DNA of 64,000 nucleotides from a virus. The notes below the pieces were generated by a model, which ran no database searches, was not told the origin of the DNA, and saw nothing but the letters and a program-made list of their open reading frames with translations. The position numbers and the translations under genes are program-made. Positions 1 to 64,000 of the stretch are shown here, piece after piece. The DNA lies in IMG/VR virus record IMGVR_UViG_3300045988_174992, one strand, 5' to 3'. Every line of letters begins with the position of its first letter. Positions within the stretch are counted from its first letter, which is position 1.

Positions 1-71
1 CAACTATCAATATGACAATGAATGCTGATAATATAGCAAAGAAAAAATGAATTGTCAATGGATTGATATAC

Positions 72-431
72 TTATGCATCATATTTAGAAATTTTCTTGT
101 TAGTATAATAAATAAGAATACACATGTTGTGAATAGCTGCTCTTAAATCAAAGCTATGCAATGAATCCGATGATGAACTGTCATCATACAAATCTAATAC
201 ACATGATTCAACAATACAATTTGATGACTCAGCTTCATCAAAAATATTCAGCTTCTTTGATATTCTCCAGATTTTCCATTTGATATCAGATTCTGATAAT
301 CTTGATACTGCATTCAAACAATCATTGATGTTAGGATATAAATAAAGCATCTGTCTTGCTATCCCACCAATAATCTTTTCAATATTATCATTAATCTTAG
401 TATATATAACTTGAGGATTTGTATTTATCAT
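72..431 (-). CDS. hypothetical protein (119 aa)
   Basis: Uninterrupted ORF, co-oriented and tightly packed with neighbours. No motif recognised. Confidence 0.55.
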   Translation of the reverse strand: MINTNPQVIYTKINDNIEKIIGGIARQMLYLYPNINDCLNAVSRLSESDIKWKIWRISKKLNIFDEAESSNCIVESCVLDLYDDSSSSDSLHSFDLRAAIHNMCILIYYTNKKISKYDA

Positions 432-448
432 GATTTTATATTGTTTAA

Positions 449-748
449 TTAGTAACGAATGATTCCGCCAGCTCTTTCAATATCAAAGTTATGTAAAGCC
501 ATCATACCTTTTATTACATTCACAATACCATCTAAAGTCTTCTTATCAAGAAGCATAGTATAGATGACATCTTTTACAGATGGCCATGCATCTCTAGTAA
601 AATATCCATTAAGACCGTTAAAAATATCTTCTACCAACTGATCAAAATTAATAGTAACTACTTCATTGAGGTATTCCTCATTACCATAGTTATTAGCAAC
701 TTCACTGAGAGCTTCTGCAATATGTAACTTAACGAAATCAATAATCAT
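449..748 (-). CDS. hypothetical protein (99 aa)
   Basis: ORF preceded by a promoter motif at 781-812. No motif recognised. Confidence 0.6.
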   Translation of the reverse strand: MIIDFVKLHIAEALSEVANNYGNEEYLNEVVTINFDQLVEDIFNGLNGYFTRDAWPSVKDVIYTMLLDKKTLDGIVNVIKGMMALHNFDIERAGGIIRY

Positions 749-780
749 AATTTTAATATTTAAATGTTTAACTTACGATA

Positions 781-812
781 ATAAGATAGAATAACTTTCA
801 GAAATTTCAAAA
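781..812 (-). promoter_or_regulatory. Bacteroides-type -33/-7 promoter (phage promoter family)
   Basis: Minus strand reads TTTTGAAATTTCTGAAAGTTATTCTATCTTAT, about 30 nt upstream of the ATG at 748. Confidence 0.45.
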
Positions 813-1088
813 TTAGCAATGTAAAACTTCTGAATATTTTACAAGAGCTTCACGATATGCAATCATCTTAGCATCAGAAAAATCTAATACAAAACCAATA
901 AGTGTATCAATATCTTTCTGTTCCATCTTAACAATATTGTTGAGCTTAATTCGATTGCAAATAGAAATACGAAGATATTCAAGAGTGAATTCGTAAATTG
1001 CACTAGGAGAATAAGTTGAGCAGAAATTAGCATTAATCATTGCAAGTTCTGTAGCGTAATCATTCAAAGTCTTTGTCATCATAATCAT
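813..1088 (-). CDS. hypothetical protein (91 aa)
   Basis: ORF preceded by a promoter motif at 1128-1157. Confidence 0.6.
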   Translation of the reverse strand: MIMMTKTLNDYATELAMINANFCSTYSPSAIYEFTLEYLRISICNRIKLNNIVKMEQKDIDTLIGFVLDFSDAKMIAYREALVKYSEVLHC

Positions 1089-1127
1089 AAAATTTTAAAA
1101 ATTAAACTTCTTGTTTTGAACAGATTT

Positions 1128-1157
1128 AATATAGAACAAACCCAGGAAATTTCAAAA
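1128..1157 (-). promoter_or_regulatory. Bacteroides-type -33/-7 promoter (phage promoter family)
   Basis: Minus strand reads TTTTGAAATTTCCTGGGTTTGTTCTATATT. There are 19 nt between TTTG and TATATT. Confidence 0.55.
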
Positions 1158-1184
1158 CAAATGCAAAAAAAGTGAATGACTTTG

Positions 1185-1527
1185 TCATTCACTTGGTATC
1201 AATCCTAATACTTCAAATGTAGGTTTTACACCAGTACCAAGATATTTGTCATATATGTATTTTTCACAATCTTCAAGCTTATCTGTCCATTTTACCCATC
1301 CATATTCATTTCTATCACAGAAATCCCACCAATGAAAAAACAAGAACTTTTTTTCTTTTCTGTACTGCATATTCTTTAATAAGATATGTAGTATCATTGT
1401 AAGTATAATGCTTGAATATTTTTCTTACTACTATACGATATTTTTGTTTCAGTATAGCATCATTTACTGCAGATATGAATTCTCTCTTTTCTGCTTGATC
1501 TAACTTACTTAAATCACCAATCGTCAT
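1185..1527 (-). pseudogene. small gene split between two frames at an A7 run (frameshifted, or needs slippage)
   Basis: The frame starting at ATG 1527 (MTIGDLSKLDQAEKREF...KEYAVQKRKK) and ORF 1185-1397 (...KEKKFLFFHWWDFCDRNEYGW...) overlap at the plus-strand T7 run 1348-1354. Removing one A would fuse them into one ~113-aa protein. Confidence 0.45.
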
Positions 1528-1804
1528 CACTATCATACAATGGGTTATCATAAAAACCAGAATCAGAATAGCTATCAGCATCACTGTCTTCATCATACTC
1601 TGTACAATCAAACCATCCATCTTCTGGCAAATCATTTTCATCAATTACTTCTTCACCATTAGCATAATTCAAATAGCCATTTCGATCTGTTGTCACATAA
1701 TCTCCATTTTCTTGCCATTCTTCAGTTGTATATCTGTTGCCTTTGTTGATGTAAGACTCTTGCAACATTTCTTCTTTAGTCATCAAATCAATTTTCACTT
1801 CCAT
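1514..1804 (-). CDS. hypothetical acidic protein (96 aa, D/E-rich C-terminus ending DSDDDW)
   Basis: ORF whose stop overlaps the next start in ATGACGATTGGTGA. Confidence 0.6.
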   Translation of the reverse strand: MEVKIDLMTKEEMLQESYINKGNRYTTEEWQENGDYVTTDRNGYLNYANGEEVIDENDLPEDGWFDCTEYDEDSDADSYSDSGFYDNPLYDSDDDW

Positions 1805-1883
1805 TAAAATTATATACTTAGATTAAAAATAAGGTTAAATAGTTTCATGAACAATAAAGCAATAATGATTCCAATTGTAAATT

Positions 1884-2057
1884 CTAGTAATATATAATAC
1901 TCCATATATCAAACAAATTATATCTTAATATTACATAAATCATTACATAGATAAAAGAGAATCCTAAGATAAATTTTTCTTGGTACTTTTCTGGTACTGC
2001 AAAGCTTGCAAATACAGCTATTACAGTACCAATCATCATACATAGAATTTCTTTCAT
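1884..2057 (-). CDS. small predicted membrane protein (57 aa)
   Basis: Hand translation gives MKEILCMMIGTVIAVFASFAV...FSFIYVMIYVIL..., ending at TAG 1884-1886. It is below the ORF-track length cut-off. Confidence 0.35.
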   Translation of the reverse strand: MKEILCMMIGTVIAVFASFAVPEKYQEKFILGFSFIYVMIYVILRYNLFDIWSIIYY

Positions 2058-2064
2058 ACAACAT

Positions 2065-2745
2065 TTACTTTTCTACAAGATTGTCAACCATCATTGCTTT
2101 ACCTAGCATAGTATCACCACCAGAAAGTACAGCAGCATCATTATTGATGTTATGCTCAATATTCTGTAGTGCACTAACTGCATCCTTATGTGAATAATAG
2201 ATATTGTTTGTATTGTTTCTGTACAAGTCAGCAACAGGATTCATCCAATAATATGTGCAAGATACCTGACCTTTTGAATTCAAAAACCAATACTTTCTTG
2301 TATTGCAAACAATATCATCTGTATTGACAATCTCCATCTTTCCAGTATTCACATCTCTCACTCCCATTTCTTGGATGAACCTCAAAGGAGCTTTTCCATA
2401 TCCTTTTCGTGGAATAACCACAGTTGGTTCTTTGATAATTTCAACAACACGATTCTTTGTTGGATTGCTGGCTGATACTTCCTTTGCCTTATCTTTATTA
2501 TTTGACAATACAACTAAATCACCTTTAGAATAATTAGACATGTTGAAATTAGTAATTGTCTTCTCAAATAGGCCAATCTTAGCAAGGTCCTCAAAATTAA
2601 TATCCTTAAGACAATCCTTTCTGGTAACACCATATTGATTTGACAAAAATACAATACCATTCACCACATAAACTCTATCATTAACATTAAGCTTAATCAA
2701 TGGATTTGCCTTAACATACTTGTATACATAAACTTGATTCATCAT
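2065..2745 (-). CDS. hypothetical protein (226 aa)
   Basis: Long ORF. The antisense ORFs 2006-2197 and 2303-2533 look spurious. Confidence 0.65.
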   Translation of the reverse strand: MMNQVYVYKYVKANPLIKLNVNDRVYVVNGIVFLSNQYGVTRKDCLKDINFEDLAKIGLFEKTITNFNMSNYSKGDLVVLSNNKDKAKEVSASNPTKNRVVEIIKEPTVVIPRKGYGKAPLRFIQEMGVRDVNTGKMEIVNTDDIVCNTRKYWFLNSKGQVSCTYYWMNPVADLYRNNTNNIYYSHKDAVSALQNIEHNINNDAAVLSGGDTMLGKAMMVDNLVEK

Positions 2746-2761
2746 AATTTTATAATCTTAT

Positions 2762-2995
2762 TTAATTCATGAAATAATAATTCAATACAACATCTCTTGA
2801 GTCCTTCAAGATTTCACTATTTCTGTCACCATGGACAACATAAATTCTCTTATTAGTAAAACCAACAACAGTACCATGTTCAAGGCATTTTCTAGATTCA
2901 CCTGGATCACAAAATACAACTTTATCACCATATTTCAAAGTTGTTCCAAGAAAATCTGTCAAGTTGGTTAAATTCTCTTTATTGTGCTCTTTCAT
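2762..2995 (-). CDS. hypothetical protein (~77 aa)
   Basis: ORF 2762-3040. The internal ATG at 2995 (MKEHNKENL...) avoids most of the overlap with the upstream gene. Confidence 0.5.
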
Positions 2996-3224
2996 AAGTC
3001 TTATCAAAAATATCAGGTTTGCATGGATAAAACTCACCATTTACACCCTTGATAATATAATCATTGATAGATGCTTCCATATCACCTTCTAATGTGTGAA
3101 TTACAAGAGTAGTTCCTTTGTTTTCAACAAGTCTACCCATAAAATTGTCAATCTCAGACAAATTCTTACCATTCCATTGAATTGCCTCAATAATAACTGG
3201 CTTCTTTCTATATTTCATAATCAT
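2979..3224 (-). CDS. hypothetical protein (81 aa)
   Basis: ORF with an N-terminus ([15 protein letters not shown]) typical of small conserved phage proteins of unknown function. Confidence 0.55.
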
Positions 3225-3243
3225 TTGCTTTTATTTATATATT

Positions 3244-3663
3244 TTAGAAATCTAACATTGGGTATGCATCATCTTCAATAATGAAGACTCCAGCACCATT
3301 TTCTCCATAGCTAAGATATGTTTTTGGTATACCGAACTTATCTTTGAGATAATTGATAAATTCATTCTTAAGTTTAAGACCAGAAATAAAATTTCTTTCA
3401 TTAGCTGGAGTATGTAATGGACTTCCACCAATCAAATTTAGTGTTGTCCAATTAGAAATTTGCATTGAATAACCAGTTGGATTAACCAAATACTTATTCT
3501 GTACAACTTTATTGATGAACTCTTCTCTAGTTCCATTGAACTTGAAGATACCTCCACCTTTATGAGATGTTACAGAAACTGGTGCTTCATGCAAATCACC
3601 TCTCTTCATATATCTTGTTGTTGAATTGTAAGTCTTTGCTGTATAAATGTAAACTGTAATCAT
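3244..3663 (-). CDS. hypothetical protein (~139 aa)
   Basis: The track ORF 3244-3717 runs over the promoter motif at 3688-3719. The ATG at 3663 (MITVYIYTAK...) fits better. Confidence 0.55.
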   Translation of the reverse strand: MITVYIYTAKTYNSTTRYMKRGDLHEAPVSVTSHKGGGIFKFNGTREEFINKVVQNKYLVNPTGYSMQISNWTTLNLIGGSPLHTPANERNFISGLKLKNEFINYLKDKFGIPKTYLSYGENGAGVFIIEDDAYPMLDF

Positions 3664-3687
3664 AATTTTTATATTTATTTGACATGA

Positions 3688-3719
3688 ATAATATAGAAAA
3701 AGTGCATAAAATTTCAAAA
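3688..3719 (-). promoter_or_regulatory. Bacteroides-type -33/-7 promoter (phage promoter family)
   Basis: Minus strand reads TTTTGAAATTTTATGCACTTTTTCTATATTATT. Confidence 0.5.
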
Positions 3720-3749
3720 CAAGTTCAAAATTTCATGCACTTTTTAAAA

Positions 3750-3953
3750 TTATCCGTTAAGTTTAATTGTTGTCAAATCATCCCATTCTATAATACCAGC
3801 ATTTACTAAGTCATCTATCAATAGCTTGTTGATTTTCCATCCAGTTCGCATTCCAATTTCAGAAACATCTAAACTATCAGGATATCTCTCTTTACAAAGC
3901 TCTACTATCAATTGCTTTTGTGCTTCTACAGCTTCTTTTCCTCTATTATTCAT
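3750..3953 (-). CDS. hypothetical protein (67 aa)
   Basis: ORF directly downstream of nrdG in the same transcription direction. Confidence 0.5.
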   Translation of the reverse strand: MNNRGKEAVEAQKQLIVELCKERYPDSLDVSEIGMRTGWKINKLLIDDLVNAGIIEWDDLTTIKLNG

Positions 3954-3957
3954 GATT

Positions 3958-4563
3958 TTACTTTATAAATTCTGAATCATCTATAGTACATATCTTATTC
4001 TCTTTAAATGATTTCTGTACATCTATGATTCTCTGATTAGTACTTCCTCTAAATGGTATTGTTATGTTTCTTTTTTCCTTTACATAAGGTCCATCAATTA
4101 TAACATCACAATTCTTAATTACTTCTTTATGAGGATAATTATTCAAATCTTCAATGAAATATCCCGTATAAAGCCAAATACTCTTTTCTGGATATCTCTT
4201 CTTTATATTAGAAAGAAACTTAGCAAGTTCTTCTAATGCTTGTACAGACTGATCTAATGGGTCACCGCCAGAAATTGTTACACCATCAATATGTTCATCA
4301 CCTATCAAATTCAATATCTTGTCTTTATAAGTGATGTTTGTATATGGTACCATATCATCTAACTTATGACCTTGAGCATATTTCCAAGTATGCTTATTCT
4401 GACAACCAGGACATGCATGTGTACATCCAGATACCCATATAGTTACTCTAAAACCAGGACCATTATTGATATCTGGACCAGTAACTGCTATGATATGTAA
4501 GCCGTTAGACTTGTCTATGTGCAAGTTGTTAGACTTGTCTATATGTAAATCTTTTGTTTCCAT
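3958..4563 (-). CDS. nrdG: anaerobic ribonucleotide reductase activating protein (radical SAM)
   Basis: Carries the CxxxCxxC cluster motif in GPGFRVTIWVSGCTHACPGCQNKHTW, followed by ISGGDPL. It lies next to nrdD. Confidence 0.85.
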   Translation of the reverse strand: METKDLHIDKSNNLHIDKSNGLHIIAVTGPDINNGPGFRVTIWVSGCTHACPGCQNKHTWKYAQGHKLDDMVPYTNITYKDKILNLIGDEHIDGVTISGGDPLDQSVQALEELAKFLSNIKKRYPEKSIWLYTGYFIEDLNNYPHKEVIKNCDVIIDGPYVKEKRNITIPFRGSTNQRIIDVQKSFKENKICTIDDSEFIK

Positions 4564-4577
4564 ATTTATAATATAGA

Positions 4578-4605
4578 ATCAGGATGAACTTAAGTTCACC
4601 CTGAT
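4578..4605 (-). other. intercistronic hairpin between nrdD and nrdG (processing or attenuation site)
   Basis: A 12-bp stem with a 4-nt loop. The single A-C mismatch on the plus strand becomes a G-U pair on the minus-strand RNA, so the structure is strand-specific. Confidence 0.4.
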
Positions 4606-4612
4606 TTGATTT

Positions 4613-5656
4613 TTAAATTAGATTTTGTTCTACATGCTTTAATCGTTTAGAAACTTCATCTTGTTTACCTTCATTCATATTGGAAACATCAGTACTAAGG
4701 TAACCAGTGACCATTCTTAGTTCCTCTATGTTATGGCTTCCACAATGTGGGCATGTTCCATTGAAATCACCTTTGCTATGACAATCTCGGCAGTAATCCA
4801 GTGGAAAATGCAAAGAGAAATATGGAAGATCCTTATCCATTGCATAAACCACTAATTCTTCACAAGCATCTATATTGTTAGTTGCTGAACTTGGCATTTC
4901 AACATAAGTGATGCATCCAGCATTACTGAACTTATCTAATTCACTTTCAATATCAATTTTCTTGAAGCAATCAATATCTTTATATACAGGTACATGAGTT
5001 GAATTTGTAAAGAATTTGTTATCATTATCAGTAACACCTTTAACATCATTACCATATTGTGCTCTGAATTTTGTCATTGCTGTCTTACAAAGTGATTCTC
5101 CTGGAGTCAAATATACTCCAAAATTCAACTTATCATTTTTCTTGAATTCTGCACATCTGTCATTGAATAGCTTTTCAATTCTCTTTCCAAGTTCAAGTCC
5201 TTGAGCTTCTGTCTGGTCACACCCAATCAATATTTGCAATGTTTCTGCTAATCCAATTTGTCCGATAGCTAATGTACCATGTTTCATAGCAGATACAGGA
5301 CCTTCTTCATGGATATATCCTACCATTGTATTGTTTGTCCACATGAATGGAGCAGACTTAGAATTCTGGCTGCAAATCAAAGTAAATCTTTCAAGAAGCA
5401 TTTCTCTTGCTTCATGGATCTTCTTATCAAGCAACTTCATGAATGTTTCTACTACATCTTTGCTACCAGATTCTTTTGCCATCATAGCTAAAGTAGGCAT
5501 AATGATAGTAACAGGGCAAATGTTTCCACGACCATCTTTTTGGTTTGCAGATAACATCCAATTGTCTTGTACTTTACCAGTTTCTGCTATCTTTTTAAAT
5601 ATTTCAAAGAAATAATTTGAATCACAATTGATATCATAACCATTATAAGTTCTACA
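4613..5656 (-). CDS. nrdD: anaerobic ribonucleoside-triphosphate reductase, exon 2
   Basis: Starts CRTYNG... The C-terminus has the Zn ribbon CRDC...CPHCGS and the glycyl-radical motif ELRMVTGYLS. Confidence 0.85.
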   Translation of the reverse strand, partial: CRTYNGYDINCDSNYFFEIFKKIAETGKVQDNWMLSANQKDGRGNICPVTIIMPTLAMMAKESGSKDVVETFMKLLDKKIHEAREMLLERFTLICSQNSKSAPFMWTNNTMVGYIHEEGPVSAMKHGTLAIGQIGLAETLQILIGCDQTEAQGLELGKRIEKLFNDRCAEFKKNDKLNFGVYLTPGESLCKTAMTKFRAQYGNDVKGVTDNDNKFFTNSTHVPVYKDIDCFKKIDIESELDKFSNAGCITYVEMPSSATNNIDACEELVVYAMDKDLPYFSLHFPLDYCRDCHSKGDFNGTCPHCGSHNIEELRMVTGYLSTDVSNMNEGKQDEVSKRLKHVEQNLI

Positions 5657-5953
5657 CATCTTATCTGTTATTACTAACAGGACTGACTATATGTTCCTTA
5701 TTATATAAATTGTATTTTCTATATATTAAGGCCTCACGCTCCGAATTGGTGCTTATCTCCAATTCTACTCCCTTACACTCATCAGGGATAGTCGATACAC
5801 CTTTATGACAATTAAAATTGTCAATTTAGCACGGATCTCATCCATCTATTATAAATGGACCTAACCGTTAGCAGCAGCTTATTTATTTTCTTATGCTGCC
5901 ACACCCATTAAGCATGGTTCGAGAGGTTTTAGATGGGCTGTAGTATTGCACTT
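5657..5953 (-). mobile_element. group I self-splicing intron (ORF-less, 297 nt) inside nrdD
   Basis: The conserved NrdD peptide STMG|CRTY is split here. The 5' exon end GAUGGGU (5960-5954) pairs with an internal guide GCCCAUC (5938-5932), giving a U-G wobble at the splice site. The intron ends in G before TGT. A GUAA-tetraloop hairpin lies at 5665-5680. The region is richer in GC than its surroundings. Confidence 0.85.
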
Positions 5954-7408
5954 ACCCATCGTGCTCATCACTTCATATCTAGTGAATTTCTCTGCTGGTT
6001 TTACTTTAATTTCCCAACTATCTTCAATAGAGTCATAATGACCTTCTAATGACAAATAATCTTCATAATCTGGATGTTCTGACAACCATTTAGCAAATGC
6101 ACAGTATGTTGATTTGGAGAAATTGAGCAAATTCTTCAATGCACGATTCTTTTGCTCTCTATCAAATATATTACCTTTCCAGTTAGTACTCCAATCAACA
6201 TTACAATAATTAGGATAATCACGTTGTGTTGTAGATTTCAATGCTAATCTGAACAAATCATAGTTAGGACCAGGATTATTTTTAGAGCCATGAATTTCTT
6301 TACTGTATTGGAATATGCAACATGGGAATATAGCAGTACGATGATACTTACCAGTACCTTCCAATGTCATATTGATTAATGCTCTAATTATTTCACGACC
6401 TTCCTTTAAAGTACATGTACCATAATTGATGCTAGAAAATGGCAGCTGGGCACCACTACGAGATTGCAAACTATTTAGATTATGACTCATTGCTTCAGTA
6501 GCTTGACTTAATTCCTTCAATGTAGAATTCCAAGCCTTCTTCCATATCATTTTCTTCAATGGTTTCAACAATCCAACACCGGTATAAATTCTATCATCAA
6601 CACTTATATGTTTGATTGATTTAGGATCAATGTTAGGTTTAGCCCACTTCATCAATGGAATTCCATCACACCAGTTTTTGTAATGCTTAAAGAAACTCTT
6701 ACGGAAATATGGTATCATTGACCAATCAAGATGTGATGCAGAAATACCACCAAACTGTTCAAGTGATTGTACTTGGAAATTTACAGCTATCAATTGGAAT
6801 GCCGTACTTAATGAATTAGCAGGACGAATATCACACTGTTTCAATGTAATACCATGTTCAAGAAGAATATCAATCGGATCAGTTAAACAATTATGCTGTC
6901 CAACTGCAAAATTTGATAAATCATGCTGATAAACCATATTTCCTTCATGATTCTTTCTTGCCATCTTCGACATGTTGTTTTTCAAAGCATAATCTTTACA
7001 AACAACTGCTCCAGCTTCACCAATACGGCCACTAAAGCTGTTTTCATCAAGATTGGCATTCTGGTTTACTACATTCTTGGCATAAAGTTTTGTAGCAATA
7101 TTCTTAGCAAGCTTTGTATTTGATTCTCGATACCTAGATCTCTCTTCTCGGTAAATGATGAATTGTTCTGCTGCTTCATTCTCTCCTACCGACATGAGGA
7201 AATCTCTCAAGAAATCTTGTACAGTCTCAATATCAACTACATCTTCTTTCATAGTTTCTAACCAAGCTCTTATTGATTCTGTAAACTTACTAATTAGTCC
7301 ATCAGGAACTTCTTTCTTCACTCCATTCTTATATACTTTTTCAAGTGCATGAATTGGTTTGTTAAGATCAAAGCCTTGGACTTTACCATCTCTTTTCTTT
7401 ACTTTCAT
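5954..7408 (-). CDS. nrdD: anaerobic ribonucleoside-triphosphate reductase, exon 1
   Basis: ATP-cone N-terminus (MKVKKRDGKVQGFDLNK...). The track ORF reads 20 codons into the intron before a stop. The exon ends ...YEVMSTMG. Confidence 0.85.
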
Positions 7409-7440
7409 AGTTAATTTATTTCAAAGATCTATTTGTAAAA

Positions 7441-7460
7441 GTGGAGAGTTAGATCTCCAC
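7441..7460 (-). terminator. hairpin followed by a U-run upstream of nrdD
   Basis: Minus strand reads GTGGAGA-TCTAAC-TCTCCAC followed by TTTTAC. Confidence 0.45.
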
Positions 7461-7483
7461 TGTATATTAAAATAACTTCCATA

Positions 7484-7630
7484 TCAAATCACTTGTGGCA
7501 GCTTGTTTGCTACCAATATTCTGTTTGCTTCATCTAATTTCTGTCTTGTCTTTATATATAATCCAAATCCAAGACCAGTAATACTAGAAAGCAATACTAA
7601 TGTCCAAATACTTATTGTAATGTAAAACAT
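7484..7630 (-). CDS. small membrane protein (~48 aa)
   Basis: From ATG 7630 it reads MFYITISIWTLVLLSSITGLGFGLYIK..., with one clear TM helix. The longer track ORF would overlap the upstream gene. Confidence 0.45.
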   Translation of the reverse strand: MFYITISIWTLVLLSSITGLGFGLYIKTRQKLDEANRILVANKLPQVI

Positions 7631-7634
7631 AAAT

Positions 7635-8717
7635 TTATCCTCCGACTGTTTTATTTTTATTCCACTTATTGAACTTAGAATTACTGATAGTAAATCCAGC
7701 AGCACCTGGATGTCCACCTGCTGTCTTTACCAAACTCTTGATCCATCTTCCAAGATTGTATTCTCTATCATCATCTTGTCTTACATTATATACAGAACCA
7801 GACCATTTTCCATTAGGCAAATGTTTGAATACAATAGCATGATCTACTTTATCTGCTACTGATTCGAACATTCTGCTTGATGATGGACCTTGACAGAACA
7901 ATGCAACTGCCTTACGTTCCTTTCCATTGATAATGAACTTCCAATCAAAATCACCGTAGTTGTTTACTAACTGCTTATTCTTATAGTTTTCATAATCAAC
8001 AATACTTTCTGCTTCAAGTACGGTTTCACTAATGAAGTTTCTTCCATAATCAGATTCAGAACCATCATCATACATGATATGCTTTACACAATCATATACT
8101 TTATCAAAATCTAGCTCAAAGTCTCTATTGATTACAAGATTGACACCATAACAATCATCTAATTCAAGACAATACTGATTTGGATGGAAGCTGTCCCAAC
8201 CGGCAAGATATTGGAGCAACTGTGGCATATTACCCTTATTCTGGTTGATTCTAAGTACATCAAACAAATGTTCATAAACCAATCCAATTGTTGAAGTAGT
8301 TGTTGCTCTATATCCAGGTGTATCATCATACCCATGTTGCTTTGCTAATGCTAATGCTGGGCCATGATGGTCAAACCAACTAAAGCCTAAATGGCAATTA
8401 TATGCATCACGCAAGAACTTCATTACTTTCCAATTGTTGAATGAAATATCAAGCATATATACATGTCCAAATTTGGTTACCCAATTATAAGGGCACATAT
8501 CATTATTTCGGTCTTTAGATAAAGTATCTAGCATATTGTAATCTGCACCAAGCAAAGTAACATTTTCCTTCTTAGTCTGTAAATTTTTAGATATGCAATC
8601 AACAATCCAATGATACATCAATGCGGCAGAAAATACACCATCATTATCTTCTTTATGATATACAATCAATACTTTATTTTCATTCTCTTTTGTCAGTTTC
8701 AAAACATTCTTCATCAT
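7635..8717 (-). CDS. DHH/DHHA1-family phosphoesterase (NrnA/RecJ-like)
   Basis: Motifs HKEDNDGVFSAAL, WFDHHGP (the DHH motif) and C-terminal GGHPGAAGF (the DHHA1 GGH motif). Confidence 0.7.
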   Translation of the reverse strand: MMKNVLKLTKENENKVLIVYHKEDNDGVFSAALMYHWIVDCISKNLQTKKENVTLLGADYNMLDTLSKDRNNDMCPYNWVTKFGHVYMLDISFNNWKVMKFLRDAYNCHLGFSWFDHHGPALALAKQHGYDDTPGYRATTTSTIGLVYEHLFDVLRINQNKGNMPQLLQYLAGWDSFHPNQYCLELDDCYGVNLVINRDFELDFDKVYDCVKHIMYDDGSESDYGRNFISETVLEAESIVDYENYKNKQLVNNYGDFDWKFIINGKERKAVALFCQGPSSSRMFESVADKVDHAIVFKHLPNGKWSGSVYNVRQDDDREYNLGRWIKSLVKTAGGHPGAAGFTISNSKFNKWNKNKTVGG

Positions 8718-8959
8718 TAATCTTTATTTAAATTTTTAAACTCTTCTTGAATTACTATTACAACTACATAGGCAAATGCTGTAAACACCATTGATATTAT
8801 CACATAAAATGATGTTGCAAATATGCACATACCCATTTTTTCTTCAACTAAGTTTGTTGCAAAAAAATTCCAAGAAATATAGCATATAACAGCATATACA
8901 ATGCATGGAAGTATTATTGTTCCAATATTACAATCTTGTATTAATTTCATAATTTTCAA
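8717..8959 (-). CDS. small membrane protein (80 aa, 2-3 TM)
   Basis: Hydrophobic ORF. Its start overlaps the upstream stop. Confidence 0.5.
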   Translation of the reverse strand: MKIMKLIQDCNIGTIILPCIVYAVICYISWNFFATNLVEEKMGMCIFATSFYVIISMVFTAFAYVVVIVIQEEFKNLNKD

Positions 8960-9177
8960 ATATCTAATTCTGTAAACATGAATGTCAATATTACAATTAT
9001 GATTATAGTAAATAAAGTCATGAGTACCAAATGGTGAATCATAATTTCTTTACCTGTATATTCAACACCATATTTCAATATAAGCCAAACTATCCCAAAG
9101 AAAATAGAATATAAGATACAAAAAGCTTTATGGGTGAATTTCTTACTCTGAATGAGTTCTCTCATATTCATCATCAC
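8956..9177 (-). CDS. small membrane protein (73 aa, 2 TM)
   Basis: Hydrophobic ORF with a 4-nt overlap with the next gene. Confidence 0.5.
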   Translation of the reverse strand: MMMNMRELIQSKKFTHKAFCILYSIFFGIVWLILKYGVEYTGKEIMIHHLVLMTLFTIIIIVILTFMFTELDI

Positions 9178-9338
9178 TGCTAATCATTAAACAAACTATA
9201 CTAACAAACACAAAAAACAGATATACTAAGATGAATCCTGGAATAGTATTTTCTCCAACATTATTCAATCACATCAATGCTACAATCATCAATGTTGCAA
9301 TGGTATAAGTTTTGAATCCATCTTTCTGTATCTTATCT
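9178..9338 (-). pseudogene. decayed small membrane-protein ORF with an in-frame TGA
   Basis: One frame reads ...FKTYTIATLMIVALM[TGA 9271-9269]LNNVGENTIPGFILVYLFFVFVSIVCLMISS... No good ATG start is present. Confidence 0.3.
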
Positions 9339-9635
9339 CTAAAAAATGTATTTATCGAAATTGTTACCTTCATTTCTTTCTTTTTCATCTAACCATTCTG
9401 TTAATGGAATTCCACCACATATAATGAATCCTACAAATACTAAACTAGCAGAAATCGTTGTCATAAAGATTGACAAACAAAAATCTATAGTTCTGCTAGT
9501 ATTACCCATAAAATAATTGGTCAATGGATAAGACAATATGGCAGAAATCAATGAAATAACACCATAATATCCATATAAACCTAATTCATATATAGTTGGA
9601 ATTTTTCTATTCTTTACTATTGTTGTCTTCATCAT
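9339..9635 (-). CDS. small membrane protein (98 aa, 3 TM)
   Basis: Hydrophobic ORF. Confidence 0.5.
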   Translation of the reverse strand: MMKTTIVKNRKIPTIYELGLYGYYGVISLISAILSYPLTNYFMGNTSRTIDFCLSIFMTTISASLVFVGFIICGGIPLTEWLDEKERNEGNNFDKYIF

Positions 9636-9855
9636 GAATATGCTTAGTAAAATCTACTTCTTCTTTAACATTAGTAATATTCACATCAGTAATCTTAACA
9701 TGCCTAGCAATATTTTTAGCCTCTTGTTCATTAGTGGCAATAATGCTTATAGACAATGGAATTACTCTACTAGTAAACTGACCATATACTGTAATATCAG
9801 CATGTACTTTAAATAGTTTCTTATCTCTTAAGTTTTCTACATTAACATCCACCAT
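9607..9855 (-). CDS. hypothetical protein (82 aa)
   Basis: ORF in the same gene train. Confidence 0.5.
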   Translation of the reverse strand: MVDVNVENLRDKKLFKVHADITVYGQFTSRVIPLSISIIATNEQEAKNIARHVKITDVNITNVKEEVDFTKHIHDEDNNSKE

Positions 9856-9871
9856 AATCTATATATCAAAT

Positions 9872-10069
9872 TTAAAAAATCAAACATAATATGACAAAGA
9901 TAGCTATACACCAGAAAATGAAGCTACCTATTGCCTTCAAAACAAATCCTCCCATGAAAGCAATACTTCCAACAAACAGTTTTATTAATCCTACCACTAT
10001 AAACAGGACAAGTACTGTAATGAAAAGACCTGCTAATAAAGTAATTATTCCAAAAATCAATTCTATCAT
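9872..10069 (-). CDS. small membrane protein (65 aa, 2 TM; holin-like size and topology)
   Basis: Almost entirely hydrophobic, with its own promoter motif at 10091-10124. It lies downstream of the endolysin unit. Confidence 0.5.
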   Translation of the reverse strand: MIELIFGIITLLAGLFITVLVLFIVVGLIKLFVGSIAFMGGFVLKAIGSFIFWCIAIFVILCLIF

Positions 10070-10090
10070 AATTCTATCATTTTTGTTCAG

Positions 10091-10124
10091 ATATAAGATA
10101 GAAAAATCTTGACTGATTTCAAAA
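10091..10124 (-). promoter_or_regulatory. Bacteroides-type -33/-7 promoter (phage promoter family)
   Basis: Minus strand reads TTTTGAAATCAGTCAAGATTTTTCTATCTTATAT. Confidence 0.45.
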
Positions 10125-10136
10125 TTTTATTTAAAT

Positions 10137-10236
10137 AAAAAGTCACACAGGGATGTTAAATCTATTTCAGGTATATAAATATACTCCTAAACAATTTTCC
10201 GCTCCCTGTGTGACCTAGGCGCTTTCCTAGAGAACA
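10137..10236 (-). repeat. GC-rich structured intergenic element, copy 1 of 3 (terminator-like)
   Basis: Starts right after the TGA of gene 10237-10740. It has a small hairpin CTAGG/CCTAG (10215-10230), a 12-bp long-range stem GTCACACAGGGA/TCCCTGTGTGAC (10142-10153 with 10203-10214), and then a U-run on the minus strand. Confidence 0.7.
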
Positions 10237-10740
10237 TCATTTTCTCTTCTTTGGTTGTAATTTTCTATTAACAGGTTTATAAGTACAATTTGTCTTCATC
10301 TTCTTAAGCATTGCAACTTCAACACGTAAGGTCTTTACTTCTTTCATTAATGCAACATTGTCATTATGCAATGAATTGAGTTTAGAAAGTACAACTCTGA
10401 AATTAGCTTTTACAATAGAATCAGAACTCATGCTATTGTGATTGTCATTATTAGTAATGACTGTGGTAATGTTGTTCAGTTTCTTTACACTACATCTACA
10501 GTTAGGATCATGAACAACAAAACTTTCAGTATTGTCATTCTCATCAGATTTTACAATATTGATGAACTTATGGTTTTGATAGTCAAATTCCATCACTTTA
10601 CCTTCTGATGTCAAGGTATCACCTACTATGGCAATATCATTTGATTTACCAGTACATTTGTTGACAACAAGCATGCTTCCTGTAAGAAACAATACAAATG
10701 TTATAGCTGCTATAATAATACTTTTAATATTCACTTTCAT
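10237..10740 (-). CDS. membrane-anchored coiled-coil protein (167 aa; possible spanin-like lysis accessory)
   Basis: N-terminal TM helix (IIIAAITFVLFLTGSMLVV), a C-terminal heptad-like region and a basic tail. It lies directly downstream of the endolysin. Confidence 0.4.
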   Translation of the reverse strand: MKVNIKSIIIAAITFVLFLTGSMLVVNKCTGKSNDIAIVGDTLTSEGKVMEFDYQNHKFINIVKSDENDNTESFVVHDPNCRCSVKKLNNITTVITNNDNHNSMSSDSIVKANFRVVLSKLNSLHNDNVALMKEVKTLRVEVAMLKKMKTNCTYKPVNRKLQPKKRK

Positions 10741-10761
10741 AAATTCAATAATTATAATATT

Positions 10762-11538
10762 CTATACTTCTTCTGTCATTTTATTGTGTTCTGCTTTTCT
10801 TCTGTTCTTATGTCCTGCATAATATATTCTAGAAATGTTAGCAGTTTTAACTGCCTCTATAGCATAAATCAAGTCTTTCTTGTTGATAGCTTTTGTCTTC
10901 TTATCATATCGACATGCCTTCATTCGTTTCCAGAACCTTGTCTTTCTTACACCATCTGGTCCACAATTGTATGTCAATGATGTCAACCCATCAACAAATG
11001 ATTGGGTATAGATAAATCTATGGTCAAGTTCAGAAAGCAATTCTCTTACATGAACATTGAACTTATCCATATCTTTATCAAATAGCTTATCAGCATATTC
11101 TTGACTTATCTTATGTGGAATATTATCTTCATAGATTACATGGCCATAACCTATAGTATATCTCTTTTCACCTTTAAGCTTGTAAGCGGTAAGGACACAA
11201 GATTCATATTTCTTGATGAACTCTTTTCCTTTCTTACTTATACTGGCATTCTTATATGTATAAGTATTAGTATGATGTTCGTGTACATCAGAAGATTTTG
11301 CCATTGTATTGATATCGATAGTCATCATTTCCTCAATACGTTGTACTCTTTCTTCTATAGTAAACGTATCTCTTACTACACTATATAGCTTAATATTCTT
11401 CCAAAGATGGGCACTGTCTTCCTTTTCTTTTATTAATGAATTGATATTAGGACTAGCATTAATGAACATAGGTGGTAATGTTCCAGACAATCCACCTAGA
11501 AATGCAGAACCTACTATCAAATATTTTATCTTCTTCAT
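10762..11538 (-). CDS. GH24 (T4-lysozyme-like) endolysin with an N-terminal hydrophobic signal/anchor
   Basis: KGKEFIKKYESCVLTAYKLKGEKRYTIGYGHV matches the E...YTIG.GH core of phage lysozymes. The N-terminus MKKIKYLIVGSAFLGGLSGTL is a signal or SAR-like segment. Confidence 0.75.
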   Translation of the reverse strand: MKKIKYLIVGSAFLGGLSGTLPPMFINASPNINSLIKEKEDSAHLWKNIKLYSVVRDTFTIEERVQRIEEMMTIDINTMAKSSDVHEHHTNTYTYKNASISKKGKEFIKKYESCVLTAYKLKGEKRYTIGYGHVIYEDNIPHKISQEYADKLFDKDMDKFNVHVRELLSELDHRFIYTQSFVDGLTSLTYNCGPDGVRKTRFWKRMKACRYDKKTKAINKKDLIYAIEAVKTANISRIYYAGHKNRRKAEHNKMTEEV

Positions 11539-11587
11539 TCTTATCTTACTTTAAAGTTAAATATTATACATATTGTTTTAACATCTT

Positions 11588-11619
11588 AAATATAGAACAA
11601 ACATAAAAAAATTCAAAAG
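11588..11619 (-). promoter_or_regulatory. Bacteroides-type -33/-7 promoter (phage promoter family)
   Basis: Minus strand reads CTTTTGAATTTTTTTATGTTTGTTCTATATTT. Positions 11577-11601 are identical to 12548-12572. Confidence 0.5.
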
Positions 11620-11642
11620 AGGAAACCTTTCGATTTCCTCTT
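11617..11642 (-). terminator. rho-independent terminator
   Basis: 9-bp stem AAGAGGAAA/TTTCCTCTT, followed on the minus strand by TTGAATTTTTTT. It lies downstream of gene 11685-12167. Confidence 0.6.
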
Positions 11643-11684
11643 ATATATTGATTATTCTAAATATTATACTATACTTTTTATTAT

Positions 11685-12167
11685 CTATTGCTTTAAAAAT
11701 CCAAGTTCGTAAATCATAGGTCGCATCTTATTAGCAAGTGTACTATAAAGCTCTTTAAACTTGTCCAAATCTTCTTTAGCATATTCCTTAGCAAGAGCTT
11801 TTATCTGGTACCATCCACAATCCCAATTATTTATCTGATATTCAGGATGTTCTGAATTGAACAACTCTCTATATTTGAAAGTCTTTCTGACAATTTCTGA
11901 GGCTTTATCCAAAACTACTTGTGCTTCTGAAGTAAGCGTTATTTCTTGAAGTTTCTTATATACAAATCTATCTGAATCAGTATGAACATCTAAATAACAA
12001 TCGTCATTATTAAATTGATTTGCTAAGTCTTCAATTTCTGACTTTGACATCCAGAAGAATTCGTTTTTGATATCCCAAAGTTTATCGTGATATTTTATAT
12101 TTTTTAATGAAACATCATATCCTCCAAATATTGTTAAAATTAGTGATCTTAATTTACATTGTACCAT
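11685..12167 (-). CDS. hypothetical protein (160 aa)
   Basis: ORF with no recognised motif. Confidence 0.6.
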   Translation of the reverse strand: MVQCKLRSLILTIFGGYDVSLKNIKYHDKLWDIKNEFFWMSKSEIEDLANQFNNDDCYLDVHTDSDRFVYKKLQEITLTSEAQVVLDKASEIVRKTFKYRELFNSEHPEYQINNWDCGWYQIKALAKEYAKEDLDKFKELYSTLANKMRPMIYELGFLKQ

Positions 12168-12315
12168 CCATTGTCATTCCAATCATGAGTGCACCAGTTA
12201 TCAGCAATAGACAACCAATCATGCAAAGCCAATCATTAGATACACGTCTTTCATTGTTTATCATATAAACACCAATACCTAAGAAAATCAATATAATTCC
12301 AATAAAAATCATCAT
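12154..12315 (-). CDS. small membrane protein (53 aa, 2 TM)
   Basis: Hand translation gives MMIFIGIILIFLGIGVYMINNERRVSNDWLCMIGCLLLITGALMIGMTMDGTM. Its stop overlaps the next start. Confidence 0.4.
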   Translation of the reverse strand: MMIFIGIILIFLGIGVYMINNERRVSNDWLCMIGCLLLITGALMIGMTMDGTM

Positions 12316-12346
12316 AATCGTAAATTTTAAAAATTAAACATCTTAT

Positions 12347-12532
12347 TTATAAAGCATGAAAGATAATTACATAAACTATTATCATGAAATTAGGAAATAT
12401 CATTACCAAAAGTTTCAATATATTATATGTTAAATCATCTTCATATTTTGGCTTGTGAGTAAAATTCAATGTAAGAAGAATAATTTCAATAACAAAGAAA
12501 ATTACTAAAAATATAATTGAATTTTTATCCAT
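12347..12532 (-). CDS. small membrane protein (61 aa, 2 TM)
   Basis: Hydrophobic ORF behind the promoter motif at 12559-12588. Confidence 0.5.
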   Translation of the reverse strand: MDKNSIIFLVIFFVIEIILLTLNFTHKPKYEDDLTYNILKLLVMIFPNFMIIVYVIIFHAL

Positions 12533-12558
12533 AATCTATATTTATTATTTAACATCTT

Positions 12559-12588
12559 AAATATAGAACAAATGTAAAAAATTTCAAA
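12559..12588 (-). promoter_or_regulatory. Bacteroides-type -33/-7 promoter (phage promoter family)
   Basis: Minus strand reads TTTGAAATTTTTTACATTTGTTCTATATTT. Confidence 0.5.
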
Positions 12589-12619
12589 TTATTTTTATTA
12601 TATAAAAGCAAACAAAAAA

Positions 12620-13035
12620 ATGATAAGTTTAACAGAATCATTAAATGTATCTTTGAATGAATCAAAGAATTATTCAGTAAAAAGCGTTAAAGCAGAAGAT
12701 GTTGTTACATTCTTAAGATAAAATCCAGAATATTATTTCTATACTAGAGGATTTGGTTCAAACGCGGCACATTATGGTGCAAAAGTAAATTGTTAGATTG
12801 TGAAATCCAATACCAACCTAAAACAAAGAATTGGTATGTATATTCATATTCAAATCAATATACTGGAGGATTTGAAATGGATGATGATAAATCAATTGAC
12901 TCAATTGATAGTTTAGTTTCAGCAATAGATTCTGCAGATAATACGGATATTAAAATAGGTGGAGGTAAATTTGGTATATATGGTGTTAATGGAAATACAC
13001 CTAATGCAAAAATACAATTAAGAAAGAAAAAATAA
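12620..13035 (+). pseudogene. interrupted small gene (in-frame TAA plus a -1 frame change)
   Basis: From ATG 12620: MISLTESLNV...VVTFLR[TAA 12719-12721]NPEYYFYTRGFGSNAAHYGAKVN. The reading then continues only in the frame of track ORF 12790-13035 (LLDCEIQYQPKTKNWYVYSYSNQY...). Confidence 0.4.
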
Positions 13036-13057
13036 AATTAATTTATTATAAATAAAA

Positions 13058-13085
13058 AGAGCGAAATTCCACAGAATTTCGCTCT
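13058..13085. terminator. bidirectional rho-independent terminator
   Basis: 12-bp stem AGAGCGAAATTC/GAATTTCGCTCT, flanked by an A-run on one side and a T-run on the other. It sits between convergent genes. Confidence 0.75.
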
Positions 13086-13101
13086 TTTGTTTTATTCCAA
13101 G

Positions 13102-14202
13102 TTAGAATGGAAGATCATCAGAACCAGCCGTTGGTGTTGATTCTGTTGTATCTGAAGGAGCAGTGGCAGTAGTTGTTGATGCTGTTGTTGTAGTTGATGG
13201 CAATGGATTTGTTGGGTCATTACCAGCAAGAACTACACTAATCCATGCATTGACACGGGCTGTTACTTCAGGTGACCACTCATGGTAACCAAGCTCTTCA
13301 ATTAGATTAGGACAGAAGCTCTTAATCTTCTCGATTACACCATGATACAACTCACGAAGTTTCTTTGTGTTTTCTTCTGCATTGATTTCTGCAAGAGCTG
13401 TAGCACGAAGATCTGGATCCTTCTGCTTCCAAACTTTCTTTGTCATTTCCTCAACATACTGATCAAGAATAGCTTGCTGATCATCATCAAGTAATGGACT
13501 TCCATCAGGATTAGTACAACTAACTACATCATCAGTAAGTTCAGAAGTATTGTAACTAATCTCGCGAGTCTTACGTTCAGGTGCTTTAGGATCATCTGGA
13601 CCTGGTGTTACCTCAAGGTCAATAGCACGACCAAACAAGAAATCCATTACAGGAATACTTGCTTTCTTAGACTCAGGACTTGGAGCCATCTTAGCATTGA
13701 TTGTCTCCCAAATAGCCTTAGGAAGCTTCCAGAACATGTACTTTCCTACAAGATCTGGCTGATTGTTGTCTTCAATAACCTGAATGAGAGCATAACGAGC
13801 ATAACGCTTGTCGAACAAACCACGACCACCTTTATCCTTAGTCAAAGCCTGCTTCTGCATATTCTCATCCTTTGAGAAATGACACTGTTTCCATGCCTTA
13901 AATACTGGGCAATTCTTGTCATTATTTGTCAATGAACTTACGACAGAGAAGAAGCCATTACTATCTTGCAAAGCATAAGACTGCTGTTCAAGAATACTGT
14001 TTCGAAGATCCCATGGATTATAGATAACCTTGATCTGAGAACGATAAACTCCATCTTCTGCCTTAGAAAGAGCTGGCTTTGGGTGATAAATGTTAGGATT
14101 TCCACCTGAAGTCTGCTGTGGTTGCTCTTGATAAACTGTGAGTTGACTTGGATCGAAACCAAGAATGTCATTTTCAATTGAGTTCAAATTTTCGTTTGTC
14201 AT
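13102..14202 (-). CDS. T4 gp32-like single-stranded DNA-binding protein
   Basis: RYALIQVIEDNNQPDLVGKYMFWKLPKAIWETINAKM resembles the T4 gp32 block [37 protein letters not shown] (recalled from memory). Other features: a Cys/His segment NCPVFKAWKQCH, an S/T-rich linker and the C-terminal tip GSDDLPF. Confidence 0.8.
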   Translation of the reverse strand: MTNENLNSIENDILGFDPSQLTVYQEQPQQTSGGNPNIYHPKPALSKAEDGVYRSQIKVIYNPWDLRNSILEQQSYALQDSNGFFSVVSSLTNNDKNCPVFKAWKQCHFSKDENMQKQALTKDKGGRGLFDKRYARYALIQVIEDNNQPDLVGKYMFWKLPKAIWETINAKMAPSPESKKASIPVMDFLFGRAIDLEVTPGPDDPKAPERKTREISYNTSELTDDVVSCTNPDGSPLLDDDQQAILDQYVEEMTKKVWKQKDPDLRATALAEINAEENTKKLRELYHGVIEKIKSFCPNLIEELGYHEWSPEVTARVNAWISVVLAGNDPTNPLPSTTTTASTTTATAPSDTTESTPTAGSDDLPF

Positions 14203-14241
14203 AATTTTACTTTTAAATATTTTGATTAAATTTACTTGTTA

Positions 14242-14263
14242 AAATGTGTGTTGCAACACATTT
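14242..14263 (-). promoter_or_regulatory. 5'-leader hairpin of the SSB gene (possible translational operator)
   Basis: 8-bp palindrome AAATGTGT/ACACATTT. It is followed, toward the ATG at 14202, by about 39 nt of almost pure A/U. Confidence 0.35.
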
Positions 14264-14286
14264 GTTTTATTTTATATCTTACATTT

Positions 14287-14320
14287 ATAATATAGTCAAC
14301 CAATATTATGATTTTCAAAA
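14287..14320 (-). promoter_or_regulatory. Bacteroides-type -33/-7 promoter for the SSB gene
   Basis: Minus strand reads TTTTGAAAATCATAATATTGGTTGACTATATTAT. It overlaps the 3' end of the upstream endonuclease gene. Confidence 0.45.
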
Positions 14321-15384
14321 TAATCAATAAAAAATTCTTTTAATTCTTTTAGAGACCAAAATTCTTTATAATTTAGATTTTCTTCTTTTGCTTTATTTCT
14401 TTTTTCAACATCCCTTTTAGTCCAAGTTTTTATTGCATTATCATAGTACTTTGTTCTTTTTGTTTTCCATTGTTCTAACTTAACTTGATCTTTTATTGAG
14501 CTTGGGTCAAATGGGTGTTTTCCATGGGTCCAGTGGAAGTTGCATTCTATAAACATATCTAAGTCTTCAATATAAAAATCACAATTAAATGGATATCTTG
14601 AACCTCCATTAAATTGTCTAGTTACATCTATATATTGACTTAAAAATTCATATACTTTATCTTCTTCTTTTGATGTATTGAAAGTGTTGTTTTTCCTTTT
14701 TGTATTAATGATTTTATTTTTAATCTCTCCAATATTATTTAGGAAAGATTTCCTAAATTTTGATGTTTTTGAATAATTATCTATTCCATATTTTTTCAAA
14801 CAAGACTCTTTAGATTTTTCTCTAAATTCTTTTGTTTTCATGTATTCATCAACACCATATTTTTTCAAACAAGACTCTTTAGATTTTTCTCTAAATTCTT
14901 TTGTTTTCATGTATTCATCAACACCATATTTTTTCAAACAAGTTTGTTTATATTTTTCTCTATTATTAAAAAATTTTACTCCATATTTTTCTAAACATGT
15001 TTCTTTAATTCTTTTTTGTGATTCTGGATTCTTAGAATTATGGGTATATCCGGTTTTATTGAAATATGTATTTTGTTTCTTTTTTATTATATCTTTATCA
15101 TGTTGAACACATTCTTTACTACAATAGTCATTATAAAACTTATATTTTCTAAACTTTACTGCAACGGGTTTACCACATACTTTACATTTTGGATGTACAC
15201 TAATATTCCAACAAATTCTTAATATAGACTCTTCAAATGATAAAGAATCATCATATCTATCTACAATATATTTATATATTTCTGATTCTTTATCATTTGA
15301 GTATTTTCTTTTCATCTTAGAAGAAACAAATCCATTTTTTGTAAGAAAAATTTTCTTTATCTTTTCATCATTGATTTCTTCCAT
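14296..15384 (-). CDS. free-standing homing-endonuclease-like protein (Zn-ribbon N-terminus, tandem KYG repeats, PD-(D/E)XK/Vsr-like C-terminus)
   Basis: Features: CKVCGK...CSKEC; five or more repeats of the type CL(E/K)KYG(V/I)..(Y/F)...; and a C-terminal FNCDFYIEDLDMFIECNFHWTHG resembling the D...E.K nuclease core. No cellular-type neighbours. Confidence 0.5.
   Translation of the reverse strand: MEEINDEKIKKIFLTKNGFVSSKMKRKYSNDKESEIYKYIVDRYDDSLSFEESILRICWNISVHPKCKVCGKPVAVKFRKYKFYNDYCSKECVQHDKDIIKKKQNTYFNKTGYTHNSKNPESQKRIKETCLEKYGVKFFNNREKYKQTCLKKYGVDEYMKTKEFREKSKESCLKKYGVDEYMKTKEFREKSKESCLKKYGIDNYSKTSKFRKSFLNNIGEIKNKIINTKRKNNTFNTSKEEDKVYEFLSQYIDVTRQFNGGSRYPFNCDFYIEDLDMFIECNFHWTHGKHPFDPSSIKDQVKLEQWKTKRTKYYDNAIKTWTKRDVEKRNKAKEENLNYKEFWSLKELKEFFIDYFENHNIG
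14786..14942. repeat. perfect 69-bp tandem duplication (2.3 copies) inside the endonuclease gene
   Basis: Units start at 14786, 14855 and 14924. They encode the duplicated peptide KKYGVDEYMKTKEFREKSKESCL. Confidence 0.9.
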
Positions 15385-15398
15385 TATTTATCTTTTAC

Positions 15399-15728
15399 TT
15401 ATTTAATTCCTAAAGTATTTGGTACTTTACCATTCGTCAATGGACTAGGACTTTCAATTTTAGCAGTTTGTGTTGTAGGAGAACCAACCGTTATGATTTG
15501 CCCATAAACATCTGCATTTTTGATATAATAATCTATTGCATTTGCCATTCTAACACCAAGAGGTTCTGCAATCATTTTAGTAATAGATTCGCCAAATTCT
15601 TTAGCAGCTTTATTTCCTGATTTAGAAGTACATGGCAATACATGTTTAAAACCTTCTTCTAATGCAGATGGCAAGACCTCTTCAAGAGATCTTGTCAACG
15701 CCTTTTCTAATTCAGATACTACTAACAT
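15399..15728 (-). CDS. hypothetical protein (109 aa)
   Basis: ORF in the gene train. Confidence 0.55.
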   Translation of the reverse strand: MLVVSELEKALTRSLEEVLPSALEEGFKHVLPCTSKSGNKAAKEFGESITKMIAEPLGVRMANAIDYYIKNADVYGQIITVGSPTTQTAKIESPSPLTNGKVPNTLGIK

Positions 15729-15731
15729 AAA

Positions 15732-16148
15732 TTACTTATGATTGTAAATGAATTCCGCAAACTTCTTGTATGATACCTTTGCCATAGGTACCAGCCTTTT
15801 CATGAATGAATTATCTGGAATATTGAGTGATTCCATATACTCATCAACCAACTTATCAATCTGTGAATCTACAGTATTACCAGTAGGTACATTCTTAGGT
15901 TCTGGTTCTGGTGCTGGTGCTTCATGGGTCATATCCCACTTAGCTTGAAGTTCTGCCTTGAAGTTGTCAATGTATTCATCACCAATCAGCAATGTTACAA
16001 AGTCATTATCCTTCAATCTATCAAGAAAATCCATTGTCTCATCAAGCTCTTCCTTTGTAACTTCACTAATATCAACATCATTCAACTTAGCAACATTATC
16101 AGACTCAGTCAACTTTACAACGTCTTCAAAAATATCAAAAATTCCCAT
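15732..16148 (-). CDS. hypothetical acidic protein (138 aa)
   Basis: ORF. The antisense ORFs 15748-16247 are S/L/F-rich and look spurious. Confidence 0.6.
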   Translation of the reverse strand: MGIFDIFEDVVKLTESDNVAKLNDVDISEVTKEELDETMDFLDRLKDNDFVTLLIGDEYIDNFKAELQAKWDMTHEAPAPEPEPKNVPTGNTVDSQIDKLVDEYMESLNIPDNSFMKRLVPMAKVSYKKFAEFIYNHK

Positions 16149-16190
16149 GATTATTTATATTTTATTTATTTATTAATTTTATTTTATCTA

Positions 16191-16562
16191 TTAAAAATCA
16201 GGATCAAGATGTGGATTAGCATGACCAAATGTCACTATACAACATGATTCTCTAGTTGGTATGCCAACCTCTCTCCAAGTACCATTCTTCCTTAATGAAT
16301 ATAATTCTCCATCACGCATGAATTTATTGAATGCTTCATCTGTCAAGTATTCTACTCCATCCTTTTCATATATATACTGATCTTTATTATCTTCAGTAAT
16401 GTCATAAATATTCACAAGACGTACCTTCTTATTACTTATGACAGCTTTGCAACATACAACATATCGATCAGATCCTACATGTAAAGTACCTACCATTCCA
16501 CGTACAGGCAATATTACAGCCTTTTCAGATCCATCCGCTTGCTTAATCTTTATTGTTTCCAT
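16191..16562 (-). CDS. hypothetical protein (123 aa)
   Basis: ORF behind the promoter motif at 16588-16619. Confidence 0.6.
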   Translation of the reverse strand: METIKIKQADGSEKAVILPVRGMVGTLHVGSDRYVVCCKAVISNKKVRLVNIYDITEDNKDQYIYEKDGVEYLTDEAFNKFMRDGELYSLRKNGTWREVGIPTRESCCIVTFGHANPHLDPDF

Positions 16563-16587
16563 TATTTATATTTTAATCATTACAATT

Positions 16588-16619
16588 ATAATATAGAACA
16601 ATCTTTAAATATTTCAAAA
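16588..16619 (-). promoter_or_regulatory. Bacteroides-type -33/-7 promoter (phage promoter family)
   Basis: Minus strand reads TTTTGAAATATTTAAAGATTGTTCTATATTAT. Confidence 0.5.
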
Positions 16620-17042
16620 AATTGAACCTAATAAATTACTAGCCTTCTTTAAATTATATTCATGCACCCAATATTCATTTCTCATATCCATATATACATA
16701 ATATTCTGGATATCCACACTTGTTGAATATTGTAAAAATAATCTTATCTTTACTAAAATCTGGATTCAATTCTGTACTATATCCTTTACCTGGAATTGGG
16801 CATTTCTGTACTCTTACAGTTATATTGATAGGATTATATTGCTTATAAGGCTCTTCCTTGACAATTGCATGAAGTTTGTCATTGTCATCAACATACATTG
16901 ATATGATCTGTGCACCCTTTAATGGTGTTATGACTAAAGTATTTCTACCAGATACAGGATACCATTCAAATTCATAATCGTCAAGATAGAAACCTTCATT
17001 ATGATTCTTTACTGCTTCTTTAATATCATCTATAGTAGCCAT
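16614..17042 (-). CDS. hypothetical protein (142 aa)
   Basis: ORF that abuts the next gene (17043). Confidence 0.6.
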   Translation of the reverse strand: MATIDDIKEAVKNHNEGFYLDDYEFEWYPVSGRNTLVITPLKGAQIISMYVDDNDKLHAIVKEEPYKQYNPINITVRVQKCPIPGKGYSTELNPDFSKDKIIFTIFNKCGYPEYYVYMDMRNEYWVHEYNLKKASNLLGSIF

Positions 17043-17411
17043 TTACTTATAAGAAATATAGTTTGTTGGTTTTGGTTGATTCTTACTATCTCCTGTAATC
17101 ATACCAGACATTGTATGCTTGTTCAATAAGTCAAGTGTTGCATCTGCTATAGCACCTGCATTGTCACCTTTCAATCTTGAAACAGTAATAGTAAAGCACT
17201 TCTTACCCATATTCCATGGGATCATATATGAAATATCAAATCCTCCATCTGCATTCTCCAAACAGATATAATGATGTCCATTTGATAAGATATCCAAATT
17301 CTTCACTGATGTATGGAAACAAGAATCTGTCAATACAAGATTATTGTCAGCTTTAATGATGTAATATGCAAGACAAATTTTTGTCCAAAAATTCTTTAGC
17401 TTATTTAACAT
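17043..17411 (-). CDS. hypothetical protein (122 aa)
   Basis: ORF in the gene train. Confidence 0.6.
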   Translation of the reverse strand: MLNKLKNFWTKICLAYYIIKADNNLVLTDSCFHTSVKNLDILSNGHHYICLENADGGFDISYMIPWNMGKKCFTITVSRLKGDNAGAIADATLDLLNKHTMSGMITGDSKNQPKPTNYISYK

Positions 17412-17422
17412 ATTTTAATATT

Positions 17423-18184
17423 TTAACTGTATTTCAAACTTGGCATTTCTACAATGTTGCCTTTCTTCTCCAACTCCTTCTGTTTTCCATAAATCTGTTC
17501 CTTAGTGAGATCTGCCTCAATAATAGTATTTGGATCAATAATAGTAAGTACATAAGGATTCTTAGAGTACTCTGCAACTGGTACCTTAACTTTCTTGAAT
17601 GACAAAGACTTATATGATTCTCTTACATAGGTTTCAAAGTATTCAACAATGTTGAATTCCATTTTACCTTCCTGTAATACAATACAAAACTTATGGTTCT
17701 TAACATCAAGAAGATCTGACAAATTCTCCCATTCAAGCATATCTAAGAAATCAGAAGTTTCATAATGCTTAGGTCCATCAATCTGAGTAGCTTCATATAC
17801 TGAATTACCAGAAAAATCTTTTCCTTTATATCTGATTTCATCCCAAATAGTAAGGTCTTCTGGTGTTTCAATATTGTTATCCATCATCCATTCAATCAAT
17901 CGTGACAATGGTCGATAATCATCAGAATTTGTTGGGATATCATAATTCATTACAAAGTTGAATGGATAGCATCCTAATTTCATTGCGATCTCTCTTCGAA
18001 TATCAGAAGATAAGAATTCACAATCTCTTTGTGACAATCTTCCATAAACATTCTTTCCCATATCACAACAAATAGAATGTGCAGCAATTGTATGCCTTCC
18101 GATAGCATATCTCATTGCCATCCATGTCAAATCATGTTCATATTCAGACATATATTTTGGTGACTTGTTACATCTTCGTACCAT
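17423..18184 (-). CDS. hypothetical protein (253 aa)
   Basis: Long ORF with no recognised motif. Confidence 0.65.
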   Translation of the reverse strand: MVRRCNKSPKYMSEYEHDLTWMAMRYAIGRHTIAAHSICCDMGKNVYGRLSQRDCEFLSSDIRREIAMKLGCYPFNFVMNYDIPTNSDDYRPLSRLIEWMMDNNIETPEDLTIWDEIRYKGKDFSGNSVYEATQIDGPKHYETSDFLDMLEWENLSDLLDVKNHKFCIVLQEGKMEFNIVEYFETYVRESYKSLSFKKVKVPVAEYSKNPYVLTIIDPNTIIEADLTKEQIYGKQKELEKKGNIVEMPSLKYS

Positions 18185-18186
18185 AA

Positions 18187-18510
18187 TTACTTTCTTTTTA
18201 GACGATTAACCATATTCTTTACTTGATTTAACTGTTCCTTCTGTGCAGCTCTATTAAGAGAATCAGACTTAGTTTGCTGACGGTTGAATTCTGACAACAT
18301 ACCATTCTTATCTGCTAAATTTGCAATAGTAACATTCAATGACTTGATAGAATCTGTCATTACTTTGTTCAAACTATCTTTATATACAATTTCTTGATTA
18401 GCTTTGTTTAATTTTGATCCTCTATTGCAACTTACCGTACATTTGTTCATTCCAAACAATATCAATAGTACAATCAAAATTTCTTTCCAATTTTTCTTTA
18501 ACTTGTTCAT
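18187..18510 (-). CDS. membrane-anchored coiled-coil protein (107 aa)
   Basis: N-terminal TM helix (ILIVLLILFGM) followed by a polar helical region. Confidence 0.55.
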   Translation of the reverse strand: MNKLKKNWKEILIVLLILFGMNKCTVSCNRGSKLNKANQEIVYKDSLNKVMTDSIKSLNVTIANLADKNGMLSEFNRQQTKSDSLNRAAQKEQLNQVKNMVNRLKRK

Positions 18511-18776
18511 TTTAATATATTGACTTCATTTAAATTTACTGTAAGATCAGCATCAGGCAAACGTTCTTCATTGATGAATCCACATCTTGTATAGACTTTG
18601 TCATAGATATCATCATCTTCACAATCAGTAGAAATATCAATCACATATTGTTTATTCAAATCATCTAATTGAACTTCTTTTGATGTTACATCAAGTACAT
18701 TCAATTGATATTTGGAACATATACCTAATACTTCTTCCTTACACTTTTCTATATCTCTTATCTTTGCTGATGCCAT
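18507..18776 (-). CDS. hypothetical protein (89 aa)
   Basis: ORF with a 4-nt overlap with the next gene. Confidence 0.55.
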   Translation of the reverse strand: MASAKIRDIEKCKEEVLGICSKYQLNVLDVTSKEVQLDDLNKQYVIDISTDCEDDDIYDKVYTRCGFINEERLPDADLTVNLNEVNILK

Positions 18777-18803
18777 TTCTATTTTCTATTTAAGAATAAA
18801 ACA

Positions 18804-19124
18804 TTAGTCTTTTACATCATAGTTGTCAAAGTAGATAAATACTACTTCATGGTTTCTTCTGCACTTTTTATTTGCATAGAACATTCCTTCCAACTGAGCA
18901 ATAAACTTCTTTGCTTTCTTATTTGAAAGTGTCTGAGGATTTGTAACAGTTACCAAAACTGAATAAGTGTTGTCAGTTTCATCTGTTGCATTATCACAAA
19001 CTTCATATTCATAAGAAGGTACAAATCCAACTTCTACTTCTGTCAACTTGATACCCATCTTATTAGCGAAGTGACGTACTGTATTCTCGATTTTATTTGC
19101 TGAAGTGTTCATGTTTCTTTCCAT
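18804..19124 (-). CDS. hypothetical protein (106 aa)
   Basis: ORF behind the promoter motif at 19157-19186. Confidence 0.55.
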   Translation of the reverse strand: MERNMNTSANKIENTVRHFANKMGIKLTEVEVGFVPSYEYEVCDNATDETDNTYSVLVTVTNPQTLSNKKAKKFIAQLEGMFYANKKCRRNHEVVFIYFDNYDVKD

Positions 19125-19156
19125 TTTGATTATTATAATTATTATTTTTACATAAT

Positions 19157-19186
19157 AAATATAGAATTTCTTTCTTAAATTTCAAT
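19157..19186 (-). promoter_or_regulatory. Bacteroides-type -33/-7 promoter (phage promoter family)
   Basis: Minus strand reads ATTGAAATTTAAGAAAGAAATTCTATATTT. Confidence 0.4.
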
Positions 19187-19191
19187 AAAAT

Positions 19192-19662
19192 ATGATAATT
19201 TTTTCACAATATATATCAGAATCTTTGGAAATTGACTTGGGTTTCATCTTTGAAGCTAACAAGAAAATTTGGCCATTAAGGGATAAGAAGACAGGTACAT
19301 TCAAATATTCCCCAATAAGCATAATGACTGGAGATCATGTTGAAGATAGAAAATCAGAAAGAAAAGTTGATGATTCTGAAATCATAGATGCTATAATGGG
19401 TGCCAAATCAGATATATTAGGTATGTTGAAAGATGGTAAATTGAAAGTATCCCATTATGGTGAAAAGAAACCTATGACTTTTGTAATAATGGATGCAAGA
19501 AAAAACAAAAACTTGCCATTGACTGTTGTAGGGTTTGTTTCTTGGGCTGATCCTAAATTCAAGAAATGTAATGTAATAATCAAGACTGTAGGTAAGTATT
19601 CTAATTTTTCAAGTATCATGAGAAAAGATTCTGATAAAGAAAAACATATTCAATTGTATTAA
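19192..19662 (+). CDS. hypothetical protein (156 aa), possibly with a DUF4258/BrnT-like toxin-fold domain
   Basis: This is the only plus-strand gene in a minus-strand region. The segment GDHVEDRKSERKVDDSEIIDAIMGA...LTVVGFV...VIIKTV resembles the H...R..eRgi...ei pattern of DUF4258. Confidence 0.35.
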   Translation: MIIFSQYISESLEIDLGFIFEANKKIWPLRDKKTGTFKYSPISIMTGDHVEDRKSERKVDDSEIIDAIMGAKSDILGMLKDGKLKVSHYGEKKPMTFVIMDARKNKNLPLTVVGFVSWADPKFKKCNVIIKTVGKYSNFSSIMRKDSDKEKHIQLY

Positions 19663-19687
19663 TTTATTTAATCTTATATACGAACAA

Positions 19688-19710
19688 AGCCAGGTCTATA
19701 GACCTGGCTT
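19688..19710. terminator. bidirectional rho-independent terminator
   Basis: AAGCCAGGTC-TATA-GACCTGGCTT followed by TTTGTTT. It sits between convergent genes. Confidence 0.7.
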
Positions 19711-19744
19711 TTTGTTTAGCAATCATCAGAGGATTTATTTAATG

Positions 19745-20875
19745 TTACTTCTCTGTTGTAACAATTCGATTCAAATCAAGGTTATCAGGAGAGAACTTAT
19801 TTACAGGACCAGCACCAATAGTCTTAATTTTTGATGCATCAACACCTGCCTTGATAAGTGCATTCTTAACTGCTACTGCTCGCTTAAGTGAAAGCTCTTT
19901 ATTATATCTAGTAGAACCTTCAGTAGAAGCATATCCAGTTACCTTAATAGTACCATCAACATCTTTCAATGCATCAGCGATATCATAGATATTTGCCATA
20001 GATGTTGATTCAATCTTAGCAGTACCCTTCTTAAACTGAACCTTTGGATAAACCATCTTAGTAACTTCATTAGTCTCAATCAAAGTATTTGTCTTTGTAA
20101 GAGAATCATGCATTACCTCAATAGTTGCATTAGCATCATTAAGACTCTTCTGAAGTGTATTGATCTTTCCATTCAACATATCAACCTCTGCCTGATCATA
20201 AAGCTTAGCCTTGTTGAAAAATCGAGTGCCGTTACTTGTCTTGAAGTGATATACAATACCAGCAGTAACTTGTCCAATAGCACGTTCTGTATTGAATGAA
20301 CCTGTACCACTCAAATCATATACAACTGCTGGTCGCAAAGCAATAGTCCATGCATCTGTTACATTATAATTCAGATTAAGACCAGCCTTAACAAGCAAAG
20401 CATTGTACTCATTATGTAAAAGGAAACCGTAACCAGGACCTGCATTAGCTTCTACTTCAAACTTACGTGGCTTACCATTATACTTCCAAATAGCATTAGT
20501 AAGATTTACACGACCTGTCAAATAAGTTGAAATTCCATCAAATGTATTTGCACAATGAAAATGCGTTACCGGTTTTGACCAATTACTAAGTCCATTGATA
20601 TTTGTATTACCCTCAAGTGTTACACCAAATACTGGAGTAATCTCCTTATTGATAACAATACCGGCTACAGCACCCTGTGGCCAATTCCACTGATTGAGAT
20701 TAGTCTCAACACCACCAACTACACCAGCAGAAACATTGTCTGTGAACTTAGAACTACCGGAATAGTTAGACTGTGTCTGAGCATTAACACTAAATACTGC
20801 TGTCAAAGCCAGCAACATTGTCAAAATAAACTTCTTCATTTTTCTTTTAATTTTACTTTTTAAATTATTAAACAT
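19745..20875 (-). CDS. OmpA-family outer-membrane protein (signal peptide, beta-rich N-domain, coiled coil, OmpA_C peptidoglycan-binding domain)
   Basis: The C-terminal TGYASTEGSTRYNKELSLKRAVAVKNALIKAGV is the OmpA_C signature. The signal peptide is MKKFILTMLLALTAVFSVNAQ (likely true start ATG 20839). Confidence 0.8.
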   Translation of the reverse strand: MFNNLKSKIKRKMKKFILTMLLALTAVFSVNAQTQSNYSGSSKFTDNVSAGVVGGVETNLNQWNWPQGAVAGIVINKEITPVFGVTLEGNTNINGLSNWSKPVTHFHCANTFDGISTYLTGRVNLTNAIWKYNGKPRKFEVEANAGPGYGFLLHNEYNALLVKAGLNLNYNVTDAWTIALRPAVVYDLSGTGSFNTERAIGQVTAGIVYHFKTSNGTRFFNKAKLYDQAEVDMLNGKINTLQKSLNDANATIEVMHDSLTKTNTLIETNEVTKMVYPKVQFKKGTAKIESTSMANIYDIADALKDVDGTIKVTGYASTEGSTRYNKELSLKRAVAVKNALIKAGVDASKIKTIGAGPVNKFSPDNLDLNRIVTTEK

Positions 20876-20892
20876 TTATACTTAAATAAAAT

Positions 20893-20920
20893 GGATATGA
20901 GAATCAATTGATTCTCATCC
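20893..20920 (-). terminator. hairpin overlapping the stop of gene 20904-21266
   Basis: 9-bp palindrome ATGAGAATC-AATT-GATTCTCAT. A U-rich tract follows on the minus strand. Confidence 0.4.
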
Positions 20921-21266
20921 ATTCTAAGAGCTTCTCTCTAAAATCCTTGCTTAGATACGGTACATGAAACTTCTGTGATGGGTATTTCCACCAAAGCATG
21001 ATTCCATCTTCATAATTCTCTGAAGGTGCAATAATAAGATTGGACTTATTGATAGACATCACAGAATCTATGAAATCAATATACTTCTGTTCATTATCAT
21101 AGAAGTACCAATACTTTTCATCGTTATCCATTGATGTCCACCAATCATGAGCGACATCTTTTGGATTTGGATTTCCTTCCATATTGTTTGAATAGAAAGA
21201 AAGAAATTTACCAAAGTTGAAAGTTTTTGCACCTAAAGCCATAATCAAAATAATTAAATTAAACAA
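20904..21266 (-). CDS. hypothetical protein (120 aa)
   Basis: ORF behind the promoter motif at 21282-21312. Confidence 0.55.
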   Translation of the reverse strand: MFNLIILIMALGAKTFNFGKFLSFYSNNMEGNPNPKDVAHDWWTSMDNDEKYWYFYDNEQKYIDFIDSVMSINKSNLIIAPSENYEDGIMLWWKYPSQKFHVPYLSKDFREKLLEWMRIN

Positions 21267-21281
21267 TTAAAATTAACATTT

Positions 21282-21312
21282 ATAATATAGAACTAATCAA
21301 GAATATTTCAAA
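21282..21312 (-). promoter_or_regulatory. Bacteroides-type -33/-7 promoter (phage promoter family)
   Basis: Minus strand reads TTTGAAATATTCTTGATTAGTTCTATATTAT. Confidence 0.5.
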
Positions 21313-21395
21313 TATTTTTTCACTTATTTTTGAAAATTAATTTCTTCACATCTTATTTGACTATATGTACTAACAATTTGGCAAATACAAATTGA

Positions 21396-21995
21396 CTAAA
21401 TGGCATTATCATGCTCTAATTTCCATTTAGGTGTTTCTTCAATAAATGTTGACACAAAATCATCTAATATATCTTCTGGTGTATCTGTATTGTCAATCAA
21501 CTTTACAATATCATCAGATTTCTTATATTCATTGAATAAACTTAAAATATTATCAATTTCCTTTTCTGTAAAATCTTGATTTTCTTTCAACAAATTTACT
21601 CGATCTTTATACTCTTCTGGATTTCTCCAAAGCATAATGTAATTAGTCAATTTGAAGTTTGCTTCAATTTCTCTACCAAAATACTTTTCTACCACATGTT
21701 CACGATCAAATAAATCTGCAAATACATTATCAGTAAGCAAAAGACGATCCATTACAATTGGTCTATCAGTACCATTCAACTTTGCCATTGTATATAAGTC
21801 ATCAAGTACTTTACGAATTGTTTTTCTAATCCACTCTTCAAATTTTTGTGGATTTTTATAATCTACTCTTTCTTTTTCTGCTGATACTGGATTATATACT
21901 AAAAAATCATCAAATCTATTCTTCAAATTTTCTAATAATGTTCCTTTGCCAGTCCTATCACAACCCTCAAGAACTATAATGCGAATTTTTTCCAT
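21396..21995 (-). CDS. tmk: thymidylate kinase-like dNMP kinase
   Basis: P-loop in IIVLEGCDRTGKGTL (compare the Tmk pattern EG.DG.GKST) and a following DR motif (MDRLLL). Confidence 0.65.
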   Translation of the reverse strand: MEKIRIIVLEGCDRTGKGTLLENLKNRFDDFLVYNPVSAEKERVDYKNPQKFEEWIRKTIRKVLDDLYTMAKLNGTDRPIVMDRLLLTDNVFADLFDREHVVEKYFGREIEANFKLTNYIMLWRNPEEYKDRVNLLKENQDFTEKEIDNILSLFNEYKKSDDIVKLIDNTDTPEDILDDFVSTFIEETPKWKLEHDNAI

Positions 21996-22120
21996 TTTTA
22001 TTTACAAACATAAATGTATTTATTACCATCAGTAGATGATTGATATTTATATTCAGGAATATGTGTTTTATTTTCTATCCACTTCATGTTTAATCAGTTT
22101 AAATATATTTTATATATAAA

Positions 22121-23350
22121 TTAGAATTTTGGCATATATTTTTCATACTTTTCAAATACAAATCTACGTTGTCTTTGAACAATCTCTCTATATAATGGTT
22201 CATTATTTTCTACTTTCTTAAGCTTATCAGCATAATCTTGTCCATTCTTACAATATGTATGTTCATATAACCAATCATCACACAATTCATGATTTGGATC
22301 AAAAGCTTCATCTACAAAACATACAATATCCATAAGCATCAAATCAAACCACCTTGGAGATATCTGATTACCTAATATACATTTGTTATGTGTTATCAAC
22401 GAAGACTTAGCATTTGATGGAACAAATTCCAACAAATCACGATAAGGCATATTTTTTACAAGCTCAATATCATGGTCAAAATCTATATGTTTAAAGAAAT
22501 TCTTATTACCTCCTTTAATTACTAAAAATGGTTTGTCAACTTTACTGTAAAATTCTTCTGTTCTAGCTATTCTATCTGAATCTTTAATATATCCATAATA
22601 GCAAGCAGAATACTTCTTATCATCAAAATCATAATTTCTCATTCTCAAATCCAAATCATCATTTAATGTGATGTAATAGTAAACATTAAAATTGAACCAA
22701 GACTTTGGCAATATCTTTATTCTATTCTCTTTAACATATTTATCATAATCTAATCCACAAAATGCTAAATCAAAATCATTTTCTATATTGCATATATCAT
22801 CATATCTAGATTCTAATAAAGATATTTCGTTTGCATAATTGTTTTCATTTATTCCATGGTTCCATGATGTTTTTAAATCTTTCTTTATAGCATGGCGATA
22901 AGTATGATGTCTAAAAAACCAAAGATTATATACTTCTGGATCATCATTAATGAATATAATTTTGTCATTTTGACCTTTTGATTTCCACCATTCATATATT
23001 CTATTCATACAAAATGGAAATGTCATAATAGCCATACCACCAAAATTATTTGTTTGAGCAGGAACAACCCACATATCATTTATATGATAATCTAGTAGCA
23101 AGTCTTTCTTTTCAATTCCATATATCAATGGACAATCTTTCAGTATGTTATTATATTTTTCACCGGAATTAGACAATGATGTTGCTAAAACATATACTTT
23201 ATCATATTTCAAAAACTCCGTCAAATATTTCCAATAATGATATACATTATACATTGTAATGTTATCTCTATTCACAAGTATATGTCTTACTGGTAATGTT
23301 ATACATGCTATTCTGCCCTTTCCATTAGGTTCTTCTATATGTTTAATCAT
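22121..23350 (-). CDS. T4 beta-glucosyltransferase (BGT)-like DNA glycosyltransferase
   Basis: Block-wise resemblance to T4 BGT as I recall it: VVPAQTNNFGG vs VVNSSINFFGG; KIIFINDDPEVY vs KIYYLFTDIRLPF; CYYGYIKDSDR vs VIYGGSFRSGQR; ISPRWFDLMLMDIVCFVDEAFDPNH vs ITLRVWETMASDAVMLIDEEFDTKH. Confidence 0.6.
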   Translation of the reverse strand: MIKHIEEPNGKGRIACITLPVRHILVNRDNITMYNVYHYWKYLTEFLKYDKVYVLATSLSNSGEKYNNILKDCPLIYGIEKKDLLLDYHINDMWVVPAQTNNFGGMAIMTFPFCMNRIYEWWKSKGQNDKIIFINDDPEVYNLWFFRHHTYRHAIKKDLKTSWNHGINENNYANEISLLESRYDDICNIENDFDLAFCGLDYDKYVKENRIKILPKSWFNFNVYYYITLNDDLDLRMRNYDFDDKKYSACYYGYIKDSDRIARTEEFYSKVDKPFLVIKGGNKNFFKHIDFDHDIELVKNMPYRDLLEFVPSNAKSSLITHNKCILGNQISPRWFDLMLMDIVCFVDEAFDPNHELCDDWLYEHTYCKNGQDYADKLKKVENNEPLYREIVQRQRRFVFEKYEKYMPKF

Positions 23351-23406
23351 AAAATACTGTATCTCAACTTATTTCTAAGTTAAAAATACAGTATTAATTT
23401 TATGAT

Positions 23407-24000
23407 TTACTTATAGATTTCAAGTTCATCTTTATCCATCAGCATTAGTTGATATAATATATCTGCAAATCCTCCATGTCCACCTTGATATTTAGAAACA
23501 TAGTGAAAAAATTGCTTTATATATTCAAAGCAATTATCTGTAGTAGCACATATATTTGCTTTTGATGCGGCATTCAAATCACTTGGACTATCACCAATAA
23601 AAGCAACAATGTATCCAGCATCTCTGCATTTCCTAACCATTTCTTCTCTTTCTTTTGAATTTGCATTTGTAGCATGTAACATGAAAGAATTACTTATTCT
23701 TCTATCTGTAATATTACCTCCAGTCTTATCATCTGTTACGAATAAGAATTCCCATCCAAGATCCTTAGCAATATTAAATAATTCCTTATCATGGCAACCA
23801 TAAGTCTTGAATCGTTTTCTGTTTTCATCATAAGTCATATTTCCATCTGTCAATATGCCATCACAATCAGAAATTATGATTTTCTTCATATTGATATATT
23901 CTAAGGTATGCTTGGACTTAAAATAATCAGCCCAAGTCAAACCTTCTTTCAATATTATTCTTGATGTTTTGAATTTACTTTTTTCCATTAGTACATTCAT
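23407..24000 (-). CDS. KdsC-type HAD-IIIA sugar-phosphate phosphatase
   Basis: Motif I in IISDCDGILTDG, plus the C-terminal FIGDSPSDLNAA. The true start may be the internal MKKIIISD. Confidence 0.65.
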   Translation of the reverse strand: MNVLMEKSKFKTSRIILKEGLTWADYFKSKHTLEYINMKKIIISDCDGILTDGNMTYDENRKRFKTYGCHDKELFNIAKDLGWEFLFVTDDKTGGNITDRRISNSFMLHATNANSKEREEMVRKCRDAGYIVAFIGDSPSDLNAASKANICATTDNCFEYIKQFFHYVSKYQGGHGGFADILYQLMLMDKDELEIYK

Positions 24001-25447
24001 TAATTATATTAGACAATCCAGAAATAGCATACTCAAATACAATATTCAATTTCATAATATCTTTTGCAAAGATTGGAAGCATACTAAGCAAATGAAGATA
24101 AATAGCTGTTTCAATAAACACATCACAATCTTCTATTTTTGGAAGTTCATCTACTTTATATGTCATTTCCTTTCTCAAAGCATCATCCAATCCAATCTCT
24201 ACCATATAAGCTTCTGATTGGTCAACAATTGGATGACAGAAAAATGATCCATTTCTTCTTGATATTGGATTATACAGTTTAATATCTCCAGTCATATTTA
24301 CAAGAACATTATGCGAATTGATGTTTCCATGAGTCAGTACCCATTCATCATTCGCTAAACCATCTATGAGAATATCACATGCATTATCTATAAGTGTTTG
24401 AATTTCTGCAAATGTTATGTTATTTTCAAAAAGCCTACGTGTATCACAAATTCCCTTCAATGGTTTACCATTATATTCTTCTAACAGAAATTTTACTGAA
24501 TATGACAATGGCACATCTACTTTATATCTTACAAAATCATTTAAAAGATTGGTAAGATTTATCTTTGATGCATGTGTATATCCTTCAAGATTATGCATAT
24601 CACAAGCATATCCATCTTCTGTCTTACTTACTGGCATATCTACAACATAATCACTAATTCCAGGATTATAAGATAAGAAAGAAGTCCAATCATACTGATA
24701 GTTCAAATGCTCATTTGTTTTTGATACGTATTGCATAGATTCTTTATCAGTATATGAAACCTCCATATCAGTAGGTAAAACCAAATCTTTCTGATAAGAA
24801 GTTGACATGATCTTCTTATATTCTGATAATGACTTATATTCAGTTATTTTTGTATTGATATTTGATTCAACAAAAGTAATCATACCATCATTTACTTTTT
24901 CTTGAATAATATCAATCAAATCTTTATTTTCATCACATGGCTTAGTTGGAATAACCTCTGAAATATCTTTGATCCAAAAAATACCTGGAACATTTCCATC
25001 ATAAGCAAATGATCTGTTTACAATCTTACCATCTTCTATATTATATCGATATTTTGCATCATTTACAGTAAAAATCACACAATTGTCTTTATCTTCAATT
25101 TTTCTATCCAATTTGAATTCATCATTATCAAACAAAATATCTGACCAGAAAAACAAAACATTCTTCTTTGGAAGCCAATCATATACAGAAGCTAAAGTAT
25201 TGCCTGAACCATTAGTATTGTTTGATACAATCACATCAACATTAAGATGATTGATTTCAATATAAGCTTTCATGATATTTGCAAACTTTTTATTTACAAC
25301 AATACTTATTGTATTTGCTTCATCAAAATAATCTAATTGCTTAATCAAAATTGGTGTTCCATCTTTTGATGGTAACAATATTTTAGGAAAACAAGAAAGT
25401 TCATTAAATCTGGTCTGTAATCCACCAGCTACTATTACAACATTCAT
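23975..25447 (-). CDS. bifunctional sugar-1-phosphate nucleotidyltransferase / kinase-like protein
   Basis: The N-terminal VVIVAGGLQTRF...PKILLP is the NTP-transferase G-loop. The C-terminal LTHGNINSHNVLVN...DIKLYNP resembles the APH/choline-kinase catalytic loop, but the usual Asp is Asn. Confidence 0.6.
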   Translation of the reverse strand: MNVVIVAGGLQTRFNELSCFPKILLPSKDGTPILIKQLDYFDEANTISIVVNKKFANIMKAYIEINHLNVDVIVSNNTNGSGNTLASVYDWLPKKNVLFFWSDILFDNDEFKLDRKIEDKDNCVIFTVNDAKYRYNIEDGKIVNRSFAYDGNVPGIFWIKDISEVIPTKPCDENKDLIDIIQEKVNDGMITFVESNINTKITEYKSLSEYKKIMSTSYQKDLVLPTDMEVSYTDKESMQYVSKTNEHLNYQYDWTSFLSYNPGISDYVVDMPVSKTEDGYACDMHNLEGYTHASKINLTNLLNDFVRYKVDVPLSYSVKFLLEEYNGKPLKGICDTRRLFENNITFAEIQTLIDNACDILIDGLANDEWVLTHGNINSHNVLVNMTGDIKLYNPISRRNGSFFCHPIVDQSEAYMVEIGLDDALRKEMTYKVDELPKIEDCDVFIETAIYLHLLSMLPIFAKDIMKLNIVFEYAISGLSNIINECTNGKK

Positions 25448-25459
25448 ATTTTATCTTTT

Positions 25460-26572
25460 TTATAAATTATTAATATTAATATAGAAACATCTATCACATG
25501 ATTTCATATTATATGAATTCATATCATATTGTTCCTTTGTTATGGCAAATTGACATCTTGCTTTTGGTGACATCATTTCCCATAAAGTTGCATGATTTAT
25601 GAAGTCTAAATCTTCAAAATAAGGAACAACCACATATTCTGATGACAACATAGTGAAATGTGTATTTCTATCAGTTGGTAATTTGATGAAAACAACATTT
25701 GAATTGAATTTCTTTTTCAAATCTTCCATAGCACCACTGTTGTTTGGATCTGTATAATACACAATAACTACATCGGCATAGTCATAATTGATATATGAAA
25801 TGACATCATCCACTTTATACCCTTCATCAGTCAATCTATAAGGAATATAATAAATAGAATAAGTACCTGTATCAAGACTATTAACTGTTTTAATAGTATC
25901 TTTCAATCCAAAATCTGTCATATAATCAAAATATTTCAGATTACGGTCAACCATCATATAATAAGGGTATATTGAACAATTTGGTAATGAAAATTTCTTT
26001 AATTGTGTTGGACTTTCTACAATTGACCAATCAGAAAGTTGAAACAATTTAGTATTCAAAATGTCATATCCCTCTAAGAAATTTCTTGTATGTTCATTAT
26101 CAATCTTACAAACTGGGCACCAGAAAACCTTTTCAAGTCTTCTAAACCAATATTGATCGCACAATAGATTTCCTAAGAATTGACTTTCAAATATTACAAT
26201 ATTAAAATCATTACCATTATCTGGATTGTTTATAAGTTCAAACAATTCCATTTCCATCTTACCCACAACATCATAATCACTTCTTTGTTCACCTGCATGC
26301 TTACCAAAATTATCTGACCAAATGATTTTAATGTTATCATTGTCTTTTATCCAACTATCAACAATATCATGTGATTCATTATTTTTTGGAAGCAATATTG
26401 TTAAACTTTTGAAATTCTTATGATGTTCAAAAAATGTAATGAAACGTACTACATTTCCATCACTATCTAAATTATACTTATTAGTCTCTCTATTAATAGA
26501 AGATATAATAGGTATGTACAAGATATTCTTATCTTGCATGTGATCGTCTACAAATTTCTTATCTATTGTCAT
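25460..26572 (-). CDS. hypothetical protein (370 aa), possible second glycosyltransferase
   Basis: The start ATG at 26572 overlaps the upstream stop (ATGACAATAGATAA). The operon position suggests a role in the sugar pathway, but no firm motif was found. Confidence 0.3.
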   Translation of the reverse strand: MTIDKKFVDDHMQDKNILYIPIISSINRETNKYNLDSDGNVVRFITFFEHHKNFKSLTILLPKNNESHDIVDSWIKDNDNIKIIWSDNFGKHAGEQRSDYDVVGKMEMELFELINNPDNGNDFNIVIFESQFLGNLLCDQYWFRRLEKVFWCPVCKIDNEHTRNFLEGYDILNTKLFQLSDWSIVESPTQLKKFSLPNCSIYPYYMMVDRNLKYFDYMTDFGLKDTIKTVNSLDTGTYSIYYIPYRLTDEGYKVDDVISYINYDYADVVIVYYTDPNNSGAMEDLKKKFNSNVVFIKLPTDRNTHFTMLSSEYVVVPYFEDLDFINHATLWEMMSPKARCQFAITKEQYDMNSYNMKSCDRCFYININNL

Positions 26573-26882
26573 GATCCTTTTCTTGCAATTTACATGATAC
26601 TTCATGAATAATATTGAATATGCTATCAATAAGATAGTCAAATTCTTCTTTATATTCACTACAAAGCCTTGAACCTTCTAATTGCTTATGTACATTTTTC
26701 ATTACATGATTCCATCTGTCTGGTTGTACAATAGGTTCACATGCTTTCTTCTTAACTCTTCCTATCAATATAGCATTATTCATTCTAGAAATCAAGAGGT
26801 TAACCAATGATCGGTCACCTCTTGTAATTTCTGCTCTACATGATTTGAGAAGTTTCAAATCCGAGTTAGTTATGTTAGTCAT
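26559..26882 (-). CDS. hypothetical protein (107 aa), translationally coupled to the U32-family gene
   Basis: The start ATG at 26882 overlaps the upstream stop (ATGACTAA). The longer track ORF 26559-27014 overlaps the U32 gene and is not credible. Confidence 0.5.
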   Translation of the reverse strand: MTNITNSDLKLLKSCRAEITRGDRSLVNLLISRMNNAILIGRVKKKACEPIVQPDRWNHVMKNVHKQLEGSRLCSEYKEEFDYLIDSIFNIIHEVSCKLQEKDHDNR

Positions 26883-28020
26883 ACAAATTATGTTCTTTAG
26901 CAAATTGTTCACAATAACGACAAGAATAACCACATTCATGGTTTTCACATTCCCATCCATTTCCATCCATCCACTTATTGATGAATCCATCAAGTTTCTT
27001 ATTTGGAATATCAATATCTGTTTTAGACTTCAATTCTGTCTTACCATCATAAATCGAGGAAAGAGGTTTCCATAATCCGAGAAGATTTCCATCATAAGTT
27101 TCTGACATATAAGCATTCATTATATATTCAAGATACTCAGTTGTTCCTGTTCTTCCTGATAACTTAAAATAATTTACTCCTGTTTTTTCTCGATAAATTT
27201 TCTGATCCTCTGGTCTAATCCATCGCATTCTTAGCCAAGCTTCTGGAGTAGATGAACGTGCAGACATACAATAACCCATTGGATAATTATTGTAAGACAT
27301 ACTATCCTCTTTTGTTTTGTTACATGCATGACAAAGATAACAAGAATCTCTGAATACACAATGAGTAGCATAATGATTTCCATTTGCATCTACTCCGGCA
27401 ACACCACAAAATTCATTTGCCATACATTCTAATATGCAACCATTTCTATCACAATAATCTTGTGCTTTAATCAAAAATTCCTTATTACGATTCTTAAGAA
27501 TTGAATTACAGAACTTATTTACTCCAAATGTTTCATGATAATACTTCAACTGGGTTACAGTATCAATATGAGAAATACATGACATCTCAATTTCAATATC
27601 CGATACTTCTCTAATAAAAAGCAACATCATTGGATTTGCCACAGTAATACGTACTACACCAATATTTTCAAGCCATTTTACAAGATCCTGAATATCCTTC
27701 TTATGATTCAACATCTCTATCTTTGAACCATAAGGTTGAATTGAATTCATTGTATAGTTGAATGCAATATTGTTATTCTTCAACTTCTTTACATAATTTG
27801 CAAAGAATTCTTTATCAATATCTGGCAATCTCCAACCTGGTCTTGCAGTTACTGCTTCATTACTTGCATCAGATCCAAAAAATTCTACAATCTGTGACTT
27901 ACCCTTATATTTCTTATTCAACTCTACAGCAACATCAATCAATTTAGGATCGAAATTACAACCTACTTTATAAAAGTTCATGTTCTTGTTACTGTAATCA
28001 AAATTAGGTTTCCAACTCAT
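26875..28020 (-). CDS. peptidase-U32-family Fe-S enzyme (RlhA/TrhP/UbiU-like)
   Basis: Blocks VRITVANPMMLLFIRE, IEMSCISHIDTVTQLKYY and NYFKLSGRTGTTEYLEYIMNAY match the U32 pattern as I recall it from E. coli YegQ (...DALIMSDPGLIMLVRE, IHLSVQANAVN, LKIEGRTKS.YY). It also has the Cys cluster ECMANEFCGV...HCVFRDSCYLCHAC and a C-terminal CENHECGYSCRYC. Confidence 0.6.
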   Translation of the reverse strand: MSWKPNFDYSNKNMNFYKVGCNFDPKLIDVAVELNKKYKGKSQIVEFFGSDASNEAVTARPGWRLPDIDKEFFANYVKKLKNNNIAFNYTMNSIQPYGSKIEMLNHKKDIQDLVKWLENIGVVRITVANPMMLLFIREVSDIEIEMSCISHIDTVTQLKYYHETFGVNKFCNSILKNRNKEFLIKAQDYCDRNGCILECMANEFCGVAGVDANGNHYATHCVFRDSCYLCHACNKTKEDSMSYNNYPMGYCMSARSSTPEAWLRMRWIRPEDQKIYREKTGVNYFKLSGRTGTTEYLEYIMNAYMSETYDGNLLGLWKPLSSIYDGKTELKSKTDIDIPNKKLDGFINKWMDGNGWECENHECGYSCRYCEQFAKEHNLYD

Positions 28021-28054
28021 ATTTACTTCTTTCTTTTTAATTAAACTTATTAAT

Positions 28055-28089
28055 GATAATATAGTAATTAGACTAAAACAGGTTCAAAC
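28055..28089 (-). promoter_or_regulatory. Bacteroides-type -33/-7 promoter of the U32/glycosyltransferase operon
   Basis: Minus strand reads AGTTTGAACCTGTTTTAGTCTAATTACTATATTATC (21-nt spacer). The -33 box lies in the loop of the upstream hairpin. Confidence 0.45.
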
Positions 28090-28106
28090 TATTGTCTGAA
28101 CCTGTT
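28077..28106 (-). terminator. hairpin at the end of gene 28089-28337
   Basis: 10-bp stem AACAGGTTCA/TGAACCTGTT, followed by TTTTAG on the minus strand. Confidence 0.45.
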
Positions 28107-28337
28107 ATTAAAATCTTGCATATTCATTGCTAATACTTCTGCTGTCTTAGTAGATTGCATTATGTAAACTGCTTTACCAGAAAATGCATCTGCTGCTACT
28201 GTTTTCAGGTGCCAAATTACCCCAGTTTCTATTTCAGTATAATTTGGACATGTCTGATGATATATCCATAATGAAATTAAACTAATAAAACACGCACCTA
28301 ACAGTATTCCTAATAAGATTAATCCAACTTCTGCCAT
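28089..28337 (-). CDS. small membrane protein (82 aa, N-terminal TM)
   Basis: ORF beginning MAEVGLILLGILLGACFISLISLWIY... Confidence 0.5.
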   Translation of the reverse strand: MAEVGLILLGILLGACFISLISLWIYHQTCPNYTEIETGVIWHLKTVAADAFSGKAVYIMQSTKTAEVLAMNMQDFNNRFRQ

Positions 28338-28342
28338 ATATA

Positions 28343-28852
28343 TTAATTAAATGTAAATTCCATTTCATAATAAGGATAGAATTTTTCTGACAATGACATT
28401 CCATTTCCTTCTTTAATAGACATTCTCTTACCACTAAGTCTCTTATAAAGTACTCTACCATCATTAAGGTGAACAGTAACATCAGTATAGTGATTCCATA
28501 TCTTACCATTAAGTATTGAATGGAATTTTACCTCTTTTACAGTTCCATAAGTAGTCTTTGACAACTTAACATCAGTATTGATTGTAGAATCACCTGTAAG
28601 TGAATATTCAACTACTGTCATTGTACCATTCTTATGTACATACTCATTTCTAATGAATGAAGTAGGTGTTATACAGCAGAAGTAAATTCCTACTAAACAT
28701 ACAATGATAATAGCTAAACTTCCAAAGAAACCTTTCTTATCATATCTGATATCATTCACAATATCAAAATTGCTTTCACTAAATGTTGAGTAAATGCAAT
28801 ATCCAAAGAACAAGCAAACTGATAACAATATTAAAATAATATCAATAACCAT
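28343..28852 (-). CDS. membrane protein (~169 aa, 2 TM plus a soluble domain)
   Basis: The track ORF begins at a TTG (28861). The ATG at 28852 (MVIDIILILL...) is the likely start. It lies behind the promoter motif at 28881-28910. Confidence 0.55.
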   Translation of the reverse strand: MVIDIILILLSVCLFFGYCIYSTFSESNFDIVNDIRYDKKGFFGSLAIIIVCLVGIYFCCITPTSFIRNEYVHKNGTMTVVEYSLTGDSTINTDVKLSKTTYGTVKEVKFHSILNGKIWNHYTDVTVHLNDGRVLYKRLSGKRMSIKEGNGMSLSEKFYPYYEMEFTFN

Positions 28853-28880
28853 AATAATCAAATTTTTAAATTAACATTAT

Positions 28881-28910
28881 TAATATAGAATCTTTATAGA
28901 AAATTTCAAT
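28881..28910 (-). promoter_or_regulatory. Bacteroides-type -33/-7 promoter (phage promoter family)
   Basis: Minus strand reads ATTGAAATTTTCTATAAAGATTCTATATTA. Confidence 0.4.
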
Positions 28911-29199
28911 TTAATTGCATCTTTTTACTTAAAATTCTCTGATAGATACTATACCTTACTTCTATACTAGCTAAGTTTAATTTTATATTTGATTCACGTT
29001 CTGATGCAGACAATGGCCTTTCTGATATGTATGGCACAGTCAAGTCATAATCAAATGTATACCAAGTCTTCCAAAGAAACTTGTGCTTCTTCTTATATAT
29101 AGCCCATTTGATATATACAGTAGTTTCTTCTGTTGGAGGAAACCCTACTTTTATATTTACTGGTCTACTATCTCTTTCTATTTCTACTATTCTACTCAT
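28906..29199 (-). CDS. hypothetical protein (~97 aa)
   Basis: The ATG at 29199 (MSRIVEIERD...) lies just downstream of the promoter motif. The track N-terminal extension overlaps that motif. Confidence 0.5.
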   Translation of the reverse strand: MSRIVEIERDSRPVNIKVGFPPTEETTVYIKWAIYKKKHKFLWKTWYTFDYDLTVPYISERPLSASERESNIKLNLASIEVRYSIYQRILSKKMQLN

Positions 29200-29203
29200 A
29201 TTT

Positions 29204-29238
29204 ATAATATAGTAAAGTATGTATAAACTTTTCAAAAG
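29204..29238 (-). promoter_or_regulatory. Bacteroides-type -33/-7 promoter in the divergent region
   Basis: Minus strand reads CTTTTGAAAAGTTTATACATACTTTACTATATTAT. Confidence 0.4.
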
Positions 29239-29267
29239 TATTTTTACATATATAAGATTTATTCAAT

Positions 29268-30341
29268 TTGAAAATGAAGTACAATGGAACAAACTACATT
29301 ACTGAACTGAAATCTATAGAATATATAGTAGAGAAGAACAGTAACAGTAAAGTAGAAAATCATACACAATTTACTAAGCTTAAGAAAGTAGAAAGAATAA
29401 TATTGATAGGTGAACTTTACTTGAATTCAGTAAAGATGCTTAAGAGAGATAAGATAAAAGTAGAATATGCAGATCCAACTAAGCTCAATTTTTCTTTCAA
29501 AGATGATAAGGTACATATATACAGTGGAGAGAAAGATTTACCTGATATAGTACTTACTAAAGCAGATTCTAAGAATACCATAGTATTGATGCGTAGTGGA
29601 TATACTAAGGAAGTGATAGCAGCTTTACTTGATGCCATCCAAGAATTAGATATACTGATATTGAACAACCAAGAAGCAGTAGCTATGTCATCTGACAAAT
29701 ATGCAACTGCATGTTTCTTGACAAAATCAGAACTTCCACAGCCAAAGTATGTACTTGCAACTTCTAGTGATATAGATAAAGAAGATCATAAGAAGCTAGA
29801 TGAAAAGCTAAAGCAACTCTATGGTAAGCTGGATGACGAATTAAAGTATGTTTGCAAGATATTGAATGGTCATGGTGGTAAAGGTGTATTTTGCTGTCGC
29901 GGAAAAAACATTGTATCTATATTGCAATGTTTGTTCAAACTGAAAGAAAACTGCCCTATACTCATACAAGACTTTCAAGAAATAAAAGATGGTGATATCA
30001 GAGCTCATGTACTTACATTGAATGGAAAGCAAAAGATATTGTCTTCTATCATGAGAAAGAAGGGAAAGGATTTCCGAACTAATCTCAGTCTTGGGTGTGA
30101 TATGGAAGATAATTACAAGATGACTCCAGAACAAGAAAAACTAGCTTTAGATGCTGCTAAAGCATCTGGATTGGAATGGTGTGGTGTAGATATGCTGCCA
30201 TTACAGAATGGAAATACTATAATAGTAGAATTGAATGGTGCACCAGGACCAAGTTCACCTATCAATGATCCTAACATAGAAGAAAATAATTTTAAGTTCT
30301 TCGAAAAGCTAGTAGAAGCTATAAATGAACTTTGTAAATAA
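29268..30341 (+). CDS. RimK-family ATP-grasp ligase (paralog 1)
   Basis: KILNGHGGKGVFCC, IQDFQEIKDGDIRAHVL, DFRTNLSLGC and GVDMLPLQNGNTIIVELNGAPG match the RimK pattern (GS.G.GV, iQeyi...g.DiR, fRsN...GG, GVD......V.EvN.sPG). Confidence 0.8.
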   Translation: MKMKYNGTNYITELKSIEYIVEKNSNSKVENHTQFTKLKKVERIILIGELYLNSVKMLKRDKIKVEYADPTKLNFSFKDDKVHIYSGEKDLPDIVLTKADSKNTIVLMRSGYTKEVIAALLDAIQELDILILNNQEAVAMSSDKYATACFLTKSELPQPKYVLATSSDIDKEDHKKLDEKLKQLYGKLDDELKYVCKILNGHGGKGVFCCRGKNIVSILQCLFKLKENCPILIQDFQEIKDGDIRAHVLTLNGKQKILSSIMRKKGKDFRTNLSLGCDMEDNYKMTPEQEKLALDAAKASGLEWCGVDMLPLQNGNTIIVELNGAPGPSSPINDPNIEENNFKFFEKLVEAINELCK

Positions 30342-32091
30342 AATGGAAAAGGAATATAAGAATATAGAAAATGCAAACATAAATGAAGCAATGGCGCTTC
30401 TGAAAAATGATACCAAGTTAGAGATAAAGAATGTAATATGCTTCTATGTTGGAGAAAATAAAGTAAAGAGCTATGATGAGGCAGTAAAAGAAAAAGAAGA
30501 AGATTGGTCTTATCAAGACTATTTGACTATTTGCTGTCATAAGAGAAAGCTGAATCTTGTATGGTTGAATAAAGCTACGGTACGATTTACCTATTCTAAT
30601 CATATCATATCTATAGATGATGATATAACAGATATGCATTTCTCATTGAAGCATTCTAATATTCATGATACTATCATATTTCAAGGTCAGGCCAATGATG
30701 ACAATAAGAAAAACTATATTGGATTGATGAGAGCATTTGAATATGAAGGTTTCTTCATGCTGAATACTATAGATGAAATCATCATAGCATCTGACAAGTA
30801 TCTTGCATCTAACTTGCTAGCCAAAGAGAATATTCCACAACCTGGATATGTATTGATAACAAAAGAATTGATGGAAGACTTGAATACTGAATGCCATGAT
30901 ACTAGAGAAAGTTTCTGGAAGATGCTTGATTCTATTTATAAAGATAATGAGAACATAAATGAACTGAAAGAAAACAGGCAATATGTAGTAAAGATATTGA
31001 ATGGCAGTCTTGGTATTGGTGTATTCATTTGTAATCATGATGAAATAGAAGGAATACTGCAAGCAATGTTTACTGTTGACAAAGAAGCAGAATTCATCAT
31101 ACAAGAATATAAAGAGAATACTGGAGACATTCGTGTACATGCATTTTCTGTTGATGGTGCCAATTATGAGATACTTGCTTGCATGAAACGTGATAAGATA
31201 AGTGGTGACTTCAGAAGCAATGTTTCATTAGGAGCTAAGACTGAAGAATATCAGATGACAGACAAACAAAAAGAAATTGCATTGAAGGTCGCTAAGCTTT
31301 CTGGATGCAGATGGGTTGGTATTGACTTGATGGCTTGTACTGATGGAGACTTTGTTATAGAATACAATTCAAGTCCTGGTGTTCAAGGAATATCCCAACA
31401 AATCAAGCATAACATGTTTGATATTGTGATAGATAAGATAGAAGCATACATGAAGAATAATGCTATATATTATACTGATGACTTTGAATTTGGTCAAGAC
31501 AAAGGCAGATGCTTTACATCATACAATAAAGACACTATTCTTGAACTTTGGGAGCATGATTGGTCATTCATATCTAGCAAGAGACAAGAAGTAATGTACA
31601 ACTGCTTACTTATGCAACCAGGTCTTTTCTATAAGATACATGGTAAAGACAAACCAGAATATGGATTAGATTGCTCTGGATACATCAAATATGTAATGAA
31701 GAAGGCATTGAATGTAAAGACACCTAACATGTGTGTTGACTTCTTCACTATATTTACTGATAATGATTGGGAAAGAATATCTGTTGATGATCTTAAGCCT
31801 GGTGATATAGGTGTAAAGAATGAATCTACTATATTGAATCACTGTGGTATATATGCAGGTGCAGGAAAATGGTTTGATACTTCTTATCTTTATGGAGTAC
31901 AATTATCTGACTATTCACACTTCAAATACTTCTTTAGAATAAAGAATATAGATACTGATGCTTTGGGAGAAAAGACTGATCATTTAGTAAGAAAACTCAT
32001 TTCTTCTGGTGTATTGCCAAGACCAGAAGATGAAATAACTGTTGCTCCATCCACTATTGGTGACCCATTAGTAGTATCAATAGATTCATAG
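30325..32091 (+). CDS. RimK-family ATP-grasp ligase (paralog 2) fused to a C-terminal NlpC/P60 cysteine peptidase
   Basis: ATP-grasp blocks: KILNGSLGIGVFIC, IIQEYKENTGDIRVHAF, DFRSNVSLGA and GIDLMACTDGDFVIEYNSSPG. NlpC/P60 blocks: YGLDCSGYIKYVM...LKPGDIG...NHCGIYAG. The start may be the ATG at 30343. Confidence 0.8.
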   Translation: MNFVNKMEKEYKNIENANINEAMALLKNDTKLEIKNVICFYVGENKVKSYDEAVKEKEEDWSYQDYLTICCHKRKLNLVWLNKATVRFTYSNHIISIDDDITDMHFSLKHSNIHDTIIFQGQANDDNKKNYIGLMRAFEYEGFFMLNTIDEIIIASDKYLASNLLAKENIPQPGYVLITKELMEDLNTECHDTRESFWKMLDSIYKDNENINELKENRQYVVKILNGSLGIGVFICNHDEIEGILQAMFTVDKEAEFIIQEYKENTGDIRVHAFSVDGANYEILACMKRDKISGDFRSNVSLGAKTEEYQMTDKQKEIALKVAKLSGCRWVGIDLMACTDGDFVIEYNSSPGVQGISQQIKHNMFDIVIDKIEAYMKNNAIYYTDDFEFGQDKGRCFTSYNKDTILELWEHDWSFISSKRQEVMYNCLLMQPGLFYKIHGKDKPEYGLDCSGYIKYVMKKALNVKTPNMCVDFFTIFTDNDWERISVDDLKPGDIGVKNESTILNHCGIYAGAGKWFDTSYLYGVQLSDYSHFKYFFRIKNIDTDALGEKTDHLVRKLISSGVLPRPEDEITVAPSTIGDPLVVSIDS

Positions 32092-32128
32092 ATTCACTAG
32101 GAAAGTACCTAGAATGTTTAGGAAGTGG

Positions 32129-32170
32129 AAAATGCTTCAGACTTAAGTCTGAAGCATTTTTTGTTTTTTT
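32129..32170 (+). terminator. strong rho-independent terminator
   Basis: 14-bp stem AAAATGCTTCAGAC-TTAA-GTCTGAAGCATTTT followed by TTGTTTTTTT. Confidence 0.85.
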
Positions 32171-32233
32171 CTAGTTAACTCTTAAAAGATATTCAATTGA
32201 TGATATTTTTACTTAAGCATATATCTAACTTAC

Positions 32234-34069
32234 ATGAAAAGCAACACAATCATAATAAATGGAGACAAATATTTAGTGGAAATGATTGATTCTGATATAA
32301 TTTCTACTAAACAGTATGTTGCATTCAGAAATAATGATGTCATAAATGACATGACTGTAGATACAGATATATACTTAGCTCCAATAGATAGGGATATCCC
32401 TATTATATGGCCATCTACTAACACAACGGGAATTCCATTGATGTCAACAAATTCTGATGCATTTTCAGAATCTATTAAAAATGAATATGATAATCCAACG
32501 CCAGCAAGAATTATTCCTAAATATTATTCTACATGGCGTTGGCGTAGATATTCATTCAGCATATTGCTTGATGAAGATCTATATATAAAGAATGTTAAAA
32601 CAATAAAGCTTAGAATATGGCACCCAACAACTGATTTGAATCGTGATATGATATTGTATGTTGATAGTTGGGTAAATTCTTTACATATCCATTGGTATTG
32701 CGATATAATACAACGTGAAGATAAGCATACAGGTAAAGAAAGACGACTAAATCAAGATATATACAATGAGTATTTTGAGGTAGAAATTCCTGACTTTAGA
32801 GACGTCTTATATGGGTCTACATATATAGAAGAACCATCATTGATATTTAGAAATGAATATTCTAAAAATAAGATAAAATATGCTGAAGAACTTATTCCAG
32901 TTAGAGCCATCCATAAAGATACAGATTATAAAGTATATGAAGAGTTAGAAGAACCAGAAGATGGATGTATTCAATTGGCAGATATGAACTTACTGTTGCA
33001 TTATTGGAAATATCATAAGGAAGATGATGGAACAGAAATGAAGGAGTATGTTGAAAATCCATACTCTATTCCTGAAATGATTTCACTAAATGTAACTTTA
33101 TATCCATGGAAATCAATATCGGATAATGGAATATTTACTATAAACAAATATGCTAAACCTGCTTCTTGCTATTTTGTTGATGACTTTAAAATGTCAATAA
33201 AAGCATCATTTGAATTCATAAATGGTACAATATCAGTAGTTGGTAGATTTTGCTATCCAGAATCATTTTCTTCTATAGAATCTGCTTGGCAAAGAATATA
33301 TAGTACTGACTTTTCTAAATATAAGTCATTATCAGAAAAGGCCAAAGATTATGAAGATTTGAAAGAAATTTTGGGTGATAGCTTAGAAATGGTAAAATAC
33401 ACATGTATTGTTTCTTCTGACTATCTATCAAAAAACATAATACATGAAGAAATATCATATTCTGATAGGGTTGATGACTTTTCGTTTCCTATGAAAGACC
33501 TGTTTTCTAAATGGTCACAAGTACCAGATAATGTTTATGTAAGACTCATAATGGAAGACAGAGCTATTGGTAAGAACTGTTCTTCTCCTACTGTATTATT
33601 TACCAAAGACAAATTGAAATATACAATAAATGAACAACAGTATACTAGATTGTCTATAAAGAAAAAAGAAACAGATATTGATGATATGAATAAAGAGAAT
33701 TTCAACTTCATAAGCAATATGAATTGTCGTATAGTAAAGAGTAATGATGACAAACAGCAAATACAAAAGAATTCTGTTCAACCAAGAATAATTTACAAAC
33801 CAATATTCTTTAAAGTTCAGGATTTGCAGAATATAGTATTGCGTTCAAACATGTCACAAAACATTGGAATATCATTATCTTCTTATGTAAACAAAGTAGA
33901 TGAATTCATATTGTCAATAGGAGAAAACAAGTGGCATGAAAGTTCAAGAACATCTTCATTTGTCATATTCAATGTAAATTCCAAACTTATAAAAGAAGCA
34001 ACTGGAAAATATGATATTCTTACTTCTGATAATGAATATCTGTCTACAGGAAATTATACCATAGAATAA
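32234..34069 (+). CDS. virion/baseplate-module protein of unknown function (611 aa)
   Basis: Large ORF immediately upstream of the gp25-like and J-like baseplate genes. Confidence 0.5.
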   Translation: MKSNTIIINGDKYLVEMIDSDIISTKQYVAFRNNDVINDMTVDTDIYLAPIDRDIPIIWPSTNTTGIPLMSTNSDAFSESIKNEYDNPTPARIIPKYYSTWRWRRYSFSILLDEDLYIKNVKTIKLRIWHPTTDLNRDMILYVDSWVNSLHIHWYCDIIQREDKHTGKERRLNQDIYNEYFEVEIPDFRDVLYGSTYIEEPSLIFRNEYSKNKIKYAEELIPVRAIHKDTDYKVYEELEEPEDGCIQLADMNLLLHYWKYHKEDDGTEMKEYVENPYSIPEMISLNVTLYPWKSISDNGIFTINKYAKPASCYFVDDFKMSIKASFEFINGTISVVGRFCYPESFSSIESAWQRIYSTDFSKYKSLSEKAKDYEDLKEILGDSLEMVKYTCIVSSDYLSKNIIHEEISYSDRVDDFSFPMKDLFSKWSQVPDNVYVRLIMEDRAIGKNCSSPTVLFTKDKLKYTINEQQYTRLSIKKKETDIDDMNKENFNFISNMNCRIVKSNDDKQQIQKNSVQPRIIYKPIFFKVQDLQNIVLRSNMSQNIGISLSSYVNKVDEFILSIGENKWHESSRTSSFVIFNVNSKLIKEATGKYDILTSDNEYLSTGNYTIE

Positions 34070-34072
34070 AAC

Positions 34073-34426
34073 ATGGAAATAGATCTTGCATTAGATAATA
34101 GTAAAGTAATAGAATCACCTTTTGATGCTGCTATACAAGAATTAGATTTGTTGCTTGGAACAAATTGCACCGAAGTTTTAGGAAACCCTGGATTTGGAGT
34201 AAACATGGAACAGTTCTTATGGCAAATGACCCCATCTCCAATGGAAGTACAATCATATATACAGAGAAAGATAATAGAAAATACCTATTGGTGCAATAAG
34301 TTAAATGTAAGCATAGAAGTAAACGTCATAAAAGGATCTTTACGTGATATATATGAAGTTAAGATTGGATTGAAAGCACCAAATACTGGTAATCTAGTTA
34401 AAGAAAAGAAATATCAATACAGATAA
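34073..34426 (+). CDS. baseplate wedge protein, GPW/gp25 family
   Basis: 117 aa. LLLGTNCTEVLGNPGFGVNMEQFLWQ fits the gp25/W pattern (...G..p..P.FG..l...lf). It is followed by a J-like gene. Confidence 0.6.
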   Translation: MEIDLALDNSKVIESPFDAAIQELDLLLGTNCTEVLGNPGFGVNMEQFLWQMTPSPMEVQSYIQRKIIENTYWCNKLNVSIEVNVIKGSLRDIYEVKIGLKAPNTGNLVKEKKYQYR

Positions 34427-36079
34427 ATGAGACTATTTGAAATATTAAAGACATCTTATGAGAATTTTTCTGAAACCATGCAGGATTTTCTCAACAAATC
34501 ATTTGGTGGTTTAGGACAAGCATATTCCCAATCATCAATATTTGGATCCGTATTAGAAGGAATAAAGGGTGTCATGCAAAATATGATGTTCTACATAGAA
34601 GATGCTATGACAGAACAGAATATATTTACTGCTACTAGAAAGAAGTCAATATACAGCTTAGCAAAAATAAGTGGATATGATGCATATTATGGTGCCGCTG
34701 CTTCAGGTACTGTGCTCATTTCTAATAAGATATCTAATTCAACTGATAAGATAGTTATAGAAGATGAATGCCAGTTGATGAATGATTCAACTGGTGTAAC
34801 ATATTCTGTTGATTTACCTGTTGATTCCATGGTAATAGATATGAGTAAACCATTAGTTACACATTCTATATCTATTTTACAAGGTACATGGAAAAGAGCA
34901 ACTGCTACAGCTAAAGGAGAACCATTAGAAACAATAGAAGCAGAAGTAAATAGCTTGTATGACATCAATCACATGAAAGTATATGTAAATGGAGAAAGAT
35001 GGTCAATATCAAGTTGTTTGTATGATATGATAGAAGATGAACATAGTTGTGTAGTAAAGAATGGTTATGATGGTGGATTCTCTGTTATGTTTGGTAATGG
35101 ATATCATGGACACAATTTAAGTGAAGGTGACCAAATAACTGTAAAATACATATCTCATGATGGAAGTCTTGGAAATATTTCACCATCAGATGATGTTACT
35201 TTGAAATTCAAATCTTCTGTAAGAAATTCTATTGGAGATTTAGTAGAAGCTAATGACTTGTTGAATATCACAATAACAAGCTATATATGTGGAGGTACAG
35301 ATGCTGATACTATTGCAAATGTAAAAGAATTAGTTGGTATGAATTCTAGATCTTTAGTATTGGCAAGTGAAGACAATTTCAAGATGTTCCTAAAGAGATT
35401 TTCGTTTGTTGGACAATTCAATTTGATGTCATCTAGAAATTCTACAAAGATAACTTGTATTGCATTTTCTAAATTCAAAGATCACTTATCTACTCCAAGT
35501 GATTATTTGGAATTAAGTAAAGAATCTATGCTATTGACTGATAATCAAAAATCCATGATTATTCAAGCTTTAGAACAATCAAACAAAGCTTTTGTTGGTA
35601 CTTCCCTTGCTTTTGTAGATCCAATAATAAGAAGATACTCTATCATGTGCTATATAAAGCTATCAACATCTACAATAAAAGATTCTATAAAAAACAGCAT
35701 AACTAATGTAATATCTAATTATTTCATGTCATTACCTACTGATACGTTGTTCATAAGTAAATCTGAATTGATATCGTATGTTACAGAAAATACTAATGGA
35801 TTGCTTAGCTTTGACTTGGATTTCATATCAGAAGCAGATGAGATAGCTAGATACAGGGGTTATTGGTATAAGAAAGAACTTCATTTTACATCATCTAAAG
35901 ATTTAAGTTATGTTGATGTAAGAACAATATATGATAAGTCAGATATGATTGGATTGGACGAAGTTGGAAATATAAGACTTAAGACAAATCTAGAAATGCC
36001 AATTATCCATAAATGTACTATGACTTATGATGACATGACACAACAGCAAGTAGAACCAATACAGTTCTTCTTCTTATAA
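34427..36079 (+). CDS. baseplate J-like protein (P2 gpJ / T4 gp6 family)
   Basis: Size, position after the gp25-like gene, and the characteristic ICGGTDADTIANVKEL segment (compare GG.d.E....lR). Confidence 0.6.
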   Translation: MRLFEILKTSYENFSETMQDFLNKSFGGLGQAYSQSSIFGSVLEGIKGVMQNMMFYIEDAMTEQNIFTATRKKSIYSLAKISGYDAYYGAAASGTVLISNKISNSTDKIVIEDECQLMNDSTGVTYSVDLPVDSMVIDMSKPLVTHSISILQGTWKRATATAKGEPLETIEAEVNSLYDINHMKVYVNGERWSISSCLYDMIEDEHSCVVKNGYDGGFSVMFGNGYHGHNLSEGDQITVKYISHDGSLGNISPSDDVTLKFKSSVRNSIGDLVEANDLLNITITSYICGGTDADTIANVKELVGMNSRSLVLASEDNFKMFLKRFSFVGQFNLMSSRNSTKITCIAFSKFKDHLSTPSDYLELSKESMLLTDNQKSMIIQALEQSNKAFVGTSLAFVDPIIRRYSIMCYIKLSTSTIKDSIKNSITNVISNYFMSLPTDTLFISKSELISYVTENTNGLLSFDLDFISEADEIARYRGYWYKKELHFTSSKDLSYVDVRTIYDKSDMIGLDEVGNIRLKTNLEMPIIHKCTMTYDDMTQQQVEPIQFFFL

Positions 36080-36091
36080 AATATATAGATA

Positions 36092-37012
36092 TTGAATGCT
36101 ATGACAGTAGAAGAACTGAAAAAATCATCACCAGTTTTAGTAAATAGAGATGTATGGGAAAGAATAAAAAATGAAAATTCATCTGTTGGAGAGACCTCTG
36201 ATAAGATAAATTTCACAGCAATACATCTTTATTACAAATCAATAAATGAAGTAGAGTATTCATTGTTGAATAATGCTGCTAAAGATTGTTGCTATCGAAT
36301 ACCAGATAACCTTAAAGAACTTGATGGATATCTGCTTTTTGTAGGAGATTTAGATAATATAGATGACTATTGGAAAGAACAAATAGAAAATCTTAAGAAG
36401 AATGATCTTTTGATAGAATTAGAAGTTTCTGAAAAGATATTTGAAAATGATTATTTTGAAAAGTATACTAGGCAAATAAAGAGGTTAGATATCACTTATG
36501 TCGTACATTGGAAAAATCTAGTAAAGTTTTCTAAACCATTAGGTATACCAGTAATAGATACATTAAAAGGGTTATCTGAAGATATTTTAGGATCAGAAGA
36601 TAAGACAATAGTAAATTCTAAAGTAGAAGAATTGAAATCTATTTATCTAGATCCATTGATATATAAAGTAAGTTTCCCATTAATCAATAAGAAAGTACCT
36701 TCTAATTTACTTGACATAATATCTTATGGATGCAAGAAACATGATATAGATAAACTGAAACATTATTCATATAGATATTCATATAGAGATGGGAATACAG
36801 AAAAGATATATATACTTGCAATAGTAGATAAGCTTAGTGATAATATATGTACTATAAGATTCCAATCAGAAAAATTAAATGACAAAGATCATTATCTATA
36901 TTTTAATTATGAACTGTTTGAATATTTAGGAAATAAAAAGGTTATAAAGAAAATATATGACAATTCTGAATATTGGACAGAAAAGACAAAATCAGATTTA
37001 ATAAGTAAATAG
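36092..37012 (+). CDS. hypothetical structural-module protein (306 aa)
   Basis: ORF following the J-like gene. Confidence 0.5.
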   Translation: MNAMTVEELKKSSPVLVNRDVWERIKNENSSVGETSDKINFTAIHLYYKSINEVEYSLLNNAAKDCCYRIPDNLKELDGYLLFVGDLDNIDDYWKEQIENLKKNDLLIELEVSEKIFENDYFEKYTRQIKRLDITYVVHWKNLVKFSKPLGIPVIDTLKGLSEDILGSEDKTIVNSKVEELKSIYLDPLIYKVSFPLINKKVPSNLLDIISYGCKKHDIDKLKHYSYRYSYRDGNTEKIYILAIVDKLSDNICTIRFQSEKLNDKDHYLYFNYELFEYLGNKKVIKKIYDNSEYWTEKTKSDLISK

Positions 37013-37014
37013 AA

Positions 37015-37914
37015 ATGGTAGGATTAGAAGGTTACATATTTGAGAATGCAAGAACAACCCATTCTAATAAAGAACGTAAAGAAGAATTAGAAAAGTGGCT
37101 TAAAGGAAAGAAATATCCTGATTATGTAAAGATACTCAACAAAATGCTTGATGATCCAAAAGCTAAGACTTTGCTTGAGGATGGCTTTGGTGGTGATTTA
37201 GGAGATACAAAGTTTGTATTTAAAGTAAAGCTTATCAAGCCATTAAAATTAAGACCAACACAAAATGAGATAGATGTTGATAAATCTGTAAAACATAGCC
37301 TTACTAATTCTGATAATATGAAAGATTTGTTTAAAGATGAAATCATTACTGCCGGCATGCCATTAGTAACATTTAGAGGTAATTATGTTATAGATGGTCA
37401 TCACCGTTGGTCAGAATGTGCTATGATTAATCCTGAAGGAAAGATGGTATGTTTTGATTATGATGCTGATATAAGCCCTATCCAAATGTTGAAAGCTGTA
37501 CAAGGTAATATTGCAGCTGCTTTAGCAGTTAGAGATGAAGATCCTGAAATACCATCAGGAAAGACAAATGGTCCTAATTTATATGATAAAGAATGGGATA
37601 GAGAAAAGATTCATGAATATGTAGATGATAAATTGCGAGAAGAACCTGCAAAAATCTTTTTACAGAAAATGAATATTGATACAGATAAAGGTGAAGATAT
37701 AAGAAAGAAAGCATTACAAGTTATCTGTGATAATATTTGGAATGTAAAGATAAACAATTATCCAGAAGATAATGCCCCATCTAGAGGTGAAATGCCACAA
37801 ACAGATAAAGCAGGTCAACAAAAAGGTTCTAAACCAAGTAGTTATCCCGATAAAGAAGGTTCTGCTTTAAATAGAATGAAAAATGGAAAATTTGATAGTG
37901 GTGCTATTAAATAA
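37015..37914 (+). CDS. ParB/Srx-fold (ParB-like nuclease domain) protein
   Basis: LKLRPTQNEID... followed by FRGNYVIDGHHRWSE (the DGHHR motif of the ParB N-terminal domain). The C-terminal tail is disordered and K/G/S-rich. Confidence 0.55.
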   Translation: MVGLEGYIFENARTTHSNKERKEELEKWLKGKKYPDYVKILNKMLDDPKAKTLLEDGFGGDLGDTKFVFKVKLIKPLKLRPTQNEIDVDKSVKHSLTNSDNMKDLFKDEIITAGMPLVTFRGNYVIDGHHRWSECAMINPEGKMVCFDYDADISPIQMLKAVQGNIAAALAVRDEDPEIPSGKTNGPNLYDKEWDREKIHEYVDDKLREEPAKIFLQKMNIDTDKGEDIRKKALQVICDNIWNVKINNYPEDNAPSRGEMPQTDKAGQQKGSKPSSYPDKEGSALNRMKNGKFDSGAIK

Positions 37915-37955
37915 ATCATATTTTTATCTATAAAGATATCTTTAGAATAAATAAA

Positions 37956-38156
37956 ATGAAAAGTTTATTAGAATCATTAAACGATGCTTTAGTTTTTGAA
38001 GAAGAAGCTGAAGTATTTGTTGTAAAGGATAAGGATGATGGTACTATCATTACTGTTTGCGACACTGAAGCTCAAGCTAAGAAAGCTGTAGCAGATGCAG
38101 AAAATGGAAACAACTATGAAGTTGTAAAAGATAAAAAATCAAATTACGTAAAATAA
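37956..38156 (+). CDS. hypothetical protein (66 aa)
   Basis: Short acidic ORF between the ParB-like and AAA+ genes. Confidence 0.45.
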   Translation: MKSLLESLNDALVFEEEAEVFVVKDKDDGTIITVCDTEAQAKKAVADAENGNNYEVVKDKKSNYVK

Positions 38157-38160
38157 AGAT

Positions 38161-39804
38161 ATGTCATTTTTAGATTTTGTAAAGCATAAAGATATGATGA
38201 ATGAGAATGCTCAATGGATAAATGAAGCATTCAAAGAGAAAGATTATAATAAAGCAAAGAAGGCAATTCTCAGTATATTGAAAAAAGAAATTACTGTAGG
38301 AAATGTATACTACTTAGGTGTATATGATTTAAAAGTTGATGGCAATGATTGTAGTTCAGCAATGTATGTTGTAGTAGATAAGGATGATGTATCAATGAAA
38401 TCATCATTTAGCATCAACTTTTTGAAGAGTGGACAATCTATGGTACCTTATTCAATTATTTTCTTTGATAAATCTTATTGTACATCAATGTTATGGGGCA
38501 ATGTTTCAAATTATACAGCTAAGGCACAACTTGAAATCAAGATGATGGGTGCTAGCATTGTTTATTATATTCCAGTAATTGCAAATGTAATAAACAGTGG
38601 TAAGTTTGATATTTCATCAGAAGAAGCAGTAAAGCTTGGGCGTAAAGTATATGATACCAAGAATGAATGTGTTTCTTGGGATATGTATTTTGGTGCCCAG
38701 AAATATCATATTTATGAAGGAATTTCTGAAGATAAGGTTATTGAAAAATTCCATTTAAATCTTGGTCATAAATACAAGAAAGTTGATGATACATATCAAT
38801 GGATAAATGAAACAGAGCTTGAAGATCGTAAGAAAGAAGTATATGCTAAGATGAAAGAAAATACTGATCCAGATGTTGGTAAAGCTCTCTATAAAGAATA
38901 TCGCCAGATATTGAATGCTATTAAAGGTGGTGCAACATCTTTGGAAGATCTTGAATGTTCTGTGAAGAAAAATGTTTCAGTATCATCTAGTATTCCTGGT
39001 GCTGCAGAAGCACAAAAGAAGATTGAGATAGCTAAGTCAGATCCTAAGACGGCATTCAAGGAAATGCAGATGTATGTTAAGATGGTTATCAAAGGAATTC
39101 AACCTGCTGTAATTCTTTGTGGTGCACCTGGTGTTGGTAAGACTTATCGTATCATGCAACAATTGAAAGCTGCTGGATATACTATGAATGGTGATAATGT
39201 AATCAAAGGTAAGTGTTCTCCACGTCAGCTTTATTTAACACTTTATAACAATAAAAGTAAAGGTGATATTGTTGTTATCGATGATGCGGATTCGTTAGTA
39301 GGACCAAAGGCACCTGAGGATAGCATTAATATTCTTAAAGCTGCATTAGATTCCACTGCTGATGATGAAGGTCGTCTTGTATCATATAAGATTTCTGGTG
39401 AACTTAAGGATGATGAAGGTGTTCCAGTTCCTAAGTCCCATTACAACAAGTGCGGTGTTATTGTAATCACAAACTATAATGTTGGTCAAATTGATACCGC
39501 TCTTAGAAATAGAGCATTCACCCAGTCACTTGAATTCTCTGTATCAGATTTGCTTGGTATTGTAAGAGATTTGATGCCAAAGATTGAACCAGAACATCTT
39601 TCAATGTCATCTAAAGCTAAAGCAATGAATTTCCTTGAAAAGTTAGTAGAAGATAAGGAACCAATTGAAGTGAGTATAAGGTCATTTATTACTTGCTCGA
39701 GGATTTATGAAAATGCTGAAGATGAAGAAGAATTGAAGCTCTGTGAGAAAATGATCAGAGAGCAAATGCGTAATCAATCCCTTCGAGGAGGAAAGAAATT
39801 TTAA
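38161..39804 (+). CDS. AAA+ ATPase (547 aa)
   Basis: Walker A in ILCGAPGVGKTY, Walker B in IVVIDDADS, and sensor/Arg in VIVITNYN...ALRNRAF. Confidence 0.7.
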   Translation: MSFLDFVKHKDMMNENAQWINEAFKEKDYNKAKKAILSILKKEITVGNVYYLGVYDLKVDGNDCSSAMYVVVDKDDVSMKSSFSINFLKSGQSMVPYSIIFFDKSYCTSMLWGNVSNYTAKAQLEIKMMGASIVYYIPVIANVINSGKFDISSEEAVKLGRKVYDTKNECVSWDMYFGAQKYHIYEGISEDKVIEKFHLNLGHKYKKVDDTYQWINETELEDRKKEVYAKMKENTDPDVGKALYKEYRQILNAIKGGATSLEDLECSVKKNVSVSSSIPGAAEAQKKIEIAKSDPKTAFKEMQMYVKMVIKGIQPAVILCGAPGVGKTYRIMQQLKAAGYTMNGDNVIKGKCSPRQLYLTLYNNKSKGDIVVIDDADSLVGPKAPEDSINILKAALDSTADDEGRLVSYKISGELKDDEGVPVPKSHYNKCGVIVITNYNVGQIDTALRNRAFTQSLEFSVSDLLGIVRDLMPKIEPEHLSMSSKAKAMNFLEKLVEDKEPIEVSIRSFITCSRIYENAEDEEELKLCEKMIREQMRNQSLRGGKKF

Positions 39805-39840
39805 CTTTTATTAACAATTAATTAAATAATTTAACATAAG

Positions 39841-39884
39841 TGTTGTCTATTTTCTTTTATAAGAAGAATTTAGACAACATTTTG
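39841..39884 (+). terminator. hairpin followed by a T-run after the AAA+ gene
   Basis: TGTTGTCTA...TAGACAACA (9-bp stem with an internal sub-stem) followed by TTTTG. Confidence 0.5.
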
Positions 39885-39934
39885 TATATTGATAAAATGC
39901 ATACTATTTTTAATAAACTTACAGAACATTAAGA

Positions 39935-40468
39935 ATGAAAAGCTTAAGTGATTTGATTTTAGAAGCAGAAGATCAACAAAATAACAATCAGAATAATGAT
40001 CAGCAAAATAATGACCAAAATCAACAAGATAATAAAAACAAATCTGTAAAAGGTGATGCTGGTACATTCAAGCAATGGCCAGCTTTTGAAACAACTGTTA
40101 AAGGATGGATTAAAGTCATGTCTGGTCAAGAAGAAGCAAAAGATAGTTTCTTCGATGGTGGTTTCTTAGTACCAAATAGTATAGCTGGATGTGTTACAAA
40201 TACACAGGCTAAGACTGCAACATTAACTAAGCAACTTGATTCTACTTGTAAAGTTTTGATAACAGAATTTTCGTCTGATTTCAGTTTCTTGTTAGATAAT
40301 TTGAAACCTTATGGATATCAATCATCTGGTTGGTCTAAGACAAAAGGTCCAAAGATTGCAGATATCATTAAATCTATGAAGGCTGAAGCTAAATCAGGTA
40401 ATTCTGAAGAAAACAAAAATAATGACAATAAAGACAATGGAAACAGTAATAATGGAGGTACCATGTAA
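39935..40468 (+). CDS. hypothetical protein with N/Q/D-rich low-complexity termini (177 aa)
   Basis: ORF with QQNNNQNNDQQNNDQNQQDNKNK at the N-terminus and NKNNDNKDNGNSNNGG at the C-terminus. Confidence 0.55.
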   Translation: MKSLSDLILEAEDQQNNNQNNDQQNNDQNQQDNKNKSVKGDAGTFKQWPAFETTVKGWIKVMSGQEEAKDSFFDGGFLVPNSIAGCVTNTQAKTATLTKQLDSTCKVLITEFSSDFSFLLDNLKPYGYQSSGWSKTKGPKIADIIKSMKAEAKSGNSEENKNNDNKDNGNSNNGGTM

Positions 40469-40562
40469 TCAAACAACCAATACTTATTGTGAAGGAATGG
40501 TAACAGAAGATTCCAAGAAAAAGAAAACAACAAATGATATAATTTCAGATTAAGGTGATCCA

Positions 40563-40844
40563 ATGAAACAGATAAATGAATATCTTGAGAAACCTATAAA
40601 TGAATCTCAAGTTTATGATGACATCATTAATTCACTTCAAGAATCTAAAGAACAAGGTAAACCTATAGAAGAAGGACTTTTTACAGGTTTATTTGCTGGT
40701 GCTGCGGCTTTTACTGTTGGCCCTACAATAATGAAAGCCGTTGCTAATGTTCTTGGAATTGATTTGAAGGGTCCATTAGGTAGTTTAATGACAAGTCGAT
40801 TGATTTTAACTGCAGTTGGAGCAAAATTGGGATACCGTATTTGA
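40563..40844 (+). CDS. hypothetical Gly/Ala-rich hydrophobic protein (93 aa)
   Basis: ORF containing GLFTGLFAGAAAFTVGPTIMKAVANVLG. Confidence 0.5.
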   Translation: MKQINEYLEKPINESQVYDDIINSLQESKEQGKPIEEGLFTGLFAGAAAFTVGPTIMKAVANVLGIDLKGPLGSLMTSRLILTAVGAKLGYRI

Positions 40845-40860
40845 TATCCCAATTTTATTT
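40829..40860 (+). terminator. hairpin followed by a T-rich tract at the end of the plus-strand block
   Basis: GGGATA-N10-TATCCC followed by AATTTTATTTTT. Confidence 0.45.
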
Positions 40861-40896
40861 TTACTTTATTCCTTGAACATAACCAAGTGATGTTCA

Positions 40897-42225
40897 TTAT
40901 TTTAGATATTTTAATTCTTTCAAATACTTTGTACAAATTGCATTTCCATAAAGATAAGCAATTACACTCTTCATTGGATCATTTATGATATATGAAGTCA
41001 ATTTCATCCAAATAATACCAACGATAATCTTTATATTTGTATCAATTGGCATATCATCCAAATCAATTTGTGTAATTGAAGAAAAATCACCGGATGGATA
41101 TTTCAATTTAAGATTCATACCATCAGAATAATCAATTTCTTCAATTGTAACATAAGGAGCACTATTGAATCTTGAATATCCATTAAGTCCATAGCAGAAT
41201 TTTGCAATATCATATTCTGCCATTCCTAATCCAATTGTCTTAAGGTTTCCAAAATATCCACGTGGATCAATAAAGATTACATTACCATCTTTATCAATCA
41301 TTGTATTATCTGTATTTGGATCACCGTGACAAAGGCATGCATTGAAATTGACTTCATTATTCTCATACCATTTCTTTAATGCATCCATCAATACATTAAA
41401 ATGTGTTGTAATTGGCATGTAATCAATACATCTTACTTCAGTTTCCTCAATGAAATAATCAATCAGTTTCTTACATGGATTTACTCTAGTATATACTTTT
41501 CCAATTAATTCATTATAGAATGCTCTTCTGATATCTTCATCTTCATCATCTACATCTATATCAACATCATTAATAGTATGTAAAGCTTTGATTACATTAG
41601 AAATCAATTTCTTAAAATCTCCATTTTTGTAATACCATTCTTGTGCTGTTACTCCATCGATTTTATTCAAAATCAATTCATGTTTGTTTTCATCATATCC
41701 TTGTTTTCCACACAAACATGGTATATTGCTATATCTGTCATAGAAATCATTTTCAATCTTTTGTAATTTGATAGCATCTTCTGTTTTTGCAATCTTAATT
41801 ACTTTATCATCTTCAATTTTAATCTGATTGAAATATCTGCATGTATTTTTAGTTGACAAATCCCTAAGATATTTCTTTTGGTCAAATTCATCTCTAATAC
41901 CTCTATCCCAACATTCAATAGAAAAAGTTTTTGTCAAATCACCCATCCTATCAATTTCAGAAATTACATGTACTCTATCATAATATTCTCTATTATGGCA
42001 AAGAAATGAATTTAACAACTCAGCATATTCATGAAATGCCTCATAAACATAAATATCACCATCATATTTATCAAGCAACTCATCAATTTTTCTTTCAATT
42101 ATAGTTTTTTCTCCATCTGTAACCAAGTAAAATGGAAAAACCAACTCTAAATTAAGCTCCATATAATGGCTTTCTGGATAATGTGACTGAACAACAAATA
42201 AACAATTCTTTTTCATTTTCATCAA
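40897..42225 (-). CDS. protein-kinase-fold small-molecule (sugar/choline-type) kinase
   Basis: CLCHGDPNTDNTMIDKDGNVIFIDPRGYFG is the canonical H.D....N ... D catalytic and Mg-binding pattern of APH/choline-kinase-like enzymes. The ~130-aa N-terminal domain is unknown. Confidence 0.6.
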   Translation of the reverse strand: MMKMKKNCLFVVQSHYPESHYMELNLELVFPFYLVTDGEKTIIERKIDELLDKYDGDIYVYEAFHEYAELLNSFLCHNREYYDRVHVISEIDRMGDLTKTFSIECWDRGIRDEFDQKKYLRDLSTKNTCRYFNQIKIEDDKVIKIAKTEDAIKLQKIENDFYDRYSNIPCLCGKQGYDENKHELILNKIDGVTAQEWYYKNGDFKKLISNVIKALHTINDVDIDVDDEDEDIRRAFYNELIGKVYTRVNPCKKLIDYFIEETEVRCIDYMPITTHFNVLMDALKKWYENNEVNFNACLCHGDPNTDNTMIDKDGNVIFIDPRGYFGNLKTIGLGMAEYDIAKFCYGLNGYSRFNSAPYVTIEEIDYSDGMNLKLKYPSGDFSSITQIDLDDMPIDTNIKIIVGIIWMKLTSYIINDPMKSVIAYLYGNAICTKYLKELKYLK

Positions 42226-42240
42226 TTTTAAATCAATACT

Positions 42241-42272
42241 AATATAGACTAGTTTCTTAAGGTATTCAAAAG
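42241..42272 (-). promoter_or_regulatory. Bacteroides-type -33/-7 promoter inside the 3' end of the SIS gene
   Basis: Minus strand reads CTTTTGAATACCTTAAGAAACTAGTCTATATTAG. Confidence 0.4.
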
Positions 42273-42902
42273 ATTAGTGACTTTTGATTGTAATGTTCCG
42301 GATGGATGACTCTTTTGTAATCTTTCACACATTTTTACTATGCCAAGCTCTTCTGATTTGAATGCACCAGATATAGCTGTGGACATTACTGCTTCAAATA
42401 TTATGTTTGATGTAGCCGGTACAATCCCAAATCCATCCAACTCTCCTGGATCTGTTTTTATATGACAGATGAAATCAATATCTTTGCATGACCTTACTTT
42501 ATTCAATTGCATTTCATTTGACATGCAAATCATTACAACTTTGCATTTTGGACGCAATTGTTTCATGTATTTAAACAACACATAAAGTTCATTTGAACAC
42601 CCGGATTTTGACATGGCGATCAACAAAGATGGTTTGTCAACTGAAATAGGTCCTAAATCCCCATGTCCTGCTAAGCATGCATCTATGAATTGTCCATCAA
42701 CCATTATTGATTTCAATGTAGCAGCATTCTTTTGTGCTATATATCCTGGCTTACCTATTCCTGTAATATATATTGTTTGATTGTCTAATATAGCTTCTTT
42801 AATCATATCAGAAAGAATGTTTATGTTTTTCATGGACCCAACGTCATTCCTCATTGTATTTAATGAAGCCAAGCAATCATTTATGAAATCGAAATTTATC
42901 AT
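42249..42902 (-). CDS. SIS-domain sugar-phosphate isomerase, KdsD/KpsF (arabinose-5-phosphate isomerase) type
   Basis: ITGIGKPGYIAQKNAATLKS matches G.GKSG.I..K.aaT, and AMSKSGCSNEL matches S.SG.T.E. There are no CBS domains. Confidence 0.65.
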   Translation of the reverse strand: MINFDFINDCLASLNTMRNDVGSMKNINILSDMIKEAILDNQTIYITGIGKPGYIAQKNAATLKSIMVDGQFIDACLAGHGDLGPISVDKPSLLIAMSKSGCSNELYVLFKYMKQLRPKCKVVMICMSNEMQLNKVRSCKDIDFICHIKTDPGELDGFGIVPATSNIIFEAVMSTAISGAFKSEELGIVKMCERLQKSHPSGTLQSKVTNLLNTLRN

Positions 42903-43018
42903 AAAATTATTTTATTTTTAAACAACTAAGAATTAAATATTGTACTTTAATAAAATAGAAATTAAGTGTTTCGGTTTCATCCGAACCTATTCATAAATAA
43001 ATTATACCAAAAACTAAA

Positions 43019-44299
43019 ATGAATCTAAATTTGATTAAAGGCCTTCAATTTGCTGAAAAGCTCAACATGACAGAGGCTATTACCGAGTCGGGTAAGGAAT
43101 TCTTGAAATCTTATCGTGGCTATCTTTACACAAATCCAGCAAGCTATGGCCTTGTCAATGGTTTCATATCTGAAGCATGCAACCATAAGTATGACAATGG
43201 CATTGCTTCTATTTTAGAGTCAGTTCTGAAGTATGTAACAGAAAACAAGATAAGTTGGAAGATTGCAAGTGCATGTGAGATCATTGAAAACTCTAATGAT
43301 CCTTATGGTTATATTGCTAAGGAAGGTTGCAAGACAGCAGAAAAGCTTCTTGAAATGAATGAACCAGAAGTAGTACAGTATATTAAGGCTGGAGCACTAA
43401 AATCTATCCAGTACATTCCAGAATTCAGAAACATTTGTAAAGAGGTATATGGTACAATGCATGTTGATGAAGTACGTACACAACAATATTCACTCATCAA
43501 TCCATTGTCTTATGCCATTGTAAATGAAGATGAAACCTGGTTCTGTGTAAATGGTCTTACTTATTGTATTAAAGAAGGTAAAGTAGAAAATAAGATGTGT
43601 GAAGATCAAACTTTCAACACTATCAACTATCTTCTTCCTAACTTTGAAAAGGTAGATGAAAGTCTTGTGTTTACTTGGACTCCTAACTTTGGTGAAAAAC
43701 CATTTACTTTTGTTCTTGCTGAATCTGGTATTCAACTTAAGAAGGATGGTATTGTAGATGAATCATTCAACAATACAGTAGACTTTAAAGTTTATTGTGA
43801 CAATCTTTCTACTACAATGTTTGGTGTCACTAAGACTAACTTCATGAATATAGTAGCGAATGTTGCTACTGTACAAGAAGGTATGGACAACATTTGTGAA
43901 GTAGATAATGCCAAGATTCTTGAATGTGCAGATGGCAGCATTGCTACAATTGTAGAAGCTAAAGAAAATGTTGCACTGACTTGGAATCGTAGTGCACAAG
44001 TAAAGTGTAATGAATGCCAGAATTTTGAATACATGCATGAAGCATTGGATCAAATTAAGGCTTTGACTAACATCAATCTTCGTGAAAACTATCAAGCTCG
44101 TATTGATGAAGATTTGAAGAAAGAAGACCCAGATTCTTATGCTCAGATTCATGAACAACTGCAAGCAAATAAAGATGCAAAGATTGAATCTCGTCGTATG
44201 AAGATACAGCAACTTGCAGAATCTTATAAGAATGATCCTACAAAGATTGCTATTCTTTCTACATTAAGTAAAGAACTTGCAATGCTTGAAAACAAATAA
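43019..44299 (+). CDS. hypothetical protein (426 aa), probably abundantly expressed
   Basis: Isolated plus-strand gene with a strong terminator and a C-terminal coiled-coil-like region. No motif recognised. Confidence 0.6.
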   Translation: MNLNLIKGLQFAEKLNMTEAITESGKEFLKSYRGYLYTNPASYGLVNGFISEACNHKYDNGIASILESVLKYVTENKISWKIASACEIIENSNDPYGYIAKEGCKTAEKLLEMNEPEVVQYIKAGALKSIQYIPEFRNICKEVYGTMHVDEVRTQQYSLINPLSYAIVNEDETWFCVNGLTYCIKEGKVENKMCEDQTFNTINYLLPNFEKVDESLVFTWTPNFGEKPFTFVLAESGIQLKKDGIVDESFNNTVDFKVYCDNLSTTMFGVTKTNFMNIVANVATVQEGMDNICEVDNAKILECADGSIATIVEAKENVALTWNRSAQVKCNECQNFEYMHEALDQIKALTNINLRENYQARIDEDLKKEDPDSYAQIHEQLQANKDAKIESRRMKIQQLAESYKNDPTKIAILSTLSKELAMLENK

Positions 44300-44320
44300 G
44301 ATATAAAATAATATAAAAGA

Positions 44321-44359
44321 AAAGAGAACTTTCAATTGAAGGTTCTCTTTTTTGTTTTT
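44321..44359. terminator. bidirectional rho-independent terminator
   Basis: AGAGAAC...GTTCTCT stem, flanked by A-rich sequence on one side and T-rich (TTTTTTGTTTTT) on the other. Confidence 0.75.
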
Positions 44360-44376
44360 CATAGCTTAAACTTAAA

Positions 44377-44470
44377 TTGTGTCAGGGACGTTGAAATTGT
44401 CTTAGCTGATAGAATATACTGAAGCATATTTTTCCGCTCCCTGTGTGACCCAGGCGCCATCCTGGAGAAT
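44377..44470 (-). repeat. GC-rich structured intergenic element, copy 2 of 3 (degenerate distal arm)
   Basis: Starts directly after the TAA of gene 44471-44845. The core TCCGCTCCCTGTGTGACCCAGGCGC lies at 44433-44457. The small hairpin is CCAGG/CCTGG (44450-44465). Confidence 0.65.
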
Positions 44471-44845
44471 TTATAGACAATCTCGTAAATCATTAAAGAA
44501 TTCTGTAACAAAAATACCTGCATCATCAAGATCATCCTTAAAAGAATATATGATAGAACGATTTGTCAATGCTGGATCATGTGAAACTAGATAAATAGGA
44601 CATTCCTTAATAGGATACATTTCTACTGTTCCATCTGTAAAACATACACCATAGATTCTTTCTGACTTATCACCTAACAAATTATATAGCTTTTGCAAAT
44701 CTTCTGGTGTAGTTATCTCAAAAATATCCTTTAGCAAATCAATCTTGATAGTAGTATTACGACTATGATAACCTGTACCATACCATAAAATTGCTTGCAA
44801 TACCAATTCTAGATTGAACTTATCTAATTCTGTACAATTCTTCAT
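44471..44845 (-). CDS. hypothetical protein (124 aa)
   Basis: ORF in the gene train. Confidence 0.55.
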   Translation of the reverse strand: MKNCTELDKFNLELVLQAILWYGTGYHSRNTTIKIDLLKDIFEITTPEDLQKLYNLLGDKSERIYGVCFTDGTVEMYPIKECPIYLVSHDPALTNRSIIYSFKDDLDDAGIFVTEFFNDLRDCL

Positions 44846-44865
44846 GTTCTATTTTTTAATTTACT

Positions 44866-45117
44866 TTATACAAAATAAAAATCTCTATATGTTACATCAT
44901 AAGTATTTCCATCTACCTTCAAATAGAATGACATTGAACCATCATTTACATAATCTGTATAGGTTTCACATCCTTCTAAAATACCAGTAACATCATTAGT
45001 AATGAACTCCTTGCCATTCCACTCTTCATTTACTTTCTTTATAGTAACTGCACGTCCAATGTTTGGATTTACTGCATCAGTGAAAATTTTTTCTACATTT
45101 AAAATATTCATAATCAT
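44866..45117 (-). CDS. hypothetical protein (83 aa), paralog of 45205-45447
   Basis: Roughly half of the residues appear identical to the neighbouring gene (judged by eye): ...NPNIGRAVTIKKVNEEWNGKEFI...MSFYLKVDGNTYDVTYRDFYF. Confidence 0.6.
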   Translation of the reverse strand: MIMNILNVEKIFTDAVNPNIGRAVTIKKVNEEWNGKEFITNDVTGILEGCETYTDYVNDGSMSFYLKVDGNTYDVTYRDFYFV

Positions 45118-45150
45118 AAAAAATTAAAGTTCTACATTCATTAACATTAT

Positions 45151-45180
45151 GAATATAGAACTTTTATTATTTATTTCAAA
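45151..45180 (-). promoter_or_regulatory. Bacteroides-type -33/-7 promoter (phage promoter family)
   Basis: Minus strand reads TTTGAAATAAATAATAAAAGTTCTATATTC. Confidence 0.5.
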
Positions 45181-45204
45181 TTATTTTGAATATTTTTGAA
45201 TTTA

Positions 45205-45447
45205 TTATATAGGAAAATAGAAATCTCTATCTGTTACATCATAAATATCTCCATTTACCTTCAAGTAAAATGACATTGGCCCTTTACCAACATGATCTTT
45301 ATAGGTGTTGCATTCCTCTAAAATACCAGTAACATCTTCATTATGAATAAACTCTTTACCAAACCATCCTTCTTTTGCATTTTTAATTGTAACAGTATGA
45401 CCAATGTTTGGTTTTACTAAAATATTGAAAATTTCTGTTATATTCAT
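45205..45447 (-). CDS. hypothetical protein (80 aa), paralog of 44866-45117
   Basis: The ATG at 45447 (MNITEIFNILVKPNIGHTVTIKNAKEGWFGKEFI...) matches the paralog's N-terminus. The longer track ORF overlaps the upstream gene. Confidence 0.6.
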   Translation of the reverse strand: MNITEIFNILVKPNIGHTVTIKNAKEGWFGKEFIHNEDVTGILEECNTYKDHVGKGPMSFYLKVNGDIYDVTDRDFYFPI

Positions 45448-45457
45448 ATCAAAATCT

Positions 45458-46483
45458 TTAGAAAAAATTATATCCTTGAATTTCTTTATATTTGTAATGT
45501 TGTTCATCATCAGAAGCTTTATGGCCAATTTCATATAGAAATAAAGAATTTTTATCCATGGATTTCCATTTGTCAATATCAATATAGCCCAAAACTGATC
45601 CTATAAAGATTGATGGATCTTTAGTGTATTCAAGCATTTCATTTGTCCATATTGTTTCTACAATATTCATCAAATGATCTGACTTTATTTTCTTATGCAA
45701 TTCAAGATAATGTTCTTTTTCCTTCTCTCTTTCTCGATACTTCTTGACAGTAATAGTTACAAAATCATTGTAGTTCAATCTAGAATCACCAAACTTACTT
45801 AATTTATGACCATTATCAAATTCAACATCAACACACTTATACCAAGCATGTGGCAATCCTCCAATATAGTCAATATATTTTCTACCTTCATTGATATTGT
45901 AAGTGTTGATCAGATTTCCAAACACAATATCATCACAAATTGTTTGATAAGCAAAATAAATACCATTCTTTATGATAGCTTTATCATATACTTCCTTACT
46001 TGTAAGAATTCCATTTCCTCTTGGGTATATGCAAAGTGGATAAGGACAACAAGCTTCAGATAGAGAATACAAATCAGAACCATAAGTGATTTTTGGATCA
46101 GCATGATTCAATGTGAAATCATTCAAAACTCTGATATTTATATAAGTACTTGTATTAGTTCTGAATATCCAATCTGGAGAATACTTGTCTGCAATAAACC
46201 TATATGCCATCCAAGTTTTCTTAAATGTATATTGCATATCATCTTCACAGGCAAGATGCAAATACCAAACATTTTCATGATCTTTATATTGATTGAATTC
46301 AGATTTCATATATGATCCACCATCATAATACACAATATTAACATTCTCTGGGAGCTCTTTAGCCCAGGTCTCTAAAGCAAGGTCAAACTCATCTTGGAAA
46401 GTGAATCCTTTACAAATTTCAGCATTAGCTCCCATCACTAATATGAATAATTTAGGAGCATATTTTAATTGATTTTCTGTCAT
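45458..46483 (-). CDS. hypothetical protein (341 aa), possible GT-A (Fringe/GT31-like) glycosyltransferase
   Basis: The layout LFILVMGA...ETWAKE...ACEDDMQYTFKKTWMAYRFI...DWIFRTNTSTYINIRVL resembles Fringe-like transferases, but the second DDD motif is replaced by NTS. Confidence 0.3.
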   Translation of the reverse strand: MTENQLKYAPKLFILVMGANAEICKGFTFQDEFDLALETWAKELPENVNIVYYDGGSYMKSEFNQYKDHENVWYLHLACEDDMQYTFKKTWMAYRFIADKYSPDWIFRTNTSTYINIRVLNDFTLNHADPKITYGSDLYSLSEACCPYPLCIYPRGNGILTSKEVYDKAIIKNGIYFAYQTICDDIVFGNLINTYNINEGRKYIDYIGGLPHAWYKCVDVEFDNGHKLSKFGDSRLNYNDFVTITVKKYREREKEKEHYLELHKKIKSDHLMNIVETIWTNEMLEYTKDPSIFIGSVLGYIDIDKWKSMDKNSLFLYEIGHKASDDEQHYKYKEIQGYNFF

Positions 46484-46484
46484 A

Positions 46485-47168
46485 TTAAATATGATTTAGT
46501 TTTTCATCTTCTGCAGCATATTTTATTGCTAGTTTCTTAAACTTCTGAATATCTTCTTCTGTAAGTTTCTCATCTACATTGTGATTGTAGAAAAGATGAT
46601 TTCCCATCATTATCTTTGTATGCTTATGGCCCTTGATATCTCTTGTATAGAAATATCCATCTTCTTTCTTATCATAGAATTTCTTAGGATCCATGATAGC
46701 TTCTGCCGCCTCTATTGGGATAGGTAATGCACCACAACGTAATGCAAATGTTGCAGCTTTTGAAGAGAATTCACCCCATACATTTCTTTCCATTCTCTTG
46801 AAATCTTCTATCAATATCTTCTTCAGATATTCTGAATTTCCTTCTGATGCAGCTACTGCAACTAACTTTCTACCCCTATTCTTTGTTCTGTCATTCAAAT
46901 AAACATCTGAACCAGCATTAGGATGTCTCTTATCAGCATATAATGCAACAGCAACTATCTTACCTTCATTTCTGTATAACTTAGCAAAATCTGCTTTATT
47001 TACAATATCTTCTTTCTTCTCAATTCCAGAGCAACCACCAATATCTATATATCCATATTCTATAATTGCAAACATATCATCCCCATATTTATTAACCAAT
47101 TTAGATACTGATTCTTTATCTGTTCCTGTAATATAATGCTCTTCAATATACTGAGTTAATTTCTTCAT
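46485..47168 (-). CDS. hypothetical protein (227 aa)
   Basis: ORF. A weak GNAT-like pattern (RGRKLVAVAA...ATFALRCGALPI) is not sufficient for a call. Confidence 0.55.
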   Translation of the reverse strand: MKKLTQYIEEHYITGTDKESVSKLVNKYGDDMFAIIEYGYIDIGGCSGIEKKEDIVNKADFAKLYRNEGKIVAVALYADKRHPNAGSDVYLNDRTKNRGRKLVAVAASEGNSEYLKKILIEDFKRMERNVWGEFSSKAATFALRCGALPIPIEAAEAIMDPKKFYDKKEDGYFYTRDIKGHKHTKIMMGNHLFYNHNVDEKLTEEDIQKFKKLAIKYAAEDEKLNHI

Positions 47169-47809
47169 GGTATAACCATTGTATTTTTATAAAAATTGTT
47201 TGCTTTAGGAATAATTGTATTTATTAAATTATTATATGCTGGTAATATATATTTTGCCTTTTCATCATCATTTAACTGATGTTTACCATTAGGAACAATA
47301 TATTTAGTCAAAATATTTTTGTGAAACTCTGTAGGTAATACTTTTGTTCTCTTTATTACTTCATCATCATCACTCCATACCAATACAGAATAATATCCAT
47401 CTTCAGCATCATCCCACCGATAACCAGTCCAATATTCATCAGTTTCAAATAATGGATGATCTTCAGAATACTTTACAAGATTTTCTACAATATGACTATC
47501 ATGATTTGAAACATAATCCACAACCTGCTCTAATGTAGAATCAGTTATTGGGTTAATGAGAATGCTTGGTAATGAACAAATGCTTGCAACATGCATAGCA
47601 TACCACCCACCAAGACTTGATCCAATCACAATATCAATATCCAACTCTTCTACTAAAGAGCATAAATATGGAATAGAATTTTCTGGATCCGACTGAACAT
47701 ATCCAAAACTATATACAACCGTATTAGGTAGATTATTTTTCAACCATTTGCATGTACTAGATTTTGGTGAACTACCATAACCATAGATATATAATACTTT
47801 CTTTTTCAT
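47165..47809 (-). CDS. alpha/beta-hydrolase-fold esterase (YqiA-like)
   Basis: VLYIYGYGSSP at the N-terminus and the nucleophile elbow IGSSLGGWYA (GxSxG). Confidence 0.6.
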   Translation of the reverse strand: MKKKVLYIYGYGSSPKSSTCKWLKNNLPNTVVYSFGYVQSDPENSIPYLCSLVEELDIDIVIGSSLGGWYAMHVASICSLPSILINPITDSTLEQVVDYVSNHDSHIVENLVKYSEDHPLFETDEYWTGYRWDDAEDGYYSVLVWSDDDEVIKRTKVLPTEFHKNILTKYIVPNGKHQLNDDEKAKYILPAYNNLINTIIPKANNFYKNTMVIP

Positions 47810-47815
47810 ATTAAA

Positions 47816-48622
47816 TTAAAGTGACAATGAAGTGAATGGGTAAGGTTTGAATGATGTAACATATTCAATTTCTGTTGTTTTAAACACCTTATCAAGCATT
47901 CTGAAGTAAGGTACTCCAATTACTCTTGCACAAGCAGTTCTCTTATTGAACTTACCTTCAAATTTACCATCACAATATCCACCAATTCTTGACTTTCCAG
48001 TATCAACACACCAACATTTATTGTCTGCACCTAATCTAATCAATGAATAAGAACATTCAGCTTCTATCGTATTATTTACTTCATCAACATATAATGGCTG
48101 TACATAACACTCAGCTCTATGACATCTCTTTGGTTTATATCTGTCACCGTTCCAGTATCCATCGGGATAAGACCAAGTTGATGTATGTACTTTGAATATT
48201 CTTTTCTTATCTGCATCCCAATAGAATTCCCAGAATTGTTTTGGATTAATCCAATTGAATATCTTATCACTATCTTTATATTCATCAGTAACATCCGTCA
48301 AGACCATTTCATAAATCTTATCTATTGACTCCCAATGAACATCATCTTCTCTTGGATCATATTCACCTAATTCATTTAGTGAAATGATATGGTAAATTGG
48401 TTCAGGATCAGTAATGTTACAACCTTTCTTGAGAAATGGAGCAACTGCTGTAATAATGAATCTACCACTTCCACCTCCATACATAATAGAATTACACTCA
48501 TAGATATGGCCTACCTTCAAGAATTCTAATGGTTTCTGAAAATTCAAATAATTCTGATATTCTGTTTCAAGAATCTTATTTAACTTCGGTGAACTTTCTT
48601 TAATAAAAGACAAAAAATCCAT
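47816..48622 (-). CDS. hypothetical protein (268 aa)
   Basis: ORF behind the promoter motif at 48668-48697. Confidence 0.6.
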   Translation of the reverse strand: MDFLSFIKESSPKLNKILETEYQNYLNFQKPLEFLKVGHIYECNSIMYGGGSGRFIITAVAPFLKKGCNITDPEPIYHIISLNELGEYDPREDDVHWESIDKIYEMVLTDVTDEYKDSDKIFNWINPKQFWEFYWDADKKRIFKVHTSTWSYPDGYWNGDRYKPKRCHRAECYVQPLYVDEVNNTIEAECSYSLIRLGADNKCWCVDTGKSRIGGYCDGKFEGKFNKRTACARVIGVPYFRMLDKVFKTTEIEYVTSFKPYPFTSLSL

Positions 48623-48667
48623 ATTTATTCTGTTTTTAAATTCAACTTATGAAATAATTTACAAAAT

Positions 48668-48697
48668 AAATATAGATTTTTTATATGAAATTTCAAA
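48668..48697 (-). promoter_or_regulatory. Bacteroides-type -33/-7 promoter (phage promoter family)
   Basis: Minus strand reads TTTGAAATTTCATATAAAAAATCTATATTT. Confidence 0.5.
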
Positions 48698-48700
48698 CTT

Positions 48701-49053
48701 TCAAGCTATTTCTTTAGCAAAAGCTATAGCCATCTTCTTACAATCATCTAATGTTTTTGCTTCTAATGGACCATTCTCTTGCTTTAGTGTTTCATATCCA
48801 ACTTTACCAGGACCAGATTTAACCCCAATCTTAAATCCATATATAGCTCGATGGCTCCATCCATACCAAGCTTGTTCCTTTTCAGAAAATCCAATTTGAT
48901 TTACCTTAGAACTTGGACTTATCTTTTCTGGTACAATACCATGCTTATTGAAAACTTCTGCAATGGAGATTGTTCATCCCCTTCAACTACAATATCATTA
49001 AATATCATAGTTGCCTTCATTTCATTTAATTTTACAAGTGTTGTAAGTTTCAT
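48701..49053 (-). pseudogene. frameshift-interrupted small gene
   Basis: From ATG 49053: MKLTTLVKLNEMKATMIFNDIVVEGDEQSP..., which stops after ~44 codons. The -1 frame continues IAEVFNKHGIVPEKISPSSKVNQIGFSEKEQAWYGWSHRAIYGFKIG...AKEIA to TGA 48703-48701, with no start codon of its own. Confidence 0.45.
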
Positions 49054-49060
49054 GAATATT

Positions 49061-50941
49061 TTAGCTATAGAATTTGAATCTCTTTTGTGTTTCCAACGGG
49101 ATTGAAGACTTCATCTGATAAAACCAAAAGTTAAAACTACCATCCAATATATACGTCTGACACCAATCACCATCATATCTTACACCTCTACCAATACTTT
49201 GAATAATAGTTCGTAATGTTTCATTTTGATACCATCCATCATATAAGTCCTTCTTACGTTGAACTAGTCTGGATCCAAGATATGGATATGGCATCTTAAT
49301 CATAATGATGAATCTGCATTCATCTCCTGGCAAATCAATACCTTCATTCAATGTTGGTCCAACTAATATTGTATCAGAATCAGTATTCTTATGGTAATCT
49401 ATCAAATCTCTCTTTTCTTTTGCATCATTGTACAAAAGCATTCTATCCTTCAAATCCTGTGGAGCTTCTTCATATATCTTCTTTGCAAGATCATAAGTCC
49501 AAGTCTGGATTATTCCTTTCTTATTCTTATATCTGTTACAAAGTTCATAAGTAGCAGATTGTACATGTGGGAAACTTTCATCTTTGAATTTCTGACTCAT
49601 TTTCCATCTTGAAAGAACATATATAGGACTGTTTGTAAAATCAAATAATGATGGAAGATTATCCTCTAATGGATCAACAATACCAAGATTTTCAGAAAAA
49701 CTATCCATATTTCCTATAGTGGCAGAAGTCATAACAATATGTTCTGGACCTTGCAACAAAAATGCTTGTGCAATATAATCTTCTTTTGCACATTGTAAGT
49801 CAATAGTCTTTTCCTTTTTCTTAGCAATCTTTCCTGTTTTATGATTGAAAATTTCTATAGTATGTTCATTTGGTGTTACAACAACATAATCCTTATTTTC
49901 TTCTACAGCAACAATATTGAAGTAATTTTTAAGCATAGTTTCATGCCTCTTTTGCCATTCACATTCTTCATATACTTCATATTCTGTACTTGAAACATAA
50001 CCTTTTCCTTTGATGTTTGCAGAAAGTTTTTCCATTATCTTATCTACAACACCATTAAACATGCTAATCTTATATGCATATTCTTTTATTCTATCAAGAA
50101 CAGTATTGTCATTACATTCATATATAGAATTGAACAGAGCCTCAAGATTATCCTTCAACTGATTATGTGAACAAGCAATATCTGTTGAAAGACTTGACAA
50201 TTCTTCTTGCCATTCATCAGCAAACATATCATTGTTCAAACTTATTGCATAATCATATATATGTAATAATTTAGAAAGATTTGTATCTCTTAATTGAGGA
50301 CAATATGAACCCTGAAGCAAATTAGGAATATTGTGACACTCATCACAAAATACAATAGGACGAACATACCAAGCATTTGGATTTACTTCTATATGCCCAG
50401 CTACTGCTCTAAAGTACATCTGATAAGTCATAATTGTTATATCAGATCGCATTGCTTGCTTTCTTGCCTTAATATAAGGACACCATCTTGCACAATCATA
50501 TCCACAATCATCAGCTAATTCTGGATTAATCAAAGTTTTCCAAGAAATCTTAGCTATCTTACATTCTCCTTTATTTACTTCTTTGTTGTTTTTCTGACAA
50601 ACATAATTTGCAGATCCTTTTATTCTTCCAATCTTATGCTTCAGCTTTTCATGTGAATCAATGAAATCATCATATTGTTTCCACAAAGAAAGATCTGAAC
50701 AAAGCAGAAAACTCTTCTTGTTGTAACATTCTGCAAGTACTAATGCAGATATTATTAAAATTATTGACTTACCAGTACCAGTAGGTGCTTGAACCAAATG
50801 GGTCTGGTGATTGCTTTTCTCTTCTATGCAATTACGTACTATCTTTGCAATAATTTCAAGTTGATTTTCTCTAAACTTAAAATCATTACCAAGTACTTCT
50901 TTTGCTATATTTTCTATATTATATTCTATCTCATTTATCAT
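49061..50941 (-). CDS. DinG/XPD(Rad3)-family Fe-S helicase
   Basis: Walker A in VQAPTGTGKS, DECH box in VFCDECHN, a Cys cluster (CQKNN...ECKI...CGYDCARWCPY), and C-terminal motifs TSATIGN, NEGIDLPGDE and QSIGRGVR. Confidence 0.8.
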   Translation of the reverse strand: MINEIEYNIENIAKEVLGNDFKFRENQLEIIAKIVRNCIEEKSNHQTHLVQAPTGTGKSIILIISALVLAECYNKKSFLLCSDLSLWKQYDDFIDSHEKLKHKIGRIKGSANYVCQKNNKEVNKGECKIAKISWKTLINPELADDCGYDCARWCPYIKARKQAMRSDITIMTYQMYFRAVAGHIEVNPNAWYVRPIVFCDECHNIPNLLQGSYCPQLRDTNLSKLLHIYDYAISLNNDMFADEWQEELSSLSTDIACSHNQLKDNLEALFNSIYECNDNTVLDRIKEYAYKISMFNGVVDKIMEKLSANIKGKGYVSSTEYEVYEECEWQKRHETMLKNYFNIVAVEENKDYVVVTPNEHTIEIFNHKTGKIAKKKEKTIDLQCAKEDYIAQAFLLQGPEHIVMTSATIGNMDSFSENLGIVDPLEDNLPSLFDFTNSPIYVLSRWKMSQKFKDESFPHVQSATYELCNRYKNKKGIIQTWTYDLAKKIYEEAPQDLKDRMLLYNDAKEKRDLIDYHKNTDSDTILVGPTLNEGIDLPGDECRFIIMIKMPYPYLGSRLVQRKKDLYDGWYQNETLRTIIQSIGRGVRYDGDWCQTYILDGSFNFWFYQMKSSIPLETQKRFKFYS

Positions 50942-50959
50942 GTTATTAAGATAGAAACA

Positions 50960-51574
50960 TTATCGATTCTTTTCAAACCAATCCATTGCATATTTTGCCA
51001 TTCCTTCACTGTCGCAAACATCGTCGATTTTTGGTAAATCAAAATCTGGAAATGAACCTTTGAATGTTGAAATCATCAATTGCTTATTTGCATTTCCAGA
51101 TCCTGTGTAAAACCTTTTTACTTCAGCAGGTGGTGTTACAAGAAGAGTACCAACAACAGTATGATGATGCAATCTGTCTCTTATCAGATAGTTCAATCCA
51201 GCAAGATCCATTACTGCAGCACTATGAATGGAACCATAAGATATTCCTTCCATACATATTGTTACTGAGTCAATAGTACTAGTTTTTCTGAATTGCTGTA
51301 ACAATTCTTCTATAATATTATATATTGTGTCTGCAATTGTTGACAAGTTGTGTGCTTTTGCTAGCTCACGTTCATGTGCATTATTTGTATCTTTTACATT
51401 TTCTTTTTGATATAAACAATATTCAAAAATTTCGGAATTATTTGATTGGGCATTCTTTTCTTTCTTTGTAAGCTTATCTCCTTTTATTATGAAAAATCTA
51501 CAGAAACCAGTATCAGTTCTTATTGTCATACCAGTACTGTTGATTGATGGATCAATTCCTATAAAAACATTCAT
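50960..51574 (-). CDS. RuvC-like Holliday junction resolvase
   Basis: VFIGIDPSINSTGM (first catalytic Asp), ICMEGISYG (Glu), and C-terminal DDVCDSEGMAKYA (Asp pair). Confidence 0.65.
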   Translation of the reverse strand: MNVFIGIDPSINSTGMTIRTDTGFCRFFIIKGDKLTKKEKNAQSNNSEIFEYCLYQKENVKDTNNAHERELAKAHNLSTIADTIYNIIEELLQQFRKTSTIDSVTICMEGISYGSIHSAAVMDLAGLNYLIRDRLHHHTVVGTLLVTPPAEVKRFYTGSGNANKQLMISTFKGSFPDFDLPKIDDVCDSEGMAKYAMDWFEKNR

Positions 51575-51613
51575 GAAATCAATTTACATATTTACTTATA
51601 AATAAAAATGTGC

Positions 51614-51644
51614 AAATATATAAATTGATTTCATGAATTTCAAA
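51614..51644 (-). promoter_or_regulatory. Bacteroides-type -33/-7 promoter (phage promoter family)
   Basis: Minus strand reads TTTGAAATTCATGAAATCAATTTATATATTT. Confidence 0.45.
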
Positions 51645-51665
51645 TTAAAAAATGTTAATTTAATT

Positions 51666-52037
51666 TTAGTCTTCAATTTTGAATGACCATTGCAACATAA
51701 ACCAAGAACTCTCTCGTTCTGCACGATACTTTGGCAATTTCATTCTCTTCATAATTACAGGGATAAGATGCTCTTCTCTCCATTTGTTATGCTGGATTGT
51801 AGTCCAAGTATGTTTCTGGAACCAATCTCTATCGGTTTTGCATTCAGTAAGTAACTGTTCTTCAGGTCTTGTATCTCCAATATATCTGAACATATCAATT
51901 ACTAAAGAATATACTAATGCTGGACTGTTTCTACCATTCAATGTACAAGATTCCCATCTATCTAATTTTCCATTCAACATTTCATCAAATGTAAACAAAC
52001 TTACATTTTCAAACTTCTTTCGATCCTCACGTTTCAT
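51666..52037 (-). CDS. hypothetical protein (123 aa)
   Basis: The minus-strand ORF has a normal protein composition and a promoter. The equally long antisense ORF 51679-52053 is S/L/F-rich. Confidence 0.6.
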   Translation of the reverse strand: MKREDRKKFENVSLFTFDEMLNGKLDRWESCTLNGRNSPALVYSLVIDMFRYIGDTRPEEQLLTECKTDRDWFQKHTWTTIQHNKWREEHLIPVIMKRMKLPKYRAERESSWFMLQWSFKIED

Positions 52038-52064
52038 ATTATTTCTTATTTAAATTGTTCATTT

Positions 52065-52096
52065 ATATGATAGAAATTAGTTTAGAAAATTTCAAA
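52065..52096 (-). promoter_or_regulatory. Bacteroides-type -33/-7 promoter (phage promoter family)
   Basis: Minus strand reads TTTTGAAATTTTCTAAACTAATTTCTATCATAT. Confidence 0.45.
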
Positions 52097-52105
52097 AAAT
52101 ATAAT

Positions 52106-52224
52106 AAAAGTCACACAGGGACGTTTACAATATAGCAGGTTATAAATTATACTTGTAAACAACTATCCGCTCCCTGTGTGACCCAGGCGCTTAACAGGAG
52201 AACCCTGTGTATACCTAGTGAATA
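52106..52224 (-). repeat. GC-rich structured intergenic element, copy 3 of 3 (best-formed)
   Basis: Starts directly after the TGA of gene 52225-53079. It has an outer 12-bp stem (52110-52121 with 52171-52182), an inner 8-bp stem GTTTACAA/TTGTAAAC (52123-52130 with 52153-52160), an extra hairpin ACAGG/CCTGT (52194-52208), and a U-run on the minus strand. Confidence 0.7.
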
Positions 52225-53079
52225 TCATTGTTCTATTGGTGAACCATCATAATCAATATATGTTTTAGAATTGTCAAATGGTCCACAATCATCATTTAAT
52301 TTTGGATCATGATTCAAATCAAGATTATCTGTTGTATTGCCATTTACTGATATACTAGAATAAGGGTAATTCTTAAATCCAGTATCTTCTTTCTTTTTAA
52401 TGATTATGCTTTCTTCTATAGGTTTGTCAAATGGTTGTTCTTCTTCAAATCTGTTGTTAGTATCTGTTTGAATGAATTGGTAGTCAAAGTTAGAATACTT
52501 AAATACACATCTGAATGTAGCAGATTGTGCCAATGTCTGGGTATAGTCAAATTGCAACATATCTACCCCATCTATAACTGGATGATCTAATACAATTCTA
52601 GAATAAACACAGCCATTTTCATTTAAAAGATCAACATTAAAGCTATAGTCAAGATTCTTATCTAAATTTTCTGTATCTCTACAATATTGATAGCAAAAAC
52701 TTTCAAACAATAAAAAATAGTTTACATATCCTAAAGTATGTCTGAAATCTATGTTCAATGTATGGTCAACTAATGCAGCTGGACTAGCAACGCTTCTGTA
52801 ATTTACATCACTAGCACCACCTTGCATCCAATTTTGTTCAGTTCTTCCTGGAAGCCTTACTGGGTTACCGTGATTAGTTTGCTGTTGTGCAACAGTACCA
52901 GATGAGAATCCAAGTACTTCTACTTTCTGTATTGTCTCATTCAAGAATTCTATTGGTTTTGTTATGAAACTATGAGAATCTTTCAGTATCTTAGTGTATT
53001 TTTCTTGTATCTCATCTGGAATGAATTCATCTGGCAATATCAATCTGAATCCATCTCTATTTCCTGATAATGAAAACAT
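52225..53079 (-). CDS. tail-tube-family protein (T4 gp19/gp48/gp54-like) downstream of the tape measure gene
   Basis: Supported by its position, its N-terminus MFSLSGNRDGFRLILPDEF, and a C-terminal ATFRCVFKYSNFDY resembling the TFEVTLALDYW end of T4 tube-family proteins (from memory). Confidence 0.4.
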   Translation of the reverse strand: MFSLSGNRDGFRLILPDEFIPDEIQEKYTKILKDSHSFITKPIEFLNETIQKVEVLGFSSGTVAQQQTNHGNPVRLPGRTEQNWMQGGASDVNYRSVASPAALVDHTLNIDFRHTLGYVNYFLLFESFCYQYCRDTENLDKNLDYSFNVDLLNENGCVYSRIVLDHPVIDGVDMLQFDYTQTLAQSATFRCVFKYSNFDYQFIQTDTNNRFEEEQPFDKPIEESIIIKKKEDTGFKNYPYSSISVNGNTTDNLDLNHDPKLNDDCGPFDNSKTYIDYDGSPIEQ

Positions 53080-53100
53080 ATTTAAATATTATGAATGTTT

Positions 53101-56100
53101 TTATTCGGTAGATTGTGTTTTACTATTTAATGGATTATCTCCTGCTGGTGTTTCATCTCTTTCAGCACTATTTTGACCATTACCTGTAGAAGTATCACTA
53201 TATTGCATATTTGGATTTTCTGTATCTTGAACTTGCTTTACATTTACTTCTACTGGTTTGTTCAACAATGTACTGATCTTAGAAATAGAATCCTTTATAG
53301 CAGCATGACGTTTCTTTTGCATCTCATCAGCTTGATTTATAGTCTTAGCAGATATCTTAAGCTCTCTTACAAGCTTATCCAATACAACAGCTAGCTTATT
53401 TGCTAAAGTATTTGTTAATTTGTCAAGACCACCTAATCTTCTAGCCATTTGATCTAAAGCAGTTATCAAGTTAGTCATAGTTTGTGCTTTTGCCACATCT
53501 AAAGTATTTATAGATCTAGTAAACTTAGATACATCTTGAGTTTCTGTTCTGAACTGTGATGTATTCTTTACTTTACTTATTTCTACATTTATACCTTTTA
53601 CGGCATTTATTACATTGTCATATTTAGAAGTATCCTTTGGAGCTTTATCATAAACATCAAACAACATCTTCATTCCATTATAATAATCCACCATCATAGG
53701 TCCAAACATCAATATGTTCTTAGATAAACCTTTAGAATCCAAATTAACAAATGTCTCTGATATTCCTCTGACCATCTCTTTAGGTATGTCAGAGAGTGAT
53801 ATCACTATGCTTGCAGCATTGGCTTTAGTCTCTTTCTCTAACTTCTGTTTGAATTTAATTATCTTCTTATAAGATTTTATAGCATCATTCAGTATATCAG
53901 TATATATATCAAACTGGTTTTGTATAGAAGAAAATTCATCATCTTTCAAATTAGGCATCTTCTGAATAGCTCTAGACATGCTAAATGGAAGTTGTGTTAA
54001 AACAGCATCTACTATCTTATTTAATCCATGTATATCATCTTCCTTTCCAAATTTAGATTTTAATTTAAATATGTCACTATAAGAAGATACTATGTTATTC
54101 AAAAGCTCAGTATAAGAACTATAGCTAGAAGATATCTTCTCAATGTTATCTTTTGCATCTTCAAAGAATGGTTTGAGTTCTTCTTGATTCTCATCCATTG
54201 TTGCTTTCATTACAGCATTAGGAACAGAACTTATCATTAAAGAGATAATAGCTGAAAGATTATTCATCTTAGGTTTATCCAACTTTAAGTCAAGTATAGA
54301 TTTTATAGATTTTATATTTTCTGCAATTAATTTATCTAAACCACCTAAACAGTTCTTTACCTTAGCAAATGGACTAGTACTTCCATCATGATTAAGCCAT
54401 CCAGAATCTTCAAACCAAACTTTATTATGTGGATCATCATATACAGCCATTACAGCTGCTGGTATGCAAGACATCAAAGCTGTTACGTTATTATATACAG
54501 TTCCTCCAAGTCTTAATGATTCTATTGGTATTTTTTCATATTGACCTTTAAGAAGCTTTCCATTTGAATCATACTTTTGTATTCTTAAATCAGCCACATC
54601 TTTCACACCTTTAGCGGTTTCAGACATTAATGATCCAATTCCCTTCAATGCTGTAACTATTTGCGAAAATCTAGAACAAGTTCCGTCTTTAAACACAATA
54701 GATTGATCTTCAAACATCCACTCAGCATTAGGATTGTCTTTAAGAGCCAGAATAGAATTTCCAAGACATGACACTATACGTTGAGTATTTTCTGCAGCAT
54801 TCTTGAAATCCTTAAAACCAAGTGGTCTTGTTCCTTTCTGTTTTCCATCAGCTCCATATATAGGTATTCTTAAGTCAGCCATATCTTTGACACCTTTAGC
54901 TATATTAGATATCATTTTTCCTAAGCCTGTACAACCAGTAACAATACGACCAAATGGAGTTTTTACTCCTATCATATTTCCAAGCCAACCACTATCAAAC
55001 ATTCCTTCAGGAGCTTTATTATATAAATCTAATAATGCATATCCTAAGGTTGTAACAATTTTAGATATATTTTCAGCTGCATTAGTAAAATCAGGTTCTG
55101 TTAAATTACGATATCCTACTTTGTCTGTTCCTTTATAAATAGGTATCTTTAACTCTGCCATATCTTTAACACCTTCTGCTATCTTAGCAATCATCTTACC
55201 CATTCCAGTACATGATTTCACTACTCTAGTGAATGGTGTGTCCATACCTAAGAAGTCTCCAAGCATTCCATTAGAGAATATGGTAGGATTTTCTTTGTAT
55301 ATATCTAAGATAGTTCCACCTATTATAGTAACAATAGTTTTTATATTCTCTGCAGCATCTGTGAAATCAGCATCTGTCAAATTTCTTCTTCTTATTATCT
55401 TTCCTCCTTCTCCATATATAGGTATAGAAAGATTAGCATAGTCTTTAATTCCTTCTGATAACATAGACATCATGTGTCCTAAACTAGCAATAGTTCCAGA
55501 TGCAGCAACTATCATCATATCAAGCAATGGATTCATAAATGGTTTGAGTTCCCAAACTATGCTTAGCATGGCTTTAATATCATCTGTTATAATAGAAGTG
55601 TCAACTCTTTCAAGCTTAGAAGCCATATCCATTACCTTTATTATCTCTTGCATGGCTTTTCCTGCTAATAAGACGCATCCAATGATTCCAGCTAAAGCGG
55701 CTTCACCAGCCGCTAAAGCCAAACCTCCTAAACCACCAGTTCCAGCTGATAGATATCCAAGACCTATTACTCCACCAGCAAATGCCAATAGTACTGCTAT
55801 TGTAATTCCTATAGTACCCAATAGTCCACCCCAGTCACTTCCTATATTATCTCGGAGTTTTACTATCTCCATCATTGCATATCCTGACAATCCAATACAT
55901 ACAATAACTCCTAATAAAGCTAAAGCCCCCGTTTTAAGGTTTCTTTTTACCTTGCTGAGCATTCCTAGTATGAACGACATTCCACCTACTAGCAAGAGTT
56001 CTAAACCTAAGAACTTTAGTATGTTGATATCTAAGTCTGGGTAGTTCATCAATAACATTCCACCGGTAAGCAATGCTATAGAAGAGACTAATACTAAAGC

Positions 56101-59100
56101 AGATAATGCATATCCTAGGAATAATGTCTTCTCATTGATTATTTTTCCAGCAAATCCATAAGCTAATGTTATTCCAGCTACAAAACCACCTAATATTCCA
56201 GCAAATGATATAGTAGCAACTGCCATATTAGGTATCATCATAAACAATCCACCAACCAATAAGGTTGCTGCTGATAGCACAACTAAATTAGAGAATTCAT
56301 GTGCCATGATTAATCCCTTTTCTCCTTTAAGTATCTTATTAGCGCCATAGTAAGCTAATGATATTCCACCCAAGAATAAACCTAATGTAAGAGTAAATCC
56401 TATAGCAGACCAGAACATTCCATCTATATTCATAATCTTGGCACCTAACAAAAGTATAGCTCCAGATATTCCAACCAGAATTGCAAAATTCTTAGCATCA
56501 TCTATGGCTTTTTCTGTGGTTTGGGTAATACCTAACTTACCACCTAACTTACCACTTATATAATTAGCTGCAAAATCTCCGCCAGAGTATGCTAATTTCA
56601 TTAAGAAGATAAATATTCCAAGTTCAAAAGCAAACAATAAAGCAGTTCCAAACAGAATTGGATGTTTAGTCATATATACAGTTGGAAGAAGTAATGTCAA
56701 TCCAGCTATACCTATCAACCAAGCAAATTCTTCTGCTGATGAGATAGTTTCTTCTATCATATTGCTAGCTATTGTATAAGCACCTATAACACCAGTTATC
56801 AGTAGAGTTAATGAAAATGCAAACCCAATTACACTTCCTGTTGGAAGGAATTTATTGACCATAGCACCAAAAGCTAGTATAAAACCAGATTTTACAATTA
56901 AATTTATAAATGAATCTGATATTTCTATGGTTCTCTCTATCCTCTCACTAGCTAGAGTATAAGCAAAAGTAACAGCGCCGATAAATGCTGCTAGAGAAAG
57001 TGTGAAAAGAAAAGAATTCTCAAAGATACCTGGTATCATCATAACAGCAGCACCTATTAAAAGAGTAGCTCCGGACAAATATATTAACCTTGTTACTTTC
57101 TCAGTTTGCTTAAGAGCTTCATCCATTCCTTTAGTAGCAAGATTGTAAGCACCTATCACACCAAGTATGAATGTTCCTAAAGCAAATGTAAATCCAAGTA
57201 TTTCAGGCATTCTTTGAAGAACAAGCTTTCCTATGAATGCACCAGCTAACATTGTTGCCGATGCTATAGCTACAACAATACCTATGTTTTTAAGTCTATT
57301 AAAGAAGTCATCATTTATTTCTATTCCATTCAGAGTATCTATCATCTTACCTACTGCTACAGCAGATAATTGCATAGACTTAAATCCTAATATTGATAAA
57401 GGTGCAGTTATACCCATTACTGATCCAAGCATAGACACTATAGTGAGTTTTTCTACTAATTTCTCTATATTGTCTATTTTCTTCAAATCTTCTTGGTTTA
57501 TATCAAGGCCATCAGATTGAATTCTCTTTATCAAACTCTTCAAATTAGTAAGTACTTTCTTATACTCTTTTATTCCATCTTGTCCCTTACTAGCAAACAA
57601 TCCTCCTATAGCAGCTAAAAATGAGAGTTTACTAAGGCTTTCTACTATTTTCTGACAACTTTCTATCTTAGATACATCATCTTTAGAAGCTGTTAATGGA
57701 TTCTTCTTGTTATTTATGTTGTTGACTAAATACTTGAGTTGAGTAACCATAGTCTTCATATTTGACACTCCTTCTTTTCCTTTGTCAACAAACATTCCTG
57801 CTATAGTACTAACAATTGCAATCTTTCCTAAATTTAGAATAACATCCTCACAATTTTTCATTATGTTAGGAACTGATTCATCATTAATAGCAGAATCTTG
57901 CATTGTGAATATTTTCTGTCCTAAGAAGTCAAGCTTATCTAAGAAAACTAAAGCATCAGATATACCAACTATTCCATTTTTACTTACTTTAGATATCATG
58001 TTTGCTACACTCATCATGATAGTAAGTTGAATTAAAGTCTTTGTAGCACTCTTTATGTCTTTAGAAGTTGACTCATTGGCCGAAAGTCTTTGTACAACTT
58101 GCATAATAAATGAAAGCTTACCATTATCACCTATTAGTTTTGTGAGTTCATCATTATTTATCTTAGAAAGAGACTTTATTATATTCATATAAAGCCAAGT
58201 AGTACCTAAAGCATAAGTTGCTATCAACTGGGTATAGGCAACATCTTTAAACTTTACATCATTACCAATAGTGCTAATATCTTCTACTATATCTTCTATG
58301 GCTCTAAGAGAAGAGTTATTCTTTCCAACAACATTATTCTTAAATATTTCATCTCCAAGTTCTTTTACTTGTAATGTAAGATATGCAATAGGCCCTTTTG
58401 TATCGTATATTCTAAGAAGTGACCAAAGAGCCATCTGAGTCTTCATTATCTTAGTTCTGTCTACATTTGTGTTTTCTCCTAAAGAAACTAATGACTCTAT
58501 AAATTTAGATAAAGCACCTACTGATTTGAATCCACCCTGTCCTGCTTCTTTTGATCTAGCTACTATATTCTCTATGATAGCAGAAATCAATCCCTTAGAA
58601 GTGATACCAATACCTGTGAGAATATTAGATTTTGTTGTCATCCAATATATAGAACGAAGATTCTTCTTCAAAGTTTTCATCTTCTGTTTGTCTATTTCTC
58701 CAATAGAAGGAATAGCATTCATTAATTCAACTACATTTGACAACTGAGACATAGTTTTCTTGGAGTCTATAGATGCAGAATTTATAGCATCACAAAGTTT
58801 AAGGAAGTCATTTGTCAACAACTTGTTGACTTTAGATATTTTTTTCTTAAGGTTATCTATATCTATTTTTGATATACTTTTGTCTATTCCTGTAAGATAT
58901 TGCACTATGTTTTGATCTTTAACTTCATACTTTACTTTAGAAACACTATTTAATGCATCTGACAAAGTTTTCAAAGCTTCCAAAGAATCATTTCCAAAAT
59001 TCAAGTCATCTATTTTTACTTTTATATTATTTAAGTCAACAGAATTAACTTGATTATTAGTATTGCTAGTTAAAACCTTTATTATATTGTCTGATGCAAT

Positions 59101-59619
59101 TTTGTTTGAATTTTCTATTGTGTATCTTAATAGATCTAATTGTTTACTATAATCAGGTATATTTATGACAGGTTTTATTTCAGGTACTTCTACATTCTGT
59201 GATTTTTCCTTTTTTAATTTCTGTTCATTAAAATTAGTCACAATAACTTGCATGCCATCAGATGTCAATATCTTATTTGTATTTTTAATATTTTCAGATA
59301 TTGATTTAGCAAACTGCTGAATATTTGTTTGCTTGGAAGAATAAGATTGATTTTTTGATATGGATTGACCACCAGAAACAAAAGACATTAATGACTTATC
59401 ACTTTCTGAAAGAAGAAGCTGGCTTGGATCAACTAAACCATCAAATATTGCATCTATTCCAGAATAGATCTTATCTATATGATTATTTATATCCTTAGCT
59501 ACGTTTTCTATAATTGAAGATAAGTCACCAGTAATAGAATTATTGTCTTTTTGTGGTATACCTCCAGGTAAGTTTACTCCTTTACTTCTACGTACTGACT
59601 CATCTGATATTTTTGCCAT
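53101..59619 (-). CDS. tail tape measure protein (2172 aa)
   Basis: Giant ORF with helical/coiled N- and C-terminal regions, a long internal block of paired hydrophobic helices, and four ~93-aa tandem repeats (...GVKDMA(E/D)L(K/R)IPIY...NAAEN...). Confidence 0.75.
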   Translation of the reverse strand: MAKISDESVRRSKGVNLPGGIPQKDNNSITGDLSSIIENVAKDINNHIDKIYSGIDAIFDGLVDPSQLLLSESDKSLMSFVSGGQSISKNQSYSSKQTNIQQFAKSISENIKNTNKILTSDGMQVIVTNFNEQKLKKEKSQNVEVPEIKPVINIPDYSKQLDLLRYTIENSNKIASDNIIKVLTSNTNNQVNSVDLNNIKVKIDDLNFGNDSLEALKTLSDALNSVSKVKYEVKDQNIVQYLTGIDKSISKIDIDNLKKKISKVNKLLTNDFLKLCDAINSASIDSKKTMSQLSNVVELMNAIPSIGEIDKQKMKTLKKNLRSIYWMTTKSNILTGIGITSKGLISAIIENIVARSKEAGQGGFKSVGALSKFIESLVSLGENTNVDRTKIMKTQMALWSLLRIYDTKGPIAYLTLQVKELGDEIFKNNVVGKNNSSLRAIEDIVEDISTIGNDVKFKDVAYTQLIATYALGTTWLYMNIIKSLSKINNDELTKLIGDNGKLSFIMQVVQRLSANESTSKDIKSATKTLIQLTIMMSVANMISKVSKNGIVGISDALVFLDKLDFLGQKIFTMQDSAINDESVPNIMKNCEDVILNLGKIAIVSTIAGMFVDKGKEGVSNMKTMVTQLKYLVNNINNKKNPLTASKDDVSKIESCQKIVESLSKLSFLAAIGGLFASKGQDGIKEYKKVLTNLKSLIKRIQSDGLDINQEDLKKIDNIEKLVEKLTIVSMLGSVMGITAPLSILGFKSMQLSAVAVGKMIDTLNGIEINDDFFNRLKNIGIVVAIASATMLAGAFIGKLVLQRMPEILGFTFALGTFILGVIGAYNLATKGMDEALKQTEKVTRLIYLSGATLLIGAAVMMIPGIFENSFLFTLSLAAFIGAVTFAYTLASERIERTIEISDSFINLIVKSGFILAFGAMVNKFLPTGSVIGFAFSLTLLITGVIGAYTIASNMIEETISSAEEFAWLIGIAGLTLLLPTVYMTKHPILFGTALLFAFELGIFIFLMKLAYSGGDFAANYISGKLGGKLGITQTTEKAIDDAKNFAILVGISGAILLLGAKIMNIDGMFWSAIGFTLTLGLFLGGISLAYYGANKILKGEKGLIMAHEFSNLVVLSAATLLVGGLFMMIPNMAVATISFAGILGGFVAGITLAYGFAGKIINEKTLFLGYALSALVLVSSIALLTGGMLLMNYPDLDINILKFLGLELLLVGGMSFILGMLSKVKRNLKTGALALLGVIVCIGLSGYAMMEIVKLRDNIGSDWGGLLGTIGITIAVLLAFAGGVIGLGYLSAGTGGLGGLALAAGEAALAGIIGCVLLAGKAMQEIIKVMDMASKLERVDTSIITDDIKAMLSIVWELKPFMNPLLDMMIVAASGTIASLGHMMSMLSEGIKDYANLSIPIYGEGGKIIRRRNLTDADFTDAAENIKTIVTIIGGTILDIYKENPTIFSNGMLGDFLGMDTPFTRVVKSCTGMGKMIAKIAEGVKDMAELKIPIYKGTDKVGYRNLTEPDFTNAAENISKIVTTLGYALLDLYNKAPEGMFDSGWLGNMIGVKTPFGRIVTGCTGLGKMISNIAKGVKDMADLRIPIYGADGKQKGTRPLGFKDFKNAAENTQRIVSCLGNSILALKDNPNAEWMFEDQSIVFKDGTCSRFSQIVTALKGIGSLMSETAKGVKDVADLRIQKYDSNGKLLKGQYEKIPIESLRLGGTVYNNVTALMSCIPAAVMAVYDDPHNKVWFEDSGWLNHDGSTSPFAKVKNCLGGLDKLIAENIKSIKSILDLKLDKPKMNNLSAIISLMISSVPNAVMKATMDENQEELKPFFEDAKDNIEKISSSYSSYTELLNNIVSSYSDIFKLKSKFGKEDDIHGLNKIVDAVLTQLPFSMSRAIQKMPNLKDDEFSSIQNQFDIYTDILNDAIKSYKKIIKFKQKLEKETKANAASIVISLSDIPKEMVRGISETFVNLDSKGLSKNILMFGPMMVDYYNGMKMLFDVYDKAPKDTSKYDNVINAVKGINVEISKVKNTSQFRTETQDVSKFTRSINTLDVAKAQTMTNLITALDQMARRLGGLDKLTNTLANKLAVVLDKLVRELKISAKTINQADEMQKKRHAAIKDSISKISTLLNKPVEVNVKQVQDTENPNMQYSDTSTGNGQNSAERDETPAGDNPLNSKTQSTE
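54290..55450 (-). repeat. four tandem ~280-bp (~93-aa) coding repeats within the tape measure gene
   Basis: The repeat anchors IPIYGEGGK, IPIYKGTDK, IPIYGADGK and IQKYDSNGK recur at about 55420, 55140, 54860 and 54580. Confidence 0.7.
56040..57215 (-). repeat. about six tandem ~60-65-aa two-helix hydrophobic modules within the tape measure gene
   Basis: The recurrent pattern is [hydrophobic helix]-...(I/L)G(A/V)...AY.LA...-polar linker-[hydrophobic helix], e.g. FALGTFILGVIGAYNLATKG, FSLTLLITGVIGAYTIASNM and FTLTLGLFLGGISLAYYGANK. Confidence 0.55.
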
Positions 59620-59664
59620 GTTAATTATTTGATTTCTTACTTTTATTTCTTATATAAAAATTAA

Positions 59665-59690
59665 AAGGGAAGAACTATAGTTCTTCCCTT
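59665..59690 (-). terminator. strong rho-independent terminator after the BACON-repeat gene
   Basis: 11-bp stem AAGGGAAGAAC-TATA-GTTCTTCCCTT, followed by TTTAATTTTT on the minus strand. Confidence 0.8.
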
Positions 59691-59715
59691 CATATATATT
59701 ATTTCATTATAAAAA

Positions 59716-62700
59716 CTATCCATTATAATAAGATTTACCATAACAATACAAGTGAACTGTTTTCTCAGTACCACCAGTGATATTGTTTTTAACATTTGCA
59801 GTTGATATATTAGGTATTGTAAGTTTATATGTATATTTTGCATCACCTTTATTTGTTCCACTTGTACCTATTACTGCCGTTAATTTTTTTGATGTACTGT
59901 TCAAAATAGAAGAAATAGGATAATCTGAAGTGATATCTTTTACTTTGGATCCAGATTTAGCTGTGACTTTATAATTATCGATCCAAGCAGATGTATTATA
60001 AGTTTTATCATTATCAAATGCTGTTATCGTTTTATCATCACTACATCTAAATTCACCTTCAAATACAATATCTGTTGCAAGAATCTTTGTCGACCAAGTA
60101 ATGGTATCAGAGGATTCTTCTGTATCAAACCACATTACTGTTACCTTACATGAAATACTTTCTGTATAATCTGTTTTGGACATCTTTGGGGTAACAACCC
60201 AATTAATTAATGTTGCTGTACTACCATTATCCCATTCGTTATCAGGGTATCCAACTATAATATTATGTTCTACTAAATGTCCATCATGACCTTCATTCTG
60301 ATAATATTTATCAGAAGTAAAAACACCTTCATCATAAGCATAAACACTATCTTTCATACCTTTTACATAAGCCTTTAATTTCCATTTTGCTGTAATAGAT
60401 CCTGAAACAGATGGACATACAATATATGTCCTTCTTGTATCTAAACCACTAATTTTTTCAGGTATTTCCTTATCCATATGTAATGTATTATTACTTAAAA
60501 CAAGATTCCTACTGATAACTTCTTTAATACTGTTATAAAAACCAGGATTTCCTACAACAATAGTAGGACCATATTTATACCAATTTTTATACATTGTATT
60601 TGGGTCTGACCCATCACCATGTAAATCTGACTCGGTAACTTCTATAAAATAATCAGATTTAGAATAATCTACTCTTATATTAGTTTCGTCATACTTTATT
60701 GATTTAGAACCAAAACCATTATTTCCATCTGTTCTTTCTACATATACACTATTATCATTTCCAGCATATCCTCCAGTATTTGATTCAACTTTATAATATA
60801 CTAATGATGAATCATAACTTGGCTTACCTCTTGTGATTTTAAATGGATTATCAAATAATCCTACACCATTCCTTTTTTCAACAGATGGAGAAGATGCCGT
60901 AGCAGAAGCAGCATTACCACTAACATTTATGGATAATTTAGAAGATTCTGATGATATTTCTGTCCAATCTCCATTTGCTGTGGATCTAGAATACCATTTT
61001 ATTGATGGTGTTACTGTTGAATCTCCTGGTATACTGACTGTAATCTTATCTTTGTTTAAACTATATTTTCCAAGATTTGTACCAGTGGCATTTAATGTTA
61101 AGCCTACATCAACAGAACTATTTGCTTTCCACCATAAAGTTTCTGCATTATCATTTGTGGTAATTGTTAATTTATCATTAGAACCATTCTTTTCTGCAGT
61201 AAAACTACTAATAATATTGTTTGTATGACCAGTGGTACCTCTTGGAATATTTAAGCTATGAGTTTTAGTATCTGATATAGATAATGATGTACCTATCAAG
61301 TTTACATATTTATTATTAACCGCATTTGGATTAGTATAAGATAATGAAACTGTACAATTTATTGTTTCACCACTTTGTGAAAATCCTGATATAGTTGTTT
61401 TTTCTAAAGTAGTTTTAGAATCTGAACTTTTTAATGTAACACTAGCATTTCTACTAACAGCCTCATGAGCTTTACTAATCTTTACATCATATATATTACT
61501 ATTAGTTGTATCAGTAACTGTAATTTCATCAACAGATGTTCTGTTAGGATCAGCATTTAAAGTCATCTTGTTTGGATTATACCGAGTATAATTACTATAG
61601 TCATTATAATTGAATGTACAACTATTTGTCACGGTAAGCCAATCCGATGATGATACACCAGATATTGTCAATGGATTATAGGTCATTTCTGATCCTTGAG
61701 GAATTCCAGCTTGAGTAACTGTTATTTCTGAACTGTTTACATTAGTAATCTGCTTACTATTTTGTGTAGTATCAGGTGTAAACTTCAGTTTCCATTTTAT
61801 ATCATCTACTTTCTTAGAATATCCTGGAATAAATGTAAGAGTTTCTGGATATAATGATATAAGACTTTTAGATTCTCCTGAAATTCCAAATGTTTTATTT
61901 GCAGATTCTTCTACTTTTATTTTACCAGAAACTGATATGTTAGTTAAAGAAGCAGATATGGTACCAAATCTATAGCCAAATTCATTATTTCCTTTACTTA
62001 ATGTTACGTTGCTTAAGCTTGTTGAATAATCATTAGAGGATAATTGTCTTATCTTGAATGATGCTGGATTACTTTGATCTATTTTATCTGTTTGTGGGTT
62101 TTCACATGTTATTGACAATTTACCAACAACAGTAGGGTTTGGTATCCAACTAGACCCAGCTTGTGTAACCGTTGTATCTATAGAAGGATTTGAAACATTA
62201 AAGTTAGTATAATAATTACCGGATACTTTAGTATTTACAGTTATATTTCGATCACTCGTATTGACGGCTGGCGTCATAGATAAACCACTAATGTTAAATG
62301 TTCCAGTTTTATATATTGGCTTTGGATTATTTATGCTTGATATAGATGGGGTACCAGTTATACTACCAATTGTACCACTATTATCTTTAACTGTAATTAT
62401 ATATTTATTTTGATAAGAATATTGTTGGTAACCATTATTATCTTTTTTAGCATTAACAGTAGTAGACACTATTCTTGTACCAGAAACATATTCAGAACCT
62501 GATGTTATTTTCCAAGAATAAGTCAATTCTGGATCTTTAGGATCATCTATGGTGCCACCGTCTTGGTAAATAGTAAATGACCCTGATAGTGTACCAGAAT
62601 TACCACTAGAAGAAGTGTTATAATCTGTTAATGAATAAGTTATAGTAGCATTTCTTGGATTTGAAGTAGAATTTGACTTATCTGTATTTGTTGTTACAAA

Positions 62701-63549
62701 TGCTTTACCATTATTATCAGAAGTAAATGTTACAGATCCTGCATGAGTATTAGATATAGAATTTCCATTAGAATCCTTATCTATATTGTAGTGAACTGTA
62801 TGTTTACCTGATATATCACCATATAATACTGACGGAGAATTGTCACTTATTATAAGATAATGGGCATTGCTACCAGTAGAGATATCTCCTGATGAAGAAG
62901 TAATAGATATGTTGTTACTTGTACTCCCATTTGCCGTTTGAAAAGATACCCAATTTACTGGAGAGTTTGCTGTGAATACAGTATAAGGAGCATCATAGTT
63001 ATAATATCCTTGAGCAACACCCTTTATTTGTTTGTTATCTCCTGCGAAAGAAGATGCGGTATTGAATACAACTTCTTTATTATTATTCCCATCTAATCCA
63101 TTTACTCTTATATTAGCATCAAAATAACGTAAACCAGCTAAGATTCTAGAAGGATTGAAATTGTTAGTTCCCTTTAATTGATGACTAGTAGAAGTATATG
63201 TTACTGGATTGTTAGATTTACCTTCTGTACCACCGTTAAACCAACTTAGCAACCCATAATTAAGAGAAGTTGTTTTTATTGGATGAGTACCAACATTTGA
63301 CTTGAGTTTCCAATCTATTCTATAAGTTTTACTTGTACTATTTATGACTTTATCATAATTGACACTATTGTTGTGTGTCTTAGAATAATCAGAATTTGAA
63401 GAAAATCCTGTATTGGATATAGTAATATTATTTGCACCAACAGTATTAACTACTCTAGCTAATGCATCAATAGCTGGTTGACCATTCATTGTAAATGGTA
63501 AATTTTTGTTAGAATCTCTAAATTTTGGGTTGCCATATTCTGTTGCCAT
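59716..63549 (-). CDS. large virion surface/fibre protein with multiple BACON-like Ig repeats (1277 aa)
   Basis: S/T/N-rich. The repeat ends match the BACON pattern (N..R.a.itv...i.v.Q.G): NPRNATITY...FTIYQDGG, SDRNITVNT...TTVTQAGS, SEITVTQAGI and VSRNASVTL...ISGFSQSGE. A DWLTVTN motif is also present. Confidence 0.55.
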   Translation of the reverse strand: MATEYGNPKFRDSNKNLPFTMNGQPAIDALARVVNTVGANNITISNTGFSSNSDYSKTHNNSVNYDKVINSTSKTYRIDWKLKSNVGTHPIKTTSLNYGLLSWFNGGTEGKSNNPVTYTSTSHQLKGTNNFNPSRILAGLRYFDANIRVNGLDGNNNKEVVFNTASSFAGDNKQIKGVAQGYYNYDAPYTVFTANSPVNWVSFQTANGSTSNNISITSSSGDISTGSNAHYLIISDNSPSVLYGDISGKHTVHYNIDKDSNGNSISNTHAGSVTFTSDNNGKAFVTTNTDKSNSTSNPRNATITYSLTDYNTSSSGNSGTLSGSFTIYQDGGTIDDPKDPELTYSWKITSGSEYVSGTRIVSTTVNAKKDNNGYQQYSYQNKYIITVKDNSGTIGSITGTPSISSINNPKPIYKTGTFNISGLSMTPAVNTSDRNITVNTKVSGNYYTNFNVSNPSIDTTVTQAGSSWIPNPTVVGKLSITCENPQTDKIDQSNPASFKIRQLSSNDYSTSLSNVTLSKGNNEFGYRFGTISASLTNISVSGKIKVEESANKTFGISGESKSLISLYPETLTFIPGYSKKVDDIKWKLKFTPDTTQNSKQITNVNSSEITVTQAGIPQGSEMTYNPLTISGVSSSDWLTVTNSCTFNYNDYSNYTRYNPNKMTLNADPNRTSVDEITVTDTTNSNIYDVKISKAHEAVSRNASVTLKSSDSKTTLEKTTISGFSQSGETINCTVSLSYTNPNAVNNKYVNLIGTSLSISDTKTHSLNIPRGTTGHTNNIISSFTAEKNGSNDKLTITTNDNAETLWWKANSSVDVGLTLNATGTNLGKYSLNKDKITVSIPGDSTVTPSIKWYSRSTANGDWTEISSESSKLSINVSGNAASATASSPSVEKRNGVGLFDNPFKITRGKPSYDSSLVYYKVESNTGGYAGNDNSVYVERTDGNNGFGSKSIKYDETNIRVDYSKSDYFIEVTESDLHGDGSDPNTMYKNWYKYGPTIVVGNPGFYNSIKEVISRNLVLSNNTLHMDKEIPEKISGLDTRRTYIVCPSVSGSITAKWKLKAYVKGMKDSVYAYDEGVFTSDKYYQNEGHDGHLVEHNIIVGYPDNEWDNGSTATLINWVVTPKMSKTDYTESISCKVTVMWFDTEESSDTITWSTKILATDIVFEGEFRCSDDKTITAFDNDKTYNTSAWIDNYKVTAKSGSKVKDITSDYPISSILNSTSKKLTAVIGTSGTNKGDAKYTYKLTIPNISTANVKNNITGGTEKTVHLYCYGKSYYNG

Positions 63550-63559
63550 TTTTAAAATA

Positions 63560-63928
63560 CTAATTCTTTTTTTCTGTAGTATATCTTTCTTGTCTCATAT
63601 ACCCAGGACATGTATCTTTATTTATATTTACTTTTACAGTAAGATTTATGTTCCAAGGAGTTGTAGACCTCATTCTCTTTATTCTGAATGTTGTTGAAAC
63701 ATCACAGAATTCTGCATTTGATGGTGTATCTATATTACTTTCTGATTGGGACATATAACCAGATTGTGCCCAGTTCTTCCCATCTATTCCAACTATATCA
63801 GAATCATTTTTCTTATTGTTTGGATTTGTCGAGTTGTTATAATCATCTGAAGTGTAACCTACATAATATTTCTCTATTGGATAATTTGTATTGTTATCTT
63901 CATTATTTATATATTTAGGGTATAGCAA
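63560..63928 (-). CDS. hypothetical protein (122 aa)
   Basis: ORF abutting the BACON-repeat gene, likely part of the same late operon. Confidence 0.5.
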   Translation of the reverse strand: MLYPKYINNEDNNTNYPIEKYYVGYTSDDYNNSTNPNNKKNDSDIVGIDGKNWAQSGYMSQSESNIDTPSNAEFCDVSTTFRIKRMRSTTPWNINLTVKVNINKDTCPGYMRQERYTTEKKN

Positions 63929-64000
63929 TATTCTTATTATCTTATCAGCAGATTTCCCATTAGCTATTTGTACTCCATAATTAGATAAGAATCTATTTCT

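Follow-up and report, generated by a model that had tools for sequence, protein, structure and literature searches.

Several described systems pair an ATP-grasp ligase with a peptidase or amidase. In the RimK/RimB pairs and RimBK hybrids of Pseudomonas fluorescens and Desulfotalea psychrophila, a RimK-fold ligase is linked or fused to a peptidase that trims its product (PMC11957791, PMC7343187). The RloABC system of Pseudomonas aeruginosa (PMC12239564) combines RloC, a RimK-like ATP-grasp protein, with RloA, a RimB-like polyglutamate retropepsin, and RloB, a papain-fold, transglutaminase-like protein. RimB and RloA, as partners of RimK-like ligases, cleave polyglutamate (PMC11957791, PMC12239564), and the make-up of RloABC shows both peptidase folds to be recurrent associates of RimK-like ligases. 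In glutathionylspermidine synthetase/amidase (GspSA), an ATP-grasp amide ligase resides in one polypeptide with a papain-fold amidase (CHAP/NlpC-P60 superfamily) that reverses the ligation. Among viruses, RimK-like ATP-grasp proteins of large phages (cyanophages S-RIM/S-CAM, phages of Pelagibacter and Methylophilales, and YerA41 gp066) form PHROG 2599, annotated as "ribosomal protein S6 glutaminyl transferase." To our knowledge, the short list of targets of enzymatic polyglutamylation in bacteria consists of ribosomal protein S6 and Legionella SdeA, and we know of no phage-encoded case that has been studied.

This work describes a locus within a 64,000-nucleotide stretch of viral DNA (IMG/VR record IMGVR_UViG_3300045988_174992; here called the window) from an uncultured phage of ~290 kb known from metagenomes. 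Two plus-strand genes, A and B, encode a stand-alone RimK-superfamily ligase and a fusion of a RimK-type ligase with an NlpC/P60 peptidase (Table 1). Our best reading, to which we assign about an even chance, is an ATP-dependent system that would add and trim acidic peptides by analogy with RimK/RimB.

Table 1. Coordinates of the A-B locus and adjoining features (positions refer to the window)
Feature	Position	Strand	Evidence or detail
Divergent intergenic stretch at strand switch	29236..29273	.	ORF map, GC-skew sign change, sequence
Gene A, stand-alone RimK-superfamily ATP-grasp ligase	29268..30341	+	Pfam RimK, NCBIfam, PDB, alignment
Gene B, RimK-type ligase + NlpC/P60 peptidase fusion	30325..32091	+	588 aa from ATG 30325
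B ligase module, aa ~33-380	30421..31464	+	Foldseek vs RimK, invariant columns, dN/dS 0.03
B ligase residues	K223 30991; R297 31213; D334 31324; E346 31360; N348 31366	+	
B linker between ligase and peptidase, aa ~381-395	31465..31509	+	pLDDT <50 at residues 384-393
B NlpC/P60 papain-fold cysteine peptidase domain, aa ~396-545	31510..31959	+	Pfam, domain model
B P60 triad	C450 31672; H506 31840; D518 31876	+	
B C-terminal tail, aa 546-588, lineage-specific, predicted disordered	31960..32091	+	pLDDT <50, residues 572-588
Intrinsic-terminator-like hairpin closing the A-B unit	32123..32176	+	20-pair stem 32123-32166, then T-run
Baseplate module start	32234..36079	+	Three genes, listed below
611-aa protein, fold without assignment	32234-34069	+	No PDB match
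gp25-like protein	34073-34426	+	gp25/Pvc9/Afp9 profile matches vs PDB, 3.9e-5
gp6-like wedge protein	34427-36079	+	phrog_219, 7.6e-24

Two ligases, a fused peptidase, and their setting

An earlier note on this DNA, made by reading the sequence, had recognized two RimK-type ligases from their motif blocks, and homolog alignments bear this out. In A, K144, K197, G203/204/206, Q234, D243, R245, F269-R-T-N272, D308, E321, and N323 are invariant across 44 homologs; in the ligase module of B, the same holds across 37 homologs for K158, K223, G227/230/232, Q260, D268, R270, D295-F-R-S-N299, D334, E346, and N348. These positions comprise the binding residues for ATP, Mg2+, and the acyl-phosphate: the Lys of K-x-L-x-G, the Gly-rich loop, the Q-E/D-Y/F hinge, D-F-R-S/T-N, the Mg-binding Asp, and E-x-N. 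The loss of catalytic residues that would mark pseudo-enzymes was found in neither protein, and the invariance persists in homologs down to 34-49% identity. Pfam RimK (PF08443) is matched by A at 9e-21 and by B at 1.6e-31 (aa 204-370), and A also matches RimK in the PDB at 1e-12; the only Pfam ligase models matched by the pair are RimK, GSH-S_ATP, and ATPgrasp_ST. On the NCBIfam model rimK_fam (TIGR00768), A and B score 101.4 and 120.2 bits, under its cut-off of 143.4, and on the equivalog models for RimK, MptN, LysX, CofF, and GshB both score far under the cut-offs. The two proteins share 33% identity, and dN/dS is 0.05-0.10 for A.

The earlier note had also called for structural modeling to place the ATP-grasp subfamily. 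The AlphaFold2 model of B (pLDDT 83, pTM 0.80) matches RimK best (PDB entries 5zk6 and 7qys, TM 0.84-0.86 over ~342 columns with Foldseek), followed by ArgX and LysX, and its ligase module is complete, with an N-domain, a central domain, and a C-terminal ATP-grasp domain. What had been described as N-terminal extensions is, according to this model and Foldseek, mostly ordinary RimK N-domain, preceded by a disordered leader of ~30 aa. A and B are intact RimK-superfamily ligases that, judging from their sequences, look catalytically competent.

The C-terminal NlpC/P60 domain of B, likewise proposed from its motifs, passes the Pfam threshold (NLPC_P60, PF00877; 9.5e-9, aa 436-531, 35.6 bits against a cut-off of 23). 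In homolog alignments C450 (GLDCSGY) and H506 (NHCGIY) are invariant and position 518 is D or E throughout, and dN/dS of the domain is 0.06-0.07. Its model (pLDDT 82) has MepS/Spr, Acd24020, SagA, CwlO, and LytE as top PDB matches (TM 0.7-0.8); the closest structures are peptidoglycan DL-endopeptidases, including C. difficile autolysins. The nearest non-fusion relatives, at 35-43% identity, are dual cell-wall hydrolases that combine NlpC/P60 with a SleB-type Hydrolase_2 domain. A stand-alone P60 gene was found ≤10 kb from the ligase in no relative, which argues that B was not fused from neighboring genes. Homologs of B of ~520 aa do without the tail at aa 546-588. The usual targets of NlpC/P60 enzymes are gamma-glutamyl or isopeptide bonds, and we know of no member that cleaves poly-alpha-glutamate.

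Gene A would encode 357 aa from the TTG at 29268 or 355 aa from the ATG at 29274; the latter is the most likely start, because homologs begin MKYNG. For B, an alternative conserved start at ATG 30343, where distant homologs begin, lies one base past the A stop codon. The 17-nt overlap reported earlier therefore holds if B starts at ATG 30325 but not if it starts at ATG 30343, and the genes are tightly coupled under either start. Minus-strand genes finish and the plus-strand block begins within the divergent intergenic stretch, which a scan found to be without a convincing sigma-70-type promoter; GC skew flips sign at this switch, ~29.25 kb. The strong terminator reported after the pair was recovered, in a scan that yielded 6 terminator-like sites where 1.1 would be expected for the region, and it sits between the pair and the baseplate operon. 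Within that operon, the 611-aa protein gave zero matches against the PDB. The placement of the pair at the head of the baseplate module stands for this lineage; elsewhere, 23 of 45 related loci have baseplate genes ≤10 kb from their ligase, in varying order and spacing. The phage has a separate lysozyme-family gene (10762-11538) and B lacks a hydrophobic N terminus, so B is not the endolysin. It is roughly an evenly balanced matter that A and B form one transcription unit dedicated to ATP-dependent peptide addition and trimming.

Peptidase partners across the phage ligase clade

By sequence relationship, A and B fall in a ligase clade that is specific to phages and confined to large ones. Both are 35-41% identical to single-gene phage ligases, and in a neighbor-joining tree, with RimK of E. 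coli as outgroup, they cluster together, apart from more distant phage ligases. Clade contigs come from metagenomic phages and span ~34-kb fragments to 435 kb; some are binned into ruminant-gut Firmicutes MAGs, and those of this phage with low-GC Firmicutes MAGs. The 90%-identity cluster of the B protein holds 1,686 member sequences, with close relatives on ~290-kb contigs. Most large-phage relatives are RimK-RimB-type hybrids, and the usual form in the clade is a single ~540-aa protein in which a RimK-like ligase is followed by a C-terminal retropepsin domain of the RimB/RloA family (DTG motif; Pfam "Zn_protease"). In this single-gene form, the last ~145 aa carry invariant K-x-DTGN and LLNRD motifs, and their profile matches PDB 2pma, of the RloA/RimB family, over the full length at 5e-5. 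In many relatives the ligase divergently adjoins thymidylate-synthase-like genes, an adjacency that spans a divergent promoter and is seen in some relatives only. By eye, a neighbor in those relatives bears a thymidylate-kinase-like Gly-rich motif, with no Pfam match.

An HMM scan of all fetched loci found the RimB-like domain in 53 loci and nowhere in the window, the P60 partner only in the window lineage and L009, and a small protein with the residues C64/H155/D169 only in L010, L013, and L111-113. The gene for this small Cys/His protein lies directly downstream of the ligases in sister lineages. Conserved motifs and sub-threshold Pfam matches (PF25309 in 20 of 21 members, in addition to NLPC_P60 and Amidase_6) tentatively assign it to the papain-fold amidases, with an hhalign probability of 13-16%. 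Each clade member is physically linked to one peptidase, whether RimB/RloA-type, fused P60, or the small Cys/His protein; no clade ligase locus has more than one type, and the three are mutually exclusive. In the window lineage, NlpC/P60 occupies the place of the RimB/RloA-type domain. This distribution indicates that the peptidase partner was swapped at least twice in the clade, and it supports functional coupling of ligase and amidase rather than accidental joining.

Proposed mechanism and alternatives

In the add-and-trim system proposed here, the ligases would spend ATP on activating a carboxylate as an acyl-phosphate and would join amino acids singly to an acceptor. The most likely amino acid would be L-glutamate, as in bacterial RimK/RimB, and free oligo-glutamate is a possible further product. 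The diverged paralogs probably split the work, acting as starter and extender, using different residues or linkages, or building a mixed oligomer. The NlpC/P60 domain would then hydrolyze the product, limiting or editing chain length and perhaps stimulating the ligase; that it cleaves the polyglutamate product of the ligase we infer solely from the pattern of partner replacement. Endolysin-like cysteine amidases have taken over from an aspartic RimB-type enzyme, and the ligase has been duplicated; these two changes suggest that this lineage makes a different product, which may hold gamma-glutamyl or isopeptide bonds. As the chemistry is ATP-dependent and an export signal is absent, it would take place in the cytoplasm of the infected cell. 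The acceptor may be a host protein, with ribosomal protein S6 as one candidate, or a protein of the phage, possibly of its virion; a search for acidic-tailed acceptor candidates in the window and in the neighborhoods of relatives returned none. The proposed amino acid, linkage, and acceptor follow from homology at 20-30% identity to characterized enzymes. Among the three roles put forward in the earlier note, the best fit is poly-glutamylation of a protein. Should the add-and-trim model be true, phages would tag host or virion proteins reversibly with peptides, an unexplored layer of infection, and the three natural ligase/peptidase combinations would constitute a ready-made enzyme set, possibly with different linkage specificities.

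The main rival, which we consider unlikely, makes the P60 domain a cell-wall hydrolase of the virion, either resident in its tail or baseplate or ejected along with the DNA, that cuts stem peptides at entry. The ligase modules would then be early-acting passengers or assembly factors and would have no substrate in common with the peptidase. The pair does lie directly upstream of baseplate genes, which also occur near about half of the related ligases; B has a match to PHROG 329 ("minor tail protein"; 4.9e-10); the nearest relatives of the P60 domain, by structure and among non-fused proteins, are cell-wall enzymes; binning with low-GC Firmicutes MAGs hints at a thick-walled host; and a distant YerA41 homolog was found in purified particles (PMC7354516). 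However, that particle proteome comprises 63 proteins, many of them replication enzymes, which makes it weak evidence of packaging, and the terminator parts the pair from the baseplate operon. Checks of B by Pfam and in the AlphaFold2 model found no tail-anchoring or structural, wall-binding, or second muralytic domain, and outside the P60 domain the protein is a complete RimK module. Replacement of the partner, under strict exclusion, by a polyglutamate-type retropepsin or a small, cytoplasmic-looking Cys/His protein is also hard to square with wall penetration. If the P60 domain were an entry lysin, its polypeptide would deliver a ligase too, likewise an unusual arrangement. Both activities might instead act on intracellular peptidoglycan peptides (cytoplasmic precursors or recycled muropeptides), with P60 cutting gamma-D-Glu-diamino-acid bonds and the ligases adding amino acids, so that host wall synthesis is rewired or blocked for takeover, lysis timing, or phage exclusion. 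Ddl and D-Asp ligase are ATP-grasp ligases that act on wall precursors, the P60 domain is of peptidoglycan DL-endopeptidase stock, the sister-lineage partner weakly resembles endolysin-like amidases, and both A and B look cytoplasmic. We nevertheless judge this improbable: the ligases are RimK-type rather than Ddl-type (Ddl models reach only 1e-4 to 1e-2), no further genes for wall precursors accompany the locus, and polyglutamate chains are the known substrates of the RimB/RloA-type domain that most clade members carry (PMC11957791, PMC12239564). The earlier suggestion of stem-peptide remodeling is kept as a possible role, given the origin of the P60 domain among cell-wall hydrolases.

In a third alternative, the acceptor would be a small molecule or nucleic acid (a cofactor, modified nucleotide, or DNA base) rather than a protein, and the peptidase would set the chain length. 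The RimK relatives MptN and CofF glutamylate pterin and F420 cofactors, and in the 1970s-80s Kozloff reportedly described folyl-polyglutamate in the T4 baseplate, along with a synthetase and a gamma-glutamyl hydrolase, claims said to have been long disputed. For A and B alike, the second-best NCBIfam model is MptN (tetrahydromethanopterin:alpha-L-glutamate ligase; ~1e-28), and the divergent thymidylate-synthase-like and thymidylate-kinase-like-motif neighbors of many relatives point the same way. We give such acceptors little credence, since the MptN and CofF cut-offs lie far above the scores (98 versus 350 bits), the window holds no thymidylate-synthase-like gene, and RimB-type partners act on protein-attached peptide chains or free poly-Glu. 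In addition, the hypermodification of YerA41, the sole characterized one in a phage with a homolog, is oligosaccharide-like (PMC9023294). Decoration of DNA or polyamines, another role in the earlier note, is left unsupported: the thymidylate-synthase-like adjacency is limited to some relatives and crosses a divergent promoter, and the YerA41 base is described as oligosaccharide-like. Finally, it is highly improbable that the ligases and the gamma-glutamyl-type hydrolase, associated with the baseplate or ejected, make a glutamyl chain and trim it on a component of the baseplate or a cofactor bound there. If true, this would provide a sequence-defined counterpart of the disputed T4 baseplate activities and, more generally, the first virion proteins with enzymatically added polyglutamate tails.

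Comparison with known systems

As the earlier note had supposed, no described phage system like A-B turned up in literature searches or among the predicted viral structures of BFVD. Its choice of GspSA as the closest precedent does not hold up, and RimK/RimB and RloABC serve better. GspSA resembles B in joining a ligase to a papain-fold amidase, but it consists of an N-terminal CHAP amidase and a C-terminal GspS-type synthetase, whereas B has the reverse order, a RimK-type ligase, an NLPC_P60 amidase, and no GspS-type domain detected by Pfam scan; the sequences are unrelated past the superfamily level, and the locus has no link to glutathione or polyamines. Phage tail NlpC/P60 or CHAP lysins, and NlpC/P60 + SleB-type hydrolases, have the fold and triad in common with B, and baseplate adjacency fits them, but B is always fused to an intact ligase. 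PHROG 2599 members are 25-29% identical to B and are single genes, none with NlpC/P60; an HMM scan places a RimB-like C-terminal domain in YerA41 gp066. RloABC differs in that RloA is secreted, RloB is an inactive membrane-embedded transglutaminase, the parts are unfused, and the system is cellular rather than viral.

Compared with RimK/RimB, the window encodes two diverged ligases rather than one, its peptidase is an NlpC/P60 cysteine enzyme rather than a retropepsin, and the genes are carried by a phage. RimB is N-terminal in bacterial RimBK, whereas the peptidase is C-terminal in phage B, and both A and B fall under the curated cut-off that delimits the RimK family proper. As in RimK/RimB, however, the catalytic residues of the pair are conserved, and sister phage proteins carry a RimB/RloA-family domain.

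Genes A and B and their setting

An ORF map confirmed genes A and B as two adjacent plus-strand genes for RimK-type ATP-grasp ligases. A stands alone (Pfam RimK, 9e-21), and B carries a C-terminal NlpC/P60 (P60) domain, as the earlier note had proposed (RimK, 1.6e-31; NLPC_P60, 9.5e-9, above the gathering score). The two are paralogs sharing 33% identity. In PHROGs, both are taken in by phrog_2599 ("ribosomal protein S6 glutaminyl transferase"), and the C terminus of B matches phrog_329 ("minor tail protein"). By sequence, the best relatives of solved structure are the RimK enzymes of Pseudomonas and E. coli (1e-20 for B; 1e-12 for A). Neither ligase reaches the curated NCBIfam cutoffs for the RimK family or for the equivalogs RimK, MptN, LysX, CofF, and GshB. 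On these matches, A and B belong to the RimK superfamily, and no narrower specificity can be assigned from the scores.

Start codons were reconsidered from those of homologs (see the table). The previously described 17-nt overlap stands if B begins at ATG 30325 and disappears if it begins at ATG 30343, one base past the stop codon of A. A does open the plus-strand block, the strand switch at ∼29.25 kb coinciding with a change of sign in GC skew, and the strong terminator closing the A-B unit was recovered as a hairpin (positions 32123-32176) whose 20-pair stem is followed by a T-run. The genes just downstream include those of the expected baseplate module: a protein resembling gp25 (PDB profile search, 3.9e-5, in which Pvc9 and Afp9 were matched too) and a gp6-like wedge protein (phrog_219, 7.6e-24). 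For the 611-aa protein encoded by the first gene after the terminator, relatives of known structure were not detected. The sequence ATTCAATT, which precedes A as well as the first baseplate gene, was considered as a common promoter and rejected because 6 copies occur in the window, compared with 4.9 expected. The baseplate module is accompanied in many related loci by an AAA+ ATPase (neighbor family F4, in the arrangement F3-F1-F2-F4), an unusual companion for baseplate genes.

Across 37 aligned fusion proteins 49 to 89% identical to B, all ATP-binding, Mg2+-binding, and acyl-phosphate residues are invariant, as are Cys450 and His506 of the P60 domain; every sequence has Asp or Glu at position 518. 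The expected catalytic residues of A are likewise invariant in 44 homologs, so that the loss of catalytic residues, named earlier as a sign of pseudoenzymes, was seen in neither protein. Values of dN/dS against close relatives are 0.05 to 0.10 for A, 0.03 for the ligase part of B, and 0.06 to 0.07 for the P60 part. AlphaFold2 modeled B (pLDDT 83, pTM 0.80) with all three domains of the RimK fold; RimK is the closest ATP-grasp subfamily (TM, 0.84 to 0.86), followed by ArgX and LysX. The supposed N-terminal extension of B is therefore mostly an ordinary RimK N-domain, preceded by a disordered leader. Residues 392-588, modeled separately (pLDDT 82), form a canonical P60 domain whose nearest structures are MepS/Spr, C. 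difficile autolysins, SagA, CwlO, and LytE. All of the evidence, from invariant residues through dN/dS to fold, predicts that A and B are working enzymes.

Architectures and peptidase partners in the phage ligase clade

Protein and contig searches combined with ORF analysis revealed that one phage-specific clade of ligases, whose tree is a neighbor-joining sketch, comes in three architectures. The commonest, a single protein of ∼520 to 570 aa, shares 35 to 41% identity with each of A and B; the phage contigs that carry it include fragments as short as ∼34 kb and reach 435 kb in length. Its C-terminal ∼145 residues contain the invariant motifs K-x-DTGN and LLNRD. Direct Pfam detection of this RimB-like domain failed, and a PDB profile search alone detected it, matching 2pma over its full length (5e-5) and 9g58/9g59 weakly. 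These structures are retropepsins of the RloA/RimB family, in which RimB both stimulates RimK and trims S6 polyglutamate, and RloA likewise cuts polyglutamate (PMC11957791, PMC12239564). Fusions of this type account for most RimK-like proteins of large phages, YerA41 gp066 included, and ∼460-aa versions occur on short IMG/VR viral contigs (loci L048-L060).

The second architecture, A plus B fused to P60, belongs to the window lineage and a 53%-identical relative (locus L009). In the third, A is combined with a B-type ligase that stands by itself in L111-113 and is fused to another ligase domain in L010 and L013 (∼700 aa). Where the A-type gene precedes the ∼700-aa tandem protein, three ligase modules stand in a row, and such loci occur on contigs up to 417-533 kb. 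Directly or almost directly downstream of the ligases, these sister loci encode a conserved protein of 180 to 212 aa with invariant Cys64 (ADCSGF) and His155 (GDIL..GSHVTI) and near-invariant Asp169. The three residues stand in NlpC/P60-like motif contexts. Its 22 homologs are unannotated and have no Pfam assignment; subthreshold matches were to PF25309 ("endolysin-like domain"; 20 of 21 members, best 1.6e-4), NLPC_P60 (7/21), and Amidase_6 (3/21). Profile-profile comparison with the P60 domain of B gave a match restricted to the His-motif region (13-16% probability), and a PDB profile search returned nothing meaningful. Because these profile comparisons are weak, the papain-fold assignment is drawn from the Cys/His/Asp residues and the subthreshold Pfam matches, on which the small protein is a probable papain-fold amidase.

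When all fetched loci and the entire window were scanned with HMMs, the three peptidase types proved to be mutually exclusive. The RimB-like domain is present in 53 loci, among them that of YerA41 gp066; P60 is confined to the window lineage and L009, and the small Cys/His protein to L010, L013, and L111-113. That each ligase is tied to exactly one peptidase, exchanged across unrelated folds, points to a two-activity system acting on a common substrate.

Coordinates of features in the window and in related loci (L, fetched loci; P, related proteins)
Feature	Position	Strand	Remarks
Gene A	29268-30341	+	357 aa from 29268; start at ATG 29274 per homologs
Gene B	30325-32091	+	588 aa from ATG 30325; possible alternative start at ATG 30343 per homologs
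AAA+ ATPase	38161-39804	+	phrog_1250; Pfam AAA
Cys-rich protein, 381 aa	26875-28020	-	phrog_5757 "peptidase," 1.5e-111; Peptidase_U32 weak
phrog_4098 halves	23975-25447 and 40897-42225	both -	each protein matches one half
Split anaerobic ribonucleotide reductase NrdD	5891-7408 and 4613-5659	both -	∼230 bp apart
Very large ORFs	53101-59619 (2172 aa), 59716-63549 (1277 aa)	both -	
OmpA-family (peptidoglycan-binding) C-terminal domain, 376 aa	19745-20875	-	
Phage_lysozyme protein, 258 aa	10762-11538	-	likely the endolysin
RimK + C-terminal retropepsin fusions	L014-L047 (e.g., L014:9626-11335), L008:7824-9245, L088-L094		KxDTGN...LLNRD
Small Cys/His protein	L013:12178-12804, L010:10654-11286, L111:2327-2962, L113:2274-2807		downstream of ligases without fused peptidase
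Two complete RimK-type modules in tandem, ∼700 aa	L010:8001-10094, L013:9983-12181, P0072-P0099		
Thymidylate-synthase-like neighbors and ∼186-aa protein families	L014:6117-7494, L014:7520-8080	-	also L009, L010, L015, L016, L019-L022, L027

Proposed activity and alternatives

By analogy, the characterized counterpart of the phage ligase-peptidase pairing is RimK/RimB. Accordingly, A and B would use ATP to attach amino acids, of which glutamate is the likeliest, to an acceptor, and the P60 domain of B would trim the product, a reading to which we give about an even chance. We place this chemistry in the cytoplasm because it would be ATP dependent and the proteins have no export signal. Duplication of the ligase went along with the replacement of an aspartic polyglutamate peptidase by endolysin-like cysteine amidases, which suggests a different product in the window lineage, one with, for example, gamma-glutamyl or isopeptide bonds. 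A search of the window for acceptors among ORFs with Glu/Asp-rich C termini or internal polyacidic runs gave nothing convincing, and no acidic-tailed acceptor family recurs in the neighborhoods of related loci.

Alternatively, the P60 domain of B could serve wall penetration as an entry lysin. In an exhaustive P60-only search, its close relatives were found solely inside the fusion family, and the next tier (35-43% identity over ∼95 residues) comprises genuine cell-wall hydrolases, namely, ∼560-aa proteins joining NlpC/P60 to SleB-type Hydrolase_2 and proteins with tandem P60 repeats. The origin of the domain therefore lies in muralytic stock, and it may still be able to cut stem peptides. In 23 of 45 clade loci, moreover, no more than 10 kb separates the ligase from the baseplate module. 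The ligase locus may stand upstream or downstream of the module or on the other strand, at a spacing of 38 bp to 7.3 kb, and this proximity reflects conserved synteny or else a functional link. The product of the YerA41 homolog, a middle gene, was detected in purified particles, as were 63 proteins in all, many of them replication enzymes (PMC7354516). On the other hand, B lacks a structural domain, the ligase pair is set apart from the baseplate genes by a terminator, and the phage has its own lysozyme-family gene, which also led us to reject P60 as the endolysin. A stand-alone P60 gene that could have fused is absent within 10 kb in every relative (P60 HMM), so that derivation of the fusion from a neighboring gene was likewise rejected. 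The exchange of peptidase partners is hard to square with wall penetration, and we consider an entry lysin unlikely.

We think it quite improbable that the pair remodels intracellular wall precursors, and just as little weight is given to a small molecule or a nucleic acid as the acceptor. A link to DNA hypermodification was rejected, as a thymidylate-synthase-like gene is absent from the window and the thymidine adduct of YerA41 is described as oligosaccharide-like (PMC9023294). In many relatives, the ligase divergently adjoins one or two thymidylate-synthase-like genes, often with DNA-methylase-like genes nearby. The ∼186-aa protein beside the ligase has a Gly-rich N-terminal motif (EGTDNIGKDT) that is thymidylate/dNMP kinase-like by eye and has no Pfam match. 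These synthase-like and kinase-like neighbors look like a module for modified-nucleotide synthesis, which the window does not contain. As for the preferred reading, amino acid addition and trimming by A and B, both enzymes are intact, conserved, and often sampled, and comparison of the loci gives a clear pattern that lends itself to direct tests; function and target are what we infer.

Neighboring genes, occurrence, and known systems

The gene for the Cys-rich protein, on the opposite strand, precedes the ligase pair by three small genes (∼1.2 kb); U32 family members are often O2-independent hydroxylases of RNA or quinones. One phrog_4098 protein is sugar-phosphate nucleotidyltransferase-like (the N-terminal half) and the other APH/fructosamine-kinase-like. 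In L009 and L014, both parts form one ∼550-aa protein adjoining a ribulose-phosphate 3-epimerase, and these proteins may make a nucleotide-activated sugar or alcohol. The NrdD ORFs encode an ATP-cone plus the N-terminal half and the C-terminal glycyl-radical half, respectively, and could represent a split gene or an intron/intein remnant; NrdD fits an anaerobic host. The 2172-aa ORF, scanned against Pfam only, had no match there, and the 1277-aa ORF matched neither Pfam nor PHROGs. A 96-aa ORF (1514-1804, minus strand) has a strongly acidic end (...DSDADSYSDSGFYDNPLYDSDDDW) that recalls the acidic C-terminal tips of single-strand-binding proteins.

Among GenBank phages, the window has no DNA match, and protein matches are only 25-29% identical. 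IMG/VR contigs of 148-294 kb carry the same ligase pair at 88-98% identity. The 90%-identity cluster of B holds 1,686 member sequences, including DAM31270.1, a "MAG TPA" record from a 292,794-bp contig with automated annotation only. Two contigs of the window phage are binned into "uncultured Romboutsia sp." MAGs and contigs of relatives into Erysipelotrichaceae, Clostridia, and Firmicutes MAGs. The bacterial MAGs (Romboutsia, Erysipelotrichaceae, "Firmicutes bacterium RUG343") in which contigs of the window phage and of related 400-410-kb phages were deposited involve L086 (CALFLM010000003.1), L087 (CALESE010000025.1), L088, and L091. Such placements are probably binning artifacts and hint weakly at a low-GC Gram-positive host. 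Across cellular genomes (one per GTDB species), the RimK-P60 fusion was found only on MAG-binned contigs of this phage.

Literature searches found no paper on a phage system of this kind, in line with the earlier note, nor a description of phage RimK-RimB/RloA-type fusions, and BFVD contains no protein with both RimK-like and P60 domains. The comparison drawn earlier with glutathionylspermidine synthetase/amidase holds insofar as a ligase and an amidase are combined, and no further. A and B are excluded by score from the curated RimK family, and the phage RimK-retropepsin fusions have a domain order opposite to that of bacterial RimBK. The phage system may work in the manner of RimK/RimB, although in the window the RimB domain, the defining part of such systems, is missing. 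Its likeness to RloABC lies in the association of a RimK-like ligase with modules of the retropepsin and papain folds.
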